64,000 bases of DNA from Thermoanaerobaculia bacterium (GTDB lineage Bacteria; Acidobacteriota; Thermoanaerobaculia; Multivoradales; UBA5704), in NCBI GenBank assembly GCA_035266085.1, contig DATFNZ010000229.1:9129-73128 (forward strand), read 5' to 3'. The translations under genes were made by a program, and so were the position numbers. This document shows, one piece after another, positions 1 through 64,000 of the stretch. Under the pieces are notes generated by a model. The model worked only from the letters and a program-made list of their open reading frames with translations, was not told the DNA's origin and searched no databases. Numbering within the stretch: position 1 is the stretch's first letter; the number at the start of each line of letters is the position of its first letter.

Positions 1-2379
1 GCCGACGGCGACGGCCGGCCCGACCTCCTCGCGGCCTCGGCGGCGGGCGCCGTCCTCTTCCGCAACGGGACGGACCGGGTGGCGGCGAGCGGGCTCGCGG
101 GGCTCACGAACGTCGCCGCCGTCGTACCCGGCGATTACGACAACGACGGCCTCACGGACCTCTGCGTGCTGGCGGGCGGCGGCGCGGCGCTCTGGCGCAA
201 TGCCGGCGGGCGCTTCGAGAAGGCAGCCATCCAGCTCCCCGCGGGCAGCTTTCGGGAGGCGGTCTGGCTCGACTTCGATCACGATTACGACCTCGATCTG
301 ATCCTCCTGGGCGATGGCGCCGCCCTGATGCGCAACGAGGGGACGGGCGGCTTCCAGGACGAGACCCGGCGCTTCCCCTTCGCCGCCGGCAAGGCGATCG
401 GCGCCGCGACCCTGCACGTGGTCTCCGACACCCAGGGAGTCGATCTGGCCGTCGCCTACGCCGACCGGCCGGGAACGGTCTACCGCGACCGGCTGGGCGG
501 CACGTTCGAGGCCACGGCGGCGCCGGAGCTGCCGGCGGGGGCATCCCCCTTGATGGCCTTCGACGCCAACGCCGACGGCTGGACGGACCTCGCGGCCGGT
601 TCCGCGGTGCTGGTCAACGGCCGGGGCAAGGGATGGACGGTGGAGAAGGCGCCGGCGCCGCCGTACGTCCCCGCGGACCTGGACAACCGGGGGATGGCGC
701 CGCTCGTCCAGGCGCCGGCGGAGCTCGCGGCGGCGGCCCTGGCAACGGCCGACTTCGACGGCGACGGCCGGGAAGACCTGGCGGCGGTGGGCAAGGACGG
801 CTCGCTCAAGCTCTTCCGCAATGCCACGGAGACCGCCAACCGCTGGCTCGCCGTGCGGCTGGAGGGGGTGAAGAACCTCAAGCTCGCCCCGGGAGCCGAG
901 ATCGAGGTCAAGGCCGGGCGGAGCTATCAGAAGAAGCTCTACACGGGCACGCCCCTGGTCTTCGGGCTGGGCGGCCGGGCCGAGGTGGACACCATCCGCA
1001 TCACCTGGCCCAACGGGCTGATCCAGAACGAGACGAAGCAGGCCGCCGGCCACCTTGTCGCCTACAAGGAGGCGCCGCGCCTGTCGGGCTCCTGCCCCAT
1101 GATCTTCACCTGGAACGGCGAGCGTTTCGAATTCATCACCGACGTGCTGGGCGTCGCGCCCCTCGGCGCCTCGGCCGGCGACGGCGAGTACTTCCCGGTG
1201 GATCACGACGAGTACATCCAGATCCCCGGCGAGGCCCTGGCCGCCGTCGACGGCCGCTACGAGGTCCGCATCACCGAAGAGCTGCGCGAGGTGGCCTATC
1301 TCGACGAGGTGAAGCTGATCGCCGTGGATCACCCGGCGGCGGTGGAGATCTTCACCAACGACAAGTTCAAGGGGCCGCCCTTCCCCGAGTTCCGCCTCTT
1401 CGGGGTGGAGCGGAAGATCCGCCCGGCGGCGGCCCGCGATACGGCCGGGAGGGACGTGCTCGACCGGCTCCTGGCCCGCGACCGGCGGTATCCGGACGGC
1501 TTCCGGCGCACCTCGGCGGGCGTCGCCGAGATGCACCACCTGGACCTCGACTTCGGCCAGTCGGCGGCGCCGGACGGCCGCGCCGTGCTCGTGCTCTCGG
1601 GCTGGGTGGACTGGGCGGACGGCAGCACCTTCCTCGGCGCCGCGCAGGAAGCCGGCGGCGGCCTGGTGATGCCCCGCCTGCAGGTGAAGGACGCCGCCGG
1701 CCGGTGGGTGACGGTGCTCGAGGACATGGGCATCCCCGCCGGCAAGCCGAAGACCATCGTGGTGGACCTCGCCGGCAAGTTCCTCTCGGCCTCCCGGGAG
1801 GTGCGCATCGAGACGAACCTCTGCGTCTACTGGGACGAGATCTTCCTCTCCGAGAAGACCGGCGAGCCGCGGACCGCGCTCGCGGAGCTCACGCCGGCCA
1901 CGGCCGAGCTGCGCTTCCGTGGGTTCTCGCGGCCGGTGATCCATCCCGAGCGCAAGCAGCCGGAGAGCTTCGACTACCAGACCTGGATGCCCCTGTCGCA
2001 GTGGAACCCCACGCCGGGCCTCTACACCCGCTACGGCGATGTCCGCACCCTGCTCGAAGGCGTGGACGACCGGCTGGTGGTGATGGGCTCCGGCGACGAG
2101 ATCCGGCTCCTCTTCGACGCCCGCGCCCTGCCCGCCCTGCCGGACGGCTGGCGGCGGGACTTCCTGCTCGAGGTGGACGGCTGGGCCAAGGATGCCGACG
2201 CCAACACGGCCTTCTCGCAGAGCGTCGAGCCGCTGCCCTTCCACGGCATGAGCCGCTACCCGTATCCGGCGGGGGAGAGCTTCCCGGACGGCGACGCGCA
2301 CCGCCTCTACCGGCAGCGCTACAACACCCGGCCGGCGCTGCGTTTGATCCGCTCTCTGCAGGCTGCGCCGCAGCGCTGA
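1..2379 (+). CDS. FG-GAP/VCBS-repeat protein with ASPIC/UnbV-like C-terminal region (5' end outside window)
   Basis: The frame is open from nt 1 (ADGDGRPDLL... precedes the listed GTG at 79). Repeated DxDGDGxxDL and LFRN motifs are typical of FG-GAP/VCBS repeats. The 'IRITWPNGLIQNE' segment is typical of ASPIC/UnbV. Confidence 0.8.
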   Translation, partial: ADGDGRPDLLAASAAGAVLFRNGTDRVAASGLAGLTNVAAVVPGDYDNDGLTDLCVLAGGGAALWRNAGGRFEKAAIQLPAGSFREAVWLDFDHDYDLDLILLGDGAALMRNEGTGGFQDETRRFPFAAGKAIGAATLHVVSDTQGVDLAVAYADRPGTVYRDRLGGTFEATAAPELPAGASPLMAFDANADGWTDLAAGSAVLVNGRGKGWTVEKAPAPPYVPADLDNRGMAPLVQAPAELAAAALATADFDGDGREDLAAVGKDGSLKLFRNATETANRWLAVRLEGVKNLKLAPGAEIEVKAGRSYQKKLYTGTPLVFGLGGRAEVDTIRITWPNGLIQNETKQAAGHLVAYKEAPRLSGSCPMIFTWNGERFEFITDVLGVAPLGASAGDGEYFPVDHDEYIQIPGEALAAVDGRYEVRITEELREVAYLDEVKLIAVDHPAAVEIFTNDKFKGPPFPEFRLFGVERKIRPAAARDTAGRDVLDRLLARDRRYPDGFRRTSAGVAEMHHLDLDFGQSAAPDGRAVLVLSGWVDWADGSTFLGAAQEAGGGLVMPRLQVKDAAGRWVTVLEDMGIPAGKPKTIVVDLAGKFLSASREVRIETNLCVYWDEIFLSEKTGEPRTALAELTPATAELRFRGFSRPVIHPERKQPESFDYQTWMPLSQWNPTPGLYTRYGDVRTLLEGVDDRLVVMGSGDEIRLLFDARALPALPDGWRRDFLLEVDGWAKDADANTAFSQSVEPLPFHGMSRYPYPAGESFPDGDAHRLYRQRYNTRPALRLIRSLQAAPQR

Positions 2380-2489
2380 AAGACATCTCGAACGTCCCGC
2401 CTTTGCCGTTCCGCGGCACTGTCGATGGTGAGCTCGCATGAGTCGAACATGCTCCGCCGCGGGGCGCGTCGAGAAAGGACGTTTTTCAG

Positions 2490-3464
2490 ATGAAGACCGT
2501 TGGTTACGAAGAGATCAGAGAGCGGGTCCGGCTGGAAAACGTCATCGATCCGGTTCGTGAATCCTTCAAGAGCTATTCCGCCGGCAAGGCGAACATTCCC
2601 GCCGTTCAGCACCTGGAGATGCCGACCTGCCGCAGCGGCGCTCTGCACATCAAGACCGGCCACGTCGAGCCGTTTCCCTTCTGCCTCGTCAAGGTGGCTT
2701 CCACCTTTCCCGAGAACACCCGGGAGGTGCCCTCGAAGCCGTCGATCAACGGCGTGATCGTCGTTTTCAGCACGTACGACGGCGAGCCGCTGGCGATCCT
2801 CGAGGACCGGGCCTGGATCACGCAGGTCCGCACCGCCGGCGCCGGAGCCGTGGCCGCGGAGCTGCTGGGCAGGCCCGGCTCCCGTACCCTGAGCGTGGTC
2901 GGCGCCGGCACCCAGGCGCGCCTGCAGACGCGTGGACTCCTGCACGTCTGCCCTGACATCGAGCGGATCCTGGTGTGGGGACGCACGCCCGCGAACGTCG
3001 ACCGCTACGTCGAGGAGATCGGCGCCGCCTATCCCGGCGTGGAGCTGGCGGCCGCGGAGACGGTCGAAGAGGTGGCGCGCGAGGCGGACATCCTGGTGAC
3101 CACCACCTATTCCACCCAGCCCCTGGTGCAGGGGGATTGGCTGCGGGAGGGAGTCCTGGTCATCGGCATGGGCGCCGACGCCGTCCACAAGCTCGAGCTC
3201 GACCCGGCGTGCCTCGCCGACATGGACCGGGTGATCGTCGACAGCCGTTCCCAGAACGTCAAGATGGCCGAGATCGGCTGCGGCATCCGCAGCGGCTTCT
3301 TCGGGGCGGACCGGATCGACGCGGAGATCGGCGAGCTGCTGCTGGCCGGCGGAGCGGGCCGGCGCTCGGACGAGGAGAGGATCGTCTGCAAGCTGACCGG
3401 CGTGGCCGTGCAGGAGATCTTCGTTTGCGAGTTCCTACTGAAGGAGCTAGGGATCGTGCATTGA
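2490..3464 (+). CDS. ornithine cyclodeaminase / mu-crystallin family protein
   Basis: 324 aa with a Rossmann 'VVGAGTQARLQ' motif and overall OCD/mu-crystallin-like layout. GAAAGGA lies upstream of the ATG. Confidence 0.75.
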   Translation: MKTVGYEEIRERVRLENVIDPVRESFKSYSAGKANIPAVQHLEMPTCRSGALHIKTGHVEPFPFCLVKVASTFPENTREVPSKPSINGVIVVFSTYDGEPLAILEDRAWITQVRTAGAGAVAAELLGRPGSRTLSVVGAGTQARLQTRGLLHVCPDIERILVWGRTPANVDRYVEEIGAAYPGVELAAAETVEEVAREADILVTTTYSTQPLVQGDWLREGVLVIGMGADAVHKLELDPACLADMDRVIVDSRSQNVKMAEIGCGIRSGFFGADRIDAEIGELLLAGGAGRRSDEERIVCKLTGVAVQEIFVCEFLLKELGIVH

Positions 3465-3471
3465 GGGCAGG

Positions 3472-5274
3472 CTAAAACGTGTCGCTCGTCGACACCAGAT
3501 ACTGCACGCGCTCGATCGACGAGCTCCCGTCCAGGGGAAACGCCACGTCGAGGTGCAGCACGGCGCCGCGGGAGGAGCGGCTGGAGCCCAGGCGCAGGCC
3601 GAGTCCGGCGTCCTTGAGGATCCGGCGCTCCTGATAGAAGCGGGCATCCAGCTTCGACAGGGGGCCCACGAACCAGGCCTGGCCGGCGTCGAAGAAGACG
3701 GCGCCCCCGAGGTGGGCGAGGTGGAAAATCTCGCGGTCGCTGAAGAAGCGCTGCTCGAGGGTGAGCAGGACGCGGCGGTCGCCGGCCTGATAGCGGAGGG
3801 GATAGCCGCGCAGGCCGCTGTCGCCGCCCAGGAGGAGCTGGTCCTCGCCGTCCAGACGGTGGGCCAGGTCGGCGCCGAGCGAGGCGTAGAAGATGTGCTC
3901 GCCGAAGTCGCGGGCGTACCAGCGGACGCGCCCGCCGGCGGTCAGGTCCTCGGCGTCACCCGCCGCCCAGCGGGTGGAGCCGCCGACCTGGGCCAGCACG
4001 AGGTTGCGGGCGGTGGGCCGCCAGCCGGCCGAGAACGCGCTCTGGACGATCAGGCGCTCGCCATCGCCGCCGAAGGCGGGGGAGGACCAGCCGAGGAGGA
4101 CGTTGTACTGCCGGCCCAGGTTCAGGTCCTCCGCGCGCTGGAAGCGGTTGAGGTCGCGCTCCACGACGAAACGGTCCTGCACCGACTCGAAGCCGATCCA
4201 GGGATAGACCAGCGTCCGGTTCTCGGGGGCGTCGAAGAGCTGCTGCTGCGGCAACTGCGCTTTCGGGATCAGGAACGGGAACTGCAACGGGCCCAGCGAC
4301 GAGCGCACGAAGGTGTCGGTCGAGTAGGTGACGCCGAGCCGGAAGCGCCGCGCCGTCCCGTTCACCAGTCCCGGGGAGAGGCCGCCGTAGACCTCCACGA
4401 AGTCGTGCCGGTGCTCGAAGTTGGTGACGACCTTGCCCGCCTTGTAGAGGTTCTCGACACGCTCGTCCCGGAAGCTGCGCAAACCGGCGCTCCAGCGGGA
4501 GGAGAGGGAGTAGAAGGGCCGCTCCAGCTCGAAGCGCGTGCGCCCGCCGTCGCTGTTGTCGGCGTACGACGCCGTCAGCCGCACGCGGCTTCCCAGCACG
4601 TTGGGATCGCGGTAGCGGACGAGGTTCGAGGTCCGGTCCACCGTGCCGATCCGCGACAGCGAGATCTCCTTGCCGGTGCCGAGGAAGTTGGTGTCCTCCA
4701 GCGAGAAGCTGGTGTTGTTCTCGCCGCCCGAACGGCTGAAGCTCGCGCCTCCCTGGAGCGTCCACAGATCGCGCGTCGTCACCTCCACGTCGACCTTGCC
4801 GTCGTCCCGCAGGACGGGCTTGAGGTCCACGTCGTAGAGGTAGTCGTTGCGCCGCAGCAGGCGCGCGGACTCGGCGATCAGCTCGGGGGAGAACACGTCT
4901 CCCGGCTGGAACAGGAGCTGCCGCTCGATGACCACCGGCCGGGTGGTGCGGTGCAGGCGGTTGGCCAGGCGGAAGATCTTCCGGTCCTCGCCGGGCCGGG
5001 CCGAATCGAAGATGTCCTTGGCGTTCACCCGTACCTCGCCGATGACGCTCCCTGGAGGGATCGCCGGCGCGCCCTGCACCTCCAGCCCGGTGCCGAGGAC
5101 GGGCGTCTCCGAAGCTGCCTGGGTGCGGAGCCACGGGAGGAGGTTGGGGGACGGCTGAGCCGCCGCCGGTTGCGGGCGGCCCGAGAGGCAGAGGCTGAAG
5201 AGCGCCGCGGCCGCCGTGAGGCGTAGAGCGCGGCTGGAGACTGGCGGGCGGCGGTGGCCGCGGCTCGAACCCAT
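3472..5274 (-). CDS. Omp85/BamA-family outer-membrane protein (POTRA plus surface-antigen barrel)
   Basis: N-terminal signal-like 'AAALFSLCLSG...AAA'. A POTRA-like segment (VIGEVRVNAKDIF...VDVEVTTRDLWTL) is followed by a long beta-rich region. It ends in an aromatic residue (...STSDTF). Confidence 0.65.
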   Translation of the reverse strand: MGSSRGHRRPPVSSRALRLTAAAALFSLCLSGRPQPAAAQPSPNLLPWLRTQAASETPVLGTGLEVQGAPAIPPGSVIGEVRVNAKDIFDSARPGEDRKIFRLANRLHRTTRPVVIERQLLFQPGDVFSPELIAESARLLRRNDYLYDVDLKPVLRDDGKVDVEVTTRDLWTLQGGASFSRSGGENNTSFSLEDTNFLGTGKEISLSRIGTVDRTSNLVRYRDPNVLGSRVRLTASYADNSDGGRTRFELERPFYSLSSRWSAGLRSFRDERVENLYKAGKVVTNFEHRHDFVEVYGGLSPGLVNGTARRFRLGVTYSTDTFVRSSLGPLQFPFLIPKAQLPQQQLFDAPENRTLVYPWIGFESVQDRFVVERDLNRFQRAEDLNLGRQYNVLLGWSSPAFGGDGERLIVQSAFSAGWRPTARNLVLAQVGGSTRWAAGDAEDLTAGGRVRWYARDFGEHIFYASLGADLAHRLDGEDQLLLGGDSGLRGYPLRYQAGDRRVLLTLEQRFFSDREIFHLAHLGGAVFFDAGQAWFVGPLSKLDARFYQERRILKDAGLGLRLGSSRSSRGAVLHLDVAFPLDGSSSIERVQYLVSTSDTF

Positions 5275-5299
5275 GCAAGGGACTCCGTAAGTGGGACCG

Positions 5300-7027
5300 T
5301 CAGTTTGTACGGATCATATCCCGAGACCGTCGCGGACGCGACCACCGCAGGCTCGATCCGTCCCTGATCTCGATCAGGAGCTCGGGCGAGTAGGTGCTCC
5401 AGCCCTCCGGCGCCTGGTACTTGATCCTCAGCGGCAGCACCGGGACCTCCGGCGCATCGAACCCGGCGCTGCGCGGCATCTCGAAGACCTCGGCGCCGTG
5501 GCCAAGGATGAACCAGTAGGTGCCGTCCTGGTAGGGGCCCAGCTCCCAGAAGAGGTCGTCGCCGGAGACCTGGAAGCTGGCGCTCAAGGGGGCGCCTGAG
5601 CGGATCGAGGAGCAATGCCGCTCCCTCAGCACGGGGATCCGAGAGGTGAGATCCACCACCCGGCGCTCGCCCGGATCGTAGCCCCACACTCGTCCCAAGG
5701 GCTCTGGGTGGGCGCAGAGATACAGGTCGTCCTGGAACCAGCGCTCCCCCGTGGGACGGTGGAAGACGTTCTCCTTCATCCACCGCAGCTCCTTGAGGGA
5801 GGCCGCCAGGGTGAGCGGCTGCCGCAGGACGTCTCCCGCCTTCATGTCGAGGAGGGCGCGGTTCTCGGCGCTCATCCGCTCGACCCGGGCGAAGCGGTGG
5901 CTCCAGTCCTGCCGGTTCACCCACAGGCCCGCGGCGCAGGCCACCAGGACGACGACGGCGCCGGTCCTGCGGCCCAGGCGGCTGCCTCCCGCCGCGAAGG
6001 CCGCGCACAGGGCGATCCAGGCCGGCACGGCGTACCGGGGCTCCATTCGGGTCGAGACCGGCAGCACCGGCAGCACGGCGAGGAGCAGCCCGAGGCCGGT
6101 CAGGGCGGCCGCCCGGCGGTCTCGCAGGACGAGCGCCAGGATTCCCATGGCCAGCGCGGCGCAGAGCGCGGCCGCCGCCCACGAGAACCGGCCGGCCATG
6201 AGCTCCGCCGCGATCTTGCCGGGCATTGCCAGGGCGAGAGCGGGCAGGCCTGAGGGCGCCACGGTGAAGCCGTAGCCGCCCAGCAGCGTGCCGAGCACCC
6301 CGTAGCGCAGGCCGAGATAGAGGCCGAGCGCGGCGGCATGGGGCAGAGCCAGGCGGAGCCGCTCGCGCAGGCTCACCGGCCTGCCGCCGGCCGGCTCCGG
6401 CAGCAGGGGCAGGAGAGCGGCCAGGGGCACCGCGATCTCCTTGGCGAGGGAAGCGGCGAAGTAGAGCGCCGCCGAGAGCGCGGCCAGCCCCCAGGCTCGC
6501 CGCCTGGGCCATCGCCGCAAGGCCGCTGCCCAGGTTCCCAGGGCCATGGCGGCAAGGAGAATCGACTCGGCGTAATGGCGGACCATGAGGAGCGGCGCGA
6601 GCGAAGCGGCCACCGGTCCGGTCAGGAAGACCCAGGCTCCGGCCGCCGCCCACAGGCGGCGGAGCCAGAGCCGCAGGACGCCGTACAGCACGGCGGGGCA
6701 GAGGGCGAAGGCCAGGAGCTGATGGAGATAGAACAGGTAGGGATCCAGGCCGAACAGGCGCCGGTCCGCGTCGAGGGAGAGGAAGAGCAGGGGTGTGAAG
6801 ACCCCGGCCGGAAAATCCCGGAATCCCTCGGCGTCGAACAGGTACCACCCGGGCCGGTGGGTGAGCAGGAAGCGGAAGTGGTGGAAGTCGTCGTGCGTCC
6901 ACCAGAGCCCGAGCACGGAGCCGTAGAGCAGCCAGGCGGCCCCGGCGAGAGCCAGGGCGAGCCCCGCGTCGGCCGCGAGGCGCCGGGCTTCGGGACGGTT
7001 CCGCGTGAGCACCGGCCGCGTGAGCAC
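5300..7027 (-). CDS. polytopic inner-membrane protein, GT-C/PMT-like fold suspected
   Basis: 575 aa. The N-terminal two thirds contain many hydrophobic helices, followed by a soluble C-terminal domain. No specific catalytic motif was recognised. Confidence 0.45.
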   Translation of the reverse strand: MLTRPVLTRNRPEARRLAADAGLALALAGAAWLLYGSVLGLWWTHDDFHHFRFLLTHRPGWYLFDAEGFRDFPAGVFTPLLFLSLDADRRLFGLDPYLFYLHQLLAFALCPAVLYGVLRLWLRRLWAAAGAWVFLTGPVAASLAPLLMVRHYAESILLAAMALGTWAAALRRWPRRRAWGLAALSAALYFAASLAKEIAVPLAALLPLLPEPAGGRPVSLRERLRLALPHAAALGLYLGLRYGVLGTLLGGYGFTVAPSGLPALALAMPGKIAAELMAGRFSWAAAALCAALAMGILALVLRDRRAAALTGLGLLLAVLPVLPVSTRMEPRYAVPAWIALCAAFAAGGSRLGRRTGAVVVLVACAAGLWVNRQDWSHRFARVERMSAENRALLDMKAGDVLRQPLTLAASLKELRWMKENVFHRPTGERWFQDDLYLCAHPEPLGRVWGYDPGERRVVDLTSRIPVLRERHCSSIRSGAPLSASFQVSGDDLFWELGPYQDGTYWFILGHGAEVFEMPRSAGFDAPEVPVLPLRIKYQAPEGWSTYSPELLIEIRDGSSLRWSRPRRSRDMIRTN

Positions 7028-7038
7028 CGGGGAAGCGC

Positions 7039-7449
7039 CTACGATTCGAGGCCCTGTTCGAGGTCACGGATGCGGGGGGTGAGCCGCTTGATCTCCTCCA
7101 GGTGCAAAGCCGCGAGCTGCTGGAGGATCGCCGCTCCGCGCGGCGTCAGCCGCAGGCGCACGACCCGGCGGTCCCCGGGGTCCTCGTGCCGCTCCACCAT
7201 TCCCGACTTGACGGCCCGGTCCACCAGCCCCACCGCGCTGTGATGGCGCAGCAGCAGGTAGCCGGCGACGTCGCCGATCGTCGGGCCCTGGTCGCCTTCG
7301 TGCCCGCGCACGGCCAGCATGAGCTGGTGCTGCGCCGCGGTCAGCCCTGCCTTCTCGGCCTGCTCCTCGCTCCAGTGCAGGAAACGCCGCAGCCCTGTCC
7401 GGAACTGGAGCAGCCGCCGGTAGTCGGCGTCTTCCAGATCGCGATTCAT
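7039..7449 (-). CDS. MarR-family transcriptional regulator
   Basis: 136 aa with a winged-HTH pattern 'LTAAQHQLMLAVRGHEG...GPTIGDVAGYLLLRHHSAVGLVDRAVKSGMVERHEDPGDRRVVRLRLTPRG'. Confidence 0.85.
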   Translation of the reverse strand: MNRDLEDADYRRLLQFRTGLRRFLHWSEEQAEKAGLTAAQHQLMLAVRGHEGDQGPTIGDVAGYLLLRHHSAVGLVDRAVKSGMVERHEDPGDRRVVRLRLTPRGAAILQQLAALHLEEIKRLTPRIRDLEQGLES

Positions 7450-7481
7450 GCCCTGAGTTTAGCGCACTGAAACGGCGGCGG

Positions 7482-8666
7482 TCAGGCGCCGGCCGGCCAG
7501 GCCCGCTGCTGGGCGAGGGTCGCCTCCCAGTGGGCCTTCACCTCGGCCATCGAGTCGCCGCCCAGCTTCTCGAGCAGGGCGTCGGCAAGGACGAGGGCGA
7601 CCATGGCCTCGGCGATCACGCCGGCCGCGGGGAGGGCGGTGACGTCGCTGCGCTCGTATTGCGAGGTGTGGGGCTCCAGGGTGTCGAGATCGACGCTGGG
7701 CATCCCCTTGCGCAGGGTGGCGATCGGCTTCTTGTAGGCAGTGATCACCAGGTCCTCGCCGTTAGTGACGCCGCCCTCGAGGCCGCCGGCGCGGTTGGTG
7801 GGACGGGTCCAGCGGCCGTCCGCCGTGCGCTCGATGGGGTCGTGGGCGGCGCTGCCGAAGCCGCGGGAGGCTTCGATGCCGGCGCCGATCTCGACCGCCT
7901 TGACGGCGTGGATCGAGAGGATCGCCTGGGCCAGGCGGCCGTCGAGCTTCTCGTCCCACTGCACATGGGAGCCGAGCCCCACGGGCACGTTGCGGGCGAT
8001 CACCGTCACCGCGCCGCCCAGCGTGTCACCGTCCTCCTTAGCCTGCTCGACCAGCCGGACCATCTCGGGCTCCAGCTCGCGGTCGATGGCCCGCAGGGGG
8101 GAGGTCTCGTCGACCTGCAGGAGGTCGTCCCAGGTGGGCACGGGCCGGTCGGCGCCGATCGGCCCCAGGAAGCGGACGCCGCTGCGGATCTCGACGCCGA
8201 CCTCGGCCAGGAGCATGCGGGCGAGGGCGCCGGCCGCCACGCGGGCGGTGGTCTCGCGGGCCGAGGCCCGCTCGAGGATGTCGCGCAGGTCCCGCCGCTG
8301 GTACTTGATCCCCCCCGCGAGGTCGGTGTGGCCCGGCCGCGGCGACTTCAGGCGGCGCGTCTCGGCCAGGCGGGGATCGACGGCCTCGGGGCTCATCATC
8401 GGCTCCCAGCTCACGTAGTCGCGGTTGGCGATCCAGAGCACGACGGGGGAGCCCAGGGTCTCGCCGCCGCGCACGCCGCCGCGGATCTCGGCGGTGTCCT
8501 TCTCGATCTGCATCCGCCGGCCGCGCCCGAAGCCGTGCTGGCGGCGGGCCAGGTCGCCGGCCAGGACGTCGAGGTCCACCCGCAGTCCCGCGGGCAGTCC
8601 GGTGAGGATCGCGGTGAGGCCGGGACCATGGCTCTCCCCGCCGGTGATCAGTTGGAGCCGGCGCAT
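7482..8666 (-). CDS. aroC: chorismate synthase
   Basis: 'MRRLQLITGGESHGPGLTAILTGLPAG', 'RPGHTDLAGGIKY' and 'GGSMAEV'-type C-terminus are classic AroC signatures. Confidence 0.95.
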   Translation of the reverse strand: MRRLQLITGGESHGPGLTAILTGLPAGLRVDLDVLAGDLARRQHGFGRGRRMQIEKDTAEIRGGVRGGETLGSPVVLWIANRDYVSWEPMMSPEAVDPRLAETRRLKSPRPGHTDLAGGIKYQRRDLRDILERASARETTARVAAGALARMLLAEVGVEIRSGVRFLGPIGADRPVPTWDDLLQVDETSPLRAIDRELEPEMVRLVEQAKEDGDTLGGAVTVIARNVPVGLGSHVQWDEKLDGRLAQAILSIHAVKAVEIGAGIEASRGFGSAAHDPIERTADGRWTRPTNRAGGLEGGVTNGEDLVITAYKKPIATLRKGMPSVDLDTLEPHTSQYERSDVTALPAAGVIAEAMVALVLADALLEKLGGDSMAEVKAHWEATLAQQRAWPAGA

Positions 8667-8686
8667 GGCGGCAAGGATATCAGTCC
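8664..8686. repeat. direct repeat copy 1 (aroC start region: CATGGCGGCAAGGATATCAGTCC on + strand)
   Basis: It has the same 14-mer (AAGGATATCAGTCC) and the same CATGGC as copy 2 at 13469..13492. In both cases the repeat ends with the ATG of a minus-strand gene. Confidence 0.8.
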
Positions 8687-11600
8687 GCCGCCACGGGCGC
8701 CGCCGCCGGCCGCGCCGCCTTCCGCTCCCGCGCCGCCCTCGACTCGTAGAGCTGGTAGAGGAAGTCGTAGAGCACCAGCTCGTGGACCCTGGCGGCCGAG
8801 CGGATCATCCGGTTGATGTGCATGTGGACGTAGCTGGGCGCCAAGTCGGCCACTGAGTGAGTCAGGCGGCCGGCGCTCTCCCTCTCCCGGAGCTCGGCGA
8901 CGATCGGCGCCAGGCGCTCCGAGCGCCGGTGGAGCACGGCCAGGGCGGGAGCGAGATCGCTCGTCTCGTCGCCGCTGCGATCGAGCAGGGGCGTCAGGCT
9001 GCGTGATTCCTGGCGGAACCTCTGATCGAGCTGGACCCGCAGCCCCTTGCCGCCGCCGAACTCGCGCGCGAACCCCTCGCGCATGCCGCGCATCACCCGC
9101 GTCTTCGTCTCCGAGTCCAGACCGAGATCCGCCAGCAGCATGTCGGTGCCGCGCAGAGTGAGGCGCCAGCGCAGGTCCGCGCCCTCGTCGCCCTCCAGCA
9201 TCTCGAGGATCTCCAGCACGGCTTCGCTGTCCGCCTGGAAGAGGCGCTCGGAGGGGAGCATCCCCTCCGGGCCGCCATAGCGCTCGACCTCGCGCTCGTA
9301 GGTGTCGAGCTGCATCCGCCAGAGCCGGCCGTCGGCGAGGAGCGGATCGATCGCGGCGTGGAGGCGCGGCAGGGTGCGCCCGTGGAGGGCGGCGGGATCG
9401 CCATGGAGGCGCACCCGCAGGTGCCACTCGGGATCGCTGTAGCGGATGAAGAACCAGCCGTCCGCAGCGCCCTCGCCCAGAGCCTCGCGCACCACCGGCG
9501 TCACGACCTCGCGCAGCAGGCCGTCGGCGGTGGAGGTCCCCGTGTAGAGCTTGACGTACAGCCACTCGGAGCCCGGCGGGAAGGAGCGCCGGACCGGGGT
9601 AGGACGGTTCTCTCCTCTCTCCCGGACCGTCGGGGGAGAGGCCGGGAGGGCGGGGTTGGGGGGCTTGCGCACGAAGGGCACCAGGATCTCGTGCAGGAAG
9701 CGCCCCTCGGGGCCGGCCGCGGGAAGCTGATCGGGGCCGGGGAAGAACTCGACGATCCGGGCGCGGTCGCGGTCCTCCGCGACGTCGAGGAAGGTCTCGA
9801 CGGAGAGCACGTTGTCGAGGTCCACGAGCAGCTCGTTGTCGTTGTCGACCAGGGCCACGAGCCGTGGGAGCCGCCGTTGCTCGCGCCATTCCCGCACGGC
9901 CAGGAAGCGCTCCGCGCCTTTGGTTTTGACCAGCGCCTTGATCTCGTCCCCGGTCATCCACCAGGAGGCGCGGGCGAGGACCAGCTTGCCGCTGGTGACC
10001 CGGGGCAGGAAAGGCGCGCTGTCCAAGGGGCCCCAATTCCACATCATGCCGCCCATCACCTCCTGCGACTGCAGCATGCAGAGGAAGCGGTAGACCCCGA
10101 GGCTGCCGAACACGAAGTTGTGGGCGCTGGTCAGGCGGGGGATCACCTCTTTGCCCAGCCGCGCCGAGCGCAGCACGATCCGGTTGCCAGCGACCGACAC
10201 CCGCAGGTCGCCGAGGGGGATCTGCATCTCCGGAGGAGCGCCGGAGCGGCCGAGGAAGGGGATCTCGTAGCCGCGCAGGACCGGCCGGGCCAGGATGTTG
10301 CCGATGCGCCCCTGCGGCAGGTGGACGACCTCCGCGAAGACGGCGCCGGGCCGCAGCGCCTCCTCGGCCCGCAGGTGCTCCTCGACGTGCCGGCAGAGGA
10401 CCGGGTCGGCGTGGCAGAAGCGTCCCAGCAGCCGGGCCCCGGAAGGACCGCCCATGTTCTCGAGGAGGATCTGGAAGTCGCCCCGCTCCAAGGCTTCCGG
10501 CCCGGCCGCGGCCACCGAGAACATGGTGTGGAACGCGTCTGGGATCGGCTGCTTCTGCGCCTGGCTTTCGGCGGGCGCCATGCGCTCCAGGTCCTCGGCC
10601 GTGATCTCGATCTCCCGCGCTCCCCGCGCCAGCGCGTCGTGGAGCTTGCCGAGCAGCACCGTCTGCGTGCGGCCCCAGGGGACGGTGGGATCGGCGCCGG
10701 CGGGCGCGCCCACGGCGATGCCGCGCAGCAGGGGAGAGGCTTCGGCCCCGGCGTCGGAGGAGCGGTCGAAGCCGATGCCGACCTCCTCGTCCAGCGCTTC
10801 CAGCAGCGGCACCTCGCGGTTCTCGTAACGCTCGGAAAAAGCCTTGCGGAAGCGGTCGAGGCTCTCGATCGGGCGGTCAACGGCGAGGCGGATGAGGATG
10901 TCGAGGCCGCGGGCGACCTCCGCCATCACGGCCTCGCCGAGGGCCGGCTGGTCGCCGGGCTTGACCATGTCGAGCTGGAAGAGGCGCGACATCTCGACCG
11001 AGGTCGGCAGCTCCTTCAGGCTCTCGGCGATCGCCTCGTAGCGGGCGGGCGGCGCGCCGGGGCCGCCGGCGTCCAGCTCCTCAAGCGCGGCGCGGGCCTG
11101 GGCCAGCCGCTCGGCCGCCCCGGCCGCGACAGAACCGGGGGGAAAGCGGCTCAACTGGTCGATGACGTCGTGGATGGCCTCGGGGCCGGTGACGGCGGTG
11201 GAGAGGCCGGAGACCAGGATCTGGCTGTCGATCAGCTCGGTGACGAACTCCGCCGCCTCCTCCGGCGTCACTTCGCCGTCGGGATCGAAAGCCACCAGCG
11301 CCTCGGCGATCTCGCCGGCGCGCGCGCCGCCGCCGGCGCGGCGGAGGGCCTCCTCCAGGTAGTCGTTGTCGTCGACGGCCACCAGGTGGTGCGAGCGGGT
11401 CTTCTTGTCCAGCCGCGCCTCGGCGTAGCGCAGCCGCCCGCCGGCGCGGTAGAGGCTCGAGTTGGGGTGGTAGACCAGCGCCTCGCGCACCGCCGGGTCC
11501 TTCGCCAGGTCCTCGCAGAGGGCGAAGAGGTAGTCCATGTCGAGCCGCGTGTGCCGCTCGTAGCTGGAGCGGGGAGCCACGGCGATGCGGGAGGGCGTGC

Positions 11601-12003
11601 CGGGAGCGGTGTCGACCCGGCCCACCGAGCAGCCGGAGAACAGGCCGAAGGGGGTGGCGCGGGCCGCCATGCGGTAGACGTAGCGCACCAGCGCCCGCTC
11701 GGCGCGCTGCCCCTTCTTGCTCTCCGGCTGGGCCCGCCAGGCGTTCAGGCTCTCGTAGAGCGACGGCGAGGCCAGGAACACGGCCTCGAGGACCTCGGGG
11801 CGGGCCGCCAGCTCGGCGAGGCGGGCGCGCAGCCGCTCGCGGTCGGCGGCCAGGGCCTGCTCCAGGCGCTCGGGGTCGGCGAGAGCCGCCGGCGCTTCGA
11901 GCCCCTCGCTCCAGGCCTCCAGCTCCTCGAAGGGGAGCAGGGGAGTGCGGAAGGCGAAGAAATCGTTGGCGATGAAGGGGCGTTCCCGCTCTGTCTTAGC
12001 CAT
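8680..12003 (-). CDS. full-length LanB-type lantibiotic dehydratase (N-terminal dehydratase domain plus C-terminal SpaB_C/thiopeptide-type elimination domain)
   Basis: N-terminus 'FFAFRTPLLPFEEL' is typical of the Lant_dehydr_N domain. C-terminus 'WLYVKLYTGTSTADGLL...DGWFFIRYSDPEWHLRVRLHG' is typical of SpaB_C/TIGR03891. The preferred start is the ATG at 12003, which overlaps the upstream RNB stop by 8 nt (ATGGCTAA). The track start at 12042 is also possible. Confidence 0.85.
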   Translation of the reverse strand: MAKTERERPFIANDFFAFRTPLLPFEELEAWSEGLEAPAALADPERLEQALAADRERLRARLAELAARPEVLEAVFLASPSLYESLNAWRAQPESKKGQRAERALVRYVYRMAARATPFGLFSGCSVGRVDTAPGTPSRIAVAPRSSYERHTRLDMDYLFALCEDLAKDPAVREALVYHPNSSLYRAGGRLRYAEARLDKKTRSHHLVAVDDNDYLEEALRRAGGGARAGEIAEALVAFDPDGEVTPEEAAEFVTELIDSQILVSGLSTAVTGPEAIHDVIDQLSRFPPGSVAAGAAERLAQARAALEELDAGGPGAPPARYEAIAESLKELPTSVEMSRLFQLDMVKPGDQPALGEAVMAEVARGLDILIRLAVDRPIESLDRFRKAFSERYENREVPLLEALDEEVGIGFDRSSDAGAEASPLLRGIAVGAPAGADPTVPWGRTQTVLLGKLHDALARGAREIEITAEDLERMAPAESQAQKQPIPDAFHTMFSVAAAGPEALERGDFQILLENMGGPSGARLLGRFCHADPVLCRHVEEHLRAEEALRPGAVFAEVVHLPQGRIGNILARPVLRGYEIPFLGRSGAPPEMQIPLGDLRVSVAGNRIVLRSARLGKEVIPRLTSAHNFVFGSLGVYRFLCMLQSQEVMGGMMWNWGPLDSAPFLPRVTSGKLVLARASWWMTGDEIKALVKTKGAERFLAVREWREQRRLPRLVALVDNDNELLVDLDNVLSVETFLDVAEDRDRARIVEFFPGPDQLPAAGPEGRFLHEILVPFVRKPPNPALPASPPTVRERGENRPTPVRRSFPPGSEWLYVKLYTGTSTADGLLREVVTPVVREALGEGAADGWFFIRYSDPEWHLRVRLHGDPAALHGRTLPRLHAAIDPLLADGRLWRMQLDTYEREVERYGGPEGMLPSERLFQADSEAVLEILEMLEGDEGADLRWRLTLRGTDMLLADLGLDSETKTRVMRGMREGFAREFGGGKGLRVQLDQRFRQESRSLTPLLDRSGDETSDLAPALAVLHRRSERLAPIVAELRERESAGRLTHSVADLAPSYVHMHINRMIRSAARVHELVLYDFLYQLYESRAARERKAARPAAAPVAAD

Positions 12004-13471
12004 TGCGTTCCCGGACGAAATCGATGAACCCGCGCTCGACATCGGTGGAGACCAGGCGTACGCGCACCCGGTCGGCCACGTCGAGCCCTTCGAAGCCGCG
12101 CTCGAGGCGGCCCTCCACCACGGGATGCCTGAAGGTGCGCACCCAGGTGCCCTTCTCGGATGCGCCGGTGACGATGGCGTCGAAAGTATCGCCGACCCGG
12201 CTCTGGATCAGCAGGGCCGCCGCCGACTTGCGCACCTGCCGCTCCACCTTGTTGGCGGCGTCCTCCTGGAGCGTGCAGTGGCGGGCGAGCTCCGCCAGCT
12301 CGTCCATGGCGTAGGGAGCCGGCTTGCCGGCGAACGCCGCCTTGAGCAGCCGGTGGGTGATCAGGTCGGGATAGCGGCGGTTCGGGGCCGTGGCGTGGGT
12401 GTAGTCCCGCACCGCCAGGCCGAAGTGTCCGGGCGGCTCGCCGCCCGGCGGATCGACGGCGTACTCGCCGGGCCCCATCAGCTTGATTACGGAGAGCGAC
12501 AGCTCGGGGAAGCCGTCCGGATCCTCCCGCCGGCGTCCCTCCAGGAACAGGTTCAAGGCGCGGGCGTCGGCCTCCTCCGGGAGGTGCCCGCCGAGCTCCG
12601 CGGCGAGCTGGACGATGCGCGGCCAGCGCTTGGGCGTGTGCACCACGCGGCGCAGCGAGGGCAGGCCGTGGCCGTCCAGATAGCGGGCCGTGACGCCGTT
12701 GGCGGCGACCATGAAGTCCTCGATCAGCTCCTTGGCGCGGTTCTGCCGGTCCTCCCTGAGGTCGGTCACCACGCCGTCGACGAAGACCGGCCGCGTCTCG
12801 GGGGTGTCGAGGTCCAGGGCCCCCTGCTCGTAGCGCAGGGCGCGCAGGCGGGAGGCGGCCTGGTCCTGGAGCCGGACCTGCTCGTCGATCCCCGGCACGT
12901 CCGCCATGCGCGGCGGCATCGGGCCGTCGCCTTCGAGCCACGCGGCCACGGCGTCATAGGCCAGCTTGCAGCGGTTGTGGACCCAGGCGCGGTAGATGTC
13001 CGAGTTCGCCAGCGAGCCGTCGGCGGACACCGTCATCTCGATCACGATGGCCAGCCGGTCCTCGCCGTCGTTGAGCGAGGTCAGGTCGGTCGAGAGGCGC
13101 TCGGGGAGCATGGGGAAGACGCGGGCGGCGGTATAGATCGAAGTGGTGTTGGTGCGCGCGTGGTCGTCGACGGCCGAGCCGAGCCGCACCAGGGCGTCGA
13201 CGTCGGCGATGGCGACCCGCAGCCGGATGGCGTCGCCGTCCTGGGCCTCGGCCACTTCGAGCTGGTCGAGGTCGCGGCTGTCGTCGTTGTCGATGGAGGA
13301 CCAGAGCAGCTCGCGCAGGTCGCGGATGGAGGAATCGCGGCCGGGCTTCTCGGGCTGCAGCCGCTCCGCCTCGGCTATGGCCGCGGGCGGAAAATCGGGC
13401 TCCAGGCCCCTCTGCTCCATGGCGCGGCGGGCGATCGCTTCGAGACTGTGGGAATGGCGTCCGGAATTCAT
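11996..13471 (-). CDS. RNB-domain exoribonuclease (RNase II/R family)
   Basis: 'HFGLAVRDYTHATAPNRRYPDLITHRLLKA' is the RNB catalytic motif, and the C-terminus is S1-like. I prefer the start at 13471 (MNSGRHSH...). The track start at 13570 would leave no room for a promoter before the divergent M4 gene. Confidence 0.8.
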   Translation of the reverse strand: MNSGRHSHSLEAIARRAMEQRGLEPDFPPAAIAEAERLQPEKPGRDSSIRDLRELLWSSIDNDDSRDLDQLEVAEAQDGDAIRLRVAIADVDALVRLGSAVDDHARTNTTSIYTAARVFPMLPERLSTDLTSLNDGEDRLAIVIEMTVSADGSLANSDIYRAWVHNRCKLAYDAVAAWLEGDGPMPPRMADVPGIDEQVRLQDQAASRLRALRYEQGALDLDTPETRPVFVDGVVTDLREDRQNRAKELIEDFMVAANGVTARYLDGHGLPSLRRVVHTPKRWPRIVQLAAELGGHLPEEADARALNLFLEGRRREDPDGFPELSLSVIKLMGPGEYAVDPPGGEPPGHFGLAVRDYTHATAPNRRYPDLITHRLLKAAFAGKPAPYAMDELAELARHCTLQEDAANKVERQVRKSAAALLIQSRVGDTFDAIVTGASEKGTWVRTFRHPVVEGRLERGFEGLDVADRVRVRLVSTDVERGFIDFVRERNG

Positions 13472-13492
13472 GGCCGGGAAGGATATCAGTCC
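13469..13492. repeat. direct repeat copy 2 (RNB start region: CATGGCCGGGAAGGATATCAGTCC on + strand)
   Basis: See copy 1. It differs only in a 3-4 nt central patch that includes one indel. Confidence 0.8.
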
Positions 13493-13581
13493 CTCACCTC
13501 CCCGACTCGCCCCCCGGGGGAGAAGAGGGGGAAAGGCTCGGATTGCGTTAAAATATCTGCACACCCTCAAAAGGAGACGCC

Positions 13582-15234
13582 GTGCCGCCCAAGAAAGGCC
13601 TGCGGAGCTTCGCCTTCCACCGCGACGAGAGCGCGGCCTCGCCGGCGCTCGCCGCGGCCCTGGCCGCCCGGCCCGCCGCGGCCCTGCCGGGAGAGCGCCT
13701 GGCCACCATGGAGCCCGAGCGGGCCGCCCGGATCCTGCTGCAGAACGCGCTCGATAGCGACGGTCTGCCCGGGTTCACCTCTCCCGAGGTGGACGCCGGC
13801 GCCGCCGAGTTCAAGCTGGCCGGCCACCGCAAGCTCCTCCTGACCAACTCGCAGACCGTCAAGTTTCTCCAGTTCTACCGCGACGTCCCGGTCTACGGAT
13901 CGCTGATCACGGTGGAGATGGACGCGCGCAACCGGCTGCTCTCCATCAATTCCGCCCTGGGCGCGCCGGCGGGCGTCGATGCCCTGGCGGACGTTTCGCC
14001 GGCAGACGCCCTGGCGACGGTCTCCAGGGCCGCGGGGTATGGAACCGAGCTCCCGGACGTCCAGCCACAGCTCTCCTTCTATTTCGAAGGCGGCGCCGGC
14101 ACCTGGCATCTCGCCTACATCGCGGAGAACGTGCCCCAGAGGCAGGGCGGAGCCGCGGACGACGACCACCATCTGCCGCAGGTCTTCGACTACGTCGTCG
14201 ACGCCAACACCGGGGATCTGATCGCGGCCCTGCCGCGCACCCAGACGGCCGAGCCGCTGGAGTCGGAGGCCCTCGACGGCCTCGCCGTCATGCGCAAGTT
14301 CCGCTGCTCGGACGTCCCCGGCAAGGGGAAGTGCCTCGCCGACCCCCACTCCGGGGTGCAGACCCACGACTTCGCCTTCAACTCCGTGGAGATGGATCAG
14401 GCCCTGCTGCCGGGAGAGCCCGTCCTGCTCAAGGACCCGGACTCCTGGGACCCGGCGGCGGTGAGCGCCCACGCCAACGCCGCCGAGGTGGCCGACTTCC
14501 TTGAGCGGGTGCTGATGCGGAAGGGGATCGACGGCGAGGGCGGCCCCCTCATATCGAGCATCAACTGCGTCCGCCGCCTGGGCGCTCAGGAGTGGCGCAA
14601 CGCGGCCTGGATCAGCACCCAGATGGTCTACGGCCAGCGGCTGCTCGACGGCAAGCTGCTCTCCTATGCCGTGTCCCGCGACGTGGTGGCCCACGAGATC
14701 TTCCACGGCGTGACCGAGCATTCCGCCCGCCTCGACTACCTGGCCGAGAGCGGAGCCTTGAACGAGTCGTACTCCGACATCTTCGGCATCCTGATCTCGA
14801 ACTGGCGGCAGTCGGACTTGGAGAAGTGGAACTGGCAGATCGGCGAGGAGCTGGACGGCACGGGCCTGCCCCTGCGCGACCTCTCCGATCCCGAGAAGTG
14901 CAAGCAGCCCGCCCACATGAAGGACTACCAGGACCTCCCGGTCACCCAGGCGGGCGACTGGGGAGGCGTGCACGTCAACAGCGGCATCCACAACAAGGCG
15001 GCCTACAACCTCCTGACGGCGAAGCCCGACGGCAACTACGCCTTCGACCCGGCGACGGTGGCCAGGCTCTTCTACCTGACCCTGACCGAGCAGCTCTCCC
15101 GCACCTCGGGCTTCAGCGACAGCCGCCGCGGGCTGGAGCTGGTGGCCCGCAGCCTTTTCCGCACCGATCCGGACCGTAACGTCAGGCTCGCCGCCATCAT
15201 CCAAGCCTTCGAAGACGTCGGCATCGAGCGTTAG
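13582..15234 (+). CDS. M4 (thermolysin-like) zinc metallopeptidase with N-terminal propeptide
   Basis: HEXXH 'VVAHEIFHGVTE' plus 'ESGALNESYSDIFG' (third zinc ligand Glu) and 'GGVHVNSGIHNKAAY'. AAAGGAGA lies upstream of the GTG start. Confidence 0.9.
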   Translation: MPPKKGLRSFAFHRDESAASPALAAALAARPAAALPGERLATMEPERAARILLQNALDSDGLPGFTSPEVDAGAAEFKLAGHRKLLLTNSQTVKFLQFYRDVPVYGSLITVEMDARNRLLSINSALGAPAGVDALADVSPADALATVSRAAGYGTELPDVQPQLSFYFEGGAGTWHLAYIAENVPQRQGGAADDDHHLPQVFDYVVDANTGDLIAALPRTQTAEPLESEALDGLAVMRKFRCSDVPGKGKCLADPHSGVQTHDFAFNSVEMDQALLPGEPVLLKDPDSWDPAAVSAHANAAEVADFLERVLMRKGIDGEGGPLISSINCVRRLGAQEWRNAAWISTQMVYGQRLLDGKLLSYAVSRDVVAHEIFHGVTEHSARLDYLAESGALNESYSDIFGILISNWRQSDLEKWNWQIGEELDGTGLPLRDLSDPEKCKQPAHMKDYQDLPVTQAGDWGGVHVNSGIHNKAAYNLLTAKPDGNYAFDPATVARLFYLTLTEQLSRTSGFSDSRRGLELVARSLFRTDPDRNVRLAAIIQAFEDVGIER

Positions 15235-15284
15235 CCGCCCAGGAGGATGCTGCGGGGGCGGAGAGCAAACCCTCCCGCCCGGCT

Positions 15285-16256
15285 CTACCTGCTGAGCGCC
15301 GTCGTGGCGATGCTGGCGCTGGGGGTGGTGCGGTGGGAAGCGTACGTCGTCCGGAGGAACGCCGGGTCGGCGGCGGAGTAGGAGAAGATGAAGCTGCCGC
15401 CCTTGATGGTGTCGATCACCGTGGACGCGACCTGCTCCGACAGGGCCGGGCAGCCCCAGCTCCGGCCGATCCGGCCGTGGCCGCGGGCGTGCTCGGGGTT
15501 CACGTACCACGCGCCGTGCATGACGATGTGGCGCTCCTCGGCGAGGTCGTTGATCCCCCGGTCGAGGCCCTGGAGCTTGAGCGAGTAGCCGTTGCCGCCC
15601 TCGTAGGTGCCGCCGGTCAGGAACAGGCCGAGGCTCGTCTGGCGGCTGTCCTTGACGTTGGAGAAGCGGGTGGCATAGTTGTCGCCGCTGCCGGCGCCAT
15701 GGGCCACCAGCTCATGGAACAGCACCTCGCCCTTCGCGACGTCGAGCACCCAGAGCCGCGGCTTGGTGGAGGGCAGGGAGTAGTCGATGACCGTCAGGAG
15801 GTCGTCCCGTCCGGAGACGCCGTTGGCGCGAGCGGAGGAGACCGCGTCGAGCGCCATCGTGAGAACTTTCGGCGAGAGTCCGGGGACGCCGTGGGCGAAC
15901 GCGGTCGTCACCGAAGGGGTGACGGGTTCAGCAGTCGGCGGGGTGACGATTGGAGCGACGATCTCGGGTTCAGGAGCCGGGGCGGCGATCGCCTCGGGTA
16001 CCGTGGCAACAGCGTGGACGGGCTCGGGCACTGAAGCTGCATAGGCCGAAGGCAGCTCGGTGAGCTTGGCGAAGGGGCTTGCGGCGACGGCGGTCAGAAG
16101 GATGGCGGGGAGGGTGAGCTTCCGGCCCCAGGAGCGGAGGGAGTTGATCTTCGGGGCAACGGCAGGCGCGGAGGAATGTTTCGGCGTCATGCGATATGTA
16201 GCCTCCAGGATGTCTAACGTGCCTTCGCAAGGCGCGTCGGTTTCTGTCCGATCCAC
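15285..16256 (-). CDS. L,D-transpeptidase catalytic-domain family protein (YkuD_2-like), secreted
   Basis: 'HGAGSGDNYATRFSNVKDSRQTSLGLF...IVMHGAWYV...GRSWGCPAL' contains the conserved His and Cys of the L,D-transpeptidase fold, and an N-terminal TM/signal segment is present. An alternative start (MTPKHSS) lies at 16190. Confidence 0.7.
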   Translation of the reverse strand: MDRTETDAPCEGTLDILEATYRMTPKHSSAPAVAPKINSLRSWGRKLTLPAILLTAVAASPFAKLTELPSAYAASVPEPVHAVATVPEAIAAPAPEPEIVAPIVTPPTAEPVTPSVTTAFAHGVPGLSPKVLTMALDAVSSARANGVSGRDDLLTVIDYSLPSTKPRLWVLDVAKGEVLFHELVAHGAGSGDNYATRFSNVKDSRQTSLGLFLTGGTYEGGNGYSLKLQGLDRGINDLAEERHIVMHGAWYVNPEHARGHGRIGRSWGCPALSEQVASTVIDTIKGGSFIFSYSAADPAFLRTTYASHRTTPSASIATTALSR

Positions 16257-16345
16257 CTCTTTAACCCTTCAGGGCTTATTGGTATTTCCGAGGATAGACT
16301 CCTGCGTATAGATCCGCAAGACCTTTTTTCGAAAAAGTCCCCGCC

Positions 16346-16771
16346 TCACCCCGCCAGCCGCTGAAACGGCTCTCGGAGCACCTCCGGCGTCCGGCAGGGA
16401 CGGCCGGTCGCGCTCTCGATCCAGACGTGCTCGGTGACGCCGGTCACCAGCCGTTCCTCCCCCTTGCGGACCTCGTAGGCGAAGCGCAGGCCGCGGCTGC
16501 CCAGCCGCTCGCACCAGCAAGCGACCTGGACGACGTCGCCATAGCGGGCGGGCCGGTGGTAGCGGGCCTCGACGCCGGTGACCATCAGGAGGTAGCCGAG
16601 CTTTTCGATGTCGGCGTAGTGGAAGCCGGAGCGCGAGCACAGGCTAGTGCGGGCCAACTCGAACCAGACCACATAGTTGGCGTGGTGGACGACGCCCATC
16701 TGGTCCGTCTCGGCGTAGCGGACCTCGACGTCGATCTGGGAACGGACGGGTTCTCGGGGGCTCTCGGGCAT
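16346..16771 (-). CDS. acyl-CoA thioesterase, YbgC/4HBT family
   Basis: 'VRYAETDQMGVVHHANYVVWFE' hot-dog fold signature, 141 aa. Confidence 0.85.
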   Translation of the reverse strand: MPESPREPVRSQIDVEVRYAETDQMGVVHHANYVVWFELARTSLCSRSGFHYADIEKLGYLLMVTGVEARYHRPARYGDVVQVACWCERLGSRGLRFAYEVRKGEERLVTGVTEHVWIESATGRPCRTPEVLREPFQRLAG

Positions 16772-16785
16772 TAGCCTCTCTCTGG

Positions 16786-17535
16786 TCAGCCGCGGATGTG
16801 GCGGGCGACGGTCCAGAGGATCTTATAACCGGCGCGGAGGGTGCCGGAGACCGTGCCCGTGATCTTCGACACGCCCACCCGGCGGCGGTAGGAGACGGGC
16901 ACCTCGGTGGACCGCAATCCCCGGCGCACGGCCTTGACCTGCATCTCGGCCGTCCAGCCGAAATTGGGGTCCGACATCTCCAGGCGCTCCAGGGCGTCCC
17001 AGCGGATGGCCCGGAAGGGGCCGAGGTCGGTGAAGCGGTGCCCGTAGAAGAGCCGGATCAGCAGGCAAGCCACGAGGTTGCCCGCCCGCGCCTGGGGAAG
17101 GAGGGCGCCACGCTCGCGCTGGCCCAGCACGCGGGAGCCGATCACCAGGTCGGCCTCGCCGGCGAGGATGGGGGCTACGAGCCGCGGCAGCTCGTCCGGG
17201 TGGTCCGAGTAGTCGGCGTCCACGAACACCACGACGTCCGGCGGACCGGTGCGCCGCAGGTGGTCCAGGCCGGCCAGGCAGGCGCTGCCGTACCCCCGCC
17301 GGGAGGCGGCCACGACCTCGGCGCCGCCCTCCCGGGCCACGCGGGCCGTGCCGTCGCTCGAGCCGTTGTCGGCCACCACGATCCGGCCCACCGGCGGCCG
17401 GGGGAGACCGGCGAGCACGAGAGGCAGCGAAGCCTCCTCGTTGAGGGCCGGGATGACCACGGCAATGACCACGGCAATGACGGGGGACAAGACCGGGGAC
17501 AAGACGGGAGACGAAGGGACTCCGGCGTTGGACAC
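16786..17535 (-). CDS. family 2 glycosyltransferase (polyprenol-phosphate glycosyltransferase-like)
   Basis: 'VIPALNEE...VVADNGSSDGT...VFVDADYSD' GT2 DXD layout, 249 aa. Confidence 0.85.
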   Translation of the reverse strand: MSNAGVPSSPVLSPVLSPVIAVVIAVVIPALNEEASLPLVLAGLPRPPVGRIVVADNGSSDGTARVAREGGAEVVAASRRGYGSACLAGLDHLRRTGPPDVVVFVDADYSDHPDELPRLVAPILAGEADLVIGSRVLGQRERGALLPQARAGNLVACLLIRLFYGHRFTDLGPFRAIRWDALERLEMSDPNFGWTAEMQVKAVRRGLRSTEVPVSYRRRVGVSKITGTVSGTLRAGYKILWTVARHIRG

Positions 17536-17608
17536 CGGCGGATTTTATGCCATGCTCTTGCGCCCGGCCGTAGGCACAAGGGACTATTTAGAGGACTTCG
17601 CCGCAGTC

Positions 17609-18154
17609 ATGCCCATCCATCCGTACCAGGGGCGCTGGCCCACCCTGGGAGCCCGCGTGTTCCTGGCCCCCGGCGCTCACGTGGTGGGTGACGTGACGCT
17701 CGGCGACGACGTGTCGTTCTGGTTTCACACCGCGGCGCGGGGGGACGTCAACTTCATCCGCATCGGCGCGCGGACGAACGTGCAGGACGGCACAATTCTG
17801 CACGTCTCCCACGTCCGGCACCCGCTGGTGATCGGCGAGGGCGTGGTGATCGGCCATCAGGCCGTGGTCCACGGCTGCACGATCGAGGATGGAGCGCTGA
17901 TCGGCATCGGCGCCCGCGTGCTGGACGGGGCGGTGGTGGAGCGCGGCGCCCAGATCGGGGCCGGGGCCGTGGTGGCGCCGGGGCACCGGATACCCGCGGC
18001 TCACCTGGCCCTGGGGATCCCGGCGCGCGTGGCGCGTCCGCTGACGGAAGAAGAGGTGCGGCGGATTGCCGAGACGGCCGACCGCTATGCCGCGCTGAAG
18101 GAGCAGTACCGGGAGACGATGGGTTCGGGAACCGAGGAAAGGGAGATGTCATGA
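17609..18154 (+). CDS. gamma-carbonic-anhydrase-like / hexapeptide-repeat (LbH) protein
   Basis: 'MPIHPYQGRWPTLGARVFLAPGAHVVGDVTLGDDVSFWFHTAARGDVNFIRIGARTNVQDGTILHV'. The track ORF start at 17249 overlaps the GT2 gene on the other strand, so the internal ATG at 17609 is preferred. Confidence 0.85.
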   Translation: MPIHPYQGRWPTLGARVFLAPGAHVVGDVTLGDDVSFWFHTAARGDVNFIRIGARTNVQDGTILHVSHVRHPLVIGEGVVIGHQAVVHGCTIEDGALIGIGARVLDGAVVERGAQIGAGAVVAPGHRIPAAHLALGIPARVARPLTEEEVRRIAETADRYAALKEQYRETMGSGTEEREMS

Positions 18155-19920
18155 AGCGTCGGGGAGCGGGGACGATCACGACCGGGGACGTGGGCAGCCG
18201 GGTGAAGCTCCAGGCCTGGGTGCAGCGGCGCAGGGACCACGGCGGCCTGGTCTTCTTCGACCTGCGGGACCGCAGCGGCGTCGTGCAGGTGGTGCTGCGT
18301 CCCGAGGAGCGCCCCGAGCCCGCCGCCGCGTTGGAGGCCGTGCGCAACGAGTGGGTGGTGGAGGTGGAGGGCGAGGTCGTGCGGCGCGAGGCGGGAAAGG
18401 TCAATCCCGATCTGGCCACGGGGGAGATCGAGGTGGTGGCCGAGCGAGCCGCCGTCCTCTCCCGCTCTGAGCCGCCGCCGTTCGCCCTCGACGGCAAGAA
18501 CGACGCGGCGGAGGAGGTGCGGCTGCGCTACCGCTACCTCGACCTGCGGCGCGCCGAGCTGCAGAAGAACTTCCTGCTGCGCGACCGGGTCGTCCACGAG
18601 ATCCGCAACTACTTCCACGAAAGGGAGTTCGTCGACGTCGAGACGCCGATCCTGACCCGCTCGACCCCCGAGGGCGCGCGCGACTACCTGGTGCCGTCCC
18701 GGGTCAAGCGGGGGAGCTTCTACGCCCTGCCGCAATCGCCCCAGCTCTTCAAGCAGATCCTCATGGTGGCGGGGTTCGAGCGCTACGTCCAGATCGCCCG
18801 CTGCTTCCGCGACGAGGACCTGCGGGCCGACCGCCAGCCCGAGTTCACCCAAGTGGACGTCGAGATGTCCTTCCCTTCGGAGGAGGATATCTACGAGCTC
18901 GTCGAGGGGCTCTTCGCCCGCGTCTTCCCCCTGGCCGGCATCGAGCCGCCGGCCAGCTTCCCGCGCATGACCTATGCCGAGGCCATGGCTCGCTATGGCA
19001 GCGACAAGCCGGACCTGCGCTTCGGCCTGCCGATCGTGGACCTCTCGGAGGGGCTGCGGGAGAGCGGCTTCCGCGGCTTCAAGGAGACGGTGGCCGCGGG
19101 CGGCGTGGTGCGCGGCTTCGTGGTGCCCGGCGCCGCCGAGGCCAGCCGCAAGGATGTCGACGGCTGGGCCGAGGTTGCCCGGCGCTACGGCGCGGCCGGC
19201 GCGCTCACGCTGCGCCGCAAGGGCGGAGAGATCGTCTTCCAGGTCAAGAACGCCCTCACCGAGGCCGAGCTCCAGGGCGCCGCCGAGGCGCTCGGACTAG
19301 AGGAGGGGGGGCTCGCCCTGATCGTCGCGGCTCCCGAGAAGGTCGCCGCCGCTGCCCTGGGCGCCCTGCGGCTGGAGCTGGCCAAGGCCTACAAGCTGAT
19401 CCCCCCGGGGAGCCACGCCTTCCTATGGGTGACCGAGTTCCCCCTGCTCGAATGGGACGCGGAGGCGGGCCGCTTCTTCGCCATGCATCACCCGTTCACC
19501 AGTCCCGACCCGCGCGACCTGGACCGGCTGGAGAGCGATCCCGGCTCGGTGCGCGCCCGCGCCTACGACGTGGTGATGGACGGTATGGAGCTCGGCGGCG
19601 GCTCGATCCGCATCCACGACACGGCGCTCCAGAGCCGGATGTTCAAGCTCCTGGGCATCAGCGCCGAGGAGGCGGAGGCCCGCTTCGGCTTCTTCCTGGA
19701 GGCGCTGCGCTACGGCGCTCCGCCCCATGGCGGTATCGCCTTGGGGGTGGACCGCATGGTGATGCTGCTCGCCGGTGCCAGCTCCCTGCGCGACGTGATC
19801 GCCTTCCCCAAGACGGCCTCGGCGACGGACCTGATGACGGACGCGCCATCCGTGGTGGACGAGAAGCAGTTGCGGGAGCTGGGGATCGCCCTGGCGAGGG
19901 AAGATCGAAAAGAAACCTGA
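18151..19920 (+). CDS. aspS: aspartate--tRNA ligase
   Basis: 'VFFDLRDRSGVVQVV', 'FYALPQSPQLFKQ', 'QIARCFRDEDLRADRQPEFTQVD' and 'GGGSIRIH' are class IIb AspRS motifs. Its start overlaps the upstream stop (ATGA). Confidence 0.95.
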   Translation: MKRRGAGTITTGDVGSRVKLQAWVQRRRDHGGLVFFDLRDRSGVVQVVLRPEERPEPAAALEAVRNEWVVEVEGEVVRREAGKVNPDLATGEIEVVAERAAVLSRSEPPPFALDGKNDAAEEVRLRYRYLDLRRAELQKNFLLRDRVVHEIRNYFHEREFVDVETPILTRSTPEGARDYLVPSRVKRGSFYALPQSPQLFKQILMVAGFERYVQIARCFRDEDLRADRQPEFTQVDVEMSFPSEEDIYELVEGLFARVFPLAGIEPPASFPRMTYAEAMARYGSDKPDLRFGLPIVDLSEGLRESGFRGFKETVAAGGVVRGFVVPGAAEASRKDVDGWAEVARRYGAAGALTLRRKGGEIVFQVKNALTEAELQGAAEALGLEEGGLALIVAAPEKVAAAALGALRLELAKAYKLIPPGSHAFLWVTEFPLLEWDAEAGRFFAMHHPFTSPDPRDLDRLESDPGSVRARAYDVVMDGMELGGGSIRIHDTALQSRMFKLLGISAEEAEARFGFFLEALRYGAPPHGGIALGVDRMVMLLAGASSLRDVIAFPKTASATDLMTDAPSVVDEKQLRELGIALAREDRKET

Positions 19921-20000
19921 ACGCCGCTCGATCCCCGCTTTTCGCAAGAATGGCAGGGATCTCGCAGAAAGATGTAGCGGAAGAGGAGGAAAGAGCACCG

Positions 20001-21098
20001 ATGCAAGCAGCGCGACCCAAGTTTTCCCGGGAGAGATTGTTCCAACAGGATCTGCAGACGCGTGTCGAGGAGCGGCTCGCCGCCCTGGGCAAAGCGAAGT
20101 ATGGCGGTCTGCAGATCTATTCCAAGACGGTGCTGCTCCTGGTTTGGGCTGGCGCTTCGTACGCGGGCCTGGTGACCGCCGACCGGTGGTGGCAGATGTT
20201 GCCGCTGGCGGTGTCGATGGGGCTGGCCCTCGCGGCGATCGGCTTCAACATCGGCCACGACGGTAACCATGGCGCCTTTTCGTCGGTGCGGGTGACGAAC
20301 CGGATCATGGGCGGAATGTACGATTTCCTCGGCGTCAGCTCCTACGTCTGGCGGTGGAAGCACAACGTCTTCCACCACAGCTACCCCAACGTCCACGGGT
20401 TGGACGACGACATCGACCTCGGCGCCCTCTGCCGGATGTCGCACCACCAGCGGCACCTCCCGCACCAGCGCCTGCAGCACCTCTATATGTGGGTCTTGTA
20501 TGGCCTGATCGTGCCTAAATGGCAGTTCTACGACGACTTCATGTCCCTTTCCCGGGGTCGCATCGGCGATCACTCGTTTCCTCGGCCCCGGGGATTCGAG
20601 CTGGCGCTCTTCGTGGGGGGCAAGCTGGCGTTCTTCACCTGGGCGCTACTGCTGCCCGCTCTGTTCCATCCCTTTCTGGTGGTAGCGCTCGTCTACCTCT
20701 TCGTCTCGCTGGTCCAGGGCGTCACGCTCAGCATCGTCTTCCAGCTCGCCCATTCGAACGAGGAGACCCATTCCTTCTCGTCGGAGGACAACGGGGTGGT
20801 GGCGAATCGCGAGTGGGCCATCCACCAGGTGGAGACGACGGCGAACTTCGCCCGAAGAAACCGGTTCCTCACCTGGTACGTCGGCGGCCTCAACCACCAG
20901 ATCGAGCACCATCTCTTCCCGCGGCTCAGCCACGTCCACCTGCCGGCTATCGCCGATGTGGTCGAGCGGGTCTGCCGGGATCACGGGATCCGCTACAACG
21001 ACCATGCGACCTTCAGGGGCGCCGTCGCCTCCCACTTCAAATGGCTCCGCTCGATGGGGAGACCGCCGGAGGTTGTGGCGGACGCGGAAGCGGCCTGA
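20001..21098 (+). CDS. membrane fatty-acid desaturase (three His-box family)
   Basis: His boxes 'HDGNHG', 'HNVFHH' and 'QIEHHLFP'. I prefer the start at ATG 20001, after the aspS stop. The track start at 19425 lies inside aspS. Confidence 0.85.
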   Translation: MQAARPKFSRERLFQQDLQTRVEERLAALGKAKYGGLQIYSKTVLLLVWAGASYAGLVTADRWWQMLPLAVSMGLALAAIGFNIGHDGNHGAFSSVRVTNRIMGGMYDFLGVSSYVWRWKHNVFHHSYPNVHGLDDDIDLGALCRMSHHQRHLPHQRLQHLYMWVLYGLIVPKWQFYDDFMSLSRGRIGDHSFPRPRGFELALFVGGKLAFFTWALLLPALFHPFLVVALVYLFVSLVQGVTLSIVFQLAHSNEETHSFSSEDNGVVANREWAIHQVETTANFARRNRFLTWYVGGLNHQIEHHLFPRLSHVHLPAIADVVERVCRDHGIRYNDHATFRGAVASHFKWLRSMGRPPEVVADAEAA

Positions 21099-21134
21099 AG
21101 GCGTCGCCAAAGAAAGGAAAAGAGACCCGGGAAG

Positions 21135-21143
21135 TGGTATCAT
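21135..21143 (+). promoter_or_regulatory. extended -10-like element TGgTATCAT, 6 nt upstream of the ATG (leaderless-type layout)
   Basis: TGnTATCAT ends at 21143 and the ATG is at 21150. The same element is duplicated at 22055..22063. Confidence 0.35.
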
Positions 21144-21149
21144 CGGTGC

Positions 21150-21551
21150 ATGAAGACCGGCGCCGCGCGCAGGCTCGACCCCGAACCGCACGATGATCCC
21201 ACTCCCGAGACGTTCCTTGAGGAGATCCAACGGATCTTTGAGTCGGGGACTTTGCGTGGCGCGCGTGAGGTCGCCGCAGAAGGGCTCAACCTCTATCCCG
21301 ATCATGCCGAGCTTCGGCGTCTCCATCATGCCTTGAGACCCACGGAAGTGCGGATGCTCCCGGGATACAAAATTCCGGACCGGCAGGACACCTTTGAATG
21401 GATCCGGGACAAGGCGGAGAGCTACCGCGGTCAGTGGGTTGCCGTGCTCGGAACCGATCCGATCGCGGCCTCGCCGGACCTCGAAGAGGTGCGCCAGGCT
21501 GTTCGGTCCAGAAAGCTCCCGGCTCGGCCTCTTTTCCACTCCTTTGACTGA
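21150..21551 (+). CDS. small protein with helical N-terminus and DUF5678-like C-terminus (module copy 1, gene A)
   Basis: 133 aa. 'YRGQWVAVLGTDPIAASPDLEEVRQAV' resembles the DUF5678 pattern (G-x-W-V-A...V...D..EE). It is a paralogue of 22071..22469. Confidence 0.5.
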   Translation: MKTGAARRLDPEPHDDPTPETFLEEIQRIFESGTLRGAREVAAEGLNLYPDHAELRRLHHALRPTEVRMLPGYKIPDRQDTFEWIRDKAESYRGQWVAVLGTDPIAASPDLEEVRQAVRSRKLPARPLFHSFD

Positions 21552-22001
21552 AAAATCGATCCTGCCCGGGTGGGGGCGCCGGCCGTTCGCAACGGGTGTG
21601 TCCCGGTACGCCGACCACGAGGCGAAGGCTCTGGAGCCGGTTCCCCGGATTCGTCTTGAAGTCACGCCAGGGTTGCTCGAAGAGCCTGTGCTGGCCATGG
21701 TTGACACGGCTGCCCCTTGGTGCATTTTGCTCCTGCCATAGGGGAGTCTCTTCAGAGGGACTTCAGCCCCATTTCCGGAGGATTGTCCCTGAGCACGCGC
21801 TTGGGTTCCTTCAAAGGGCGTCTGTACCTTGTCCCCGTTATCCTTCCTGCCCGGGAAGGAGAGTCCATGGTCCTCGATGCGACGGTATTAGTCAGCCAGG
21901 ATTGGTTTGGTGGGAGCTTCATAGGCTACGAGGGGCTGCTCCAGAGGATCCGCTTCGCCGTCGATCCGGAGACGAACCTTTTCTACTTCGGCCAGATCTG
22001 A
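21544..22001 (+). pseudogene. retropepsin-like protein, frameshifted (module copy 1, gene B)
   Basis: It is split into 21544..21741 (TTG start overlapping the gene A stop; ends ...VDTAAPWCILLLP*) and 21717..22001. Alignment to the intact paralogue at 22466..22924 shows one base missing in the T-run at about 21725-21729. Confidence 0.6.
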
Positions 22002-22054
22002 AGCGTTCAGTGTGGAGATGCAGTTGCAGGACTTGGAAAAAGGAACCCGGGAAA

Positions 22055-22063
22055 TGGTATTAT
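22055..22063 (+). promoter_or_regulatory. extended -10-like element TGgTATTAT, 7 nt upstream of the ATG (leaderless-type layout)
   Basis: TGnTATTAT ends at 22063 and the ATG is at 22071. Confidence 0.35.
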
Positions 22064-22070
22064 CGACGCC

Positions 22071-22469
22071 ATGAAGACCGGTGCCGCGCGCAGGCTCGAC
22101 CCCGAACCGTACGATGCTCCCACTCCCGAGACGTTCCTCGAGGAGATTCGGAGGATCATTGAGTCGGGAACCCTACAGGGTGCGCGTGAGGTCGCCGCAC
22201 AGGGGCTCGTCCACTTCCCGGATCATGCCGAGCTTCAGCGTCTCCACTACGAGTTGAGGCCGTTCGAGGTGCGAGTCAATCCGAGCTTCAAGCTTTCCGA
22301 TCCACGCCCTTCATACGAGTGGCTCAAGAAGAATGCGAAGGCCTTCCGCGGCAAGTGGGTAGGCCTTGATAAAGGCGAACTCGTCGCGGCCGCCGATACC
22401 TTGGAAGAAGTTCTCCAAGCCCTTCAGGACCGAGATCCGGTCGATACTCTCGTTCACCACATCCATTGA
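22071..22469 (+). CDS. small protein with helical N-terminus and DUF5678-like C-terminus (module copy 2, gene A)
   Basis: 132 aa. The first ~45 aa are near-identical to copy 1. 'FRGKWVGLDKGELVAAADTLEEVLQAL'. Confidence 0.5.
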   Translation: MKTGAARRLDPEPYDAPTPETFLEEIRRIIESGTLQGAREVAAQGLVHFPDHAELQRLHYELRPFEVRVNPSFKLSDPRPSYEWLKKNAKAFRGKWVGLDKGELVAAADTLEEVLQALQDRDPVDTLVHHIH

Positions 22470-22924
22470 TCGGCACTCCACCCCTCCTCGGTAGGGACCG
22501 GACCCCATTCGCAACGGGGCTGGCGTACTATGTCGACATCGACAAGGCATACCCCAATCTGGATGCGCGAATTCTGGTCCGTGTAGCGACGAGTCTTTTG
22601 CCTGAACCCGTTCTTGTGGTCGTCGACACGGCTGCTCCTTGGTGCATTTTCGAGCCTGAATTAGGAAAAATCCTCAGGCGGACTTTGACTCCAATTCAAG
22701 GGAGAGTCACCCTGAGTACACGGCTCGGGTTGCTCCATGGAGCTCTCTATCGGGTTCCCCTCTCGTTTTCCGCTGACGAGGGGGAGTCCCTCGATTTGGA
22801 GGCCACCGTCTTCCTGAGCCCCGACTGGACCGGTCCGAACTTCATCGGCTATCAGGGCCTGCTCCAGAGGATCCGCTTCGCCGTCGACCCCGACGCCAAT
22901 CTCTTCTACTTCGGCCAGATCTGA
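22466..22924 (+). CDS. retropepsin-like (clan AA-like) protein with DTAA in place of DT/SGA (module copy 2, gene B)
   Basis: 152 aa. 'VLVVVDTAAPW' sits at the position of the hydrophobic-hydrophobic-D-T/S-G-A motif. The C-terminal 'NFIGYQGLLQRIRFAVDP' resembles the retropepsin ILGxDFL...xID motif. The TTG start overlaps the gene A stop (TTGA). Confidence 0.5.
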   Translation: MIGTPPLLGRDRTPFATGLAYYVDIDKAYPNLDARILVRVATSLLPEPVLVVVDTAAPWCIFEPELGKILRRTLTPIQGRVTLSTRLGLLHGALYRVPLSFSADEGESLDLEATVFLSPDWTGPNFIGYQGLLQRIRFAVDPDANLFYFGQI

Positions 22925-22974
22925 TCTCTCCCCGGGGCGCCGAAGGGTCTCCATGGTGTATCGTTCGGCTTCAC

Positions 22975-24090
22975 ATGGACCCGTCTTCCGGCCTTACGCA
23001 CCTCCGGCTCCACCGTCCGGACGGCATGACTCCCGTCGTGGTGGGGGAGGGTGCCCTGTCCGCCGTCTTGCCCGAGTTGCAGGGTTGGCTCGCTAGGCGC
23101 ACGGCTTTCGTCGTTACGACCGGCCGGGTGCTGGCGCTTCATGGCGAGCGGCTCGACGCCCTCTCCCGGGCCGCCGGCCGTTGGGTGATTCTGGAGGTGG
23201 AGGAGGGGGAGCCCGCTAAGACGGTCGCCTCGGCCGAGCGGCTGTGGAACGAGATGCTCGCCGCCGGCGGCAAGCGTGACAGCCGGGTCATCGCCTTCGG
23301 CGGCGGCAGCGTGGGCGACCTCGCCGGCTTCGCGGCCGGGTGCTTCCTGCGCGGCATCGACTTCGTCCAGATCCCCACCACCCTCCTGGCCCAGGTGGAC
23401 GCCTCGATCGGCGGCAAGACGGGCGTCGATCTGGACGGCGGCAAGAACACCGTCGGCCTGTTCCATCATCCGTCGATGGTCGTCTGTGACACCGGCCTCC
23501 TGCCGACGCTGCCTCGAGAGGAGCTGCGCTCGGGACTCGTGGAGGTGATCAAGATGGCCGCCCTCCTCGATCCGGACCTCTTCGAGCGGGTCGAGCAGCA
23601 GCTCGACACTCTTCTCGAGGGCGATCCGGAAGCCCTGGGGCCCGTGGTCGCGGCCGCCGCGGCGGCGAAGATCGGCGTGGTCGAACGGGACCCGACCGAG
23701 CAGGGAGACCGCCGGCTGCTCAACTTCGGCCATACCCTCGGGCATGCCATCGAGACGTCGAGCGGCTACGCCGGGCTGCGCCACGGCGAGGCGGTGGGCT
23801 ACGGCTTCCTCTTCGCCCTGCGCCTGGCCTTGCGCCGCGGCCTCCCGCCCCAGGACGCGGCGCGCATGCACGCCCTGGTCCGGCGCCTGGACCTGCCGCC
23901 GCTGCCGGCGCTCGTTGCCGAGGATCTGATGGCCGCCATGGCCCGGGACAAGAAGGCACGGGAGTCCGGCCTGGTCTGGGTTCTCCCGCGGTCTCTGGGG
24001 GAGGGCCGGATGGTCGGCGGGATCTCGACCGAGGAGGTCCTGACCGAGCTGCAGGACTTCCTGCGCGACCCGCTACGGCCTTCGGTTTAG
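22975..24090 (+). CDS. aroB: 3-dehydroquinate synthase
   Basis: 'GGGSVGDLAGFAA', 'IPTTLLAQVDASIGGKTGVD', 'NFGHTLGHAIE'. Confidence 0.9.
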   Translation: MDPSSGLTHLRLHRPDGMTPVVVGEGALSAVLPELQGWLARRTAFVVTTGRVLALHGERLDALSRAAGRWVILEVEEGEPAKTVASAERLWNEMLAAGGKRDSRVIAFGGGSVGDLAGFAAGCFLRGIDFVQIPTTLLAQVDASIGGKTGVDLDGGKNTVGLFHHPSMVVCDTGLLPTLPREELRSGLVEVIKMAALLDPDLFERVEQQLDTLLEGDPEALGPVVAAAAAAKIGVVERDPTEQGDRRLLNFGHTLGHAIETSSGYAGLRHGEAVGYGFLFALRLALRRGLPPQDAARMHALVRRLDLPPLPALVAEDLMAAMARDKKARESGLVWVLPRSLGEGRMVGGISTEEVLTELQDFLRDPLRPSV

Positions 24091-24176
24091 GAAATTCTCT
24101 TTTTCATCCGCGCGAGCTCCCCGCGCGTATCCCATTCAGGCTATAATCTCGCCAAGAGCTTTCATAGCCAGTCGAC

Positions 24177-25955
24177 ATGAAAACAAGCCGAAGCTTTCTT
24201 CGCCGCCTCAAGCTGCGGACTGTCCTAGTCGTAGCGCTTCTCCTATCCGGAATCATTCCTCTCGGGATCAGCAGCGCCCTGCTCATCCAGCAGAGCCTCG
24301 ACGTCCTGAAGAACACCGAACGCGACAATCTGACCAACGAGGCGAAGTCGCTCTCTTTGGGAGTGAGCTCCTATCTGGTCTCGGTGCGGCGGCAGCTCAC
24401 CCAGTTCGGCAACGGCGTTCTGGTGGCGCCGGGGCCGGCGGACACGGCGGAGCGCCTGCTGGAGCCGTGGGTGCAGCAGCAGCTCCAGGGATTCGCGCGC
24501 GGCAACCCGGACATCTCGGCCTTGCGCGTGCTCGACCCGGACGGCGCGGGCCTGAGCCCTGGCAACCTGAGCCCCGAGGTTCAGTCCGCCATGGACGCGG
24601 CCTTCGACGAGGCGCGGCGCCGCAAGGCCCCCGCCTATCGCTTCGTCGCCGCGGGGCCGGGGCGCGATCCCCAGGCGGTGGTGGCGGTGCCGGTGCCGGG
24701 GGGCTCCGTGGAGCCCCGGCTGATCGTCGAGGCGCAGCTCCAGTTCCATCCCCTCAAGCAGGTCTCGCGGGATGGGGCGCGCAAGGGTGTGGGCGTGTTC
24801 CTGATCGACCGGCAGAGCAAGATCCTGTGGTCGAACTCCGGCGGACCGGGCGGCCCCGGCAGAAAGTCGGCGGAGATCAACCCGGAGCTCCTGCGGTCGT
24901 TCTCCAAGATGCCGGTGACGCTGACCTCGAGCTACGAGGTGCGCACCCCCGAGGGACTCCGCGAGGTCTTCGCCCAGGTGAGCTCCATCGAGGAGAGCGG
25001 CTGGGGGCTGGTGGTGCAGAAGCCTCTCTCGGAAGCCTTCGCCGACGTCAACACCATGATCTTCAACGCCGCCCTGTCGACCGCCCTGCTGGTCGCCCTC
25101 TCCCTGTTCTTCGCCTATCTGGCGGCGCGGTGGGTGAGCCACCCCATCCAGCGGCTGGCCGAGACCACGCACGAGATCGCCGACGGCAACTTCGGTGGCA
25201 ACGTGGAGATGAAGGGGCTCACCTTCGAGCTGGCCGACCTGGCGGAGGACTTCAACCGCATGAGCGGCCATGTCGCCAGCTACGTACAGCAGCTCCGGCA
25301 GGCGGCGCAGGCCAACCGCGAGCTGTTCATCGGCTCCCTGCGCGCCTTCGTTGCGGCCGTCGACGCCAAGGACCCCTACACCCGCGGCCACTCCGAGCGG
25401 GTTGCGGCCTACAGCCGCACCATCGCCCGCTACCTGCAGCTCCCCGAGGAGGTGCAGCACAAGATCTGGATCGGCGCGCTGCTCCACGACGTGGGCAAGA
25501 TCGGCGTCGAGGACCGCATCCTCCGCAAGGAGGGCGTGCTCCTCCCTGAGGAGTACGAGCAGATGAAGCTGCACACCGTGATGGGCGCCGACATCATGAC
25601 TCCCATCGAGCAGTTGAGGGAGATGATCCCCGCCATCCGCTCGCACCATGAGGCGTGGAACGGCCGCGGCTATCCGGATGGTCTCAAGGGGGAGCAGATC
25701 CCTCTCTTCGCCCGCATCATCGGCGTCGCCGACACCTTCGACGCCATCACCACCAACCGTCCCTACCAGCAGGCCTACAGCCTGCAATTCGCGGTGGAGA
25801 CGATCACCCGTCTGACCGGCAGCCGTTTCGACGCCAAGATCGTGACCGCCTTCCTCCGGGCTTTCGAGGCCGGCGAGATCCGTGCCGGCGCGGCGCGTCC
25901 CTCGCGCCTCGACAGCACCGTGGTCGAAGCGCGGGCGGCGGGCGGCGGGCGCTGA
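24177..25955 (+). CDS. membrane sensor protein: periplasmic Cache-like domain, HAMP, HD-GYP phosphodiesterase
   Basis: An N-terminal TM segment and periplasmic region are followed by a second TM plus HAMP ('HPIQRLAETTHEIADGNF'). 'HDVGKIGV...HHEAWNGRGYPDGL' is the HD-GYP signature. Confidence 0.85.
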   Translation: MKTSRSFLRRLKLRTVLVVALLLSGIIPLGISSALLIQQSLDVLKNTERDNLTNEAKSLSLGVSSYLVSVRRQLTQFGNGVLVAPGPADTAERLLEPWVQQQLQGFARGNPDISALRVLDPDGAGLSPGNLSPEVQSAMDAAFDEARRRKAPAYRFVAAGPGRDPQAVVAVPVPGGSVEPRLIVEAQLQFHPLKQVSRDGARKGVGVFLIDRQSKILWSNSGGPGGPGRKSAEINPELLRSFSKMPVTLTSSYEVRTPEGLREVFAQVSSIEESGWGLVVQKPLSEAFADVNTMIFNAALSTALLVALSLFFAYLAARWVSHPIQRLAETTHEIADGNFGGNVEMKGLTFELADLAEDFNRMSGHVASYVQQLRQAAQANRELFIGSLRAFVAAVDAKDPYTRGHSERVAAYSRTIARYLQLPEEVQHKIWIGALLHDVGKIGVEDRILRKEGVLLPEEYEQMKLHTVMGADIMTPIEQLREMIPAIRSHHEAWNGRGYPDGLKGEQIPLFARIIGVADTFDAITTNRPYQQAYSLQFAVETITRLTGSRFDAKIVTAFLRAFEAGEIRAGAARPSRLDSTVVEARAAGGGR

Positions 25956-25970
25956 GGAGCCGTATTCCTG

Positions 25971-26333
25971 GTGTTTCAGTTCGTCCTTGCAAATCTGCTT
26001 GCCAATAACGACCACGCCTTGGGCGCCATTTTCCTCGACGGCACCGGCGAGACGGTGGACCTCGCCTGCGGCACCGACTTCAGCCCCTACGAGATGCGCG
26101 TCATCGGCGCCTATCTCGGCATCTACCTCCGTCAGCTCGACAGGGTCCTGGCCAACAACGACCTGGGCGAGCCGCGGATGATCCACATCGAGAAGAAGGC
26201 CGTCCACATCTACGTCGTCCCCCTCCCGGACGGCTACCACCTGGCCCTGGTCCAGAGCCACCCAGCCCTGGTGGCCCGCGCCCGCGACACTCTCAACGAG
26301 GCGGTCGAGCAGCTCAGGCAGGAGCTGTTCTAG
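25971..26333 (+). CDS. small cytoplasmic protein, Roadblock/LC7 (MglB)-like suspected
   Basis: 120 aa. The alternating beta/alpha pattern 'GAIFLDGTGETVD...VHIYVVPLPDGYHLALV' resembles Roadblock/LC7. It lies 15 nt after the HD-GYP gene. Confidence 0.4.
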   Translation: MFQFVLANLLANNDHALGAIFLDGTGETVDLACGTDFSPYEMRVIGAYLGIYLRQLDRVLANNDLGEPRMIHIEKKAVHIYVVPLPDGYHLALVQSHPALVARARDTLNEAVEQLRQELF

Positions 26334-26365
26334 GGCTCAGGCGCTATCAGAAGGACCAGGAACGA

Positions 26366-26403
26366 ACCGCCGCGCCGAGGCGTCACGGGCTCGGCGCGAC
26401 GGT
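26366..26403. terminator. GC-rich hairpin between convergent genes (probable bidirectional terminator)
   Basis: 9-bp perfect stem CGCGCCGAG/CTCGGCGCG (26371-79 / 26390-98), extended by 4 further pairs. It lies between the stops at 26333 (+) and 26413 (-). Confidence 0.5.
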
Positions 26404-26412
26404 TGAGCTTCT

Positions 26413-26712
26413 TCAACGTCGAGGAGCCCTGGGCACCTCGACGAGCGTCCGCTTGACGGAATCGACTTGATAATGGGAGTCCGCGTTGATGCTGCGCGGA
26501 TCGACGCGTAGCGGCGAGAGCCTCTGGCCGGTATCGCTGCCGCGGTGTCCGGCCAGCTCCAAGGCTTCCCGTTCGATCGCCGCGTCGTCTGGATGAGCAC
26601 CGCCGCGCGAGGTCACTACCTGGTGAGTATGAACGACGGTGCCCGTCGATTCGTCATAGACGACCACCATGCTCCAGCGTTCGACGTCTCCGATTGCTTC
26701 CTGGTTCGCCAT
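26413..26712 (-). CDS. hypothetical small protein
   Basis: 99 aa from ATG 26712 (MANQEAIGDVERW...). Composition is normal in a lower-G+C islet, and it lies downstream of 26744..27049. No family was recognised. Confidence 0.4.
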   Translation of the reverse strand: MANQEAIGDVERWSMVVVYDESTGTVVHTHQVVTSRGGAHPDDAAIEREALELAGHRGSDTGQRLSPLRVDPRSINADSHYQVDSVKRTLVEVPRAPRR

Positions 26713-26743
26713 GGTTTGCTCCAATCTTGGAAAGGTCCCCGGT

Positions 26744-27049
26744 CTAGCCCAGGAACTCGGTGACGCAGAGCGCACGGGCGATGCAGTCCCGGACGGCCAG
26801 CCTGTAGGTCACGCTCGTGCAGTTGGTGGCGAAGACGCCGGTGAGCGACACATTATTCGTACCGGTTCCGTCGACGAATCGGGAGACGGTAGCGTCGGCA
26901 CCCGCTTCGTCGGAGTTGACGCCCACTCCTTGCAGACTGGGATGAGCCCAAATCGAAGAGGGCCCGAAGTTGTGGACCAGGGTGGCCGACGCATTCGTAT
27001 TGATCGCTCCGATGTTGAGCCCATTCGCCAGGATCCCTACAATTGCCAT
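26744..27049 (-). CDS. hypothetical small protein (Gly/Asn/Thr-rich)
   Basis: 101 aa with a strong SD (AAAGGAGATCTCC-ATG). No family was recognised. Confidence 0.5.
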   Translation of the reverse strand: MAIVGILANGLNIGAINTNASATLVHNFGPSSIWAHPSLQGVGVNSDEAGADATVSRFVDGTGTNNVSLTGVFATNCTSVTYRLAVRDCIARALCVTEFLG

Positions 27050-27177
27050 GGAGATCTCCTTTCAAGTTTCGGTTAGACTTCAAATGCTTAAATTTTCTTG
27101 ACGGATAGAGGAACGAAGCGGACGGGCGCTTATCCTCACGTCCGCCGCGCAAGCAGGCGCGCTATGATGGCCTTGCC

Positions 27178-28167
27178 ATGGCCGAAGAACCCAAGAAGAA
27201 CGACGTCCTGGAGCTCGCGCCGGAGACCTTCCTGCCCGAGGAGGAGACCGAGGAGCAGAAGGGCTTCTGGAAGAAGCTGAAGCGCGGGCTCTTCATGACT
27301 CATACGGAGATCATCGACAAGGTCTCCGCGGCGGTGAACAACAAGGTCGTCCTCGACGACCAGACGATCGAGTACCTCGAGGAGATCCTGATCGGCGCCG
27401 ACATGGGCGTCGAGACCTCGATGGAGCTGGTCGAGCGCGTCCGCAAGAACGCCCTGGCGGAGCAGACGGCCAGCGCCACCCGGCTGCGCAAGCTGCTGTC
27501 CGACGAGGTGGCGGACCTGCTGGCCGAGATGCCGCGCCCGCGGGTGTTCGGCCGCGGCCCCATGCTGACCCTGGTGGTCGGCGTCAACGGCGTCGGCAAG
27601 ACGACCTCCATCGCCAAGCTCGCCAAGCGCCACCAGCAGAGGGGCGAGCGGGTGATGCTGGCCGCGGGCGACACCTTCCGCGCCGCCGCCATCGAGCAGC
27701 TCGCCCTCTGGGGCGACCGGCTGGGCCTCGAGGTCGTCCGCCAGGGCCAGGGCGCGGATCCGGGCGCCGTGATCTACGACGCCATCCACGCCGCCAAGGC
27801 GCGCAAGATCGATCAGCTCATCGTCGACACCGCCGGCCGGCTCCATACCAAGGACCACCTGATGGCCGAGCTCAGCAAGGTGCGCCGGGTCATCGACCGC
27901 GAGGCCCCCGACTGGCAGAAGCGGACGATCCTGGTGCTCGACGCCACCACGGGGCAGAACGCCCTGGCCCAGGCCCGCACCTTCAGCCAGGTGGTGCCCA
28001 TCGACGGCGTCCTGCTGGCCAAGATCGACGGCACGGCCAAGGGCGGCATGGTGGTGGCCATCGCCAAGGAGCTGAAGCTGCCCGTCCTCTATCTCGGGGT
28101 CGGGGAGAAGGCCGACGACCTGGTGGATTTCCGCCCCCGGGAGTTCGCCGCTGCCCTCGTCGGCTGA
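27178..28167 (+). CDS. ftsY: signal-recognition-particle receptor
   Basis: 'LVVGVNGVGKTTSIAKLA', 'DTAGRL', 'AKIDGTAKGG', with an acidic N-terminal extension. Confidence 0.95.
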   Translation: MAEEPKKNDVLELAPETFLPEEETEEQKGFWKKLKRGLFMTHTEIIDKVSAAVNNKVVLDDQTIEYLEEILIGADMGVETSMELVERVRKNALAEQTASATRLRKLLSDEVADLLAEMPRPRVFGRGPMLTLVVGVNGVGKTTSIAKLAKRHQQRGERVMLAAGDTFRAAAIEQLALWGDRLGLEVVRQGQGADPGAVIYDAIHAAKARKIDQLIVDTAGRLHTKDHLMAELSKVRRVIDREAPDWQKRTILVLDATTGQNALAQARTFSQVVPIDGVLLAKIDGTAKGGMVVAIAKELKLPVLYLGVGEKADDLVDFRPREFAAALVG

Positions 28168-28228
28168 TTTCCTGCGGCGAGCGCTGCGCCTCGCCGCCCG
28201 CGGCCGCTACCGCACGTCCCCCAACCCC

Positions 28229-29272
28229 ATGGTCGGCGCCGTCGTGGCGCGCGGCGATGAGGGCGATGAGATCGTGGGGAGCGGCTGGCACCGGCAGGTG
28301 GGCGGACCCCACGCCGAGGTCGAGGCGCTCGCCGAGGCGGGCCCGCTCGCCCGCGGCGCCACGCTCTACGTCACCCTCGAGCCCTGCTCCCATCACGGCC
28401 GCACGCCGCCCTGCGTGGACGCCGTGCTGGCGGCGGGCATCGCCCGCGTGGTGGCCTGTCATGGCGATCCCGATCCCCGCGTCTCGGGACGCGGCTTCGC
28501 GAAGCTGCGCGAGGCCGGCGTCGAGGTCGAGGTGGGGGTTCTCGCCGCCGAGGCGATCCGCCTCAACCTCCGGTTCCTGGTCGCCGCCACGCTCCGGCGG
28601 CCGGCGGTGACGCTCAAGTGGGCGATGAGCCTCGACGGCCGCATCGCCACCGCTACCGGCCAGAGCCAGTGGATCTCCTCCCCCCAGGGGCGACGCTGGG
28701 CGCTCGCCCTGCGCGAGGAGCACGACGCCATCCTCGTGGGGAGCGGCACCGTGCTGGCCGACGACCCGCGCCTCGACCGGCGCCTCGGACTGGCGGCCGG
28801 GCCCAATGTGCGGGTGGTGATGGACCGCCGGCTGCGCGTGCCTCCCGGGGCCCGGCTCTTCCAGGTACCGGGGCCGGTGCTGATCTACACTGAATCGGCC
28901 GACCGGGAGCGCCGCGAAGCGCTGGAGGCGCGAGGGGCGGAGGTGGCCGTGCTCCCCGCCGTCGAGCCCGCCGCCGTGCTCGCGGACCTCTACGAGCGCA
29001 GCTCTCGGAGCGTGCTGGTGGAAGGGGGAGCCGAGGCTCTGGCGAGCTTCGTCGAGAGCGGCTGCTATGATCGGGTGATGGTCGACTGCGCGCCCCTGCT
29101 GATCGGCGGCAAGGGCGCTCCCGGGCCGCTGGCGGGAGAGGGATTCGCAGCCCTCACCTCGGCGGCGCGCCTGGACGAGTTGGAAGCCCGGAAGCGGGGC
29201 GGAGATCTGATCCTGACGGGGTATCGAAAACGATGTTTACAGGACTTGTCGTCGTCGGTTCGACCGTCCTGA
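28229..29272 (+). CDS. ribD: bifunctional riboflavin-biosynthesis deaminase/reductase
   Basis: 'HAEVEALAEAG...TLEPCSHHGRTPPC' (CDA zinc motif) plus a reductase half 'VTLKWAMSLDGRIAT'. Conserved N-terminal residues (FLRRALRLAARGRYRTSPNPMVGAVV) are encoded upstream of the first ATG, so the real start is probably near 28169-28175 (non-ATG). Confidence 0.9.
   Translation: MVGAVVARGDEGDEIVGSGWHRQVGGPHAEVEALAEAGPLARGATLYVTLEPCSHHGRTPPCVDAVLAAGIARVVACHGDPDPRVSGRGFAKLREAGVEVEVGVLAAEAIRLNLRFLVAATLRRPAVTLKWAMSLDGRIATATGQSQWISSPQGRRWALALREEHDAILVGSGTVLADDPRLDRRLGLAAGPNVRVVMDRRLRVPPGARLFQVPGPVLIYTESADRERREALEARGAEVAVLPAVEPAAVLADLYERSSRSVLVEGGAEALASFVESGCYDRVMVDCAPLLIGGKGAPGPLAGEGFAALTSAARLDELEARKRGGDLILTGYRKRCLQDLSSSVRPS
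29233..29254. repeat. 22-bp perfect direct repeat, copy 1 (ATGTTTACAGGACTTGTCGTCG)
   Basis: It is identical to 29832..29853, which is the first 22 nt of ribE. Copy 1 lies inside the 3' end of ribD. Confidence 0.95.
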
Positions 29273-29289
29273 GCCGGCTTCAGCGGGTC

Positions 29290-29298
29290 TGCTAGAAT
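29290..29298 (+). promoter_or_regulatory. extended -10-like element TGcTAGAAT, 8 nt upstream of the yefM ATG
   Basis: TGnTAGAAT ends at 29298 and the ATG is at 29307. No SD lies in between, which gives a leaderless-type layout. Confidence 0.4.
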
Positions 29299-29306
29299 CG
29301 CGGATC

Positions 29307-29561
29307 ATGAACGCCGTCACCCTGAAGGACGCCAAGCTCAATCTGGAACGGCTCGTCGAGCAGGTCATCGCGGACGCGGAACCCACAATCATCGTTACCG
29401 ACAGCGGCGAGCAGGTCGTGTTCCTGCCGCTCGATGAGTACAACTCCTGGAAGGAGACCCTCTACCTGCTGGCGAATCCCGCCAACGCGGATCACCTGCG
29501 CCGGTCGATCGCCGAGGCCCAGGCCGGCAAGGTGCAGGAGCGAGAGCTCCTCGAAGCATGA
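29307..29561 (+). CDS. yefM: Phd/YefM-family antitoxin
   Basis: 'VTLKDAKLNLERLVEQV...PTIIVTDSGEQVVFLPLDEYNSWKETLYLLANPANADHLRRSIAE' is a classic YefM pattern. Confidence 0.9.
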   Translation: MNAVTLKDAKLNLERLVEQVIADAEPTIIVTDSGEQVVFLPLDEYNSWKETLYLLANPANADHLRRSIAEAQAGKVQERELLEA

Positions 29562-29818
29562 AGTTGGGCTTCACACCCGCCGCATGGGAAGACTACCTCT
29601 GGTTCCAGGACCATGACCGGAAGCTTCTGAAGCGGATCAACTTGCTGATCAAGGATACCCTCCGCACCCCGTTCTCAGGCATCGGCAAGCCGGAGCCCCT
29701 CAAGGCCGACCTGGCAGGGTACTGGTCCCGCCGGATCAGCGACGAGCACCGCCTGATCTATACCGCGACTGCGACCGACGTGACGATCATCGCCTGCCGG
29801 TACCATTACTCGAAGTAA
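29558..29818 (+). CDS. yoeB: YoeB/Txe-family mRNA-interferase toxin
   Basis: 'FTPAAWEDYLWFQDHDRKLLKRINLLIKD..RTPFSGIGKPEPLK..LAGYWSRRISDEHRLIY...IIACRYHY'. ATGA overlap with yefM. Confidence 0.9.
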   Translation: MKLGFTPAAWEDYLWFQDHDRKLLKRINLLIKDTLRTPFSGIGKPEPLKADLAGYWSRRISDEHRLIYTATATDVTIIACRYHYSK

Positions 29819-29831
29819 GGCGAGCCGCGCC

Positions 29832-29853
29832 ATGTTTACAGGACTTGTCGTCG
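29832..29853. repeat. 22-bp perfect direct repeat, copy 2 (start of ribE)
   Basis: Identical to 29233..29254. Confidence 0.95.
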
Positions 29854-30482
29854 AGCGTGGGAGTCTGATCGAGGATCCGCGGCCCTCGGGTCAGGGCGGG
29901 GTGCGCTTGTCGATCGGCATGAGCCCGGGTCTCGCGGCGCGGCTGGAGACGGGCGCCAGCGTCGCCGTCTCCGGCGTCTGCCTGACGGTGACGGAGCCGG
30001 GCGGCGACCGGGTGGCCGTCGAGCTCTCTCCCGAGACGCTCGCGCGCACCACCCTGGGCGGTCTGCGCCGCGGCGACGGGGTCAATCTCGAGCCCGCTCT
30101 GCGCATGGGCGATCCCCTGGGCGGCCACTGGGTGCAGGGCCATGTGGACGGCACCGCCCGCGTGGTGGACCGCCGCGACCTTGCCGACCACCGGGTGCTC
30201 GCCTTTTCCATCCCCACGGAGCTGGCGCCGTTTCTGGTGGAGAAGGGCTCGGTGACGGTGGACGGCGTCAGCCTCACCGTGTCGGCCCTCCTCCCGGACC
30301 GCTTCGAAGTGGCCCTGATCCCCCACACCCTGGAGGTCACCACCCTCTCCCGGCTCGCGCCGGGCGACGGCGTCAATCTCGAGGTGGACGTGCTGGGCAA
30401 GTACGTGCACCGAATCCTCGCCGCCCGCGGGCTGGTCGCCCCGCTGCCAGCAACGGGCGAAACGGGCGAAACCTGGCCGTGA
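29832..30482 (+). CDS. ribE: riboflavin synthase alpha chain
   Basis: 'MFTGLVVERGS' plus the internal duplicated lumazine-binding halves ('VNLE' twice, 'GHWVQGHVDG'). Confidence 0.9.
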   Translation: MFTGLVVERGSLIEDPRPSGQGGVRLSIGMSPGLAARLETGASVAVSGVCLTVTEPGGDRVAVELSPETLARTTLGGLRRGDGVNLEPALRMGDPLGGHWVQGHVDGTARVVDRRDLADHRVLAFSIPTELAPFLVEKGSVTVDGVSLTVSALLPDRFEVALIPHTLEVTTLSRLAPGDGVNLEVDVLGKYVHRILAARGLVAPLPATGETGETWP

Positions 30483-31516
30483 GCCGCGCCGCCGGGGAAG
30501 CCGGCGAGGCGAAGCCAGCGGCCCAGCTCCCGGAGCCGGGCCGCTTCTGGGTGCGCTACGTCCCGCGCTCCTGGGAAACGCCCGAGCGCCCCTGGGTGAA
30601 CCTGGCGGCCGGCACCCTCGGCGACTGGGGCAAGGGCGCCAAGTCCCGCTCCGCAGACATCGCCAGCCTGGCCGACGTCTCCCTCGACGACGTCCTCTAC
30701 CTGCCGCCCGTGCCGCCCCGCCGCGCCGCCGCCCGCGACGAGATGGGGCGCGCCCGGCTGGTGGGCGGCACTCCGGTGCTGATCCAGCTCTTCCCGGGCG
30801 AGGAGACGACCGTGCCGCCGGTCTCCGGGGCGGCGTTCGTCTTCGACCTGCTGGAAACCCTGCTGGAGCGCGACCTGGGGGCCCTGCGGCGGCTGCCTTC
30901 CGGCGCCATAGCCGTCTGGCCGCTGCTGCCGGGGCTGACCGACGATCCGGCCCTCTGGGAGCTGGGCTGCCGCGATCTGGCCGCCGCCGGGGCCCGCTGC
31001 ATCCAGGCCCTGACCCCGGTCCTGGCGCCGGCCGACCGGCGCAAGCTGGACGAGCGGTGGGGCGAGGAGGAGACGTTCGACGCCCTGTTCCACCGCCAGC
31101 CGCCCTCCGAGCGGGACTTCGCCCGCATGGCGCACCGTCACGGACTGGAGCCGTTCCTCTCCCGGCCGCTGCCGCGGCCGCCCGTGCTGGGCGCGGGCAA
31201 CCGCTGGATCGGCGGCGTTCTCGCCCTCGCCGGCGAGGTCTGGCTGCGGCTCGGCCACCCGGTGGAGCAGGGGCAGGCCTTCTACCGCGCCGCCCGCTGG
31301 GTGGACCGCACCCCGTATGATCTCGAGGCGCTGGCCCGCGAGGGCAACCTGGGAGTGCTGCCGCTCGACGAGGCGAGCCGCGGGATCGTGGCCGAATGCG
31401 CGGAGACGGGGGAGTCGGAACGGCTCGCCCGCCTCCTCGAAGACTACGTAGCGCCGGCGCCAGCCGGCACCGATGAACCCGGGAGGACCGCCGATGCCCC
31501 GATGCTCGACCCTTAA
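30479..31516 (+). CDS. hypothetical protein (distant resemblance to the C-terminal part of SplB-like radical-SAM proteins, but no Cys triad seen)
   Basis: 345 aa. The GTG start overlaps the ribE stop, and composition is normal. No CxxxCxxC motif is present. Confidence 0.45.
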   Translation: MSRAAGEAGEAKPAAQLPEPGRFWVRYVPRSWETPERPWVNLAAGTLGDWGKGAKSRSADIASLADVSLDDVLYLPPVPPRRAAARDEMGRARLVGGTPVLIQLFPGEETTVPPVSGAAFVFDLLETLLERDLGALRRLPSGAIAVWPLLPGLTDDPALWELGCRDLAAAGARCIQALTPVLAPADRRKLDERWGEEETFDALFHRQPPSERDFARMAHRHGLEPFLSRPLPRPPVLGAGNRWIGGVLALAGEVWLRLGHPVEQGQAFYRAARWVDRTPYDLEALAREGNLGVLPLDEASRGIVAECAETGESERLARLLEDYVAPAPAGTDEPGRTADAPMLDP

Positions 31517-32225
31517 GCTCCTCGTTCTTCTCCTCGCTCTCTTTGCCGCGGTTCCCGCCCGGGCCTCCTGGGAGGTGAGCGGCGACGCCACGCGCGAAGA
31601 CTTCCAGGACTTCCACAGCCGTTTCAGCTCCGACGCCTACTTCTATCCCCGCCACGGCGCCGCGCCCCTCGGCCTCATCGGCTTCGAGGTCTACGCCGAT
31701 GCGACCTACGACAAGAGCTTCGACGACGAGCCGTTCACGGCCACGGCCATCGACGGCGACCTCACGGGCGGCTTCCTGTCGGTGGCGCGGGTCGGGGCGC
31801 GCAAGGGGCTGCCCGGCGGCATCGACCTCGGGCTCTCCTACGCCAAGGCCCTGGACGGCGACGTGGACCTCGTCTCGGCCGAGATCCAGTACGCCTTCTT
31901 CAAGGGCGGCCTGCTCTCGCCCGCCCTCTCGCTGCGCCTGACCGGCACCCGCACCGTCGGCGCCAAGGCCTACGGCATCGACCAGTACGGCGCCGAGCTG
32001 CTGTTCTCCAAGGGCTTCGCGGTGCTCACGCCGTACGCCGGCGCCGGCGTCTACCGCAGCAAGGGGACGCTGGACCGGACGCTCGGACCGGACTTCGAAG
32101 AGACCGTCGACCGCGGCGTGATCTACGCCGGCCTGACCCTCAACCTCCTGCTCCCCAAGATCACGGTCGAGGTGGAGAAGGGCGAGGTGATTCAGGGCGC
32201 CGTGCGGGTCGGCATCGGGTTCTGA
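31494..32225 (+). CDS. secreted small beta-barrel outer-membrane-protein-like protein
   Basis: Signal peptide 'MPRCSTLKLLVLLLALFAAVPARA/SWE', alternating beta-strand pattern and C-terminal '...VRVGIGF' (terminal Phe). Confidence 0.5.
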   Translation: MPRCSTLKLLVLLLALFAAVPARASWEVSGDATREDFQDFHSRFSSDAYFYPRHGAAPLGLIGFEVYADATYDKSFDDEPFTATAIDGDLTGGFLSVARVGARKGLPGGIDLGLSYAKALDGDVDLVSAEIQYAFFKGGLLSPALSLRLTGTRTVGAKAYGIDQYGAELLFSKGFAVLTPYAGAGVYRSKGTLDRTLGPDFEETVDRGVIYAGLTLNLLLPKITVEVEKGEVIQGAVRVGIGF

Positions 32226-32233
32226 CCCGGATC

Positions 32234-33271
32234 ATGGAAATCGTCGACCTGCGATCCGACACCGTCACCAAGCCCGACGCGGAGATGCGCCGGGCCATGG
32301 CGGAGGCCGAGGTCGGGGACGACCTGTTCGGCGAGGACCCGACGGCCCGGCGGCTGGAGGAGGAGGGCGCGGCGGCCCTGGGGATGGAGGCCGCGCTCTT
32401 CTGCCCCTCCGGCACCATGGGCAACGAGATCGCCCTCCATCTGCTCGGCCGGCCCGGCGGCGAGGTGGTCTGCGACGCCGAGAGCCACATCGTGTGGTAC
32501 GAGGGCAGCGCGATGACCGCCCTCTCCGGGCTGCTGCCCCGCACCCTTCCCTCCCCGCGGGGGCTGCTCGATCCCGCCGCCGTCGAGGCGGCCATCGCGC
32601 CGGACGCGGTCTACCGCGCCCGCACCGTGATGCTCGAGGTCGAGAACACCCACAACATGGCGGGCGGCACCGTCTACGACCGGCCGCGCCTCGAGGCGAT
32701 CCTCGACGTCGGCCGCCGCCACGGTCTGCCGGTCCATCTCGACGGCGCCCGGCTGTTCAACGCCGCCGTGGCGCTGGGCGTCTCCGCCGCCTCCCTGGCC
32801 GCCGGTTTCGACTCGGCGATGGTCTCGCTCTCGAAGGGGCTGGGAGCGCCCATCGGCTCGCTCCTCTGCGGCGGCCGGGATTTCATTCACGAGGCCCGGC
32901 GGGTGCGCAAGATGTTCGGCGGCGGCATGCGCCAGGTGGGGATCATCGCCGCCGCCGGGCTGCTCGCCCTGCGGGACGGGCCGGCCCGCCTGGCCGGGGA
33001 CCACGAGAACGCCGCCCGCCTCGCCCGCGCGCTCGCCGAGACCCCGGGGATCGAGATCGATCCCGCCACGGTCCAGACCAACATCGTGATCTTCAGCCTG
33101 ACCCCCGAGCTGTGCGGCGGCTCCGCCGCGGCGTTCGTGGAGCGTCTGAAAGAGGCCGGCGTCCTGGCCATGACGGTGAGCGGCAACCGGGTACGCTTCG
33201 TCACCCACCGGGACGTGAGCGCCGGCCGGATCGAACAGGCGATCGAGCGGCTCCGGCGCCTGGCGGCCTGA
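32234..33271 (+). CDS. ltaE: low-specificity L-threonine aldolase (beta-eliminating lyase family)
   Basis: 'DLRSDTVTKP...M..A...GDD.FGEDPT...LE', 'FCPSGTMGN', 'SLSKGLGAPIGS' (PLP Lys). Confidence 0.85.
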   Translation: MEIVDLRSDTVTKPDAEMRRAMAEAEVGDDLFGEDPTARRLEEEGAAALGMEAALFCPSGTMGNEIALHLLGRPGGEVVCDAESHIVWYEGSAMTALSGLLPRTLPSPRGLLDPAAVEAAIAPDAVYRARTVMLEVENTHNMAGGTVYDRPRLEAILDVGRRHGLPVHLDGARLFNAAVALGVSAASLAAGFDSAMVSLSKGLGAPIGSLLCGGRDFIHEARRVRKMFGGGMRQVGIIAAAGLLALRDGPARLAGDHENAARLARALAETPGIEIDPATVQTNIVIFSLTPELCGGSAAAFVERLKEAGVLAMTVSGNRVRFVTHRDVSAGRIEQAIERLRRLAA

Positions 33272-33281
33272 AGCGATCGGC

Positions 33282-33659
33282 TTAAGGTATCCGCGCCACC
33301 AGGTCGATCTCCACCAGCGCCCCCTTGGGCAGGGCGGCGACCTGGATGGTGGTGCGGGCCGGGCAGTGGCTTTGGAGGGCCTCGGCGTAGAGCTCGTTGA
33401 CCTTGGGGAAGTTCGCGAAGTCGAGCAGGTAGATGGTGGCCCGCACGATGTCGGAGAAGGTGCAGCCGCCGGTGGCCAGGACGGCCGTCAGGTTGCTCAG
33501 CACCTGCCGGGTCTCGGCCTCGAAGCCGCCGGAGACCATCTCGTTGGTCCAGGGATCGAGCCCGATCTGGCCGGAGAGGTAGAGCCAGCCATCCACCTCG
33601 ACGGCCTGGCAGTAGGGTCCCAGGGCCTTGGGGGCGTTGTCCGAGTGGTGGAATTTCAT
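33282..33659 (-). CDS. ridA: RidA/YjgF-family reactive-intermediate deaminase
   Basis: 'APKALGPYCQAV...LYLSGQIGLDP', 'ARTTIQVAALPKGALVEID'. Confidence 0.9.
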   Translation of the reverse strand: MKFHHSDNAPKALGPYCQAVEVDGWLYLSGQIGLDPWTNEMVSGGFEAETRQVLSNLTAVLATGGCTFSDIVRATIYLLDFANFPKVNELYAEALQSHCPARTTIQVAALPKGALVEIDLVARIP

Positions 33660-33679
33660 CGTCGTTGAGCTCCTTTCCC

Positions 33680-34219
33680 TCAGGAGGGTGACGGCACTTC
33701 GGCCGAGTCCTCGGAGTCCATTACCGCGATATAGGGGAGGTTCCGGTAATGCTCGTTGAAGTCCAGGCCGTAGCCCACCACGAAGAGCTTCTCGATCTCG
33801 AAGCCGCGGTAGTCGATCTTGACCTCCGCTTCCCGCGCCGCCGCCTTATCGAGCAGGGCGCAGAGCTTGACGCTGCGGGCGCCCCGGAAGCGCAGCAGGT
33901 CGAGGATGGTGCGCAGCGTCCAGCCGGTGTCCACGATGTCCTCGATCAGCAGCACGTCCTTGCCGCGGACCGACAGGTCGAGGTCCTTGCGGATGCGCAC
34001 CTCGCCTGGTGTGGTGCTCGAGCCGTAGCTCGAGGTCTGGAAGAAGTCGATCGAGAGGGGCACCGTCAACCGTTTCAGCAGGTCCACCATGAAGAAGACC
34101 GATCCCTTGAGGACCCCGACGCAGACCAGCCGGTCGCTGCCGGCGTAGTCCCGGTCGATCTCCTCCGCCAACTCCTGCACCCTCCGTTCCAACGCTTCCT
34201 GGGAGATCAGCACGCGCAC
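33680..34219 (-). CDS. hpt: hypoxanthine phosphoribosyltransferase
   Basis: 'VLLIEDIVDTGWTL' PRPP-binding motif and 'KLFVVGYGLDFNEHYRNLPYI'. Confidence 0.9.
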   Translation of the reverse strand: MRVLISQEALERRVQELAEEIDRDYAGSDRLVCVGVLKGSVFFMVDLLKRLTVPLSIDFFQTSSYGSSTTPGEVRIRKDLDLSVRGKDVLLIEDIVDTGWTLRTILDLLRFRGARSVKLCALLDKAAAREAEVKIDYRGFEIEKLFVVGYGLDFNEHYRNLPYIAVMDSEDSAEVPSPS

Positions 34220-34281
34220 TCGGTGTTTTCCTTTCCCGTCTCTTGGCGTAATATCGTCACAGTTCTATCAGGTAACCCTCT

Positions 34282-35865
34282 ATGACGACTGTTCAGGAAC
34301 TGAGCGTCCTCCATCGCCGCTACGCCGACACCTCCCACCGGTTCCGGGCGGGATGGACCTTCCATCAGTTCATCCAGAGCCTGGGCAAGACGCTCCTGCA
34401 ACGGGTCGAAGACCCGCACTCCGCGGAGTTCCAGAACCTCTACACCGGGCTGAAGGAGATCTCGCAAAGCCTGAACGCGTCCGAAAGCGAGCGGATTCGG
34501 CACCGTCTGGAGGCCATCGACCGCCGGCTCACGGAGCTGATCGGAGCGCTCGAGGAAGAGGATAGCAAAGTCACGCCCGACTTGCTGCGGCAGTTCTTTC
34601 GCCGCGTCAAGAATTACGACGAGAAGATCCTCAGCCAGCTCGTGAGGTTCTACCTTTACGCCCATACGGGCGGCCCCTGGCCCTCGGAGCGCCTGGACAA
34701 GATCGATTTCCTCCTCGCCCGGCTCTCCGAGGAGGTGGACGACCGCACGGGCGAGCTGGTGCTGCGCAACCATCACCGGCTGAACGAGATCTTCCAGGGG
34801 ATCTGGGCGCAGATCGGGGAAGCGCCTCCTTCCGACCAGCTCATCGAGGAGCGCCGGGCCCAGATCGACGCCCTGCGCCACGCGATGAACAACGTCGACA
34901 CCCTCGACCAGTTGAACGAGGCCGCGCTGATCCGCCGCTACCGCGAGGTCAAGCACGGCATGGGAAACCTCTACTTCCACCCCGAGCTGCTGCTGGCCAT
35001 CCAGGAGACCAACCTGGTCTTCAAGAGCCGCATCCAGAAGCTCTACCGCCAGGAGGAGCAGCGGATCGTCGCCGAGTACCAGCGCGTCTTCGAGCTCGAG
35101 CGCGAGGTGCCTTTCGACACCCAGCTCGACCAGGAGCTGGCGGAGTTCCGCGAGGAGATCGAGCGCTTCGAGAAGCAGCTCCAGAAGGAGGAGTTCCGCC
35201 TCGGCGACATCGCCCTGATCCGCCAGAAGGTCAAGGAGCTCCTGCCGCGCCTGACCGCCGGCCGGGCGCCCACGGCCGAGCGGCCCAGCCTCTCCAGAGT
35301 CGGCATGGACACCGGCGAGTACGCCCTCTCGCGGGCGGATGCCGCGGCCTCGGCGCCGCTCCACACCCAGGATGAGCTGCTCGGCGAGTACTTCCGCCGG
35401 CTGGTCGACACGCTACGGGAGATCAACCCGCCCGACCTGGCGTCCGAGCGGGTCGTGCTCCGGCCCGAGATCTTCGCTCTGCGCATCGAGCCGCGCGAGG
35501 TCGACGCCTACCGGCGGATCTTCGGCCGCTCGGAGTGCGACCGTGAGATGGAGCAGTTCCTGCTCGAAGGAGCGGCCCTGCGGATGCGGATCAACGAGGA
35601 GGCCCATGAGATCGCCAGCCTGCTCGACGAGACCTCGGTGACGGGCAACTCCATGGTCTTCGCGCGCGCCCGCCTGACCTGCCGCGCCGCCGATTCGTTC
35701 CTCTGGCGCTTCAGCCACGTGCTGAACGAGCTGATCACGGCCGGCGACGTGGGCGAATGCCGGCAGATCCAGCTCCTGCGCATGCGCCTGATGCGCGACT
35801 ACTCCGGCCTCTGGCTGCTCGCTTTCAAGCCGCTCTTCAAGCGTCACGCCGGGACCCTGGCTTGA
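34282..35865 (+). CDS. hypothetical all-helical protein
   Basis: 527 aa with normal composition. It is coupled (TTGA overlap) to the downstream acetyltransferase-like gene. No family was recognised. Confidence 0.6.
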   Translation: MTTVQELSVLHRRYADTSHRFRAGWTFHQFIQSLGKTLLQRVEDPHSAEFQNLYTGLKEISQSLNASESERIRHRLEAIDRRLTELIGALEEEDSKVTPDLLRQFFRRVKNYDEKILSQLVRFYLYAHTGGPWPSERLDKIDFLLARLSEEVDDRTGELVLRNHHRLNEIFQGIWAQIGEAPPSDQLIEERRAQIDALRHAMNNVDTLDQLNEAALIRRYREVKHGMGNLYFHPELLLAIQETNLVFKSRIQKLYRQEEQRIVAEYQRVFELEREVPFDTQLDQELAEFREEIERFEKQLQKEEFRLGDIALIRQKVKELLPRLTAGRAPTAERPSLSRVGMDTGEYALSRADAAASAPLHTQDELLGEYFRRLVDTLREINPPDLASERVVLRPEIFALRIEPREVDAYRRIFGRSECDREMEQFLLEGAALRMRINEEAHEIASLLDETSVTGNSMVFARARLTCRAADSFLWRFSHVLNELITAGDVGECRQIQLLRMRLMRDYSGLWLLAFKPLFKRHAGTLA

Positions 35866-36977
35866 CCGAAGTCGCCTCGATCCAGATCCGGGAAGTCGGC
35901 GCCGACGCCAGGCTCCTGGCCGGCTTCCTCGACCTGCCCAAGCGCGTCTACCTGGGAGATGCCCTGTACGTCCCGGCACCGCGCGGGGAGGTCGTGGCCG
36001 CCCTGCGGCGCGACGGGGCCCAGAAGGCGCTGGTGGCCCTCTCCGGCGACTTCGTGGTGGCCCGCCTGATAGCCCGGCTGGTTCCGGGCCTGCGCGACGC
36101 CGAGGGCAAGCCCTACGGCATCATCGGCTACTTCGAGGCCCTGGCCTGGTACGACGAGGCCGTGGCGGACCTCTTCCGCGCGGCGACCGCCTGGCTGCGG
36201 CAGGCCGGTGCGGGGCCCATCGTCGGCCCCATGGACGGCGACACCTGGCACCGCTACCGGCTGAACGTCGGGCCCTTCGCCGATCCCCCCTTCCTGATGG
36301 AGCCCTACAACCCGCCCTACTACGAGCCGCTGTGGACGCAGAGCGGCTTCGCGCCGCTGGAGCGCTACCTGTCGAAGCGGGTCGATCCAGGGTCGGTGGT
36401 GGCCCATCTCGAAGGCCGGAGCCGCGAGGCGCTGGCCGCCGGCTACAGCCTGCGCCCGCTCGACCCGCGGCGGTTCCAGGAAGAGCTGCGCACGATCTAC
36501 GGGCTGTCGCGGCGGATCTTCGCCGGCAACGTCCTCTACACCGAGATCCCCGAAGAGGAGTTCCTGCGGCTCTACGCCGGGACGCGGAGCGTGATCGATC
36601 CGGACCTCGTCCTCTTCGCGCGCTCCCCCTCCGGCGAGGACGTCGGGTTCCTCTTCGCCTATCCGGACCGGTTCCAGGCGGTCGCCGCCATGCAGGGAGA
36701 GCGGGGGCTCCTCGCCAAGCTCCGCTTCCTGCGCCACCGCAAGGAGGCCGACGCGGTCGACTTCAAGACCCTCGGGGTTCTGGCCGAGCACCGGCGGGCC
36801 GGGGTCGCGGCGGCCCTCTTCCACGAAGGCCACCGCCGGACGGTGGAGAAGGGCTACATGTTCGCCAATCACTGCTTGTTCCGGGAAGGCAACCCTTCCG
36901 GCGATCTGGACGGTGGAGCGGGGCGGGTGATGCGGAGGTACGTGCTGTACCAATGGCAGGGCAGCCCTGGCCGATGA
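35862..36977 (+). CDS. GNAT-like N-acyltransferase-fold protein
   Basis: The C-terminal 'FKTLGVLAEHRRAGVAAALFHEGHRRTVEKGY' resembles the GNAT acyl-CoA-binding motif. I prefer the TTG start at 35862, which overlaps the upstream stop. The track start at 35757 lies inside the previous gene. Confidence 0.5.
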   Translation: MTEVASIQIREVGADARLLAGFLDLPKRVYLGDALYVPAPRGEVVAALRRDGAQKALVALSGDFVVARLIARLVPGLRDAEGKPYGIIGYFEALAWYDEAVADLFRAATAWLRQAGAGPIVGPMDGDTWHRYRLNVGPFADPPFLMEPYNPPYYEPLWTQSGFAPLERYLSKRVDPGSVVAHLEGRSREALAAGYSLRPLDPRRFQEELRTIYGLSRRIFAGNVLYTEIPEEEFLRLYAGTRSVIDPDLVLFARSPSGEDVGFLFAYPDRFQAVAAMQGERGLLAKLRFLRHRKEADAVDFKTLGVLAEHRRAGVAAALFHEGHRRTVEKGYMFANHCLFREGNPSGDLDGGAGRVMRRYVLYQWQGSPGR

Positions 36978-37015
36978 GGATTCTTTTGGGAGTGTGTTCC
37001 GGACTCACTTAGAGC

Positions 37016-37044
37016 TTGCCGAGGATTCCTTGGGAAGGTACGAT
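37016..37044 (+). promoter_or_regulatory. sigma70-like promoter TTGCCG-17 nt-TACGAT, with the -10 ending 7 nt before the vapB ATG
   Basis: TTGCCG at 37016-21, 17-nt spacer, TACGAT at 37039-44, ATG at 37052. No SD is present, which gives a leaderless-type layout. Confidence 0.4.
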
Positions 37045-37051
37045 AGGCAGC

Positions 37052-37255
37052 ATGAAGACGACGATTGATATTCCGGAGATAGAGCTTCGCGATGCCATGA
37101 AGTACACCGGCGCTCGCAGCAAGCGGGAGGCCGTGGTTGCCGCGCTGGCCGATTTCAACCGTCGCCAGCGCCTTCAGCGCCTGGCCCAGCAGTTCGGGAC
37201 GTTTGACGAGTTCCTTTCTCAGGACGAGCTGCGGCGCATGCGCGAGGAAGCTTGA
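37052..37255 (+). CDS. vapB: VapB-type antitoxin (type II TA)
   Basis: 'MKTTIDIPEIELRDAMKYTGARSKREAVVAALADFNRRQR' matches the VapB_antitoxin (PF09957-like) pattern. It lies directly upstream of a PIN gene. Confidence 0.75.
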   Translation: MKTTIDIPEIELRDAMKYTGARSKREAVVAALADFNRRQRLQRLAQQFGTFDEFLSQDELRRMREEA

Positions 37256-37258
37256 CCC

Positions 37259-37645
37259 GTGGTCCACGGCGTCCTGGTGGACACTTCGGCTTGGATCGAA
37301 ACCTTGCGCCGGGACGGTGATCCGGAGATCCGCGCCTTGGTCCGCGCCGCGACTGTAGAGGGACGCGCGGTGCTCTGTGACCTCGTCTTGCTCGAGCTTT
37401 GGAATGGAGCACACGGGGCTGGCGAGCAGCGCCTCCTGCGCGAGCTCGAGCGGGACCTCCAGAAGGTGCCCACTCCTCCCGGAGCCTGGGAAGTTGCCAT
37501 CGATCTGGCGCGTACCTGCCGCAATGCGGGCGTCTCGGTACCGGCCACGGACCTCCTTATCGCCGCCTGCGCCGAGCATCATGGGCTGGAGCTCCTGCAC
37601 CGCGACAGCCATTTCGATCACATCGCTCGCGCCCGTCGTCCGTGA
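37259..37645 (+). CDS. vapC: PIN-domain ribonuclease toxin
   Basis: 'VLVDTSAWIE' (first acidic residue), '...DLLIAACA..H...LLHRDSHFD'. 128 aa. Confidence 0.85.
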   Translation: MVHGVLVDTSAWIETLRRDGDPEIRALVRAATVEGRAVLCDLVLLELWNGAHGAGEQRLLRELERDLQKVPTPPGAWEVAIDLARTCRNAGVSVPATDLLIAACAEHHGLELLHRDSHFDHIARARRP

Positions 37646-39252
37646 CCCCTTCCCCCGACCACAACGTCCTTTCCGTCCTCCGCCGCGTTGCCGCGCGGGT
37701 CCCCGAGAAGCAGGCTCTGGTTATGGAGAGCGGCTCGATCACCTTCGGTGAGCTGTGGCGGCGGATCGACCGCGCCTCTTCCGGTCTGCGCCGTCTGGGG
37801 CTCGCTCCGGGGGACCGGGCCATCGTCATGATCCCCATGTCGATCGACCTCTACGTGGCCATGCTGGGGGTCCTGGCGATGGGAGCCGTGGCCGTCTTCG
37901 TCGATCCCTGGATCGGCGGGCGGCAGATCGCCGCCTTCGCGGCTTTCGCCAAGCCGCGCGCCTGGCTCGGCATCCCGAAGAGCCACGCGCTGCGGCTTCT
38001 CGATGCTCGGCTGCGGGCCATCCCGCTCACCGTCACCACGGGCTGGCGCCTGGGACCCCTGCCGGCCCGGCATACCCTCGGCGAGCTCGAGGAAACCGCG
38101 GGTAACGGCGAGGTCCAGCCCGTCGAGCGGGACGATCCCGCGCTCATCACCTTCACCAGCGGCTCCTCGGGCGAGCCCAAGGGGGCGAACCGTACTCACC
38201 GCTTCCTGCTCGCCCAGCACGAGGCGCTGGCCGCCGAGTTCCCGGCCGCGGAAAACGACGTGGACATGCCCATGTTCCCCGTCTTCGCGCTCAACAACCT
38301 GGCGAGTGGTGTGCCGTCCATCGTGCCGGCTATGGACTTCCGCCGCGTGGACCGGGTGGACGCCGGCCGCGTGCTGGCCCAGATGCGCCGCCATGGGGTG
38401 ACCACCTGCACGGCTTCGCCTCCCTTTTTCGACCGCCTCGCCGCCGAGGTGGAACGGAAGGGGGATCGTCCCGCCCTGCGCCGCATCCTCACCGGCGGAG
38501 CGCCCGTCTCGGACGCCCAGCTCCGGGTCTGGCGCCGTGCTTTTCCGGAGACCGAGATCCTGGTCGTCTACGGCTCGACCGAGGCGGAGCCGGTGGCACA
38601 TTTGACTGCCGAGGAGCGCCTGTCCCTTAAAGCACCAGATTTTCGCGGTTATTGCGCCGGCAAGCCCGGCGAGCGGGTGCGGGCGAAGGTGGTCCGCATC
38701 CACGCCGGTCCCATCGAATTGGGGCCCGGCGGCTGGGCGGATTGGGAGCTGCCGGCGGGGGAGATCGGCGAGCTGGCTGTGGCGGGCGACCACGTCGGCC
38801 GGGACTATTATGAGAACCCAAAGGCCGTGCGAGAGAACAAGATCGTCGATGCGGACGGCGCCGTCTGGCACCGCATGGGAGACACCGGCTCTCTCGACGG
38901 CGAGGGACGGTTTTGGATCGCCGGCCGGGTCCACTCGACGATCCGGCGCGGCGGCAAGCTGGTCCATCCCCAGCTCGTGGAGCAGGCGGCCCAGGGGGAA
39001 GACCCCCGTGTTCGCCGCGCCGCCGCCGTTGGGATGCCGGACACTGAGCTGGGCGAGCGGGTGGTGGTCGTGATCGAGATGTCGGAGCAAGGATTGGAGC
39101 AGGGATTTCAGGCCGAGATCGCGGCCCGTCTCGCCGCCGTAGGCCTTACCGCGGACCAAATCCTCCTTACCGGAGAGCAAATGCCCCTCGATCCCCGCCA
39201 CAACAGCAAAATCGACTACGGAAAGCTCCGTTCCAGACTGCAAAGCAGGTAG
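37642..39252 (+). CDS. AMP-dependent synthetase/ligase (acyl-CoA/acyl-AMP ligase family)
   Basis: 'ITFTSGSSGEPKG' AMP-binding motif, 'YGSTEAEP', 'GDTGSLDGEGRFWIAGR', and C-terminal '...HNSKIDYGKL'. The GTG start at 37642 overlaps the vapC stop (GTGA). The track start at 37399 lies inside vapC. Confidence 0.85.
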   Translation: MTPSPDHNVLSVLRRVAARVPEKQALVMESGSITFGELWRRIDRASSGLRRLGLAPGDRAIVMIPMSIDLYVAMLGVLAMGAVAVFVDPWIGGRQIAAFAAFAKPRAWLGIPKSHALRLLDARLRAIPLTVTTGWRLGPLPARHTLGELEETAGNGEVQPVERDDPALITFTSGSSGEPKGANRTHRFLLAQHEALAAEFPAAENDVDMPMFPVFALNNLASGVPSIVPAMDFRRVDRVDAGRVLAQMRRHGVTTCTASPPFFDRLAAEVERKGDRPALRRILTGGAPVSDAQLRVWRRAFPETEILVVYGSTEAEPVAHLTAEERLSLKAPDFRGYCAGKPGERVRAKVVRIHAGPIELGPGGWADWELPAGEIGELAVAGDHVGRDYYENPKAVRENKIVDADGAVWHRMGDTGSLDGEGRFWIAGRVHSTIRRGGKLVHPQLVEQAAQGEDPRVRRAAAVGMPDTELGERVVVVIEMSEQGLEQGFQAEIAARLAAVGLTADQILLTGEQMPLDPRHNSKIDYGKLRSRLQSR

Positions 39253-39262
39253 ATCAGAAGCT

Positions 39263-39418
39263 GAATCTCAGGCTCCGGAGCACGAATCTCAGGTTTCACC
39301 GGTCGTTTCTCAGACTTCAGCGCCCGAATCTCAGGCTTCAGCACCCGTATCTCAGGCTTCAACACCTGATTCTCATACTTCAGCGCCTGAATCTCATGCT
39401 TCAGCACTTGAATCGGCC
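39263..39418. repeat. degenerate 21-bp tandem repeat, 7 full units plus a partial one (consensus about GAATCTCAGGCTTCAGCACCC)
   Basis: Units start at 39263, 39284, 39305, 39326, 39347, 39368, 39389 and 39410, with an exact 21-nt period and no indels. The array fills the intergenic gap between the AMP-ligase stop and the next gene's GTG. Confidence 0.9.
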
Positions 39419-40390
39419 GTGACAGAATCCGCTCCGATGGCCACAGCCCCGGTTCTGACCCGCGAATCGCCGTTCGCCCGGCGGCTCTCCGCCTATCTGG
39501 CGGAGCGCTTCCCGCTGGCGAGCCACGGGCTGCTGATCGCCGCCTACTACTCCTCGAACCAATTCCTGGCCCGCACCCTGACGGAACCGGGGCGGCCGAT
39601 GCACTACGACTGGACGACCCTGCTCGGGGCCCTGACGCTGCTCTGCTTCTTCTTCCATCTGCGGGTCTTCGACGAGCACAAGGACTACGCCGAGGACCTC
39701 GTCCACTACCCCCGCCGGGTGCTGCAGAGCGGGGTGGTGACCCTGCGGCACCTGAAGCTGCTGGGCGGCCTCGCCATCGCGGCCGAGATGGCTCTCTCGG
39801 CCCTGCGCGGCCCGGCGGCCTTCGTGGCCTGGCTCGCCGCCTTCCTCTTCTCGGTGCTGATGCTGAAGGAGTTCTTCGTCCCCGGCTGGCTCAAGCGGCA
39901 CTTCCTGGTCTACGCCGTGAGCCACCTGCTGGTCATGCCGCTGCTGGCCCTGATGGTGTTCAGCTTCGCCACCGGCCGCTGGCCCTGGGAGGCGCCTTTC
40001 TGGTTCGGGGTCTACGCCTGGGTAGGCTTCTTCGTGACCTTCAACTGGGAGGTATCGCGCAAGATCCGGGCGCCGGAGGACGAGATCGAAGGGGTGGAGA
40101 CCTACACGCGCGTCTTCGGCACCTACGGCGCGGCCTATATCGTGCTCCTGATCCGGGTGATCGACACCGCGCTCGTGGCCCTGGTCGGCTGGCACCTCGG
40201 GCTGCCGCCGTGGTTCTACGGGGCCCTGGTGGCGCTTTTCCTGGTCTGCCTGGTCGGCTTCTTCCAGTACCGGCTCAACACCCACCGCAAGACGGCCAAG
40301 AGGATGGAGATCTACGCCGGCATGTACGTCATCGCGTTCGACGTGATCCTGGCGGTGGCGATCGTGGCCCGGTACGGGGTGCGGGTATGA
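39419..40390 (+). CDS. UbiA-superfamily-like polytopic membrane protein (putative prenyltransferase)
   Basis: About 8 hydrophobic helices. 'FDEHKDYAEDL' and 'PEDEIEGVETYTRVFG' resemble the two Asp-rich UbiA motifs. Confidence 0.5.
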   Translation: MTESAPMATAPVLTRESPFARRLSAYLAERFPLASHGLLIAAYYSSNQFLARTLTEPGRPMHYDWTTLLGALTLLCFFFHLRVFDEHKDYAEDLVHYPRRVLQSGVVTLRHLKLLGGLAIAAEMALSALRGPAAFVAWLAAFLFSVLMLKEFFVPGWLKRHFLVYAVSHLLVMPLLALMVFSFATGRWPWEAPFWFGVYAWVGFFVTFNWEVSRKIRAPEDEIEGVETYTRVFGTYGAAYIVLLIRVIDTALVALVGWHLGLPPWFYGALVALFLVCLVGFFQYRLNTHRKTAKRMEIYAGMYVIAFDVILAVAIVARYGVRV

Positions 40391-40418
40391 TCCGCGAGCG
40401 CCAGGGCTCGCGGATCAT
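40387..40418. terminator. 12-bp perfect-stem hairpin (ATGATCCGCGAG-8 nt-CTCGCGGATCAT) between convergent genes
   Basis: The stem is 40387-98 / 40407-18. It overlaps the stop of 39419..40390 (+) and lies 13 nt downstream of the stop of the peptide gene at 40431..40616 (-). Confidence 0.6.
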
Positions 40419-40430
40419 AGGACGAGACCT

Positions 40431-40616
40431 TCAGCAGAACGTTGAGACGCCGCAGGCGCGACCATCTGTTGCGCAGGTCGTGCAGTTCGTAGCGCAAATG
40501 GTCACGCAGACGGATCTCTCGGTTGCGACGGCGCCGAGGACGTTTTCCAGGCGACTCGCCTCCAGGTTGACGAGGGTTTCTTTGGTGAGCCTGAGTTTCT
40601 TGGACCACTTCTTCAT
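40431..40616 (-). CDS. RiPP-type precursor peptide 1 (double-glycine-type leader, Cys/Thr-rich core)
   Basis: 61 aa 'MKKWSKKLRLTKETLVNLEASRLENVLGA/VATERSVCVTICATNCTTCATDGRACGVSTFC'. Strong SD (GCAAGGAGAGCTCC-ATG). The leader is homologous to that of the neighbouring peptide. Confidence 0.65.
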   Translation of the reverse strand: MKKWSKKLRLTKETLVNLEASRLENVLGAVATERSVCVTICATNCTTCATDGRACGVSTFC

Positions 40617-40651
40617 GGGAGCTCTCCTTGCTACGGGGTGGGAGTCTGAGC

Positions 40652-40679
40652 GGTCCGCGAGTGTCAGGCCTCGCGGACC
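40652..40679 (-). promoter_or_regulatory. intercistronic 10-bp-stem hairpin between the two precursor genes (attenuator/processing-site candidate)
   Basis: GGTCCGCGAG-8 nt-CTCGCGGACC. It shares the TCCGCGAG/CTCGCGGA core with the hairpin at 40387..40418. Confidence 0.45.
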
Positions 40680-40703
40680 ATGAGGAGACTCTTCAGAGTA
40701 GGT

Positions 40704-40844
40704 CTAGCAAAGGGCGCAGGCGGTGTTTGCGCAGTTCGTGCAGGCGGATACGGTTCCGCCGCCGAGTACATTCTCCAAGGAGCCAGTCTCCAGATGAAGG
40801 AGGGTTTCCTTCGCGAGCGTGAGCTTCTTCGGCATCTTCTTCAT
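40704..40844 (-). CDS. RiPP-type precursor peptide 2 (double-glycine leader, Cys/Thr-rich core)
   Basis: 46 aa 'MKKMPKKLTLAKETLLHLETGSLENVLGG/GTVSACTNCANTACALC'. Strong SD (ACAAGGGAGACCTC-ATG). The longer track ORF (to 41045) would run antisense into the neighbouring gene. Confidence 0.65.
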   Translation of the reverse strand: MKKMPKKLTLAKETLLHLETGSLENVLGGGTVSACTNCANTACALC

Positions 40845-40914
40845 GAGGTCTCCCTTGTCTCTCGTTGCGGGGCGAATCGCCCAGCAAGCTAGTGAAGAAT
40901 AGCTAAGAGTCCCC

Positions 40915-43644
40915 ATGCATACAATGACTTCATCAAAACCTTTGGTGGATGCCGGATCCTGGACCGGAGGGCTTGGGGGCAAGGCCGCCAACCTTGCGGT
41001 CCTGGAATCCCTCGGTCTCCCGGTGCCGCCCTGGTACGCGATCACGACCGAGGCGTTCCATCAGGCCCTTACTGCTGCTGGCCTGCGCGAGCGAATCACC
41101 GGTCGCCTCACCTCTGCGGACGACCTGGGCGCCGCTTCCGCCGAGATCCGGGGATGGATCGCCGCAGTCCCCCTCCCTCCCGGGCTCGAGGCGGAGATCG
41201 CCAGCCTCCACGCCGCCCGCATCGGCGGCGACGCCTACGTGGCCGTCCGCTCCTCGGCGGCAGGCGAGGACGCGGCGGGGGAGTCTTTCGCGGGGCTCCA
41301 CGACAGTTTCCTCTTCATCCGCGGCCGGGAGCGGCTGCTGGACGCCGTCCGCCGGGTCTGGGCCTCGGCCTACAACGAGCGGGCCCTGGCCTACCGGCGG
41401 GCGAAGGGGATCTCCCTCGACTCGATCGCCGTCGCCGTGGTCGTCCAGCGGATGATCGAGGCGAGGACCAGCGGCGTGCTGTTCACGGCCAATCCGAACA
41501 CCGGGAGCGTCCACGAGGTCGTCATCAGCTCCCTCTGGGGAGCCGGCGAGGGGCTGGTGAGCGCCGGGTTCGACGCGGACACCTACCTGGTGGACAAGGA
41601 GACTCTGGAGATCGCCGAGACGGTCGCCGTCAAGTCCGACCAACTGGTGCTGGACCGCGAGGCCGGGGGCGGGCTCGTCCACCTCGCCGTGCCGGAAGAG
41701 ATGGCCAAGCGGGGCAGCCTGACGCCGGACGAGGTCCGCGTCCTGGCCCGCTTGGGCCTCGGCGTCGAGCGCCACTACCGCCGGCCGCAGGACCTCGAAT
41801 TCGCCGTAGACCTGGGAGGCCGGCCGTGGCTCCTCCAGGCCCGCCCCGTCACCACCGTCGAGGAGCTCGGCCCCGCCGCCGGCAACCGCCTGATCTGGGA
41901 TAACTCGAACATCATCGAGAGCTACTCGGGCGTGACCTCGCCCATGACCTTCAGCTTCATCCGCCGGGCCTACTCGATCGTCTACCACTGCTTCGCGGAA
42001 GTGATGGGCATCGACGCGCGCACGGTGAAGGCCAACCGCGAGGTCTTCGACAACATGCTCGGTCTGTTCCGGGGGCAGGTCTACTACAACCTGCTCAACT
42101 GGTACCGGCTCGTCCGCCTCTTCCCGGGGTTCAATTACAACAAGAGCTTCATGGAATCGATGATGGGCGTCCGAGAGGCCGCTTCGGTGGAGGAGGAGCC
42201 CGCACAGACCTCGGGATTCCAGCGCCTGGTTCTCCGGCGCTATACCGTCGAGCTGCCGGCCCTGCTGCGCCTGGTGGGGCGGTCGGCGCGGAACTTCCTC
42301 CACATCCGGCGGATCGTGGCGGATTTCCAGGCGCGTTTCAGGGAGCACTACGAGCGCTGGTCCGCCATGGACTTCCGCGCCATGGCCCCGCACGAGCTGG
42401 CGGCCCTCTACCGCGAGATGGAGGAGAAGCTCCTCTGGGAGTGGAAAGCGCCCATCATCAACGACTTCTTCGTAATGGTCTTCTACGGCACGCTCAAGAA
42501 GCTCTGCGCCTCCTGGTGCGGCGACGAGTCCGGCTCGCTCCAGAACGACCTCATCTGCGGCGAGGGCGGCATCGAGAGCACCGAGCCCACCCGGATGCTC
42601 CTGGGGATCGCGGCCGCCGCGCGCCAGCAGCCGGAGCTGCGGCAGCTCCTCCTCGAAGGCCGGCCGGAAGACCTCGCCCGGGAGATCCCCGCCGATGGGC
42701 GCTTCGGCGACTTCGCCGTCTCGATCCGCCGCTATCTGGACCTCTACGGCTTCCGCTGCGTGAACGAGCTCAAGCTGGAGGAATTCTCGCTCCGCGACCG
42801 CCCGGCGTTCCTCTATCAGATCCTCCGGAACTACCTGGCGGCGGACGACCCGGCGGGCCTTGACGTGGCCGCCATGGAGCGGCGAGAGCAGAATATCCGC
42901 CGCGAGGCCGAGACAAAGGCCTTCGCCGCCGTCCGCGGCCCGCTCCGGAGATGGGTCTTCCGCCGCGTGCTGGAGAACGCCCGTCTGGGAGTCAAGAACC
43001 GCGAGAACCTCCGCTTCGCTCGCACCCGCATCTACGGCCTCCTCCGCGAGCTGCTGCGGGCCGTGGGGGAGGATTTCGCCCAGGAAGGCCTGCTCAATCA
43101 AGCGGACGACATCTTCTATCTGACCCTCGACGAGGTCTGGGATTACACCAAGGGCCGCGCCGTCTCCACGAACCTGAAAGGTTTGGCCGCCCTCCGCCGC
43201 GAGGAGTTCGACGCCTACCGCCGCATGGCTCCGCCCGCCGACCGTTTCGAAACCCATGGCCTGCCGTATCACCGCAACCGTTTCGAAGGGCGCACCCGCC
43301 CCGCCGTCGCCTCCGAGGACGGCCTCCTCCACGGCACCGGCTGCTGTCCGGGCATCGTTACCGGACCCGTGAAAGTCCTCCGCACGCCCTCCGAGGACGC
43401 CCGCCTGGACGGCGAGATCCTCGTCGCCGAGAGGACCGATCCCGGCTGGGTGCCGCTCTATCCCTCGGTGTCAGGCCTGCTGATCGAGCGCGGGAGCATC
43501 CTGTCGCACTCCGCCATCGTGGCCAGGGAGATGGGGATTCCCACCATCGTGGGGATCGCTGGGCTGGTGGGGACGCTCCAAACGGGGCAGGTGGTTACAA
43601 TGGATGGTGGGACGGGGACGGTGAAGCTCAGCCCGCCGCCTTGA
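40915..43644 (+). CDS. PEP-utilising-enzyme family phosphotransferase with rifampin-phosphotransferase-like architecture (PPDK_N ATP-grasp, large middle region, C-terminal swivel phospho-His domain, no PEP/pyruvate TIM barrel)
   Basis: N-terminus 'GGKAANLAVLESLGLPVPPWYAITTEAF', 'VAVRSSAAGEDAAGESFAGLHDSFL', 'RVWASAYNERALAYRR'. C-terminus 'GTGCCPGIVTGPVKVL...ILVAERTDPGWVPLY..VSGLLIERGSILSHSAIVAREMGIPTIVG' carries the mobile-domain His. Confidence 0.85.
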   Translation: MHTMTSSKPLVDAGSWTGGLGGKAANLAVLESLGLPVPPWYAITTEAFHQALTAAGLRERITGRLTSADDLGAASAEIRGWIAAVPLPPGLEAEIASLHAARIGGDAYVAVRSSAAGEDAAGESFAGLHDSFLFIRGRERLLDAVRRVWASAYNERALAYRRAKGISLDSIAVAVVVQRMIEARTSGVLFTANPNTGSVHEVVISSLWGAGEGLVSAGFDADTYLVDKETLEIAETVAVKSDQLVLDREAGGGLVHLAVPEEMAKRGSLTPDEVRVLARLGLGVERHYRRPQDLEFAVDLGGRPWLLQARPVTTVEELGPAAGNRLIWDNSNIIESYSGVTSPMTFSFIRRAYSIVYHCFAEVMGIDARTVKANREVFDNMLGLFRGQVYYNLLNWYRLVRLFPGFNYNKSFMESMMGVREAASVEEEPAQTSGFQRLVLRRYTVELPALLRLVGRSARNFLHIRRIVADFQARFREHYERWSAMDFRAMAPHELAALYREMEEKLLWEWKAPIINDFFVMVFYGTLKKLCASWCGDESGSLQNDLICGEGGIESTEPTRMLLGIAAAARQQPELRQLLLEGRPEDLAREIPADGRFGDFAVSIRRYLDLYGFRCVNELKLEEFSLRDRPAFLYQILRNYLAADDPAGLDVAAMERREQNIRREAETKAFAAVRGPLRRWVFRRVLENARLGVKNRENLRFARTRIYGLLRELLRAVGEDFAQEGLLNQADDIFYLTLDEVWDYTKGRAVSTNLKGLAALRREEFDAYRRMAPPADRFETHGLPYHRNRFEGRTRPAVASEDGLLHGTGCCPGIVTGPVKVLRTPSEDARLDGEILVAERTDPGWVPLYPSVSGLLIERGSILSHSAIVAREMGIPTIVGIAGLVGTLQTGQVVTMDGGTGTVKLSPPP

Positions 43645-44149
43645 CGTCCAAAGTAATTCCCTCGCACCGGAGCTCCATTGCCTGCTGCTGGTCCCGACTA
43701 TGCGGCACCGAGGCGGCGTCCTTCGCCACGTCCTGCAGTGCTCCCGTCACCGTCACCTCGTACAGGCCCGGCTGGCGGATCTCGTAGACCTCTGAGAGAT
43801 CGACCGTCGCGGAGGTGGATTCTCCGGCGGGGACCTCCACGTACTCCTCACGGCCCGGGTCGCCCCGCTTGACCATCGGGCCCTGATAGGGGATTTCGAC
43901 GCCGTCGTGGCTGACGGTGAAGAGCGTGCCTCTCCAGCCTTCGAACGGGGTGTTCCAGCGCAGAATCCAGACTGGCGCGTCCGTCCGGTTGGTAAGTCGG
44001 AAGCGGATCGCGACGGGTCCGCCAGCGGTGAGCGGGTTGACCGGATCGAGACGGCAGTCGAAGGGCTGGGCGTTGGACACGGCGGCTTTCGTGCAGTGGG
44101 CGGAGAAGACGGCGGCCAAGGCGAGCGCGAGGAGCGGGAGCCTGTTCAT
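43628..44149 (-). CDS. secreted hypothetical protein (single beta-sandwich-like domain)
   Basis: Signal peptide 'MNRLPLLALALAAVFSAHC'. 173 aa. No family was firmly recognised. It vaguely resembles metalloprotease pro-domain/inhibitor-like modules. Confidence 0.55.
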   Translation of the reverse strand: MNRLPLLALALAAVFSAHCTKAAVSNAQPFDCRLDPVNPLTAGGPVAIRFRLTNRTDAPVWILRWNTPFEGWRGTLFTVSHDGVEIPYQGPMVKRGDPGREEYVEVPAGESTSATVDLSEVYEIRQPGLYEVTVTGALQDVAKDAASVPHSRDQQQAMELRCEGITLDVKAAG

Positions 44150-44225
44150 CCCGGAATTCTACCTGAGGTGGGTCCTGAGGCGAGCCGGGGAGAATGATAG
44201 ACTGAGCTTGGGTTGGGAGGCTCAG

Positions 44226-44393
44226 ATGGTCCGATTGACGACAGCTTTGGAAGAAGAGATTCGGGAAAGGGTCCAGCAGGAGGCCACGAAGACCTTGCTC
44301 GATCTCTCGTCTAGAGCACAGAGTGGAAGTGGTGGGCGAAAGTGGACGAGAGACGAGATCCATGAACGAGAGGGTCCATTCTTGACCGCCTGA
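44226..44393 (+). CDS. possible ribbon-helix-helix antitoxin-like small ORF (no partner toxin)
   Basis: 55 aa 'MVRLTTALEEEIRERVQQEA...RKWTRDEIHER...'. Good SD (GGGAGGCTCAG-ATG). The beta-strand-then-helix start is typical of RHH. The call is weak. Confidence 0.3.
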   Translation: MVRLTTALEEEIRERVQQEATKTLLDLSSRAQSGSGGRKWTRDEIHEREGPFLTA

Positions 44394-44455
44394 TCCGGCT
44401 CAATGACGCGCCGACCGGGCTCGCTCATCCGCCCGCATCCACTTTGGCCCACATG

Positions 44456-44662
44456 TCAGACTTCGACATATTCGGCGATGGTCGTGGGCTGGGGAACCTC
44501 CTCTCCGGACTCGCGCATGCCTTCCAGATGGAAGTCGATGGCCTCGCGGATCAGCTCCAGGACCTCCTCTTGGGATTCGGCCGCGGCAACGCAGCCGGGA
44601 AGGTCTGGAACATAGGCGCTGAAGTTGCTTTCTGCTTTCTCTACGACAACGGCATATCGCAT
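44456..44662 (-). CDS. hicB: HicB-family antitoxin-like protein (UPF0150 fold), no hicA seen
   Basis: 68 aa 'MRYAVVVEKAESNFSAYVPDLPGCVAAAESQEEVLELIREAIDFHLEGMRESGEEVPQP' is a classic HicB N-terminal domain. SD AGGAGAGAG. The track ORF extension to 45253 is a shadow frame. Confidence 0.75.
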   Translation of the reverse strand: MRYAVVVEKAESNFSAYVPDLPGCVAAAESQEEVLELIREAIDFHLEGMRESGEEVPQPTTIAEYVEV

Positions 44663-44709
44663 TGGTCTCTCTCCTGCTACTTGAGGCCCGCCTGCTTGAG
44701 ACACGGTCC

Positions 44710-46002
44710 TCATCTCCACCCCGGATCCCACAACGCCACCATCCCCAGCGCCTGCAATCCCAGGACCGCACCCGCCGCCGCGAAGCTCAGCAGGAAGCGC
44801 CAGGCCGTCCACTCCCGACTCCTGTTGGCCTCCGGGTCGCGCAGCTCGATGGCGGCGTTCGCCAGCGTGACCACGGCCGTGGCCGCCAGAATGGCCAGAA
44901 GCGATTCGAAGGGGAAGCGGCGGAGGGCGAGGCACGGGCCGAGGACAGCCAGGATCGTGGCGAGGAGTGCGAGGCCGAGCGCGCCGAGGACCCGGCTGCG
45001 GCGGCGCTCGAGACGGAAGACGCCGGTGTCCAGGCTGAAGGCGAGGACAGCGGCGATCGCTGCCAGGTAGGGAGCGAAAAAGACCTCGTAGCGCCCCAGG
45101 CTGTTGGCGAGCACCAGCATGGAGAACGGCGGGAGCAGGGCCCGCACCAGGGTCCGCACCTTGATGCCGGCGGCATGCCCCGGAGGAGCGAAGCGCAGCC
45201 ACGCCGCGAGGTACCCCGCGAAGCCCAGGAACACCGGCAGCGTCCATACCCACGAGCCGAGCGACCAGGTGCCGTACGCGAAGAGGATGAAGGTGATGGC
45301 GCCGGCGACGTTGAACGAGCGGAAGCGCCAGACGGCAAGCCCCACCCCCAGGCAGATGGCGAGCAGGGAGAGGTTCTGGAAGATCACCTCGGAGAGCGGC
45401 TTGGTGGTGATCTTGCCCAGGATCACCACCACCGCCAGGGGGACGAAGAGGTTGTCCGCGCCCTCCAGGGAGATCGCCTCGAAGCCGGTCACCAGGGCCG
45501 CCACCAGGAGCGCGGCAAGCACGCAGATGGGGCGCGGGAGGTCGGTCAGCAGCAGGGTCGGCAGATGGATGGCGAGGAAGGCGATGACCAGGAAGACGAG
45601 CGATCCCTCCAGGCTCTTCTTCTCGTCCTCCACTTCATAGCGGATCACGCCGTAACGGCTGCCGATCAGGGCGGCGAAGGCGTCGCCCACGGCGAGCACC
45701 AGCACGGCCGAGAGATAGAGCCAGGGCCGGCCCTGGGTCATGAGGAAGGTGAGGAAGACGGAGAGGGGGTAGTACTCCGCCCCCCGGCTCCGGCGCCCCA
45801 CGCCGTGCAGGCTCTTGAGGAACCCGAAGCGGCTCCCCGCCACGAAGAGCCCCGTGAGCGGCAGCGACAGCGCCAGCACCACCCACGGGGATTGCACCAG
45901 GAAAGGGAAGAAGAGGCAGGCGATGCCGCCCCCCAGGTGCACCAGCTTGCGCGTCCATTCCGGCTTCGGGTTGCCGAAACGCCGCCAGAGCTCGGCCGCC
46001 AC
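44710..46002 (-). CDS. polytopic membrane protein, CTP-dependent polyprenol/phytol/dolichol-kinase (CDS-family)-like N-terminal half
   Basis: 'WTRKLVHLGGGIACLFFPF' resembles the RKxxHxxxG motif of the phytol/dolichol-kinase family. About 12 TM helices. Confidence 0.5.
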   Translation of the reverse strand: MAAELWRRFGNPKPEWTRKLVHLGGGIACLFFPFLVQSPWVVLALSLPLTGLFVAGSRFGFLKSLHGVGRRSRGAEYYPLSVFLTFLMTQGRPWLYLSAVLVLAVGDAFAALIGSRYGVIRYEVEDEKKSLEGSLVFLVIAFLAIHLPTLLLTDLPRPICVLAALLVAALVTGFEAISLEGADNLFVPLAVVVILGKITTKPLSEVIFQNLSLLAICLGVGLAVWRFRSFNVAGAITFILFAYGTWSLGSWVWTLPVFLGFAGYLAAWLRFAPPGHAAGIKVRTLVRALLPPFSMLVLANSLGRYEVFFAPYLAAIAAVLAFSLDTGVFRLERRRSRVLGALGLALLATILAVLGPCLALRRFPFESLLAILAATAVVTLANAAIELRDPEANRSREWTAWRFLLSFAAAGAVLGLQALGMVALWDPGWR

Positions 46003-46061
46003 GAGGAGGAGGACGAAGACCGCGGCGAGGGTCGCCGCCCCCCGGAGATCGTCCGACGAGA

Positions 46062-47171
46062 TCAGACCGCCTCCTCCAGGACGAAGGCGCTGTAGAAGAA
46101 GGCGAGGTCCCGCGCGAACAGGGTCTTCGCCTCGGCGTCCAGGGACCGGACGCGGCCCGGGAAGGCCTCGCCCAATCTGCGAGGCACGAGCATGTTCCAG
46201 TAGGCGAAGCGGGCCCCCGGACGGGCCGTCTCCAGCAGCCGGCCGTAGACGCCGGCGCTGGCGGCTGGATCGAGGTACTCGAAGATGTCCGAGAGGTTGA
46301 AGCCGTCAAACCCTTCACCCTCCTTACCCTGGTGGCAAGCCTCGGCCGCCTTCTCGATCGGCCCCTCGAAGAGCGTCAGCCGGTCGAGGTTGCGCTTGAG
46401 GTCCCCGAACACCTCGGGCCGCAGATAGAGCGGCAGGGAGGTCTTGAACCGGCCGGCTAGGATGTACTCCAGGTAGGGATTGGTATGGGTGGGCAGCACC
46501 GTGAGGGCGTACTCCACCCGGCCCAGGATGCGCTCGGCGACCGATCCTTCGACGTAGCGGAAGAACTCCGGATCGCGGCCCAGTCGGCCCATGGCGAAGC
46601 GGCTGAAGAAGATCCGGAACAGGAGCCGCCAGCGCAGGTTGTCCCACTCGTCCCGGTAGTACGCCTTCCGTCCGGCCTCGTCCCGCTCGGCGAGCAGGCC
46701 GAGGACGGTCGACCGCCGGTGGATCAGCGGCAGGACGCGCTGGCGGAAGAGCCGGAAGTAGCTCTCGAACTTGCCGTGGTGGATGACGCCGTCCGCCACC
46801 TCGTCCTGGCGCTCCCGCCAGAAGTCGCGCGCCCAGGGGGGAAGGTCGCGCTCCAGCGGCTCGTAGACCTGCCGCCGGTCCCCGTCGCTCCGCCGGAGGC
46901 CGAGGAAGGCAAGGGTCTCCGCGTGCCCCAGCCGGCGGATCGCCGCGCGCTTGAGCTCGACCAGGGCGATCTGGGCGGGGGAGAGGTCCGCCGCCACCAC
47001 CTCGGCCCCGGTGGCGAGCAGGGCGAAGGCGTTGTCTCCCGCCGAGGCGATCGAGAGCACGCGCTTGCCCGGCCCCGGCGCCAGCGCCGCGCGCAGGACC
47101 TCCGCGTCCTCCCACACGTTGGCGTAGCGGACGAGGTCGAACCGGGCGCGGTGTTCGATTCGGTCGGGCAT
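46062..47171 (-). CDS. DUF3419 / BtaA-like S-adenosylmethionine-dependent protein
   Basis: 'VRYANVWEDAEVLRAALAPGPGKRVLSIASAGDNAFALLATGAEVVAADLSPAQIALVELKRAAI' matches the BtaA/DUF3419 N-terminal signature. I prefer the start at 47171 (MPDRIEH). Confidence 0.75.
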   Translation of the reverse strand: MPDRIEHRARFDLVRYANVWEDAEVLRAALAPGPGKRVLSIASAGDNAFALLATGAEVVAADLSPAQIALVELKRAAIRRLGHAETLAFLGLRRSDGDRRQVYEPLERDLPPWARDFWRERQDEVADGVIHHGKFESYFRLFRQRVLPLIHRRSTVLGLLAERDEAGRKAYYRDEWDNLRWRLLFRIFFSRFAMGRLGRDPEFFRYVEGSVAERILGRVEYALTVLPTHTNPYLEYILAGRFKTSLPLYLRPEVFGDLKRNLDRLTLFEGPIEKAAEACHQGKEGEGFDGFNLSDIFEYLDPAASAGVYGRLLETARPGARFAYWNMLVPRRLGEAFPGRVRSLDAEAKTLFARDLAFFYSAFVLEEAV

Positions 47172-47190
47172 GGGGTGGTTTTGACGGAGT

Positions 47191-47691
47191 CTACAGCGTC
47201 GGCGGTCCGCCCGCGAGGGCCTCCCGGATGGCCGCCACGATCTCCGCCGGCGTCCCCGAAGCGTCCACCGTGATGGCATCCTCCGGCTCCTCGAGTGTCG
47301 CGAGCTGGCTCGGCAGAAGGTTCCGCTGGGCGAAGTGTCCCGCTCGATGCTCCAGCCGCTCCGCGATCAGGCGAGCGGGAGCCGCGAGGTATACGAACAC
47401 CACCCCGGCGTCATCCCCCCGCAGGATCCGCCGGTAGGACTCCTTCAGGGCCGAGCACGCGAGCACCGCGTTCTCCCCCTTCTCCAGACAGCCCTCGATC
47501 AGTGCCCGCAAGGCTGCCAGCCAGGGCCGCCGGTCGTCATCCGTCAGGGCGATCCCCCGGCTCATCTTCTCGACGCTGGCCGCGGAGTGGAAGTCGTCCC
47601 CCTCATAGAAGAGCCATCCCAACTCGCCCGCCAGCTTCCGGCCGATGGTGGTCTTGCCCGATCCCGAGACGCCCATGACGACGACGATCAC
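47191..47691 (-). CDS. gntK: gluconokinase-type P-loop carbohydrate kinase
   Basis: 'VVMGVSGSGKTTIGRKLAGELGWLFYEGDDFH...NVEKM..G..LTDDDRRPWL'. The start is GTG 47691 or ATG 47676. The rest of the 979-aa track ORF is a shadow frame. Confidence 0.8.
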   Translation of the reverse strand: MIVVVMGVSGSGKTTIGRKLAGELGWLFYEGDDFHSAASVEKMSRGIALTDDDRRPWLAALRALIEGCLEKGENAVLACSALKESYRRILRGDDAGVVFVYLAAPARLIAERLEHRAGHFAQRNLLPSQLATLEEPEDAITVDASGTPAEIVAAIREALAGGPPTL

Positions 47692-47706
47692 GGCGTATTT
47701 GATACC

Positions 47707-49326
47707 ATGAAGGCCTTCAGCTTCATCTTCGGAGGAGCCGCCTTGAGCATGATGCCGTCTCTCCTGGATCTGGGATTCGGATGTTTCGGCTTCATCCCGA
47801 TGGTCTTCATGGCGGCCGCCCTGATCGACGCCTTCCGGGTCCGGGCGGACTGGTACTGGTACATGATCATCCTGGGGTTCCCCATCGTGGGCTCGATCGC
47901 CTACTTCGTCGTCGTCCGCAGCCCCCTCCTGGGCGCGCGGAACGCTTCGATGATGTCGCCGGTGGCGGCCCGGCGGCTCCAGGCCCGCAGGCGGCTGCGG
48001 CAGCTCCAGATTCAGCTCTCCCACTGGCGGGGGCCGGCGGTCCTGGCCGAGGCGGGGGAGGAGCTGGTGGTGCTCGGCAAGCCCCAGGAGGCCGAGAAGC
48101 TCCTGCGCGAGTCGCGGGAGAACGGCGGCGCCGTGGAGGACGTCAACTTGCCGCTTGCCCAAGCCCTGGAGATGCAGGGCCGCTGGGCCGAGGCCGTGCC
48201 GCTCCTGGAAGAGCTCTGCAAGGCCGAGCCCGACGCCCGGCTGGGAGAGGGACCGCTCAACCTCGGGCGCTGCCTGGACGAGGCCGGGCGCAAGGCCGAA
48301 GCCGCGGCCGTGCTGCGCAAGGTCCTGGAGCGCCGGACGGTGATCGAGGCCCAGGTCCGCCTCGCCCGCATCCTGCTCGCCGAAGGCCGCAAGGAAGAAG
48401 CCCGCCAGCTCCTCGCCGAGGTGCTCGCGGACGCCAAGCTGCTGCCGCGCTACCTCAAGCGGGAGCACGGCGCCTGGATCCGCGCGGCGGCCCGCCTCAA
48501 GTCCGGCGCCGAGCGCCTGCCGCGGCCCCGGTTCGAGGGCAGCCAGCCGCCGGGCTACCGTCTGCGGATCGTGCTGGGGGCTGCGGCCGCCCTCGTCGCC
48601 CTGGCGCTGATCGCGGGCTATGCCTGGACGGTCCAGTCCTTCAATGGGCCGTCTGCCGTCGAGACCGGGCAGAAGCGGGAAGCGGTCTTCAACAAGATGG
48701 CCGATCTGGATCGGCGGTATCCCTGGACGGAGGGGGACGATCTTGCGAAGGTCGACCTCCAGCCGGCCGATCTCGACCGCTATCTGGCGGCTCGGCGGAA
48801 CCTGGAGCCGGCGCTCCGGGAGGTCGCGGAGCAGTGGCGCCGCCGCAACGAGAGCCTGCGGACGGGGAATGTCTTCGCCATGTCCAATGGGGACGAGAGG
48901 TGGAAGCCGACGGAGGTCGCCTTCCTCCAGAGCCTGTGCCGCGAGTTGGAGCGGCAGAAGCTTGGGCCCCGGCGATTCGAAAACCTCACCAATCTCGCCG
49001 AATGGCGGTTCCTGCGGCGTCCCGAGGCGCTGATCTTCGGACTGCCGGAATTCCACCGGGCCGACTGGGTCCGGGACCGCGCTTCTCTGGACCAGGATCT
49101 CGATCCAAGGATGCCGGAACAGCCGGCGTCCCGGGAAAGGGAGCAGTGGCGCCGGCGCATGGCGGCCAAGATCGCCGACTACGAGCGCCAGGCCGCCGAG
49201 GCCACGGGCGTCTCGCCCGCCACCCGGGCCCTCTTCGAGAGCCGGCGCGCCGACCTCGAACGATTGAATCCGGGGGACGGCTGGTACCTCATGCGCGCCC
49301 TGGATTCGAGCGTGTCCTGGTACTGA
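47707..49326 (+). CDS. membrane protein with PLD-nuclease-N-terminal-type (PLDc_N) TM hairpin, TPR-like region and second TM
   Basis: 'FMAAALIDAFRVRADWYWYMIILGFPIVGSIAYFVV' is typical of PLDc_N. Helical TPR-like repeats follow. I prefer the ATG at 47707. Confidence 0.6.
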   Translation: MKAFSFIFGGAALSMMPSLLDLGFGCFGFIPMVFMAAALIDAFRVRADWYWYMIILGFPIVGSIAYFVVVRSPLLGARNASMMSPVAARRLQARRRLRQLQIQLSHWRGPAVLAEAGEELVVLGKPQEAEKLLRESRENGGAVEDVNLPLAQALEMQGRWAEAVPLLEELCKAEPDARLGEGPLNLGRCLDEAGRKAEAAAVLRKVLERRTVIEAQVRLARILLAEGRKEEARQLLAEVLADAKLLPRYLKREHGAWIRAAARLKSGAERLPRPRFEGSQPPGYRLRIVLGAAAALVALALIAGYAWTVQSFNGPSAVETGQKREAVFNKMADLDRRYPWTEGDDLAKVDLQPADLDRYLAARRNLEPALREVAEQWRRRNESLRTGNVFAMSNGDERWKPTEVAFLQSLCRELERQKLGPRRFENLTNLAEWRFLRRPEALIFGLPEFHRADWVRDRASLDQDLDPRMPEQPASREREQWRRRMAAKIADYERQAAEATGVSPATRALFESRRADLERLNPGDGWYLMRALDSSVSWY

Positions 49327-49358
49327 CGCAATTTCCCGGTCAGCACCGCCCGGTCTGA

Positions 49359-50198
49359 TCAATCCCGCCCGGTCAGCCGCTGCCGGATCTGCCGGGCCTT
49401 CGAGTAGTACCAGTGGCTGACCTGGCAAACCTCCTCGTAGCCGATCTGGCGGTAGATCGGCTCGCCATCCTTCGAGGCGTGGAGGATGGAGATCCGGTAT
49501 CCGAGCTCGCGGGCATGCTCCAGGGCGGCGAGCGTGACCGCCTTGCCGATCCCCTTGCCGCGCGCCTTCGGCAGCGTCGCGACATGGTAGAGGCCCGCGG
49601 CCCCGGCGCCCAGGAAAACCGTCGAGCAGGCGACTGGGATGCCGTCGAGGCTGGCCACGAAGTGCCAGGCGCGCCGTGGTTCCTGGCGGACCATCCACTC
49701 GACCCCGCCGACCAGATTGCGCCGGCGCTCGGTGGTCGCCGGGCCGAAGAAGGGGTGCTCGTACCTGCGGAAAATCGAGAAGTCCTCCAAGGCGGCGATG
49801 GCGAGCCCCTGGGGCCGGCGGAAATCCGTCCGGATGGCATGGAGGTCGGCCGCCATCCCCGGCAGGCGTTGCTGGCACCAGAGTCCGGCCGCCCGGAGAC
49901 GGTCCCCCAGGTCGGCCGGCGCTGATGACGGCCCGGCCCACCAGAGAGTCGGCTCCAGGTAGCGCCGGTGATAGGCCAGGATCTCCGCGATCCGCGCGTC
50001 GGCGCTCTTTTCCGTGAACCGCGCCCCGGCCACCGCGCCGCCCCGGCCCGGGAGAGTGGAGAAGAGCCACACGGCATCCCCATCGTCGTGCAGCTCCACC
50101 CCTGGCAGAAGCCCCTTCAGGCGCGTCCACTCGACGACGTTCCCCTCGACGGCTGCGACGGTGGCGGGGGAGGAAAGGTCGGTGAGGAGGGTAGGCAT
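49359..50198 (-). CDS. GNAT-family N-acetyltransferase
   Basis: 'VATLPKARGKGIGKAVTLAALEHARELGY' acetyl-CoA-binding motif (Q/RxxGxG/A). Confidence 0.8.
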   Translation of the reverse strand: MPTLLTDLSSPATVAAVEGNVVEWTRLKGLLPGVELHDDGDAVWLFSTLPGRGGAVAGARFTEKSADARIAEILAYHRRYLEPTLWWAGPSSAPADLGDRLRAAGLWCQQRLPGMAADLHAIRTDFRRPQGLAIAALEDFSIFRRYEHPFFGPATTERRRNLVGGVEWMVRQEPRRAWHFVASLDGIPVACSTVFLGAGAAGLYHVATLPKARGKGIGKAVTLAALEHARELGYRISILHASKDGEPIYRQIGYEEVCQVSHWYYSKARQIRQRLTGRD

Positions 50199-50270
50199 GG
50201 GGTGGAGCCGGACTTTAGCATCTTCAGGGAGACACGCCGGGGGACCTGGCCGGTCCCCCGGAGAGCAGCC

Positions 50271-52298
50271 TCAGAAGCCTACCTTCGCCACGAAGCCGTC
50301 GAACGAACCCTTGAGGTTGGTCTGGAATGCGCCTGGAGTCGCGAGGTCGGTCGAATTGGTGACCCCCGCGATGTAGATCCAGCGGGAGTTGTCCATGGCG
50401 CAGCCGGCGGTGTAGTCGTTGCCGGAGGCGGGGAAGGTGAGGGTGGAAGCGGTGTTGTTGCTCGGGATGTAACGGGCCACCCAGATATCGTAGATCTGAG
50501 CGTAGGGATCCGGCTGGTAGGGCTGAGTGATCTGCCCGACCGGATAGAGCCTGCCGGCATCGTCAGCCAGAAGTCCCACGACGAGCTGCTTCTGGGCGTT
50601 GCCGAGGTAGGTCGAGTAGGAGAAGCTCGTCCAGGAGCTCGACAGGCGGGCCAGGAAGGCGTCGGACTCGCCGCTCAGCGTTCCGTCGACGGCCGTGGCG
50701 GTCGTCGGAAAGTCTCCCGAGTAGGTCGTGCCGGCCACCCAGACGTTCCCGGAGGGATCGACCGCGATGCCCCCTGCGTAATCGGTGCCGCCGCCGCCGA
50801 AGGTATACCGGCCCTGAAAAGCCGAGCCGTCGACGCTCAGCCGGGCGGCGAAGGCGTCCACGGCGTACACGGGATCGTAGACCGCCGACGTGCCGGTGAA
50901 GACCATCCGGCCGGAGAGGTCGAGCGCGATGCCCACGCCGTTCTCCGCATGGGTGTCCCCGTAGAAAGTTGTGTAGAGCACCGTTCCGAAGCGGTTGAGC
51001 TTGGCCACGAAGGCGTCCGAATCACCGCCGCCGAAGCCCGGCTGCGCCACGTTCTGGGGCGGGTATAGACCCCGGAAGTCGGCCGAGTAAGTGGTCCCGA
51101 TCACGTAGGTGTTGAGCGAGGAGTCCATGACGATCTCTTCGCCCCGCTCGAACTGCGAGCCGCCCAGGGTCCGCGACCACTCCAGGTTGCCGGCGGGGTC
51201 CAGATGGAAGATCCAGGCGTCGTCGTTCCCTCCCGGTCCGCTGGTCGATCCCGTGACGGACATGCCGCGGTTGTAGTCGAGGGCGATCGCGTTGGCGCTC
51301 TGGTATCCGGGTCCGCCGACGTAGGTGGACCAGTCGATGCCGGAGCCGTCCAGGTTGAACTTGGTCACGTAGGCATCGGCGTCGGCCAGATCGGGATCAG
51401 CCGCTTGGGGGCGGGTGGGGAAGTTGGTCGAGTAGGTGTAACCGCAGGCGTAGGCCTGGCCGTTCGGGGTGACGGCCACGTCGAAGGCCCACTCCGTGCT
51501 CGAGCCGCCGAGGAGGGAGGCCCAGGCGAGCACCGGATCGATGACCAGCGGCAGCTTGGGATCGTAGGCTCCCACCTCGAATCCCACCGCGTCGCCGGCC
51601 AGCGTGAAGCGGCCGGCCACTGGCCGGCGCTCGCCGTCTGCCTGCTGGTAGAGCACCGGCGCGTGCTGAACGAGCTCGCCTGTCGCCAGGCGCAGGCGGA
51701 GGTTGCCCGCCTCGTCGAGCGCCATGCCCTCGGCCCCTTCGAAGCCGAGGCGAATTCGGCTCGGGTCGGCTCCGGGCGCGACCACGAAGTCATATTCGAG
51801 CTGTTCGCCGCTGCCGTAGTAGACCAGGTCGATCCCCGGGTAGATGCCGCGAGCGCGGATGCGGCCGTAGCGCGGCACGTTCCGCAACGCCTCGCCTGGA
51901 GCCGAGAGCCGCGCGTAATGGCTGTGGCCCGGGAGCTCCTGCTCCGGCTCCAGGGACTCGGCGGGCCGGCTCCCGAGCGGCCGCACGCGGAGAACGCTGC
52001 GGCGAAGCGAGGACGGAGGAGCGCCCTTGCCCTTCGGCGCGTCGGGGGCTCCGGACATCAGCGCGAGCACCGCCTCGTCGCGGGTCAGGAAGAGGGCATA
52101 GCCGGCGCCCCTGGCCAGATAGCGGACTTCCGGCCCGCTCTGGCCGAGGTTGGGCTCGAAGGCCAGGGGAGCGCGGCCGAGCACCTTGGCGGCCGAGGTC
52201 TCCGCGGCCTCTCCCGAACTGGGGACGGCAAGGGAGAGGAGCGGCAGCAGGCAGGCGGACATGGCGACGGCGCTACGCAGAAAACGTGACGATCTCAT
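50271..52298 (-). CDS. secreted SBBP (beta-propeller) repeat protein
   Basis: A signal peptide is followed by many repeats of the 'GG...D.A..IAVD..GN.YV.G.T.S.DFP.....Q....G..DAFVAKL' type. Confidence 0.75.
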   Translation of the reverse strand: MRSSRFLRSAVAMSACLLPLLSLAVPSSGEAAETSAAKVLGRAPLAFEPNLGQSGPEVRYLARGAGYALFLTRDEAVLALMSGAPDAPKGKGAPPSSLRRSVLRVRPLGSRPAESLEPEQELPGHSHYARLSAPGEALRNVPRYGRIRARGIYPGIDLVYYGSGEQLEYDFVVAPGADPSRIRLGFEGAEGMALDEAGNLRLRLATGELVQHAPVLYQQADGERRPVAGRFTLAGDAVGFEVGAYDPKLPLVIDPVLAWASLLGGSSTEWAFDVAVTPNGQAYACGYTYSTNFPTRPQAADPDLADADAYVTKFNLDGSGIDWSTYVGGPGYQSANAIALDYNRGMSVTGSTSGPGGNDDAWIFHLDPAGNLEWSRTLGGSQFERGEEIVMDSSLNTYVIGTTYSADFRGLYPPQNVAQPGFGGGDSDAFVAKLNRFGTVLYTTFYGDTHAENGVGIALDLSGRMVFTGTSAVYDPVYAVDAFAARLSVDGSAFQGRYTFGGGGTDYAGGIAVDPSGNVWVAGTTYSGDFPTTATAVDGTLSGESDAFLARLSSSWTSFSYSTYLGNAQKQLVVGLLADDAGRLYPVGQITQPYQPDPYAQIYDIWVARYIPSNNTASTLTFPASGNDYTAGCAMDNSRWIYIAGVTNSTDLATPGAFQTNLKGSFDGFVAKVGF

Positions 52299-52584
52299 TT
52301 CGGGCTCCTTACGGAATCAGGTTTCAACAAACAAGAAGCGATGACGTTGCGATCGGCCGATCGTGACGGCCGTAAAAGGCAATGGAGATGCCAGGGTGGA
52401 AAGCCTTGATCTAGCTGGGTTTACCGAAAATGCCCGTCCCTAAGTCGGGACTCGCGGCCAAAACGGGAAAGAGGGGGTCCCGGGAATGGGACAGCACGAG
52501 CCGTGAGCCTGGAGTATTATTTCCCCAGAAGCTCAAGCGCTACAAAGAACCAGTGCACATGGAACGATTACAAGGAGAAAGACT

Positions 52585-53244
52585 ATGAGGCCTGGCATTC
52601 GCAGGATTTTCCCCCTGGTCGCCCTGGTCGGGGCCATGTTCGTGCTCGGGTCGGCTTCCTGGGCCCTTGACAAGAAGGGTCCCAAGATCTCCGTCGGCGA
52701 CGACCCATCCATGAAGCAGGGCTCGCCCAAGCTCGTCCTGGTCGAAGTTGCGGACTTCCAATGCCACTACTGCGGCATAGCTGCCCGTGAGGTGCTGCCG
52801 AAGATCGACGAGAAGTTCGTCAGCACGGGAAAGGTCGAGCTCATCTTCCTCGACCTGCCTCTTCAAATGCACCCCCACGCCTTCAAGGCCGCCGAAGCCG
52901 CCGCCTGCGCCGGTGAGCAGCAGATGTTCTGGGACATGTATGCCCAACTGTTCGGACACCAGGGTGCTCTCGCTCCAGACAAGCTCTCCGGCTACGCCGA
53001 AGAGATCGGCCTGGACATTCCTGCTTTCCAGAAGTGCCTCTCCAGCGGCAAGCACGCCGGGGCCATCAAAGAGGACATGAGGACAGCAAACAACCTTGGC
53101 ATCACCGGAACCCCGGCTTTCCTGCTGGGGAGCCGGCTCCCAGGTAGCGACAAGGTCCAGGTCTTTGAGATCGTCAAGGGCGCGGTACCGTACGAGGACC
53201 TCGAGAAAAAGATCAATGCTCTCCTGAGCCCAGCCCAACCGTAG
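52585..53244 (+). CDS. DsbA-family thiol:disulfide oxidoreductase (exported)
   Basis: Signal/TM N-terminus and 'VEVADFQCHYCG' CxxC active site. 'GITGTPAFLLG' contains the cis-Pro loop. Confidence 0.85.
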   Translation: MRPGIRRIFPLVALVGAMFVLGSASWALDKKGPKISVGDDPSMKQGSPKLVLVEVADFQCHYCGIAAREVLPKIDEKFVSTGKVELIFLDLPLQMHPHAFKAAEAAACAGEQQMFWDMYAQLFGHQGALAPDKLSGYAEEIGLDIPAFQKCLSSGKHAGAIKEDMRTANNLGITGTPAFLLGSRLPGSDKVQVFEIVKGAVPYEDLEKKINALLSPAQP

Positions 53245-53386
53245 GTCCAGTCGCGCCACCCGTGGCGGGTTTTTCCCGCGATGGCGTATCCCTCGTCAGA
53301 CAGCACTCGCGGTGATGGTCACCGCGGGGCGGTCGGGGGGCGAAGAGCCCCCGGAACCCATAAGGTCTAACGAGGAGATTTACACC

Positions 53387-54808
53387 ATGTCACTGTTTCG
53401 AATTTCAACCGTTCTTCCAGCCGCCGGCCTCGTGCTGGCTCTAACCTTCGGCTCTTCCGCGGCCCGCGCCGCGGAACTGGCATTCGACTGCAACGTTGGC
53501 GGCGTCCATGACGTTACCGTGGGCCTGATGACCGCGGTGTCGGATCCTGAGACGCGCCGCGAAGAGATGCACATCTCCCGGGGTCTGGCGCAGCAGCTCG
53601 GGATCAGCACGAGCGGCCCCTTGCGCCTCACCCCCGGAGGCGAGATCAACCCCCAGATCCGCGTGGTCATCGAAACGCCCGAGATCGACGGCCGGCAGAG
53701 CAGCGCCGTCTTCACGGTGACGAGCATCTTCGAGGCGTCCACCAGCCGCATCAGGGTCTACCGCAGCCTCAATGCGAGCGACAAGGACAGCGGCCAGTTC
53801 AAGCTCTTCAAGGATGCGGCCCCGGCCGAGGTCGACCTCACCATCACCGACAATCTCGGCGACATCGCCGACGTCAGCGCCCGGGTGTACTGGACGCCGG
53901 TCGCCACCAGCACGGTCACGCGGCGCAACAGCGCCGACCCGCTCGCTCCCAGCACCACCACTCCGAGCAAGATGTTCTGCGAGCCGGCGCAAAATGGTTC
54001 CAACGGTTTCTTCGAGAACGCGATCATCGAGGCCAACAAAAGTTTCGCTCTGGTGGTTCCTCACGGCGGCGCGATCGAGACGAAGACCAGCGATCAGATC
54101 ACCTCGGTCCTCAATGCTCTGAGCGCCGGCTGGGCCGTGCACGGCAGCCTGTGGGAGGCGAACGGCACGTGGGGTCTGGAGCAGACCCGGGAGCGCTGGC
54201 ACATCACCGCGACGGCGATTCTCGCCGCGTCGTACCCAGCTCTCACCAAGCTCTTCGCGGAGCTCGACTTCGCCGCGGCTGAGCCCGCTCAGCCCGGTCA
54301 GGCGGCCCGGCCGGCGCGGCCCTTTCAGTACGTCCTGGCCCTGCACGGCTTCGACGCCGGGGCCACCGAGAAGGGCCTGATCCTGGGCGGCCAGGCCGAT
54401 CGCGAGGCCAAGTGTCTGGTCGCCCTGCGAATTCAGGATGAGCTCGAGACCAGCCGCGGCAGCCGCAACGAGATCGGCTTTCGGATCTTCGACTCGGAAG
54501 GCGCGATCACGGTGGCGAGCAGCACCGGCTACATCCCGCCGGCGGACCACAGCGGCCTGGCGAACGAGAACATCGTCAACCGCCTGTCTCCCAACCCCAA
54601 CGGCGAGCCCGGCTGGGGAGGCCTCCAGATCGAGCAGTCCAAGGCCGTCCGCAACGACGAGACCAACGGCCAGGGCACCAGCGGCACCTCGGTCCGCAAC
54701 GCTTGGCTCCGTCACGTCGTCGCCCGCGGAGCCGCGGCGGCCATCGGCGAGCTCATCACGGAACCGAACCCCACCAATGCCTGCGCGCAGTTGACGGGCG
54801 CCCTCTGA
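53387..54808 (+). CDS. secreted two-domain protein with unknown N-terminal half and poly-gamma-glutamate-hydrolase (DUF867/PghP)-like C-terminal half
   Basis: Signal peptide 'MSLFRISTVLPAAGLVLALTFGSSAARA/AE' and SD GAGGAG. 'FALVVPHGGAIETKTSDQ', 'WHITATA' and 'YVLALHGF' resemble the PghP-family HGGxIExxT / HITS / HG motifs. Confidence 0.5.
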   Translation: MSLFRISTVLPAAGLVLALTFGSSAARAAELAFDCNVGGVHDVTVGLMTAVSDPETRREEMHISRGLAQQLGISTSGPLRLTPGGEINPQIRVVIETPEIDGRQSSAVFTVTSIFEASTSRIRVYRSLNASDKDSGQFKLFKDAAPAEVDLTITDNLGDIADVSARVYWTPVATSTVTRRNSADPLAPSTTTPSKMFCEPAQNGSNGFFENAIIEANKSFALVVPHGGAIETKTSDQITSVLNALSAGWAVHGSLWEANGTWGLEQTRERWHITATAILAASYPALTKLFAELDFAAAEPAQPGQAARPARPFQYVLALHGFDAGATEKGLILGGQADREAKCLVALRIQDELETSRGSRNEIGFRIFDSEGAITVASSTGYIPPADHSGLANENIVNRLSPNPNGEPGWGGLQIEQSKAVRNDETNGQGTSGTSVRNAWLRHVVARGAAAAIGELITEPNPTNACAQLTGAL

Positions 54809-54913
54809 TCCTTCTTCTCCAAGCTTGCCGGCCCCGTGCGGGCCGGCAAGCGCTTCCCTGCCAGGTCGGTTATCATAGGGTCGTTAGCCTCCATTCTCCT
54901 GCAAGGAATTTCA

Positions 54914-55702
54914 ATGATTGCCAAATCGACTCTTGGCCGGCTCTTCTTCGCGATCTCGATGGTCGCTTCCGGTGTCCAGCAACTGATAACGGGTGACTTC
55001 GTGAGATTGGTGCCGCCTTTGCCCGCGTGGATTCCCTGGCATTCTTTCTGGGCCTATCTGGTTGGTGTCGTTCTCATCGTCGCGGGCGCGGCGATTGGCC
55101 TGGGACGCGGGGTGCGATGGGCGGCGGCCGTGCTGGGTGCGATGATTATCCTGGCGTTCCTGCTCCTGCACCTGCCCCGAGCGCTTTCGGATCCTCTGGT
55201 GGGTTTCATGTGGACTAACCCCTTTAAGGCACTGGCCATGCTGGGGGGAACCATCATTCTGGCCGGAATCCTTCCTGAAGAAGACTCGGGCATCTCCAGG
55301 CTGTTCAGACGATTGATGCCCTTGGGGTCCGTGCTTCTGGGTGGGTTTCTGCTCCTGGGCGGGGTTCAGCATTTCGTATATGCCGACTTCGTGGCGCAGT
55401 TGGTACCGTCATGGATTCCAGGGACCCGGTTCTGGGTCTACTTCACCGGGGTCGCACTGATCGCGGGAGGTATGGGCCTCTTCATCCCGAAAACGGCTCG
55501 TTTGGCAGCGACGATGTCGGGGATCATGATGCTGCTCTGGGTGGTGATGCTCCACATTCCAAGGGCCCTGGCCGATTTGAGCAAGGCAGGCGAGACTGCG
55601 GGCGTCTTCGAGGCTCTGGCCTTGAGCGGAGTCGCATTCATGCTGGCGGATCTCAGGCGGGCTGCAAAGCCGGCAGGGCAGGGTCCGACGGCCGATCGGT
55701 AA
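54914..55702 (+). CDS. polytopic membrane protein (DoxX-like suspected)
   Basis: 262 aa with about 8 hydrophobic segments. I prefer the ATG at 54914. Confidence 0.45.
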   Translation: MIAKSTLGRLFFAISMVASGVQQLITGDFVRLVPPLPAWIPWHSFWAYLVGVVLIVAGAAIGLGRGVRWAAAVLGAMIILAFLLLHLPRALSDPLVGFMWTNPFKALAMLGGTIILAGILPEEDSGISRLFRRLMPLGSVLLGGFLLLGGVQHFVYADFVAQLVPSWIPGTRFWVYFTGVALIAGGMGLFIPKTARLAATMSGIMMLLWVVMLHIPRALADLSKAGETAGVFEALALSGVAFMLADLRRAAKPAGQGPTADR

Positions 55703-55714
55703 GTTGCGAGCTCT

Positions 55715-58700
55715 ATGGCAAGACTCGGCTCCAGGTTCGGATTAGCAATGATCGGCGTCGGCTTGGTGTCCGTGGTCGCGATGACTCTCGCCTGGCAGGC
55801 ACCCTTTGAACTTGAGGATAGGGTACCCATGCGGTCGCGGGTTCTTGCGGCCTTCGGGGATTCAAAGCTGGCCGGAGTCCGGCTGACCGACCTACCCGAG
55901 GCGACAGGTTCCCGGTCTACCGTCGAGAGCCGGACTGTTTATCGTGAAGCTCAGGCTCGTTCCCGGGAACATCCGACGCCTCGAGCCCTCGGCGATTACG
56001 GGATTTCTCAGCTCGTGACCGGTGACTACGACGCGGCGATAAGGACGCTCGAGCGGGCCAGCCGCCAAGCGCCGTTCGATACCGTTCTTCGTACAGACTT
56101 GGATGCTGCTTACCTGGTGCGTGGCCGGGCCCTCAACAATCCGCGGGATCTGGTGCGTGCTCTCAACCGCATCGGACCCAACCCCTCTCTACCGGAGCCT
56201 GCCTTCAACCGCGCGCTTGCGCTCCAGTCTCTCTTTCTCCGTCGGCTTGCGAAGAATGCCTGGATGCAGTACATCAGGCGGGATCCCGATTCTTCCTGGG
56301 GCCTCCTCGCAGCGGCTCACCTGCCCGTGCTGGCGTCCACCGAAGGCACGATGGACCGAGGCGGGAGTGTTTCTCTACCGATCCAGTCATCTCGGCCTGA
56401 AGTGCTCCAGGACTGGATCGAGGAACAGGGTTTGACCGCCTGGATCTCCGCGGTTTTCGAAGGAGATGAAACGGGTCGGAGAACGGCTGAGCTCCGCCTC
56501 GGTGCGGCCGCCTCCAGGCTGGCGGAGCTCAGCGGCGATCGCCTCGCGACCGACGAAGCTCAGGTTCTGTCGGCGGCTTCGGGGGAGCGCTTGAGGATGC
56601 TTGCTCAGGGACTGCGCGACTATACCGAAGCCAGGCGCTGGCTCGACCGTTACAGCTTTGAAAGGGCTCTCGAGCTCTTCCGTCGCTCTTCCGTACGTCT
56701 GGGCAAGGCCTCAAGCCCACGCTTCTGGGTGGCTGAAGAGGGAATCGCTCATTGTGACCTTCAGCTTGAACGATACGCCGCCGCTCGTGGGAGAGCCGAG
56801 CAGACCGCGCGGGTGGCTCGACGCCAGCGCTACTCCTCCGTGGAGGCGCGCTGCTCCTGGATACTGGCAGGTATCAATCTCGCCATACTCGATCTCGATT
56901 CGGCTCAGCGCCACGCGACCGCGCTCTATGACATCCATCAGCGGGCCAAGAACCGCACGGGCACTGCAACGGCGGATCTTCTGTTGGGGCGCATCGATGA
57001 CGAGATGGGGGACTCCACGGCAGCATGGTTCCATCGGCTCCGGGGCTTCAGAGACCTCGCCCAGGACGGTGGCGACGAACGATTGGCGATGGCGATCAGC
57101 AATGCATCCTTCGCATTGGCGCGGGAAGGAGAGCTCCACGCCGCCGCTGACTTTGCTTCTGAAGCCCTGGCTTTCGACCGCTGGCAGGGAACTCCTCTCG
57201 GCCTGGCCGAATCCCTCTGGATTCGAGCCATGCACCGGGCCAAAGGAGGAGATCCTCAAGGCGCTCTCGCCGACATCCGCGAGGCCGAATCCTATCTGCC
57301 GAAGATCGACAGCCCCGCCAACCGCGTACGGCTCCTGGCTGGTCTGCGCGCGGTGGAAGGTGCCTCCTACAGAGTGAGCCGTCCGCTCCTGGCGATCGAG
57401 AAGCTGGACGAGGCTCTCGAGTTTCTGCAGGCAAGGGGCTATGAGTACGGCCAGGCGGAAATTCTCATCGATCGCGCCCGGTCCCTCGGCCAGATCAGCC
57501 GATTCGAGGAGGCGCTGGCCAACCTGGACCAGGCCGCGCGTCTCGTCGCCGCCCAACGCATTCGGATTCAGGAACCTCTTCTAAGGGTGTCATTCTTTGA
57601 TCTGCAAGCCGAACTCGCCGATGAGCGAGTCGCCGCCTCCATGCGCTTGGACCCACTGGGCGAAAAAGCGTTCTGGGCCGCCGATCAGGCACGAGGGCTT
57701 CTGTTTCGTGACAGTCTTGACCTCGCACCGCTCGACACGGAGGCCTCGCCACAATCGATCTCCCGCCTGACGAGCCATCTCGGCGAAACCGATGCACTGC
57801 TCTCCTACTGGTCGCTTCCGGATTCCCTGCTGATTTGGGTCGCTCGCCGTGACAAGCCTCTCAGGATCGTCCGGCGAGCCATCTCCAGGGCCCAGCTCAT
57901 TCAGCAGACCTCTAGCTTCGTCGCCGCGATCGAAGAGGGTGCTGAACCTTCGGTCTTGATGCCTCTATCGCTGCGTCTTGGCGAGAGTTTGATCGCTCCC
58001 CTCTCCTCCGACCTGGTGGGAGTTAGCCGTCTGATCGTGGTCCCCGACCGCATCGTTCGCGGCGTGCCCTGGGCAGCCCTCGAAGCGGGCCGAGGTCAAG
58101 GGCCGCTGCTACGCCAGTTCATCCTTCGAGTCAGTCCGGCGGCTGGAATGCTGGGCACCGCAAGCGGAGGGAGACCGCACCCGGCGGACGATCCGGCCCC
58201 CGGCCACCTGCTGGCGATCGGCGACCCTGAAGTTATCTCGCCGGCCGGCAATACCTACTTCAGCCTGCCAGGCGCCCGCCGGGAGATCGAGAGGATCGCG
58301 GGGCTTTTCCCCGAACCTGTAGTTCTTACTGGCCGGGAGGCTACACGGGATCGCCTGCTGGCGGAACTCGGAAAAGCCTCCATCGTCCATGTCGCGACGC
58401 ACTTCCTGGTGGGCCGTAATCCGGGGTCGTCGCGCATCGTGTTGGCTGGCCCGGCCGGGGACTCATCTGGAAGTCTGGACGCCGCGGCGATCGCTCGCCT
58501 GTCGCTTCCCCATCTCCGGCTCGTGGTCTTGAGCGGCTGTGCCACCAATCGTGAAGCCGAACCCTCGCTCGAGGGGACTTTCGCGGCGGCCGGTTCCTTC
58601 CTCGCCGCGGGCGCTGGCGAGGCCGTCGCAACCCTCTGGCCGGTGGGTGACCGCTTTACCGCCGACCTCATGACGCGCTTCTATCGCGAGTTGCTCTCTG

Positions 58701-58837
58701 GTTACGACACCGACGAAGCGCTTCGCCGCGCCCAGCTTGCGTTGCTCGACGGAGTCCAACCGGCTCAATGGGCAGCTTTTCAAGTGGTTTCACTTCGCTC
58801 CCAAGGGCGGGGGACGAAGATTGGAAGGGAGAGATGA
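55715..58837 (+). CDS. membrane-anchored TPR-repeat protein with C-terminal CHAT (caspase-like) protease domain
   Basis: N-terminal TM 'FGLAMIGVGLVSVVAMTLAW' and a long TPR-like helical array. The CHAT C-terminus contains 'SIVHVATHF' (His) and 'LVVLSGCATN' (Cys), followed by 'ATLWPVGD'. Confidence 0.85.
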   Translation: MARLGSRFGLAMIGVGLVSVVAMTLAWQAPFELEDRVPMRSRVLAAFGDSKLAGVRLTDLPEATGSRSTVESRTVYREAQARSREHPTPRALGDYGISQLVTGDYDAAIRTLERASRQAPFDTVLRTDLDAAYLVRGRALNNPRDLVRALNRIGPNPSLPEPAFNRALALQSLFLRRLAKNAWMQYIRRDPDSSWGLLAAAHLPVLASTEGTMDRGGSVSLPIQSSRPEVLQDWIEEQGLTAWISAVFEGDETGRRTAELRLGAAASRLAELSGDRLATDEAQVLSAASGERLRMLAQGLRDYTEARRWLDRYSFERALELFRRSSVRLGKASSPRFWVAEEGIAHCDLQLERYAAARGRAEQTARVARRQRYSSVEARCSWILAGINLAILDLDSAQRHATALYDIHQRAKNRTGTATADLLLGRIDDEMGDSTAAWFHRLRGFRDLAQDGGDERLAMAISNASFALAREGELHAAADFASEALAFDRWQGTPLGLAESLWIRAMHRAKGGDPQGALADIREAESYLPKIDSPANRVRLLAGLRAVEGASYRVSRPLLAIEKLDEALEFLQARGYEYGQAEILIDRARSLGQISRFEEALANLDQAARLVAAQRIRIQEPLLRVSFFDLQAELADERVAASMRLDPLGEKAFWAADQARGLLFRDSLDLAPLDTEASPQSISRLTSHLGETDALLSYWSLPDSLLIWVARRDKPLRIVRRAISRAQLIQQTSSFVAAIEEGAEPSVLMPLSLRLGESLIAPLSSDLVGVSRLIVVPDRIVRGVPWAALEAGRGQGPLLRQFILRVSPAAGMLGTASGGRPHPADDPAPGHLLAIGDPEVISPAGNTYFSLPGARREIERIAGLFPEPVVLTGREATRDRLLAELGKASIVHVATHFLVGRNPGSSRIVLAGPAGDSSGSLDAAAIARLSLPHLRLVVLSGCATNREAEPSLEGTFAAAGSFLAAGAGEAVATLWPVGDRFTADLMTRFYRELLSGYDTDEALRRAQLALLDGVQPAQWAAFQVVSLRSQGRGTKIGRER

Positions 58838-59694
58838 TGATCAAAGTGCTGATCGTGGTGTCCGGTCTAGTAATGTTTGTTCCCGACACGCCGAACAATA
58901 CAGTGACCGCTTTGCTGGTAGGGACCAAGTCCATGCGAGGTATGGTGGAGCACATTCCACAGCTCCATTTGTACCCTGCTTCGTCTTCCAGTCAAAGCTG
59001 GAACCTCGAGCACCAGGTAAACAATAGCGTGTTGATCAGAGTTAAAGCCAAGAATCGGCTATCGATCAACCTCGATGCTAAAAAAGATTATGCTCAGATG
59101 AGCCAATTGACCACTGGCGCCAAAGTCAAACCTGAATGCCTCGCCGGCAAGTGCAAGCAAGTCGCTGCGACAGTACGTTTTGAAGGCGGTTGGCAGACGA
59201 GGCCGCTCCAGCGTTGCAGCGATGAATGGAGTTTTCCGGTGAGCTTCGAGAAAGAAATTGTGAAGTCCGGATTTCGGAAACCACCTGCGTTTGACAAACC
59301 TCTGAAGAGCCAGCCGCCACGCCGGCTTGCTACGGGACTAGCGCTTGAGGCCGATATCGAGAAGCTCGAGGATCTTCGTCTTGAGATCAAGGGAGCATCC
59401 CAGAAGCTTCAACTGGCCAAGCCGGGCAAGTGCAAGCGATGGCGCGGCACCGATGAGCCTTGCGTTATCATTGAGGTGGAAAACTGGGCCGTTCCCACTC
59501 CCCCCCTTTGCGGTAAGAACAAACCTGATCCATGCCGGCCGGACCGTCATTTTGCTATGTTTTACGACCTGCTGGTGAATCCTCCCGCAAACGGCGACCG
59601 CTGGCTGCCCTATGCAGTGTCGCCCGCGGCTGACTTGAAGTGTCCCTCTAGCGGTGACACCAAGCCTGCGATCCGTTGCCCTACAACATTCTAA
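58834..59694 (+). CDS. hypothetical exported Cys-rich protein, translationally coupled to the CHAT gene
   Basis: The ATG at 58834 overlaps the CHAT stop (ATGA). Hydrophobic N-terminus 'MMIKVLIVVSGLVMFVP'. About 10 Cys, often paired (CLAGKC, CKRWRGTDEPC, CGKNKPDPC). Visibly lower G+C. No family was recognised. Confidence 0.55.
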   Translation: MMIKVLIVVSGLVMFVPDTPNNTVTALLVGTKSMRGMVEHIPQLHLYPASSSSQSWNLEHQVNNSVLIRVKAKNRLSINLDAKKDYAQMSQLTTGAKVKPECLAGKCKQVAATVRFEGGWQTRPLQRCSDEWSFPVSFEKEIVKSGFRKPPAFDKPLKSQPPRRLATGLALEADIEKLEDLRLEIKGASQKLQLAKPGKCKRWRGTDEPCVIIEVENWAVPTPPLCGKNKPDPCRPDRHFAMFYDLLVNPPANGDRWLPYAVSPAADLKCPSSGDTKPAIRCPTTF

Positions 59695-59706
59695 AGAATT
59701 TCGAGA

Positions 59707-61710
59707 TTAAAGGGCGAGCGCTCCCGAAGCCACGACGGCGAAGCCTTGGCGTGGGCCTACGCTTACCCTGGGCGCCTCCACCCTGATGGTCCAAGTCCCG
59801 ACGACCGGATTGTTGATCAGGACCTGCTCGACGTTGTTGACGGTGTCTGGCGTGCCTCCGGAGGTCGACTGGCCTCCGGCGAACACGTTGCCCTGGTAGG
59901 TCGTGGAGATGGGAGCGATCACCTTGAGGTCGAGGTTGTTAACGGCCGAAATCGCCGAACCCGTGGTCCCTGGAGCGTCGCTCCACACTAAAGTGACCTT
60001 CAGGGGTTCGATCGAAGAGACAACCTGTACGGTAAGCGTCTGAAATTTTCCAGTTTCAAGCCCGGCCGCGTGAAGCACGTCCAAGACCTTCAGGCGTCTT
60101 GGGGCGGTGGGGAAGTACAAAGCGTCGTTCAACCTGATCAGGCCCCATCCTTCATCGTTGCTCGGGTAGCCGTCGACGCCCGTCATATCGATGGTGGCAT
60201 TGAGAAGCGTAGCTTTGAGCAGGGCCCCGCTGGCGTCAGGCCTGGCGTTCTGTGGAAGCTTGGTGCCGGTGGGGTACCAGCCCTCGGTATAGTACTGCCG
60301 GATTAGCGCCGCTGCCGCTGCCGCCGCCGGCGTTGCCCAACTGGTTGCGCAGTCGTTCCAGTCTTTGACAATACACCCTAGAGATCGGATGGCCGAGGTG
60401 ATCTGGCACCCCGGTGCGACGACATCCGGCTTTCTCCTTCCATCCGCCGTGGGGCCTGGGGTCCCATCACCCAAATTCATTTCGTCAGGGTCTCGACTCG
60501 ACGCGTTCACGGCGACCGCGTTCTTGGCCGTACCGGGAGGGCCCTGCTCTTCGCCCTCGTTGCCCATGGACCCGAGGACTAAGTGATCCTGGTTATTCCA
60601 CAAAAATGTGTCGGTATCGGCCGCGGTCTGATTATAGGTCGCCGGCTTGCCTTGGCCGGCGGTGTTGTCGTGCCAACTGTTGGTGTGAATCTTCGCGCCC
60701 TGAAGTCTGTTCGAAACGAGCGCTCTGAAGATTCCTTCATCACTACAGCCCGACACCAGTCGTGCGGCCCATGCGTTTCCACGGTTTCCGCCGAAGGTTT
60801 TAGGGGAGGGATCGCCGGCGACGATACCGGCGACGAAAGTCGCATGAAACGTGACTGTGTCCCCCCGCACCTCCAGCATCTTGCGGTGGGTCTTCCCTGG
60901 TTTGTTGTCGATGTCATCAAGGAACATACAGTGAGTCATGTCGACCTGCCCGCCGTCGATGACTCCGACGATCTGGCCCTCGCCATGGAGCCCTTCTTTC
61001 CAGATCGGCACCGTGCCGGGTGTGCCCGACTGGATGGTCCCCGGGGTGTTGCCATTGTTCTCGATCTGCTCGGCGACCTCTTCGATCCAGCGCACGCCTT
61101 CGAGCCACGCGATGTTTGGAAGTCGAGCGAGCGATACCAGAGTGAGCTCGATCCGCGCGTCTGCGCCTTCCGGACGGAAATCCTGAACCTGAACCTGAGA
61201 CGCTCCAGGAATGCCTTGAATTGCTGCTGCTACGGTTGCCGGATCGGCGTCGTCGAACAGAACCGCCCGCAAAAGAAAGCCCGCCTTGTGCTTCCGCTCA
61301 GAGGTCCGAAACTCAATCGTGCCAATCCGCGTCGAGAACTTGAAAAACGGGTGATAGGGTACAACAGCCCGAACGAGCCCAGTTTCCTGTAGATGCGCAA
61401 GGTCAGCTTTGGGGATGCGCTCGATATAAGCTGAATTCGGTATGTACTGCTCGAGTCGGAGCCCATATTTGGCCATCAGCATCTGGCGTTGCTCCGGGTT
61501 CGACGGCGCATGGAACTGGATGATCCAGCGATCCGTGGGGTTCTCTGGTCCGAGCTTCAGCCCCGAAGTCGGCAATTCCGGGAAATGCAGTGGATCGAAG
61601 ACTAAGGCTTCGAGATGGATCATCGGGTCTTGGGCGTAGCTTTCCCGTGCTCCTCCCGCAAGCAGAGCCGAGAGCAGATAAAAGACGACAGAGATGCGTC
61701 GACGGGTCAT
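59707..61710 (-). CDS. secreted S8 (subtilisin-family) serine peptidase with N-terminal propeptide and C-terminal beta-domain
   Basis: 'VGVIDGG' (Asp), 'HATFVAGIVAG' (His), 'ATSWATPAAAAAAALIRQ' (Ser). Signal peptide 'MTRRRISVVFYLLSALLAGG' preceded by SD GGAGGA. The start is at 61710 rather than the track's 61899. Confidence 0.9.
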   Translation of the reverse strand: MTRRRISVVFYLLSALLAGGARESYAQDPMIHLEALVFDPLHFPELPTSGLKLGPENPTDRWIIQFHAPSNPEQRQMLMAKYGLRLEQYIPNSAYIERIPKADLAHLQETGLVRAVVPYHPFFKFSTRIGTIEFRTSERKHKAGFLLRAVLFDDADPATVAAAIQGIPGASQVQVQDFRPEGADARIELTLVSLARLPNIAWLEGVRWIEEVAEQIENNGNTPGTIQSGTPGTVPIWKEGLHGEGQIVGVIDGGQVDMTHCMFLDDIDNKPGKTHRKMLEVRGDTVTFHATFVAGIVAGDPSPKTFGGNRGNAWAARLVSGCSDEGIFRALVSNRLQGAKIHTNSWHDNTAGQGKPATYNQTAADTDTFLWNNQDHLVLGSMGNEGEEQGPPGTAKNAVAVNASSRDPDEMNLGDGTPGPTADGRRKPDVVAPGCQITSAIRSLGCIVKDWNDCATSWATPAAAAAAALIRQYYTEGWYPTGTKLPQNARPDASGALLKATLLNATIDMTGVDGYPSNDEGWGLIRLNDALYFPTAPRRLKVLDVLHAAGLETGKFQTLTVQVVSSIEPLKVTLVWSDAPGTTGSAISAVNNLDLKVIAPISTTYQGNVFAGGQSTSGGTPDTVNNVEQVLINNPVVGTWTIRVEAPRVSVGPRQGFAVVASGALAL

Positions 61711-62232
61711 GTTTTCAGTCCTCCGGAGAGCCAATGAAATAAAAAAACTCAACATCGGCGAGACACGATAGATCCAGTAAGGAATGATAGTGGTATCGCC
61801 CGCGCTCCAGTGCAGGGCCGGCTTCTCGTGGTGCTCGACGTGGATGTCGTAACCCATAAATCGGACCATGGCTGGGCCTCCTATTCTACATGATGCCACA
61901 GCACGGCTCCGACATCGACCGCCCAGGCATTGATGCCCGAGCGGAGACGCGTTACAGTCTCTAAAGCACGGTTCTCGGCCTAAAAGGGGGTGGACGATGA
62001 GCGATCTCTCCTATACGGTAACCGCTGACGCCGCGATTGCCGATCACCCTCTCGTCCAGGGGTTACGCGGCGCCACGCCGAGTTGAGAGCCCGGGATGGC
62101 CGCGCATCTGATCGGCGGTGAAGCGATTGGTGGTGACGCGCCCCCCAGGTGCTCCCTCCGTAAGAGGCTACCCGAAACTCTGAGGCGTCTCTCAAGGCTT
62201 TCGGCCGCCTCGGGCGGGCTTATACTCACGCC

Positions 62233-62490
62233 ATGCGATCCGTGGCCGACTACCTGCGAGACGAGCTTCAGGAAGAGGTGCTCCGCCTTCCTTTCGAGGA
62301 GCGCATGGCGCTGGCCTTGCGCCTTGGGGAGCGGGGACTGGAGATGTTCCGTCAGGCAAACGGCCTCGACCGGAGGACCGCGATCCGAGAGCTCCAACGC
62401 CAGCGCCAAGCCAGCCGCACGCCTTCTAACTATATGACTGAGTTGATCGAGTCTGCTCGCCGAGCTCAGGTCGACTGGCCGCTGACCTAG
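62233..62490 (+). CDS. hypothetical small helical protein (possibly a truncated remnant)
   Basis: 85 aa with normal composition. It ends immediately before the 144-bp repeat array. No family was recognised. Confidence 0.35.
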   Translation: MRSVADYLRDELQEEVLRLPFEERMALALRLGERGLEMFRQANGLDRRTAIRELQRQRQASRTPSNYMTELIESARRAQVDWPLT

Positions 62491-62548
62491 TCCTATTCAA
62501 GCTATATGCCGGAGGTGGTTCAGGATGCCGGGGATGTGCAGCAACTTC

Positions 62549-63150
62549 GGCAATCTACGACGGCTTGCCGCGATGTATGGTGACTCGTCGGCAATCTACA
62601 ACGGCTTGTAGCGATGTACGCCGGCTCGTCGGCAAGTTACGACGGTCCATCGTCTGTTTACAGCGGTCTGCCTAAGTTGGCGACGATCCGTCGTACTTGG
62701 ACGATGCTGCGTCGTAACTAACGCCGGCTCGTCGGCAATCTACAACGGCTGGCCGCGATGTACGCCGGCTCGTCGGCAAGTTACGCCGACCCATCGTCTG
62801 TTCACGGCGGTCTGCCTAAGTTGGCGACGATCCGTTGTACTTGGACAATGCTCCGTCGTAACTAACGCCGGCTCGTCGGCAATCTACATCGGCTGGCCGC
62901 GATGTACGGTAGCTCGTCGGAAAATTACGCCGGCCCATCGTCTATTCACGGCGGTCTGCCTAAGTTGGCGACGATCCGTCGTACTTGGACGATGCTCCGT
63001 CGTAACAGATGCCGACTCGTCGGCAATCTACGACGGCTTGTCGCGATGTACGGTGGCTCGTCGGCAAATTACGCCGGCCCGTCGTCTGTTTACGGCGACC
63101 TGCCTAAGCTGGCGATGATCCGTCGTACTTGGACGATACTCCGTCGTAAT
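62549..63150. repeat. 144-bp tandem repeat array: 41-nt partial unit plus 4 units (last one truncated), about 90 percent similar by eye, with an internal ~41-nt sub-repeat (GGCAAnnTACnnCGG...)
   Basis: The anchor GGCAATCTAC occurs at 62549, 62590, 62734, 62878 and 63022. The last three intervals are exactly 144 nt. Confidence 0.9.
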
Positions 63151-63158
63151 TGTCCAAC

Positions 63159-63182
63159 GGTGGCCCCCTCGCGAGGGCCACC
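63159..63182. terminator. GC hairpin GGTGGCCC-8 nt-GGGCCACC downstream of the minus-strand gene ending at 63197
   Basis: 8-bp perfect stem. It lies 15 nt beyond the stop of 63197..64000 (-) and directly after the repeat array. Confidence 0.5.
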
Positions 63183-63196
63183 GCCTATATCAACCT

Positions 63197-64000
63197 TCAA
63201 GGCATCACGAACTCCGTCCCATCCCCAATCGCCCCGCTGCCACTGAGTTTCCTGTTGTCGTTTCCCGGGGTGGCGTAGGGCAGGTCGATGGACCACACGT
63301 TGAAGTGCGTGCCGGAGGGGATTCCGCCGCTTGGGTAGTGATCGAAGTAGTGAGCGGTGCCGCCGAGGCAGGCGCTGTTGATGGCGGCGACGGAGCCGAT
63401 GTTCGCGTTGCCACTGCCGAAAACCTGCCAGGTCGTGCTGTAGACGTCCACACGGTTGCTCTGGGTCGGATAGTCCGGGTCGCAGGCCCAGCCCCAGATG
63501 TGCTGCGTGTTGTAGCCGTCGACCCAGCCCTTGGCCGGGTACTGCTGCACGACGCCGGGAGCCGTGACCTGGATCACGCCCGTGTTGGTGCCGGCGGCGT
63601 AGCCGTAGGTGGTCATGTTTGCCGGCGTATTGCCGTCCTTCACCCAGATGTAGGTCTCCCAACTGGCGACGTCAGAGGAGTTGGGGACCCAGGTGAAGGT
63701 GTTGCCGGTCTGCCAGTTCGGGTTGTTCACGTCGGGGATCCAGTTCGAGGTGCCGCCGCGCCGGCGGAAGAACGCGAATTTTCTGGTCGCCGGGTTGCCG
63801 CCGCTGGCGGTGGCCGTATAGGTGAAGGTCGTCCCATAGGTCCCCGACGACGGGCTCACGGTGCCTGTGACGGTCAGTGGGGCCACGACCTGGACCCCGC
63901 CCGGGTTGTAGCTGGCGGCATAGCCGTAGACGTTCATGTTGCCCGGTGTGTTGCCGTCCTTCGCCCAGACATAGATATCCCAATTACCGAGCTCGCCTGA
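63197..64000 (-). CDS. repeat-containing secreted/surface protein with Y_Y_Y (triple-tyrosine, Ig-like) type repeats and a distinct C-terminal domain (5' end outside window)
   Basis: The frame is open to nt 64000 (...GELGNWDIYVWAKDGNTPGNMNVYGYAASYNPGGVQVV...). The repeated pattern 'F.F..R.GG..W........W...N.F.W.P......W..YIWVKDGNTP.NM..YGYAA' occurs at least twice. Confidence 0.65.
   Translation of the reverse strand, partial: SGELGNWDIYVWAKDGNTPGNMNVYGYAASYNPGGVQVVAPLTVTGTVSPSSGTYGTTFTYTATASGGNPATRKFAFFRRRGGTSNWIPDVNNPNWQTGNTFTWVPNSSDVASWETYIWVKDGNTPANMTTYGYAAGTNTGVIQVTAPGVVQQYPAKGWVDGYNTQHIWGWACDPDYPTQSNRVDVYSTTWQVFGSGNANIGSVAAINSACLGGTAHYFDHYPSGGIPSGTHFNVWSIDLPYATPGNDNRKLSGSGAIGDGTEFVMP

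Follow-up and report, generated by a model that had tools for sequence, protein, structure and literature searches.

Genomic signs of a dispersed class I lanthipeptide system in a soil Thermoanaerobaculia bacterium

Introduction

Full-length LanB enzymes glutamylate serine and threonine residues of a precursor peptide in a Glu-tRNA(Glu)-dependent manner. In the prochlorosin system, the class II enzyme ProcM is accompanied by about 30 ProcA precursors, many of which are encoded far from procM. The LanB described here belongs to a soil Thermoanaerobaculia (Acidobacteriota) bacterium (genome code G000) and resembles the prochlorosin system, as read from the genes, in that a single modifying enzyme is found with dozens of precursors that share a leader, carry diverse cores and are in many cases remote. 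The two systems differ in their enzymes, a tRNA-dependent LanB and a separate LanC here versus a bifunctional, ATP-dependent LanM there, as well as in their leaders and hosts, with an L1a leader in a soil acidobacterium rather than a Nif11 leader in marine cyanobacteria. The pairing of a ProcM-type LanM with a Nif11 leader is not found, and the present system is prochlorosin-like but no member of that family.

Among class I systems, the locus is comparable with NisB/NisC and with MibB/MibC of NAI-107 (PDB 4WD9, 5EHK), sharing a full-length, two-domain LanB with conserved catalytic residues, a separate LanC with zinc-ligand motifs and cores rich in serine, threonine and cysteine. Unlike in canonical class I systems, the genes for enzyme, cyclase, precursors and exporter lie apart from one another, LanB lies in a housekeeping-type operon, one LanB stands against about 26 precursors on about 21 contigs, and the leaders are of the LxLxKx5L...GG type rather than the FNLD type. 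The leader motif, its GG end and the presence of C39-peptidase exporters in the genome are shared with the Bacteroidetes-type class I precursors described by Walker et al. 2020 (PMC7268733), whose search spanned seven genes on each side of a LanC-domain protein. The present case differs from these in its phylum and in the massive expansion of precursors remote from LanB. Searches of the open-access literature yielded no account of a dispersed class I system from the Acidobacteriota.

An intact dehydratase in a housekeeping-type operon

The window, the whole 64,000-nucleotide stretch of DNA that was analysed, encodes LanB at 8680..12003 on the minus strand. The glutamylation domain (Lant_dehydr_N, PF04738; 575.5 bits, residues 80-750, profile positions 1-648 of 649) and the glutamate-elimination domain (Lant_dehydr_C or SpaB_C, PF14028; 238.3 bits, residues 827-1099, profile positions 1-255 of 255) are both essentially complete, NCBIfam TIGR03891 matches at 235 bits, and the two signature motifs named in an earlier sequence-only reading, FFAFRTPLLPFEEL and WFFIRYSDPEWHLRVRLHG, are found in the translation. 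Counted from its first ATG, the open reading frame (8680..12042, minus strand) gives 1120 aa. The 'MAK' start at 12003 is kept in 16 orthologous loci, several of which have a stop upstream of it, so that the protein has 1107 aa.

The best PDB match of LanB is MibB, at 195 bits. A direct phmmer alignment to NisB (4WD9) reveals that R786, E823, R826, H961 and R966, which are in the catalytic residue list of PMC4341554, are all conserved: HLRVR aligns with HIRLR786, YEREVERYGG with YDQE823VER826YGG, and VHMHINR with IH961VHNNR966. The glutamylation-site residues of NisB (R83, R87, T89, D121, D299 and R464) were sought by mapping through the MibB alignment. Motifs of the form R-x3-R-x-T-P-F-G (R83/R87/T89-type) and R-x-D-M (D121-type) are present, and RMAARATPFGLF, RLDMDYL, QLDM and GRF align with MibB and 9G04, their equivalence to NisB being read from motif spacing only. 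Across the genus, LanB orthologues share 73-82% identity, and this protein carries the sole Lant_dehydr_N domain of the genome. As judged from its domains and residues, it is in all likelihood the one functional class I dehydratase that this bacterium has.

Tight spacing, also described in the sequence-only reading, is seen along the minus-strand genes for RNB, LanB, aroC, MarR, a membrane protein and an Omp85-like protein, with gaps of 32 nt or less (ORF list; identities from Pfam and NCBIfam). The RNB stop and the LanB start overlap by 8 nt (ATGGCTAA), read as ...CGC AAT GGC TAA in one frame and ATG GCT AAG in the other, and the TGA stop of LanB is followed after 13 nt by the aroC ATG at 8666. 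The aroC gene encodes chorismate synthase (7482..8666, minus strand; NF003793, 389 bits, above the cut-off) and forms part of an ancestral RNB-aroC-MarR backbone, of which the MarR-family regulator (7039..7449, minus strand; PF12802, 44.7 bits) is syntenic among relatives. Downstream of MarR lie two further tightly spaced genes (3472..7027, minus strand). One encodes a 575-aa protein (5300..7027; ORF list), earlier labelled a membrane protein, that has no family match in Pfam and NCBIfam profile searches; the other encodes an Omp85/POTRA-like outer-membrane protein (3472..5274) with both POTRA and Omp85 matches.

Both LanB junctions are covered without differences by Logan contigs from the source run, which derive from the same reads and hence exclude a mis-join only. 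The runs that contain the sequence are DNA metagenomes only. A promoter and terminator scan of 3300..13800 returned nothing over shuffled expectation, a null result that is uninformative for such elements in this phylum. The 12-mer ACTGATATCCTT has only two copies in the whole genome, one at 13479..13490 (minus strand), 7 nt upstream of the RNB ATG, and one at 8673..8684 (minus strand), upstream of the aroC ATG and overlapping the LanB stop. An insertion scar was considered as the origin of a repeat of about 24 nt before RNB and aroC, which the repeat search did not rank. This was ruled out by the finding that TGATATCCTT(G/C)CC...ATG precedes the aroC of relatives regardless of the upstream gene, and also a few other genes, which makes it a start-region element.

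The adjoining RNB ribonuclease

The gene that overlaps LanB (11996..13471, minus strand) encodes a short RNB-family 3'-5' exoribonuclease paralogue of 491 aa (PF00773, 280 bits; PF18614, 59 bits) that falls below every RNase R and RNase II equivalog cut-off. It aligns with residues 158-582 of E. coli RNase R. An RNB domain followed by a C-terminal S1 domain is shared with E. coli Rnb and Rnr and with the short Deinococcus RNase II-type protein (PDB 2R7D), and the HFGLA and RRYPD motifs of the RNase II/R family are kept. Unlike the family, the short RNB lacks the N-terminal cold-shock domains and retains three of the four catalytic-site aspartates of motif I (DxxDxxRDxDQ), the last being replaced by glutamine (DLDQ); the motif reads DNDDSRDLDQ in all orthologues. 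A separate RNase R-like gene with an open frame of 781 aa is located on contig C176, and the short RNB is a predicted accessory paralogue beside this canonical RNase R.

The overlap of the two genes could reflect a functional pair in which the nuclease acts on precursor mRNAs or on the pool of the tRNA(Glu) co-substrate, with the ratio of both proteins fixed by translational coupling. Consistent with a pair, the overlap (ATGGCTAA or longer) and the RNB-to-LanB order are kept in every genus member with LanB, the genes remain together in a sister clade (61-64% LanB identity) in the order LanB-[LanC]-RNB-aroC, and the RNB is itself an accessory protein with an invariant DLDQ variant. However, the short RNB is found in all 24 other genus members, and those without LanB retain it at 76-80% identity with the same motifs, directly abutting aroC in two of them (G004 and G010), which makes RNB independent of LanB. 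The linkage of aroC and MarR is as persistent as that of RNB, a sign of block synteny, and no RNB gene occurs within about 8 kb of any non-orthologous LanB locus, be it a paralogue in the same order or a homologue from another phylum. A functional pair is thus unlikely. A special functional tie between the two enzymes, whose coupling the sequence-only reading had called unusual, is not supported, and the overlap most likely represents operon packing and inherited gene order rather than shared function. The bolder proposal that the co-translated RNB is functionally tied to the tRNA-dependent step is correspondingly doubtful.

Precursor peptides

Two class I lanthipeptide precursors are encoded on the minus strand of the window, one of 46 aa at 40704..40844 (MKKMPKKLTLAKETLLHLETGSLENVLGG / GTVSACTNCANTACALC) and one of 61 aa at 40431..40616 (MKKWSKKLRLTKETLVNLEASRLENVLGA / VATERSVCVTICATNCTTCATDGRACGVSTFC). 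They score 24.0 and 23.4 bits, respectively, against NF038153 (lant_leader_L1a; cut-off 22 bits) and give E-values of 1.6e-11 and 2.2e-12 with a leader HMM from the same genome. Matches to this leader HMM define the about 26 precursor genes of the genome, spread over about 21 contigs. The precursors combine the class I "LxLxKx5L...GG" leader of NF038153 with Cys/Ser/Thr-rich cores, each examined core containing 3-11 Cys and 3-14 Ser/Thr; the matches, which exceed the NF038153 cut-off, are to NCBIfam, and a Pfam search of the precursors gave none. The LxLxKx5L/GG motif of NF038153 is the leader of Walker et al. 2020 (PMC7268733). Leaders of this family lie within a few kb of LanB homologues at more than 25 other loci, including orthologous RNB-LanB loci (L036/L053, L041 and L076).

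The sequence-only reading had proposed a substrate that is either encoded at a distance or not a classical precursor. The first option agrees with the scatter of the precursors, the nearest of which is 28 kb from LanB; the second is contradicted by the two window peptides, which are classical class I precursors. These peptides (40431..40844), put forward as the only obvious candidates, are of the right kind but make up only two of the about 26.

The surroundings of the precursors are not uniform. When about 150 ORFs flanking 23 of the precursor loci were clustered, no recurrent enzyme neighbour emerged. The weak recurrences, at 2-3 loci, were a putative ECF-sigma-like gene and a protein of about 1000 aa that we take to be a putative kinase, and a local modifying enzyme beside the precursors was ruled out on this basis. 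The precursor site of the window lies between PEP-synthase-like and UbiA-like genes, and the syntenic site holds 0-3 precursors in relatives with LanB and none in relatives without it. In other relatives the two flanking genes are adjacent without precursors. A partner role for the PEP-synthase-like protein was set aside.

Cyclase, exporters and co-occurrence across genomes

LanA, LanC and LanT are absent beside LanB, as had been noted earlier, and a co-localised lanA-lanB-lanC-lanT/P cluster is not seen: LanB adjoins neither a LanC nor a C39 transporter nor a precursor. Profile searches found no LanC-like match on the window's contig. Elsewhere in the genome, contig C35 (G000:C35) encodes a stand-alone LanC of 436 aa with WCYG, CHG and AHG motifs and a LANC_like match of 129 bits. 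This protein shares only about 51% identity with the LanC that relatives carry at the LanB locus and has orthologues of 65-79% identity in genus members with LanB, and class I-type LanC was detected in none of the four genus genomes without LanB. From this pattern we infer that the C35 LanC partners the LanB. Two C39-peptidase ABC transporters are present, on contigs C64 and C6, neither of which is the window's contig.

The genome also harbors two LanM enzymes and other LanC-like proteins, which could in principle use some of the precursors. The distribution of precursors tracks LanB and not LanM: one relative (G004) has LanM and no precursors, while another (G014) has no LanM and 30 precursors. 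Within the genus, all 21 genomes with LanB contain 12-63 precursors and all four genomes without LanB, two of them 99% complete, contain none. In a 7.7-Mb single-contig genome (G015), the precursors are spread along the contig. At the scale of the class, in an even sample of 151 Thermoanaerobaculia genomes, the 14 leader-bearing genomes all have LanB. Six genomes of this sample, and G029, have LanB without L1a leaders, and LanB therefore need not imply such a leader.

A tree of RNB and AroC places three genomes without LanB (G004, G009 and G010) in one well-supported clade with G018, which has LanB; support for the inner nodes is weak. A single loss may accordingly account for the absence of LanB and the precursors. 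The co-occurrence could then be due to shared ancestry and one joint loss, with an unrecognised enzyme maturing the precursors, as the grouping of these three genomes and the lack of a recurrent enzyme neighbour would allow. This explanation is very improbable given that leaders match in none of the 131 LanB-free genomes of the class sample, that the sole precursor of one family (f14) directly adjoins LanB, and that NF038153 is itself a curated family of class I leaders. LanB is instead probably the single shared enzyme for the about 26 scattered precursors, in a class I analogue of the prochlorosin architecture, as the genomic pattern suggests.

History of the locus

Most orthologous loci hold LanC between LanB and aroC, and a few also hold a precursor there, which argues against a primitively orphan locus. 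An adjacent LanC is absent in the present genome and in two others (G014 and G012) on separate branches, and gene order indicates that the adjacent cyclase is deleted in this lineage. Among the genomes without LanB, one (G009) has a 3-kb insert between aroC and RNB; no LanB or LanC relics were found in this insert, which contains a small ORF only, presumably a ribbon-helix-helix antitoxin.

The missing LanC, the distance of 28 kb to the nearest precursor and the two LanM enzymes are compatible with LanB as the stranded remnant of a broken cluster, inactive or making linear dehydrated peptides only, with the scattered precursors served by other enzymes or by none. Against this stand the intact LanB frame and the absence of any loss among the catalytic residues checked, a dN/dS of about 0.2-0.35 (0.21-0.35) that indicates purifying selection and equals that of relatives retaining the adjacent LanC, and the precursors' association with LanB rather than LanM. 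The adjacent LanC has, moreover, been lost independently in at least three lineages, all of which keep LanB and 25-52 precursors, which argues that a second, stand-alone LanC suffices. Decay, which the sequence-only reading had named as the alternative, is thus improbable.

Proposed mechanism

A pathway can be proposed for the shared LanB from what was observed directly: its intact domains and catalytic residues, the leader family to which the precursors belong, the co-occurrence of both across genomes, and synteny. The enzyme would glutamylate Ser/Thr via Glu-tRNA(Glu) on peptides with the LxLxKx5L...GG (L1a) leader and then eliminate glutamate, acting in trans on the products of the scattered precursor genes, including the two in the window. 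The dehydro-residues would be cyclised onto the abundant Cys by the stand-alone LanC, and one of the two ABC exporters with a C39 peptidase would probably cut off the GG leader during export; which of them serves, like the joint processing by LanB and the C35 LanC, we infer from gene content. The LanB(+LanC) module appears to have been set inside the older RNB-aroC-MarR gene string, where deletion of the adjacent LanC would have left LanB joined to the operon. Production of LanB would then run at a housekeeping level, with every precursor separately regulated.

Implications

Less firmly, though still likely, a class I, tRNA-dependent LanB/LanC counterpart of the prochlorosin system operates in the genus as well as in at least two of its neighbours. 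Such a counterpart would consist of a vertically inherited LanB and one or two trans-acting LanCs serving 12-63 dispersed, separately regulated precursors with hypervariable cores, the whole set being purged upon loss of LanB. In neighbourhood-limited mining, such a LanB would be listed as an 'orphan' and dozens of its cognate precursors would be overlooked in each genome, so that many class I lanthipeptides may lie hidden in these uncultured soil genomes. Should a single LanB/LanC pair indeed act on 12-63 such dissimilar cores, its natural promiscuity would make it useful in peptide engineering for class I, as ProcM is for class II. The presence of species with and without LanB in one genus provides a natural experiment on the joint gain, expansion and loss of a trans-acting RiPP enzyme and its precursors.

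Integrity of the dehydratase gene

The minus-strand open reading frame that ends at 8680 (8680..12003) encodes a complete class I lanthipeptide dehydratase (LanB), which matches the Pfam profiles Lant_dehydr_N (575.5 bits, profile positions 1-648 of 649) and Lant_dehydr_C (238.3 bits, 1-255 of 255) and the NCBIfam family TIGR03891 (235 bits). The MAK start at 12003 is kept in 16 orthologous loci and therefore sets the length of the protein at 1107 aa. Both junctions are as the sequence-only reading described them: the short upstream ribonuclease gene (RNB, 11996..13471, minus strand) ends in ...AAT GGC TAA, with the LanB start ATG GCT AAG in an overlapping frame, and 13 nt separate the LanB TGA from the ATG of aroC. 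Logan contigs from the soil-metagenome run behind the assembly cover both junctions without differences; they derive from the same reads as the assembly and exclude a mis-join only.

The idea that LanB is a decayed remnant finds no support. In alignment, LanB has residues identical to NisB R786, E823, R826, H961, and R966, the list of residues being that of PMC4341554, and its glutamylation domain, aligned to MibB, harbors the R-x3-R-x-T-P-F-G, R-x-D-M, Q-x-D-M, and G-R-F motifs. A class I dehydratase from a distant phylum often depends on its cognate tRNA (PMC9993889). Pairwise comparison with eight orthologues gives dN/dS ratios of 0.21-0.35, which are probably inflated by an extreme GC3 bias and are no higher for genomes without an adjacent cyclase gene.

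Evolution of the locus

LanB is a vertically inherited gene: of the 24 other genus members, 20 have an orthologue of 73-82% identity, and RNB is immediately 5' of it in every orthologous locus. In most of these loci, the gap between LanB and aroC holds a gene of ~435 aa on the opposite strand with the LanC cyclase hallmarks WCYGDLG and CHGAAG, and in some (L036/L053, L041, and L076) a small precursor gene as well. Three loci (L035, L042, and L068) contain, beside the full-length LanC, a second LanC-like ORF of 282-291 aa in which the N- and C-terminal parts are kept and the middle is missing; its sequence suggests a tandem duplication followed by an internal deletion. The adjacent LanC is absent from the window genome (G000), from G014 and G012, and from loci L055 and L080. 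As G000, G014, and G012 fall on separate, well-supported branches of an RNB and AroC tree, and the junctions where the gene is absent are not alike (13-nt gap, 32-nt gap, overlap), the deletions in these three genomes are independent.

Four members of the genus lack LanB; RNB directly abuts aroC in two of them (G004 and G010), and an unrelated 3-kb insert separates RNB from aroC in G009. In a sister clade, where LanB identity is 61-64%, the order is LanB-[LanC]-RNB-aroC. The backbone of the locus is RNB-aroC-MarR, which houses the LanB/LanC module. In the window, aroC (NF003793, 389 bits) lies downstream of LanB and is followed by the MarR regulator, a 575-aa protein without a family match, and an Omp85/POTRA-like protein. 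A thermolysin-like M4 metallopeptidase gene (13582..15234, plus strand; Peptidase_M4_C 122 bits, M4 70 bits, FTP propeptide) is divergent from RNB and also adjoins it in some relatives (loci L029, L031, L041, and L051), not in all. The sequence ACTGATATCCTT is present at 8673..8684 and 13479..13490 (minus strand), shortly before the start codons of aroC and RNB, and has just these two copies in the whole 7.8-Mb genome; TGATATCCTT(G/C)CC..ATG is also found in front of aroC in several relatives and in front of a few other genes. The element may act in translation start or regulation and be specific to this lineage.

The short ribonuclease

RNB, a protein of 491 aa, combines an RNB domain (280 bits) with a C-terminal S1 domain, lacks cold-shock domains, and scores under every RNase R and RNase II equivalog cut-off. 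Nearly every genome searched additionally has an RNase R-like gene, distinct from the short RNB, whose open frame measures ~750-810 aa. The short form occurs at 63-80% identity in each of the 24 other genomes of the genus, also in the four that lack LanB, and appears restricted to the genus and a sister clade, always beside aroC. Its motif I is an invariant DNDDSRDLDQ in 11996..13471 (minus strand) and in all genus orthologues, where canonical RNase R reads ...DFDDA; in RNB, the final Asp of the 'DD' is Gln. RNB is an accessory paralogue, independent of LanB.

Outside the lineage, no RNB gene was found within ~8 kb of the LanB homologues checked, which comprise same-order paralogues and homologues from Myxococcota, Actinomycetota, and Bacteroidota. 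Since RNB is kept in genomes without LanB and LanB homologues outside the lineage have no nearby RNB, the adjacency of the two genes reflects descent, and LanBs in general can do without RNB. The coupling, which had been regarded as unusual, is real as gene packing and is most likely incidental. It may plausibly lead to co-expression of LanB, RNB, and aroC at housekeeping level.

Scattered precursor peptides

The genome comprises 7.8 Mb in 239 contigs (97% complete) and harbors exactly one Lant_dehydr_N match. The two peptides encoded at 40431..40616 and 40704..40844 (minus strand) share the leader MKKxxKKLxLxKETLxxL...GG/GA, a type that a regular expression also detects beside LanB homologues in more than 25 fetched loci. 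The regular expression finds ~20 copies of this leader in G000, and a search with an HMM built from 18 G000 leaders finds ~26 on ~21 contigs. The expectation that substrates are encoded at a distance from LanB is borne out by these genes, and the peptides at 40.4-40.8 kb, proposed as the only obvious candidates in the window, stand as candidates and are the nearest two among the ~26 scattered precursors.

Four of seven tested precursors exceed the NF038153 cut-off (lant_leader_L1a, class I lanthipeptide), and two more are just below it. Their motif corresponds to the LxLxKx5L...GG leader, which Walker et al. reported from Bacteroidetes class I LanAs with C39 proteases (PMC7268733). Each of the 24 tabulated G000 cores contains 3-11 Cys and 3-14 Ser/Thr, the overall composition being 17% Cys and 24% Ser/Thr. 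No recurrent enzyme gene was found in the flanks of 23 precursor loci, and the only contig common to a leader match and a LanC-like gene is C17, where the leader match is low-scoring.

The two window precursors lie between genes for a UbiA-like membrane protein and a 909-aa PEP-synthase/rifampin-phosphotransferase-like enzyme (39419..43644). The same slot holds 0-3 precursors in other genomes with LanB and none in G009 and G010, and precursor turnover seems concentrated there. The cores of two adjoining precursors at G000:C168:4929-5446 are unusually long, with (GGT)n-like Gly/Thr repeats and, at the end, a duplicated TFE(I/R)xSGCATNC; only one of the two reaches NF038153 at E <= 0.01. Another part of the window, 29307..29818 (plus strand), contains a pair of overlapping short ORFs (84 and 86 aa) between ribD-like and riboflavin-synthase-like genes; judged from the translations, they resemble an antitoxin of the YefM/Phd type and a toxin of the YoeB/Txe type.

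Co-occurrence of LanB and precursors

Among the 25 genomes of the genus, G000 included, all 21 with LanB have 12-63 leader matches and all four without it have none; two of the latter, G004 and G010, are 99% complete. Elsewhere in the order, the 41-genome search gave 44 (G025), 7 (G027), 3 (G040), 1 (G030), and no (G029) leader matches in genomes with LanB, and none in those without it. In an even sample of the class (151 genomes), leader matches occur in 14 of the 20 genomes with LanB and in none of the 131 without. The precursors do not track the class II enzyme LanM: G004 encodes LanM but lacks precursors, and G014 lacks LanM but has 30 precursors. G015 is a single-contig genome with 63 leader matches; those listed span 0.15-5.6 Mb, and LanB lies at 2.97 Mb.

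In the RNB and AroC tree, a single clade (support 0.97, inner nodes unresolved) unites G004, G009, and G010 with G018, which has LanB. The absence of LanB and precursors may therefore represent a single loss. A lone precursor lies directly beside LanB in family f14, and expansions to at least 24 copies are confined to the genera g1, g17, and g2; given this restriction and the canonical arrangement in f14, the dispersed architecture is derived.

Cyclase and exporters

None of the seven LanC-like matches in G000 lies on the window's contig. With the locus LanC of relatives as query, a single class I-type LanC is found in the genome (G000:C35:13582-14889; 51% identity), a stand-alone gene of 436 aa with AHG/WCYG/CHG motifs (LANC_like, 129 bits), flanked by an alpha/beta-hydrolase-like gene and a putative protease, both identified by eye. 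Orthologues of 65-79% identity are present in at least eight genus members with LanB, alongside their locus LanC, and no LanC of this type was found in the four genomes without LanB at E < 1e-40. The existence of a second, conserved LanC explains how the adjacent gene could be lost three times. Cleavage of the GG leaders could be the task of the two C39-peptidase ABC transporters encoded on contigs C64 and C6 of G000. Two class II LanM genes are present as well (G000:C64:21727-29986 and G000:C106:61268-66136), with a C39-peptidase ABC transporter beside one and a further stand-alone LanC-like gene beside the other.

A probable distributed lanthipeptide system

We infer the link between LanB, the C35 LanC, and the dispersed peptides from family membership, linkage in related genomes, and phyletic co-occurrence. 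No description of a class I dispersed architecture of this kind was found in the open-access literature. Functionally, the prochlorosin system is the nearest analogue; it follows the same strategy with a different enzyme class, as it relies on class II LanM and Nif11 leaders. The LanB that had been called an orphan is best interpreted as the central enzyme of a distributed class I lanthipeptide system, which would combine a single dehydratase with a trans-acting cyclase, shared exporters, and ~26 scattered precursors.
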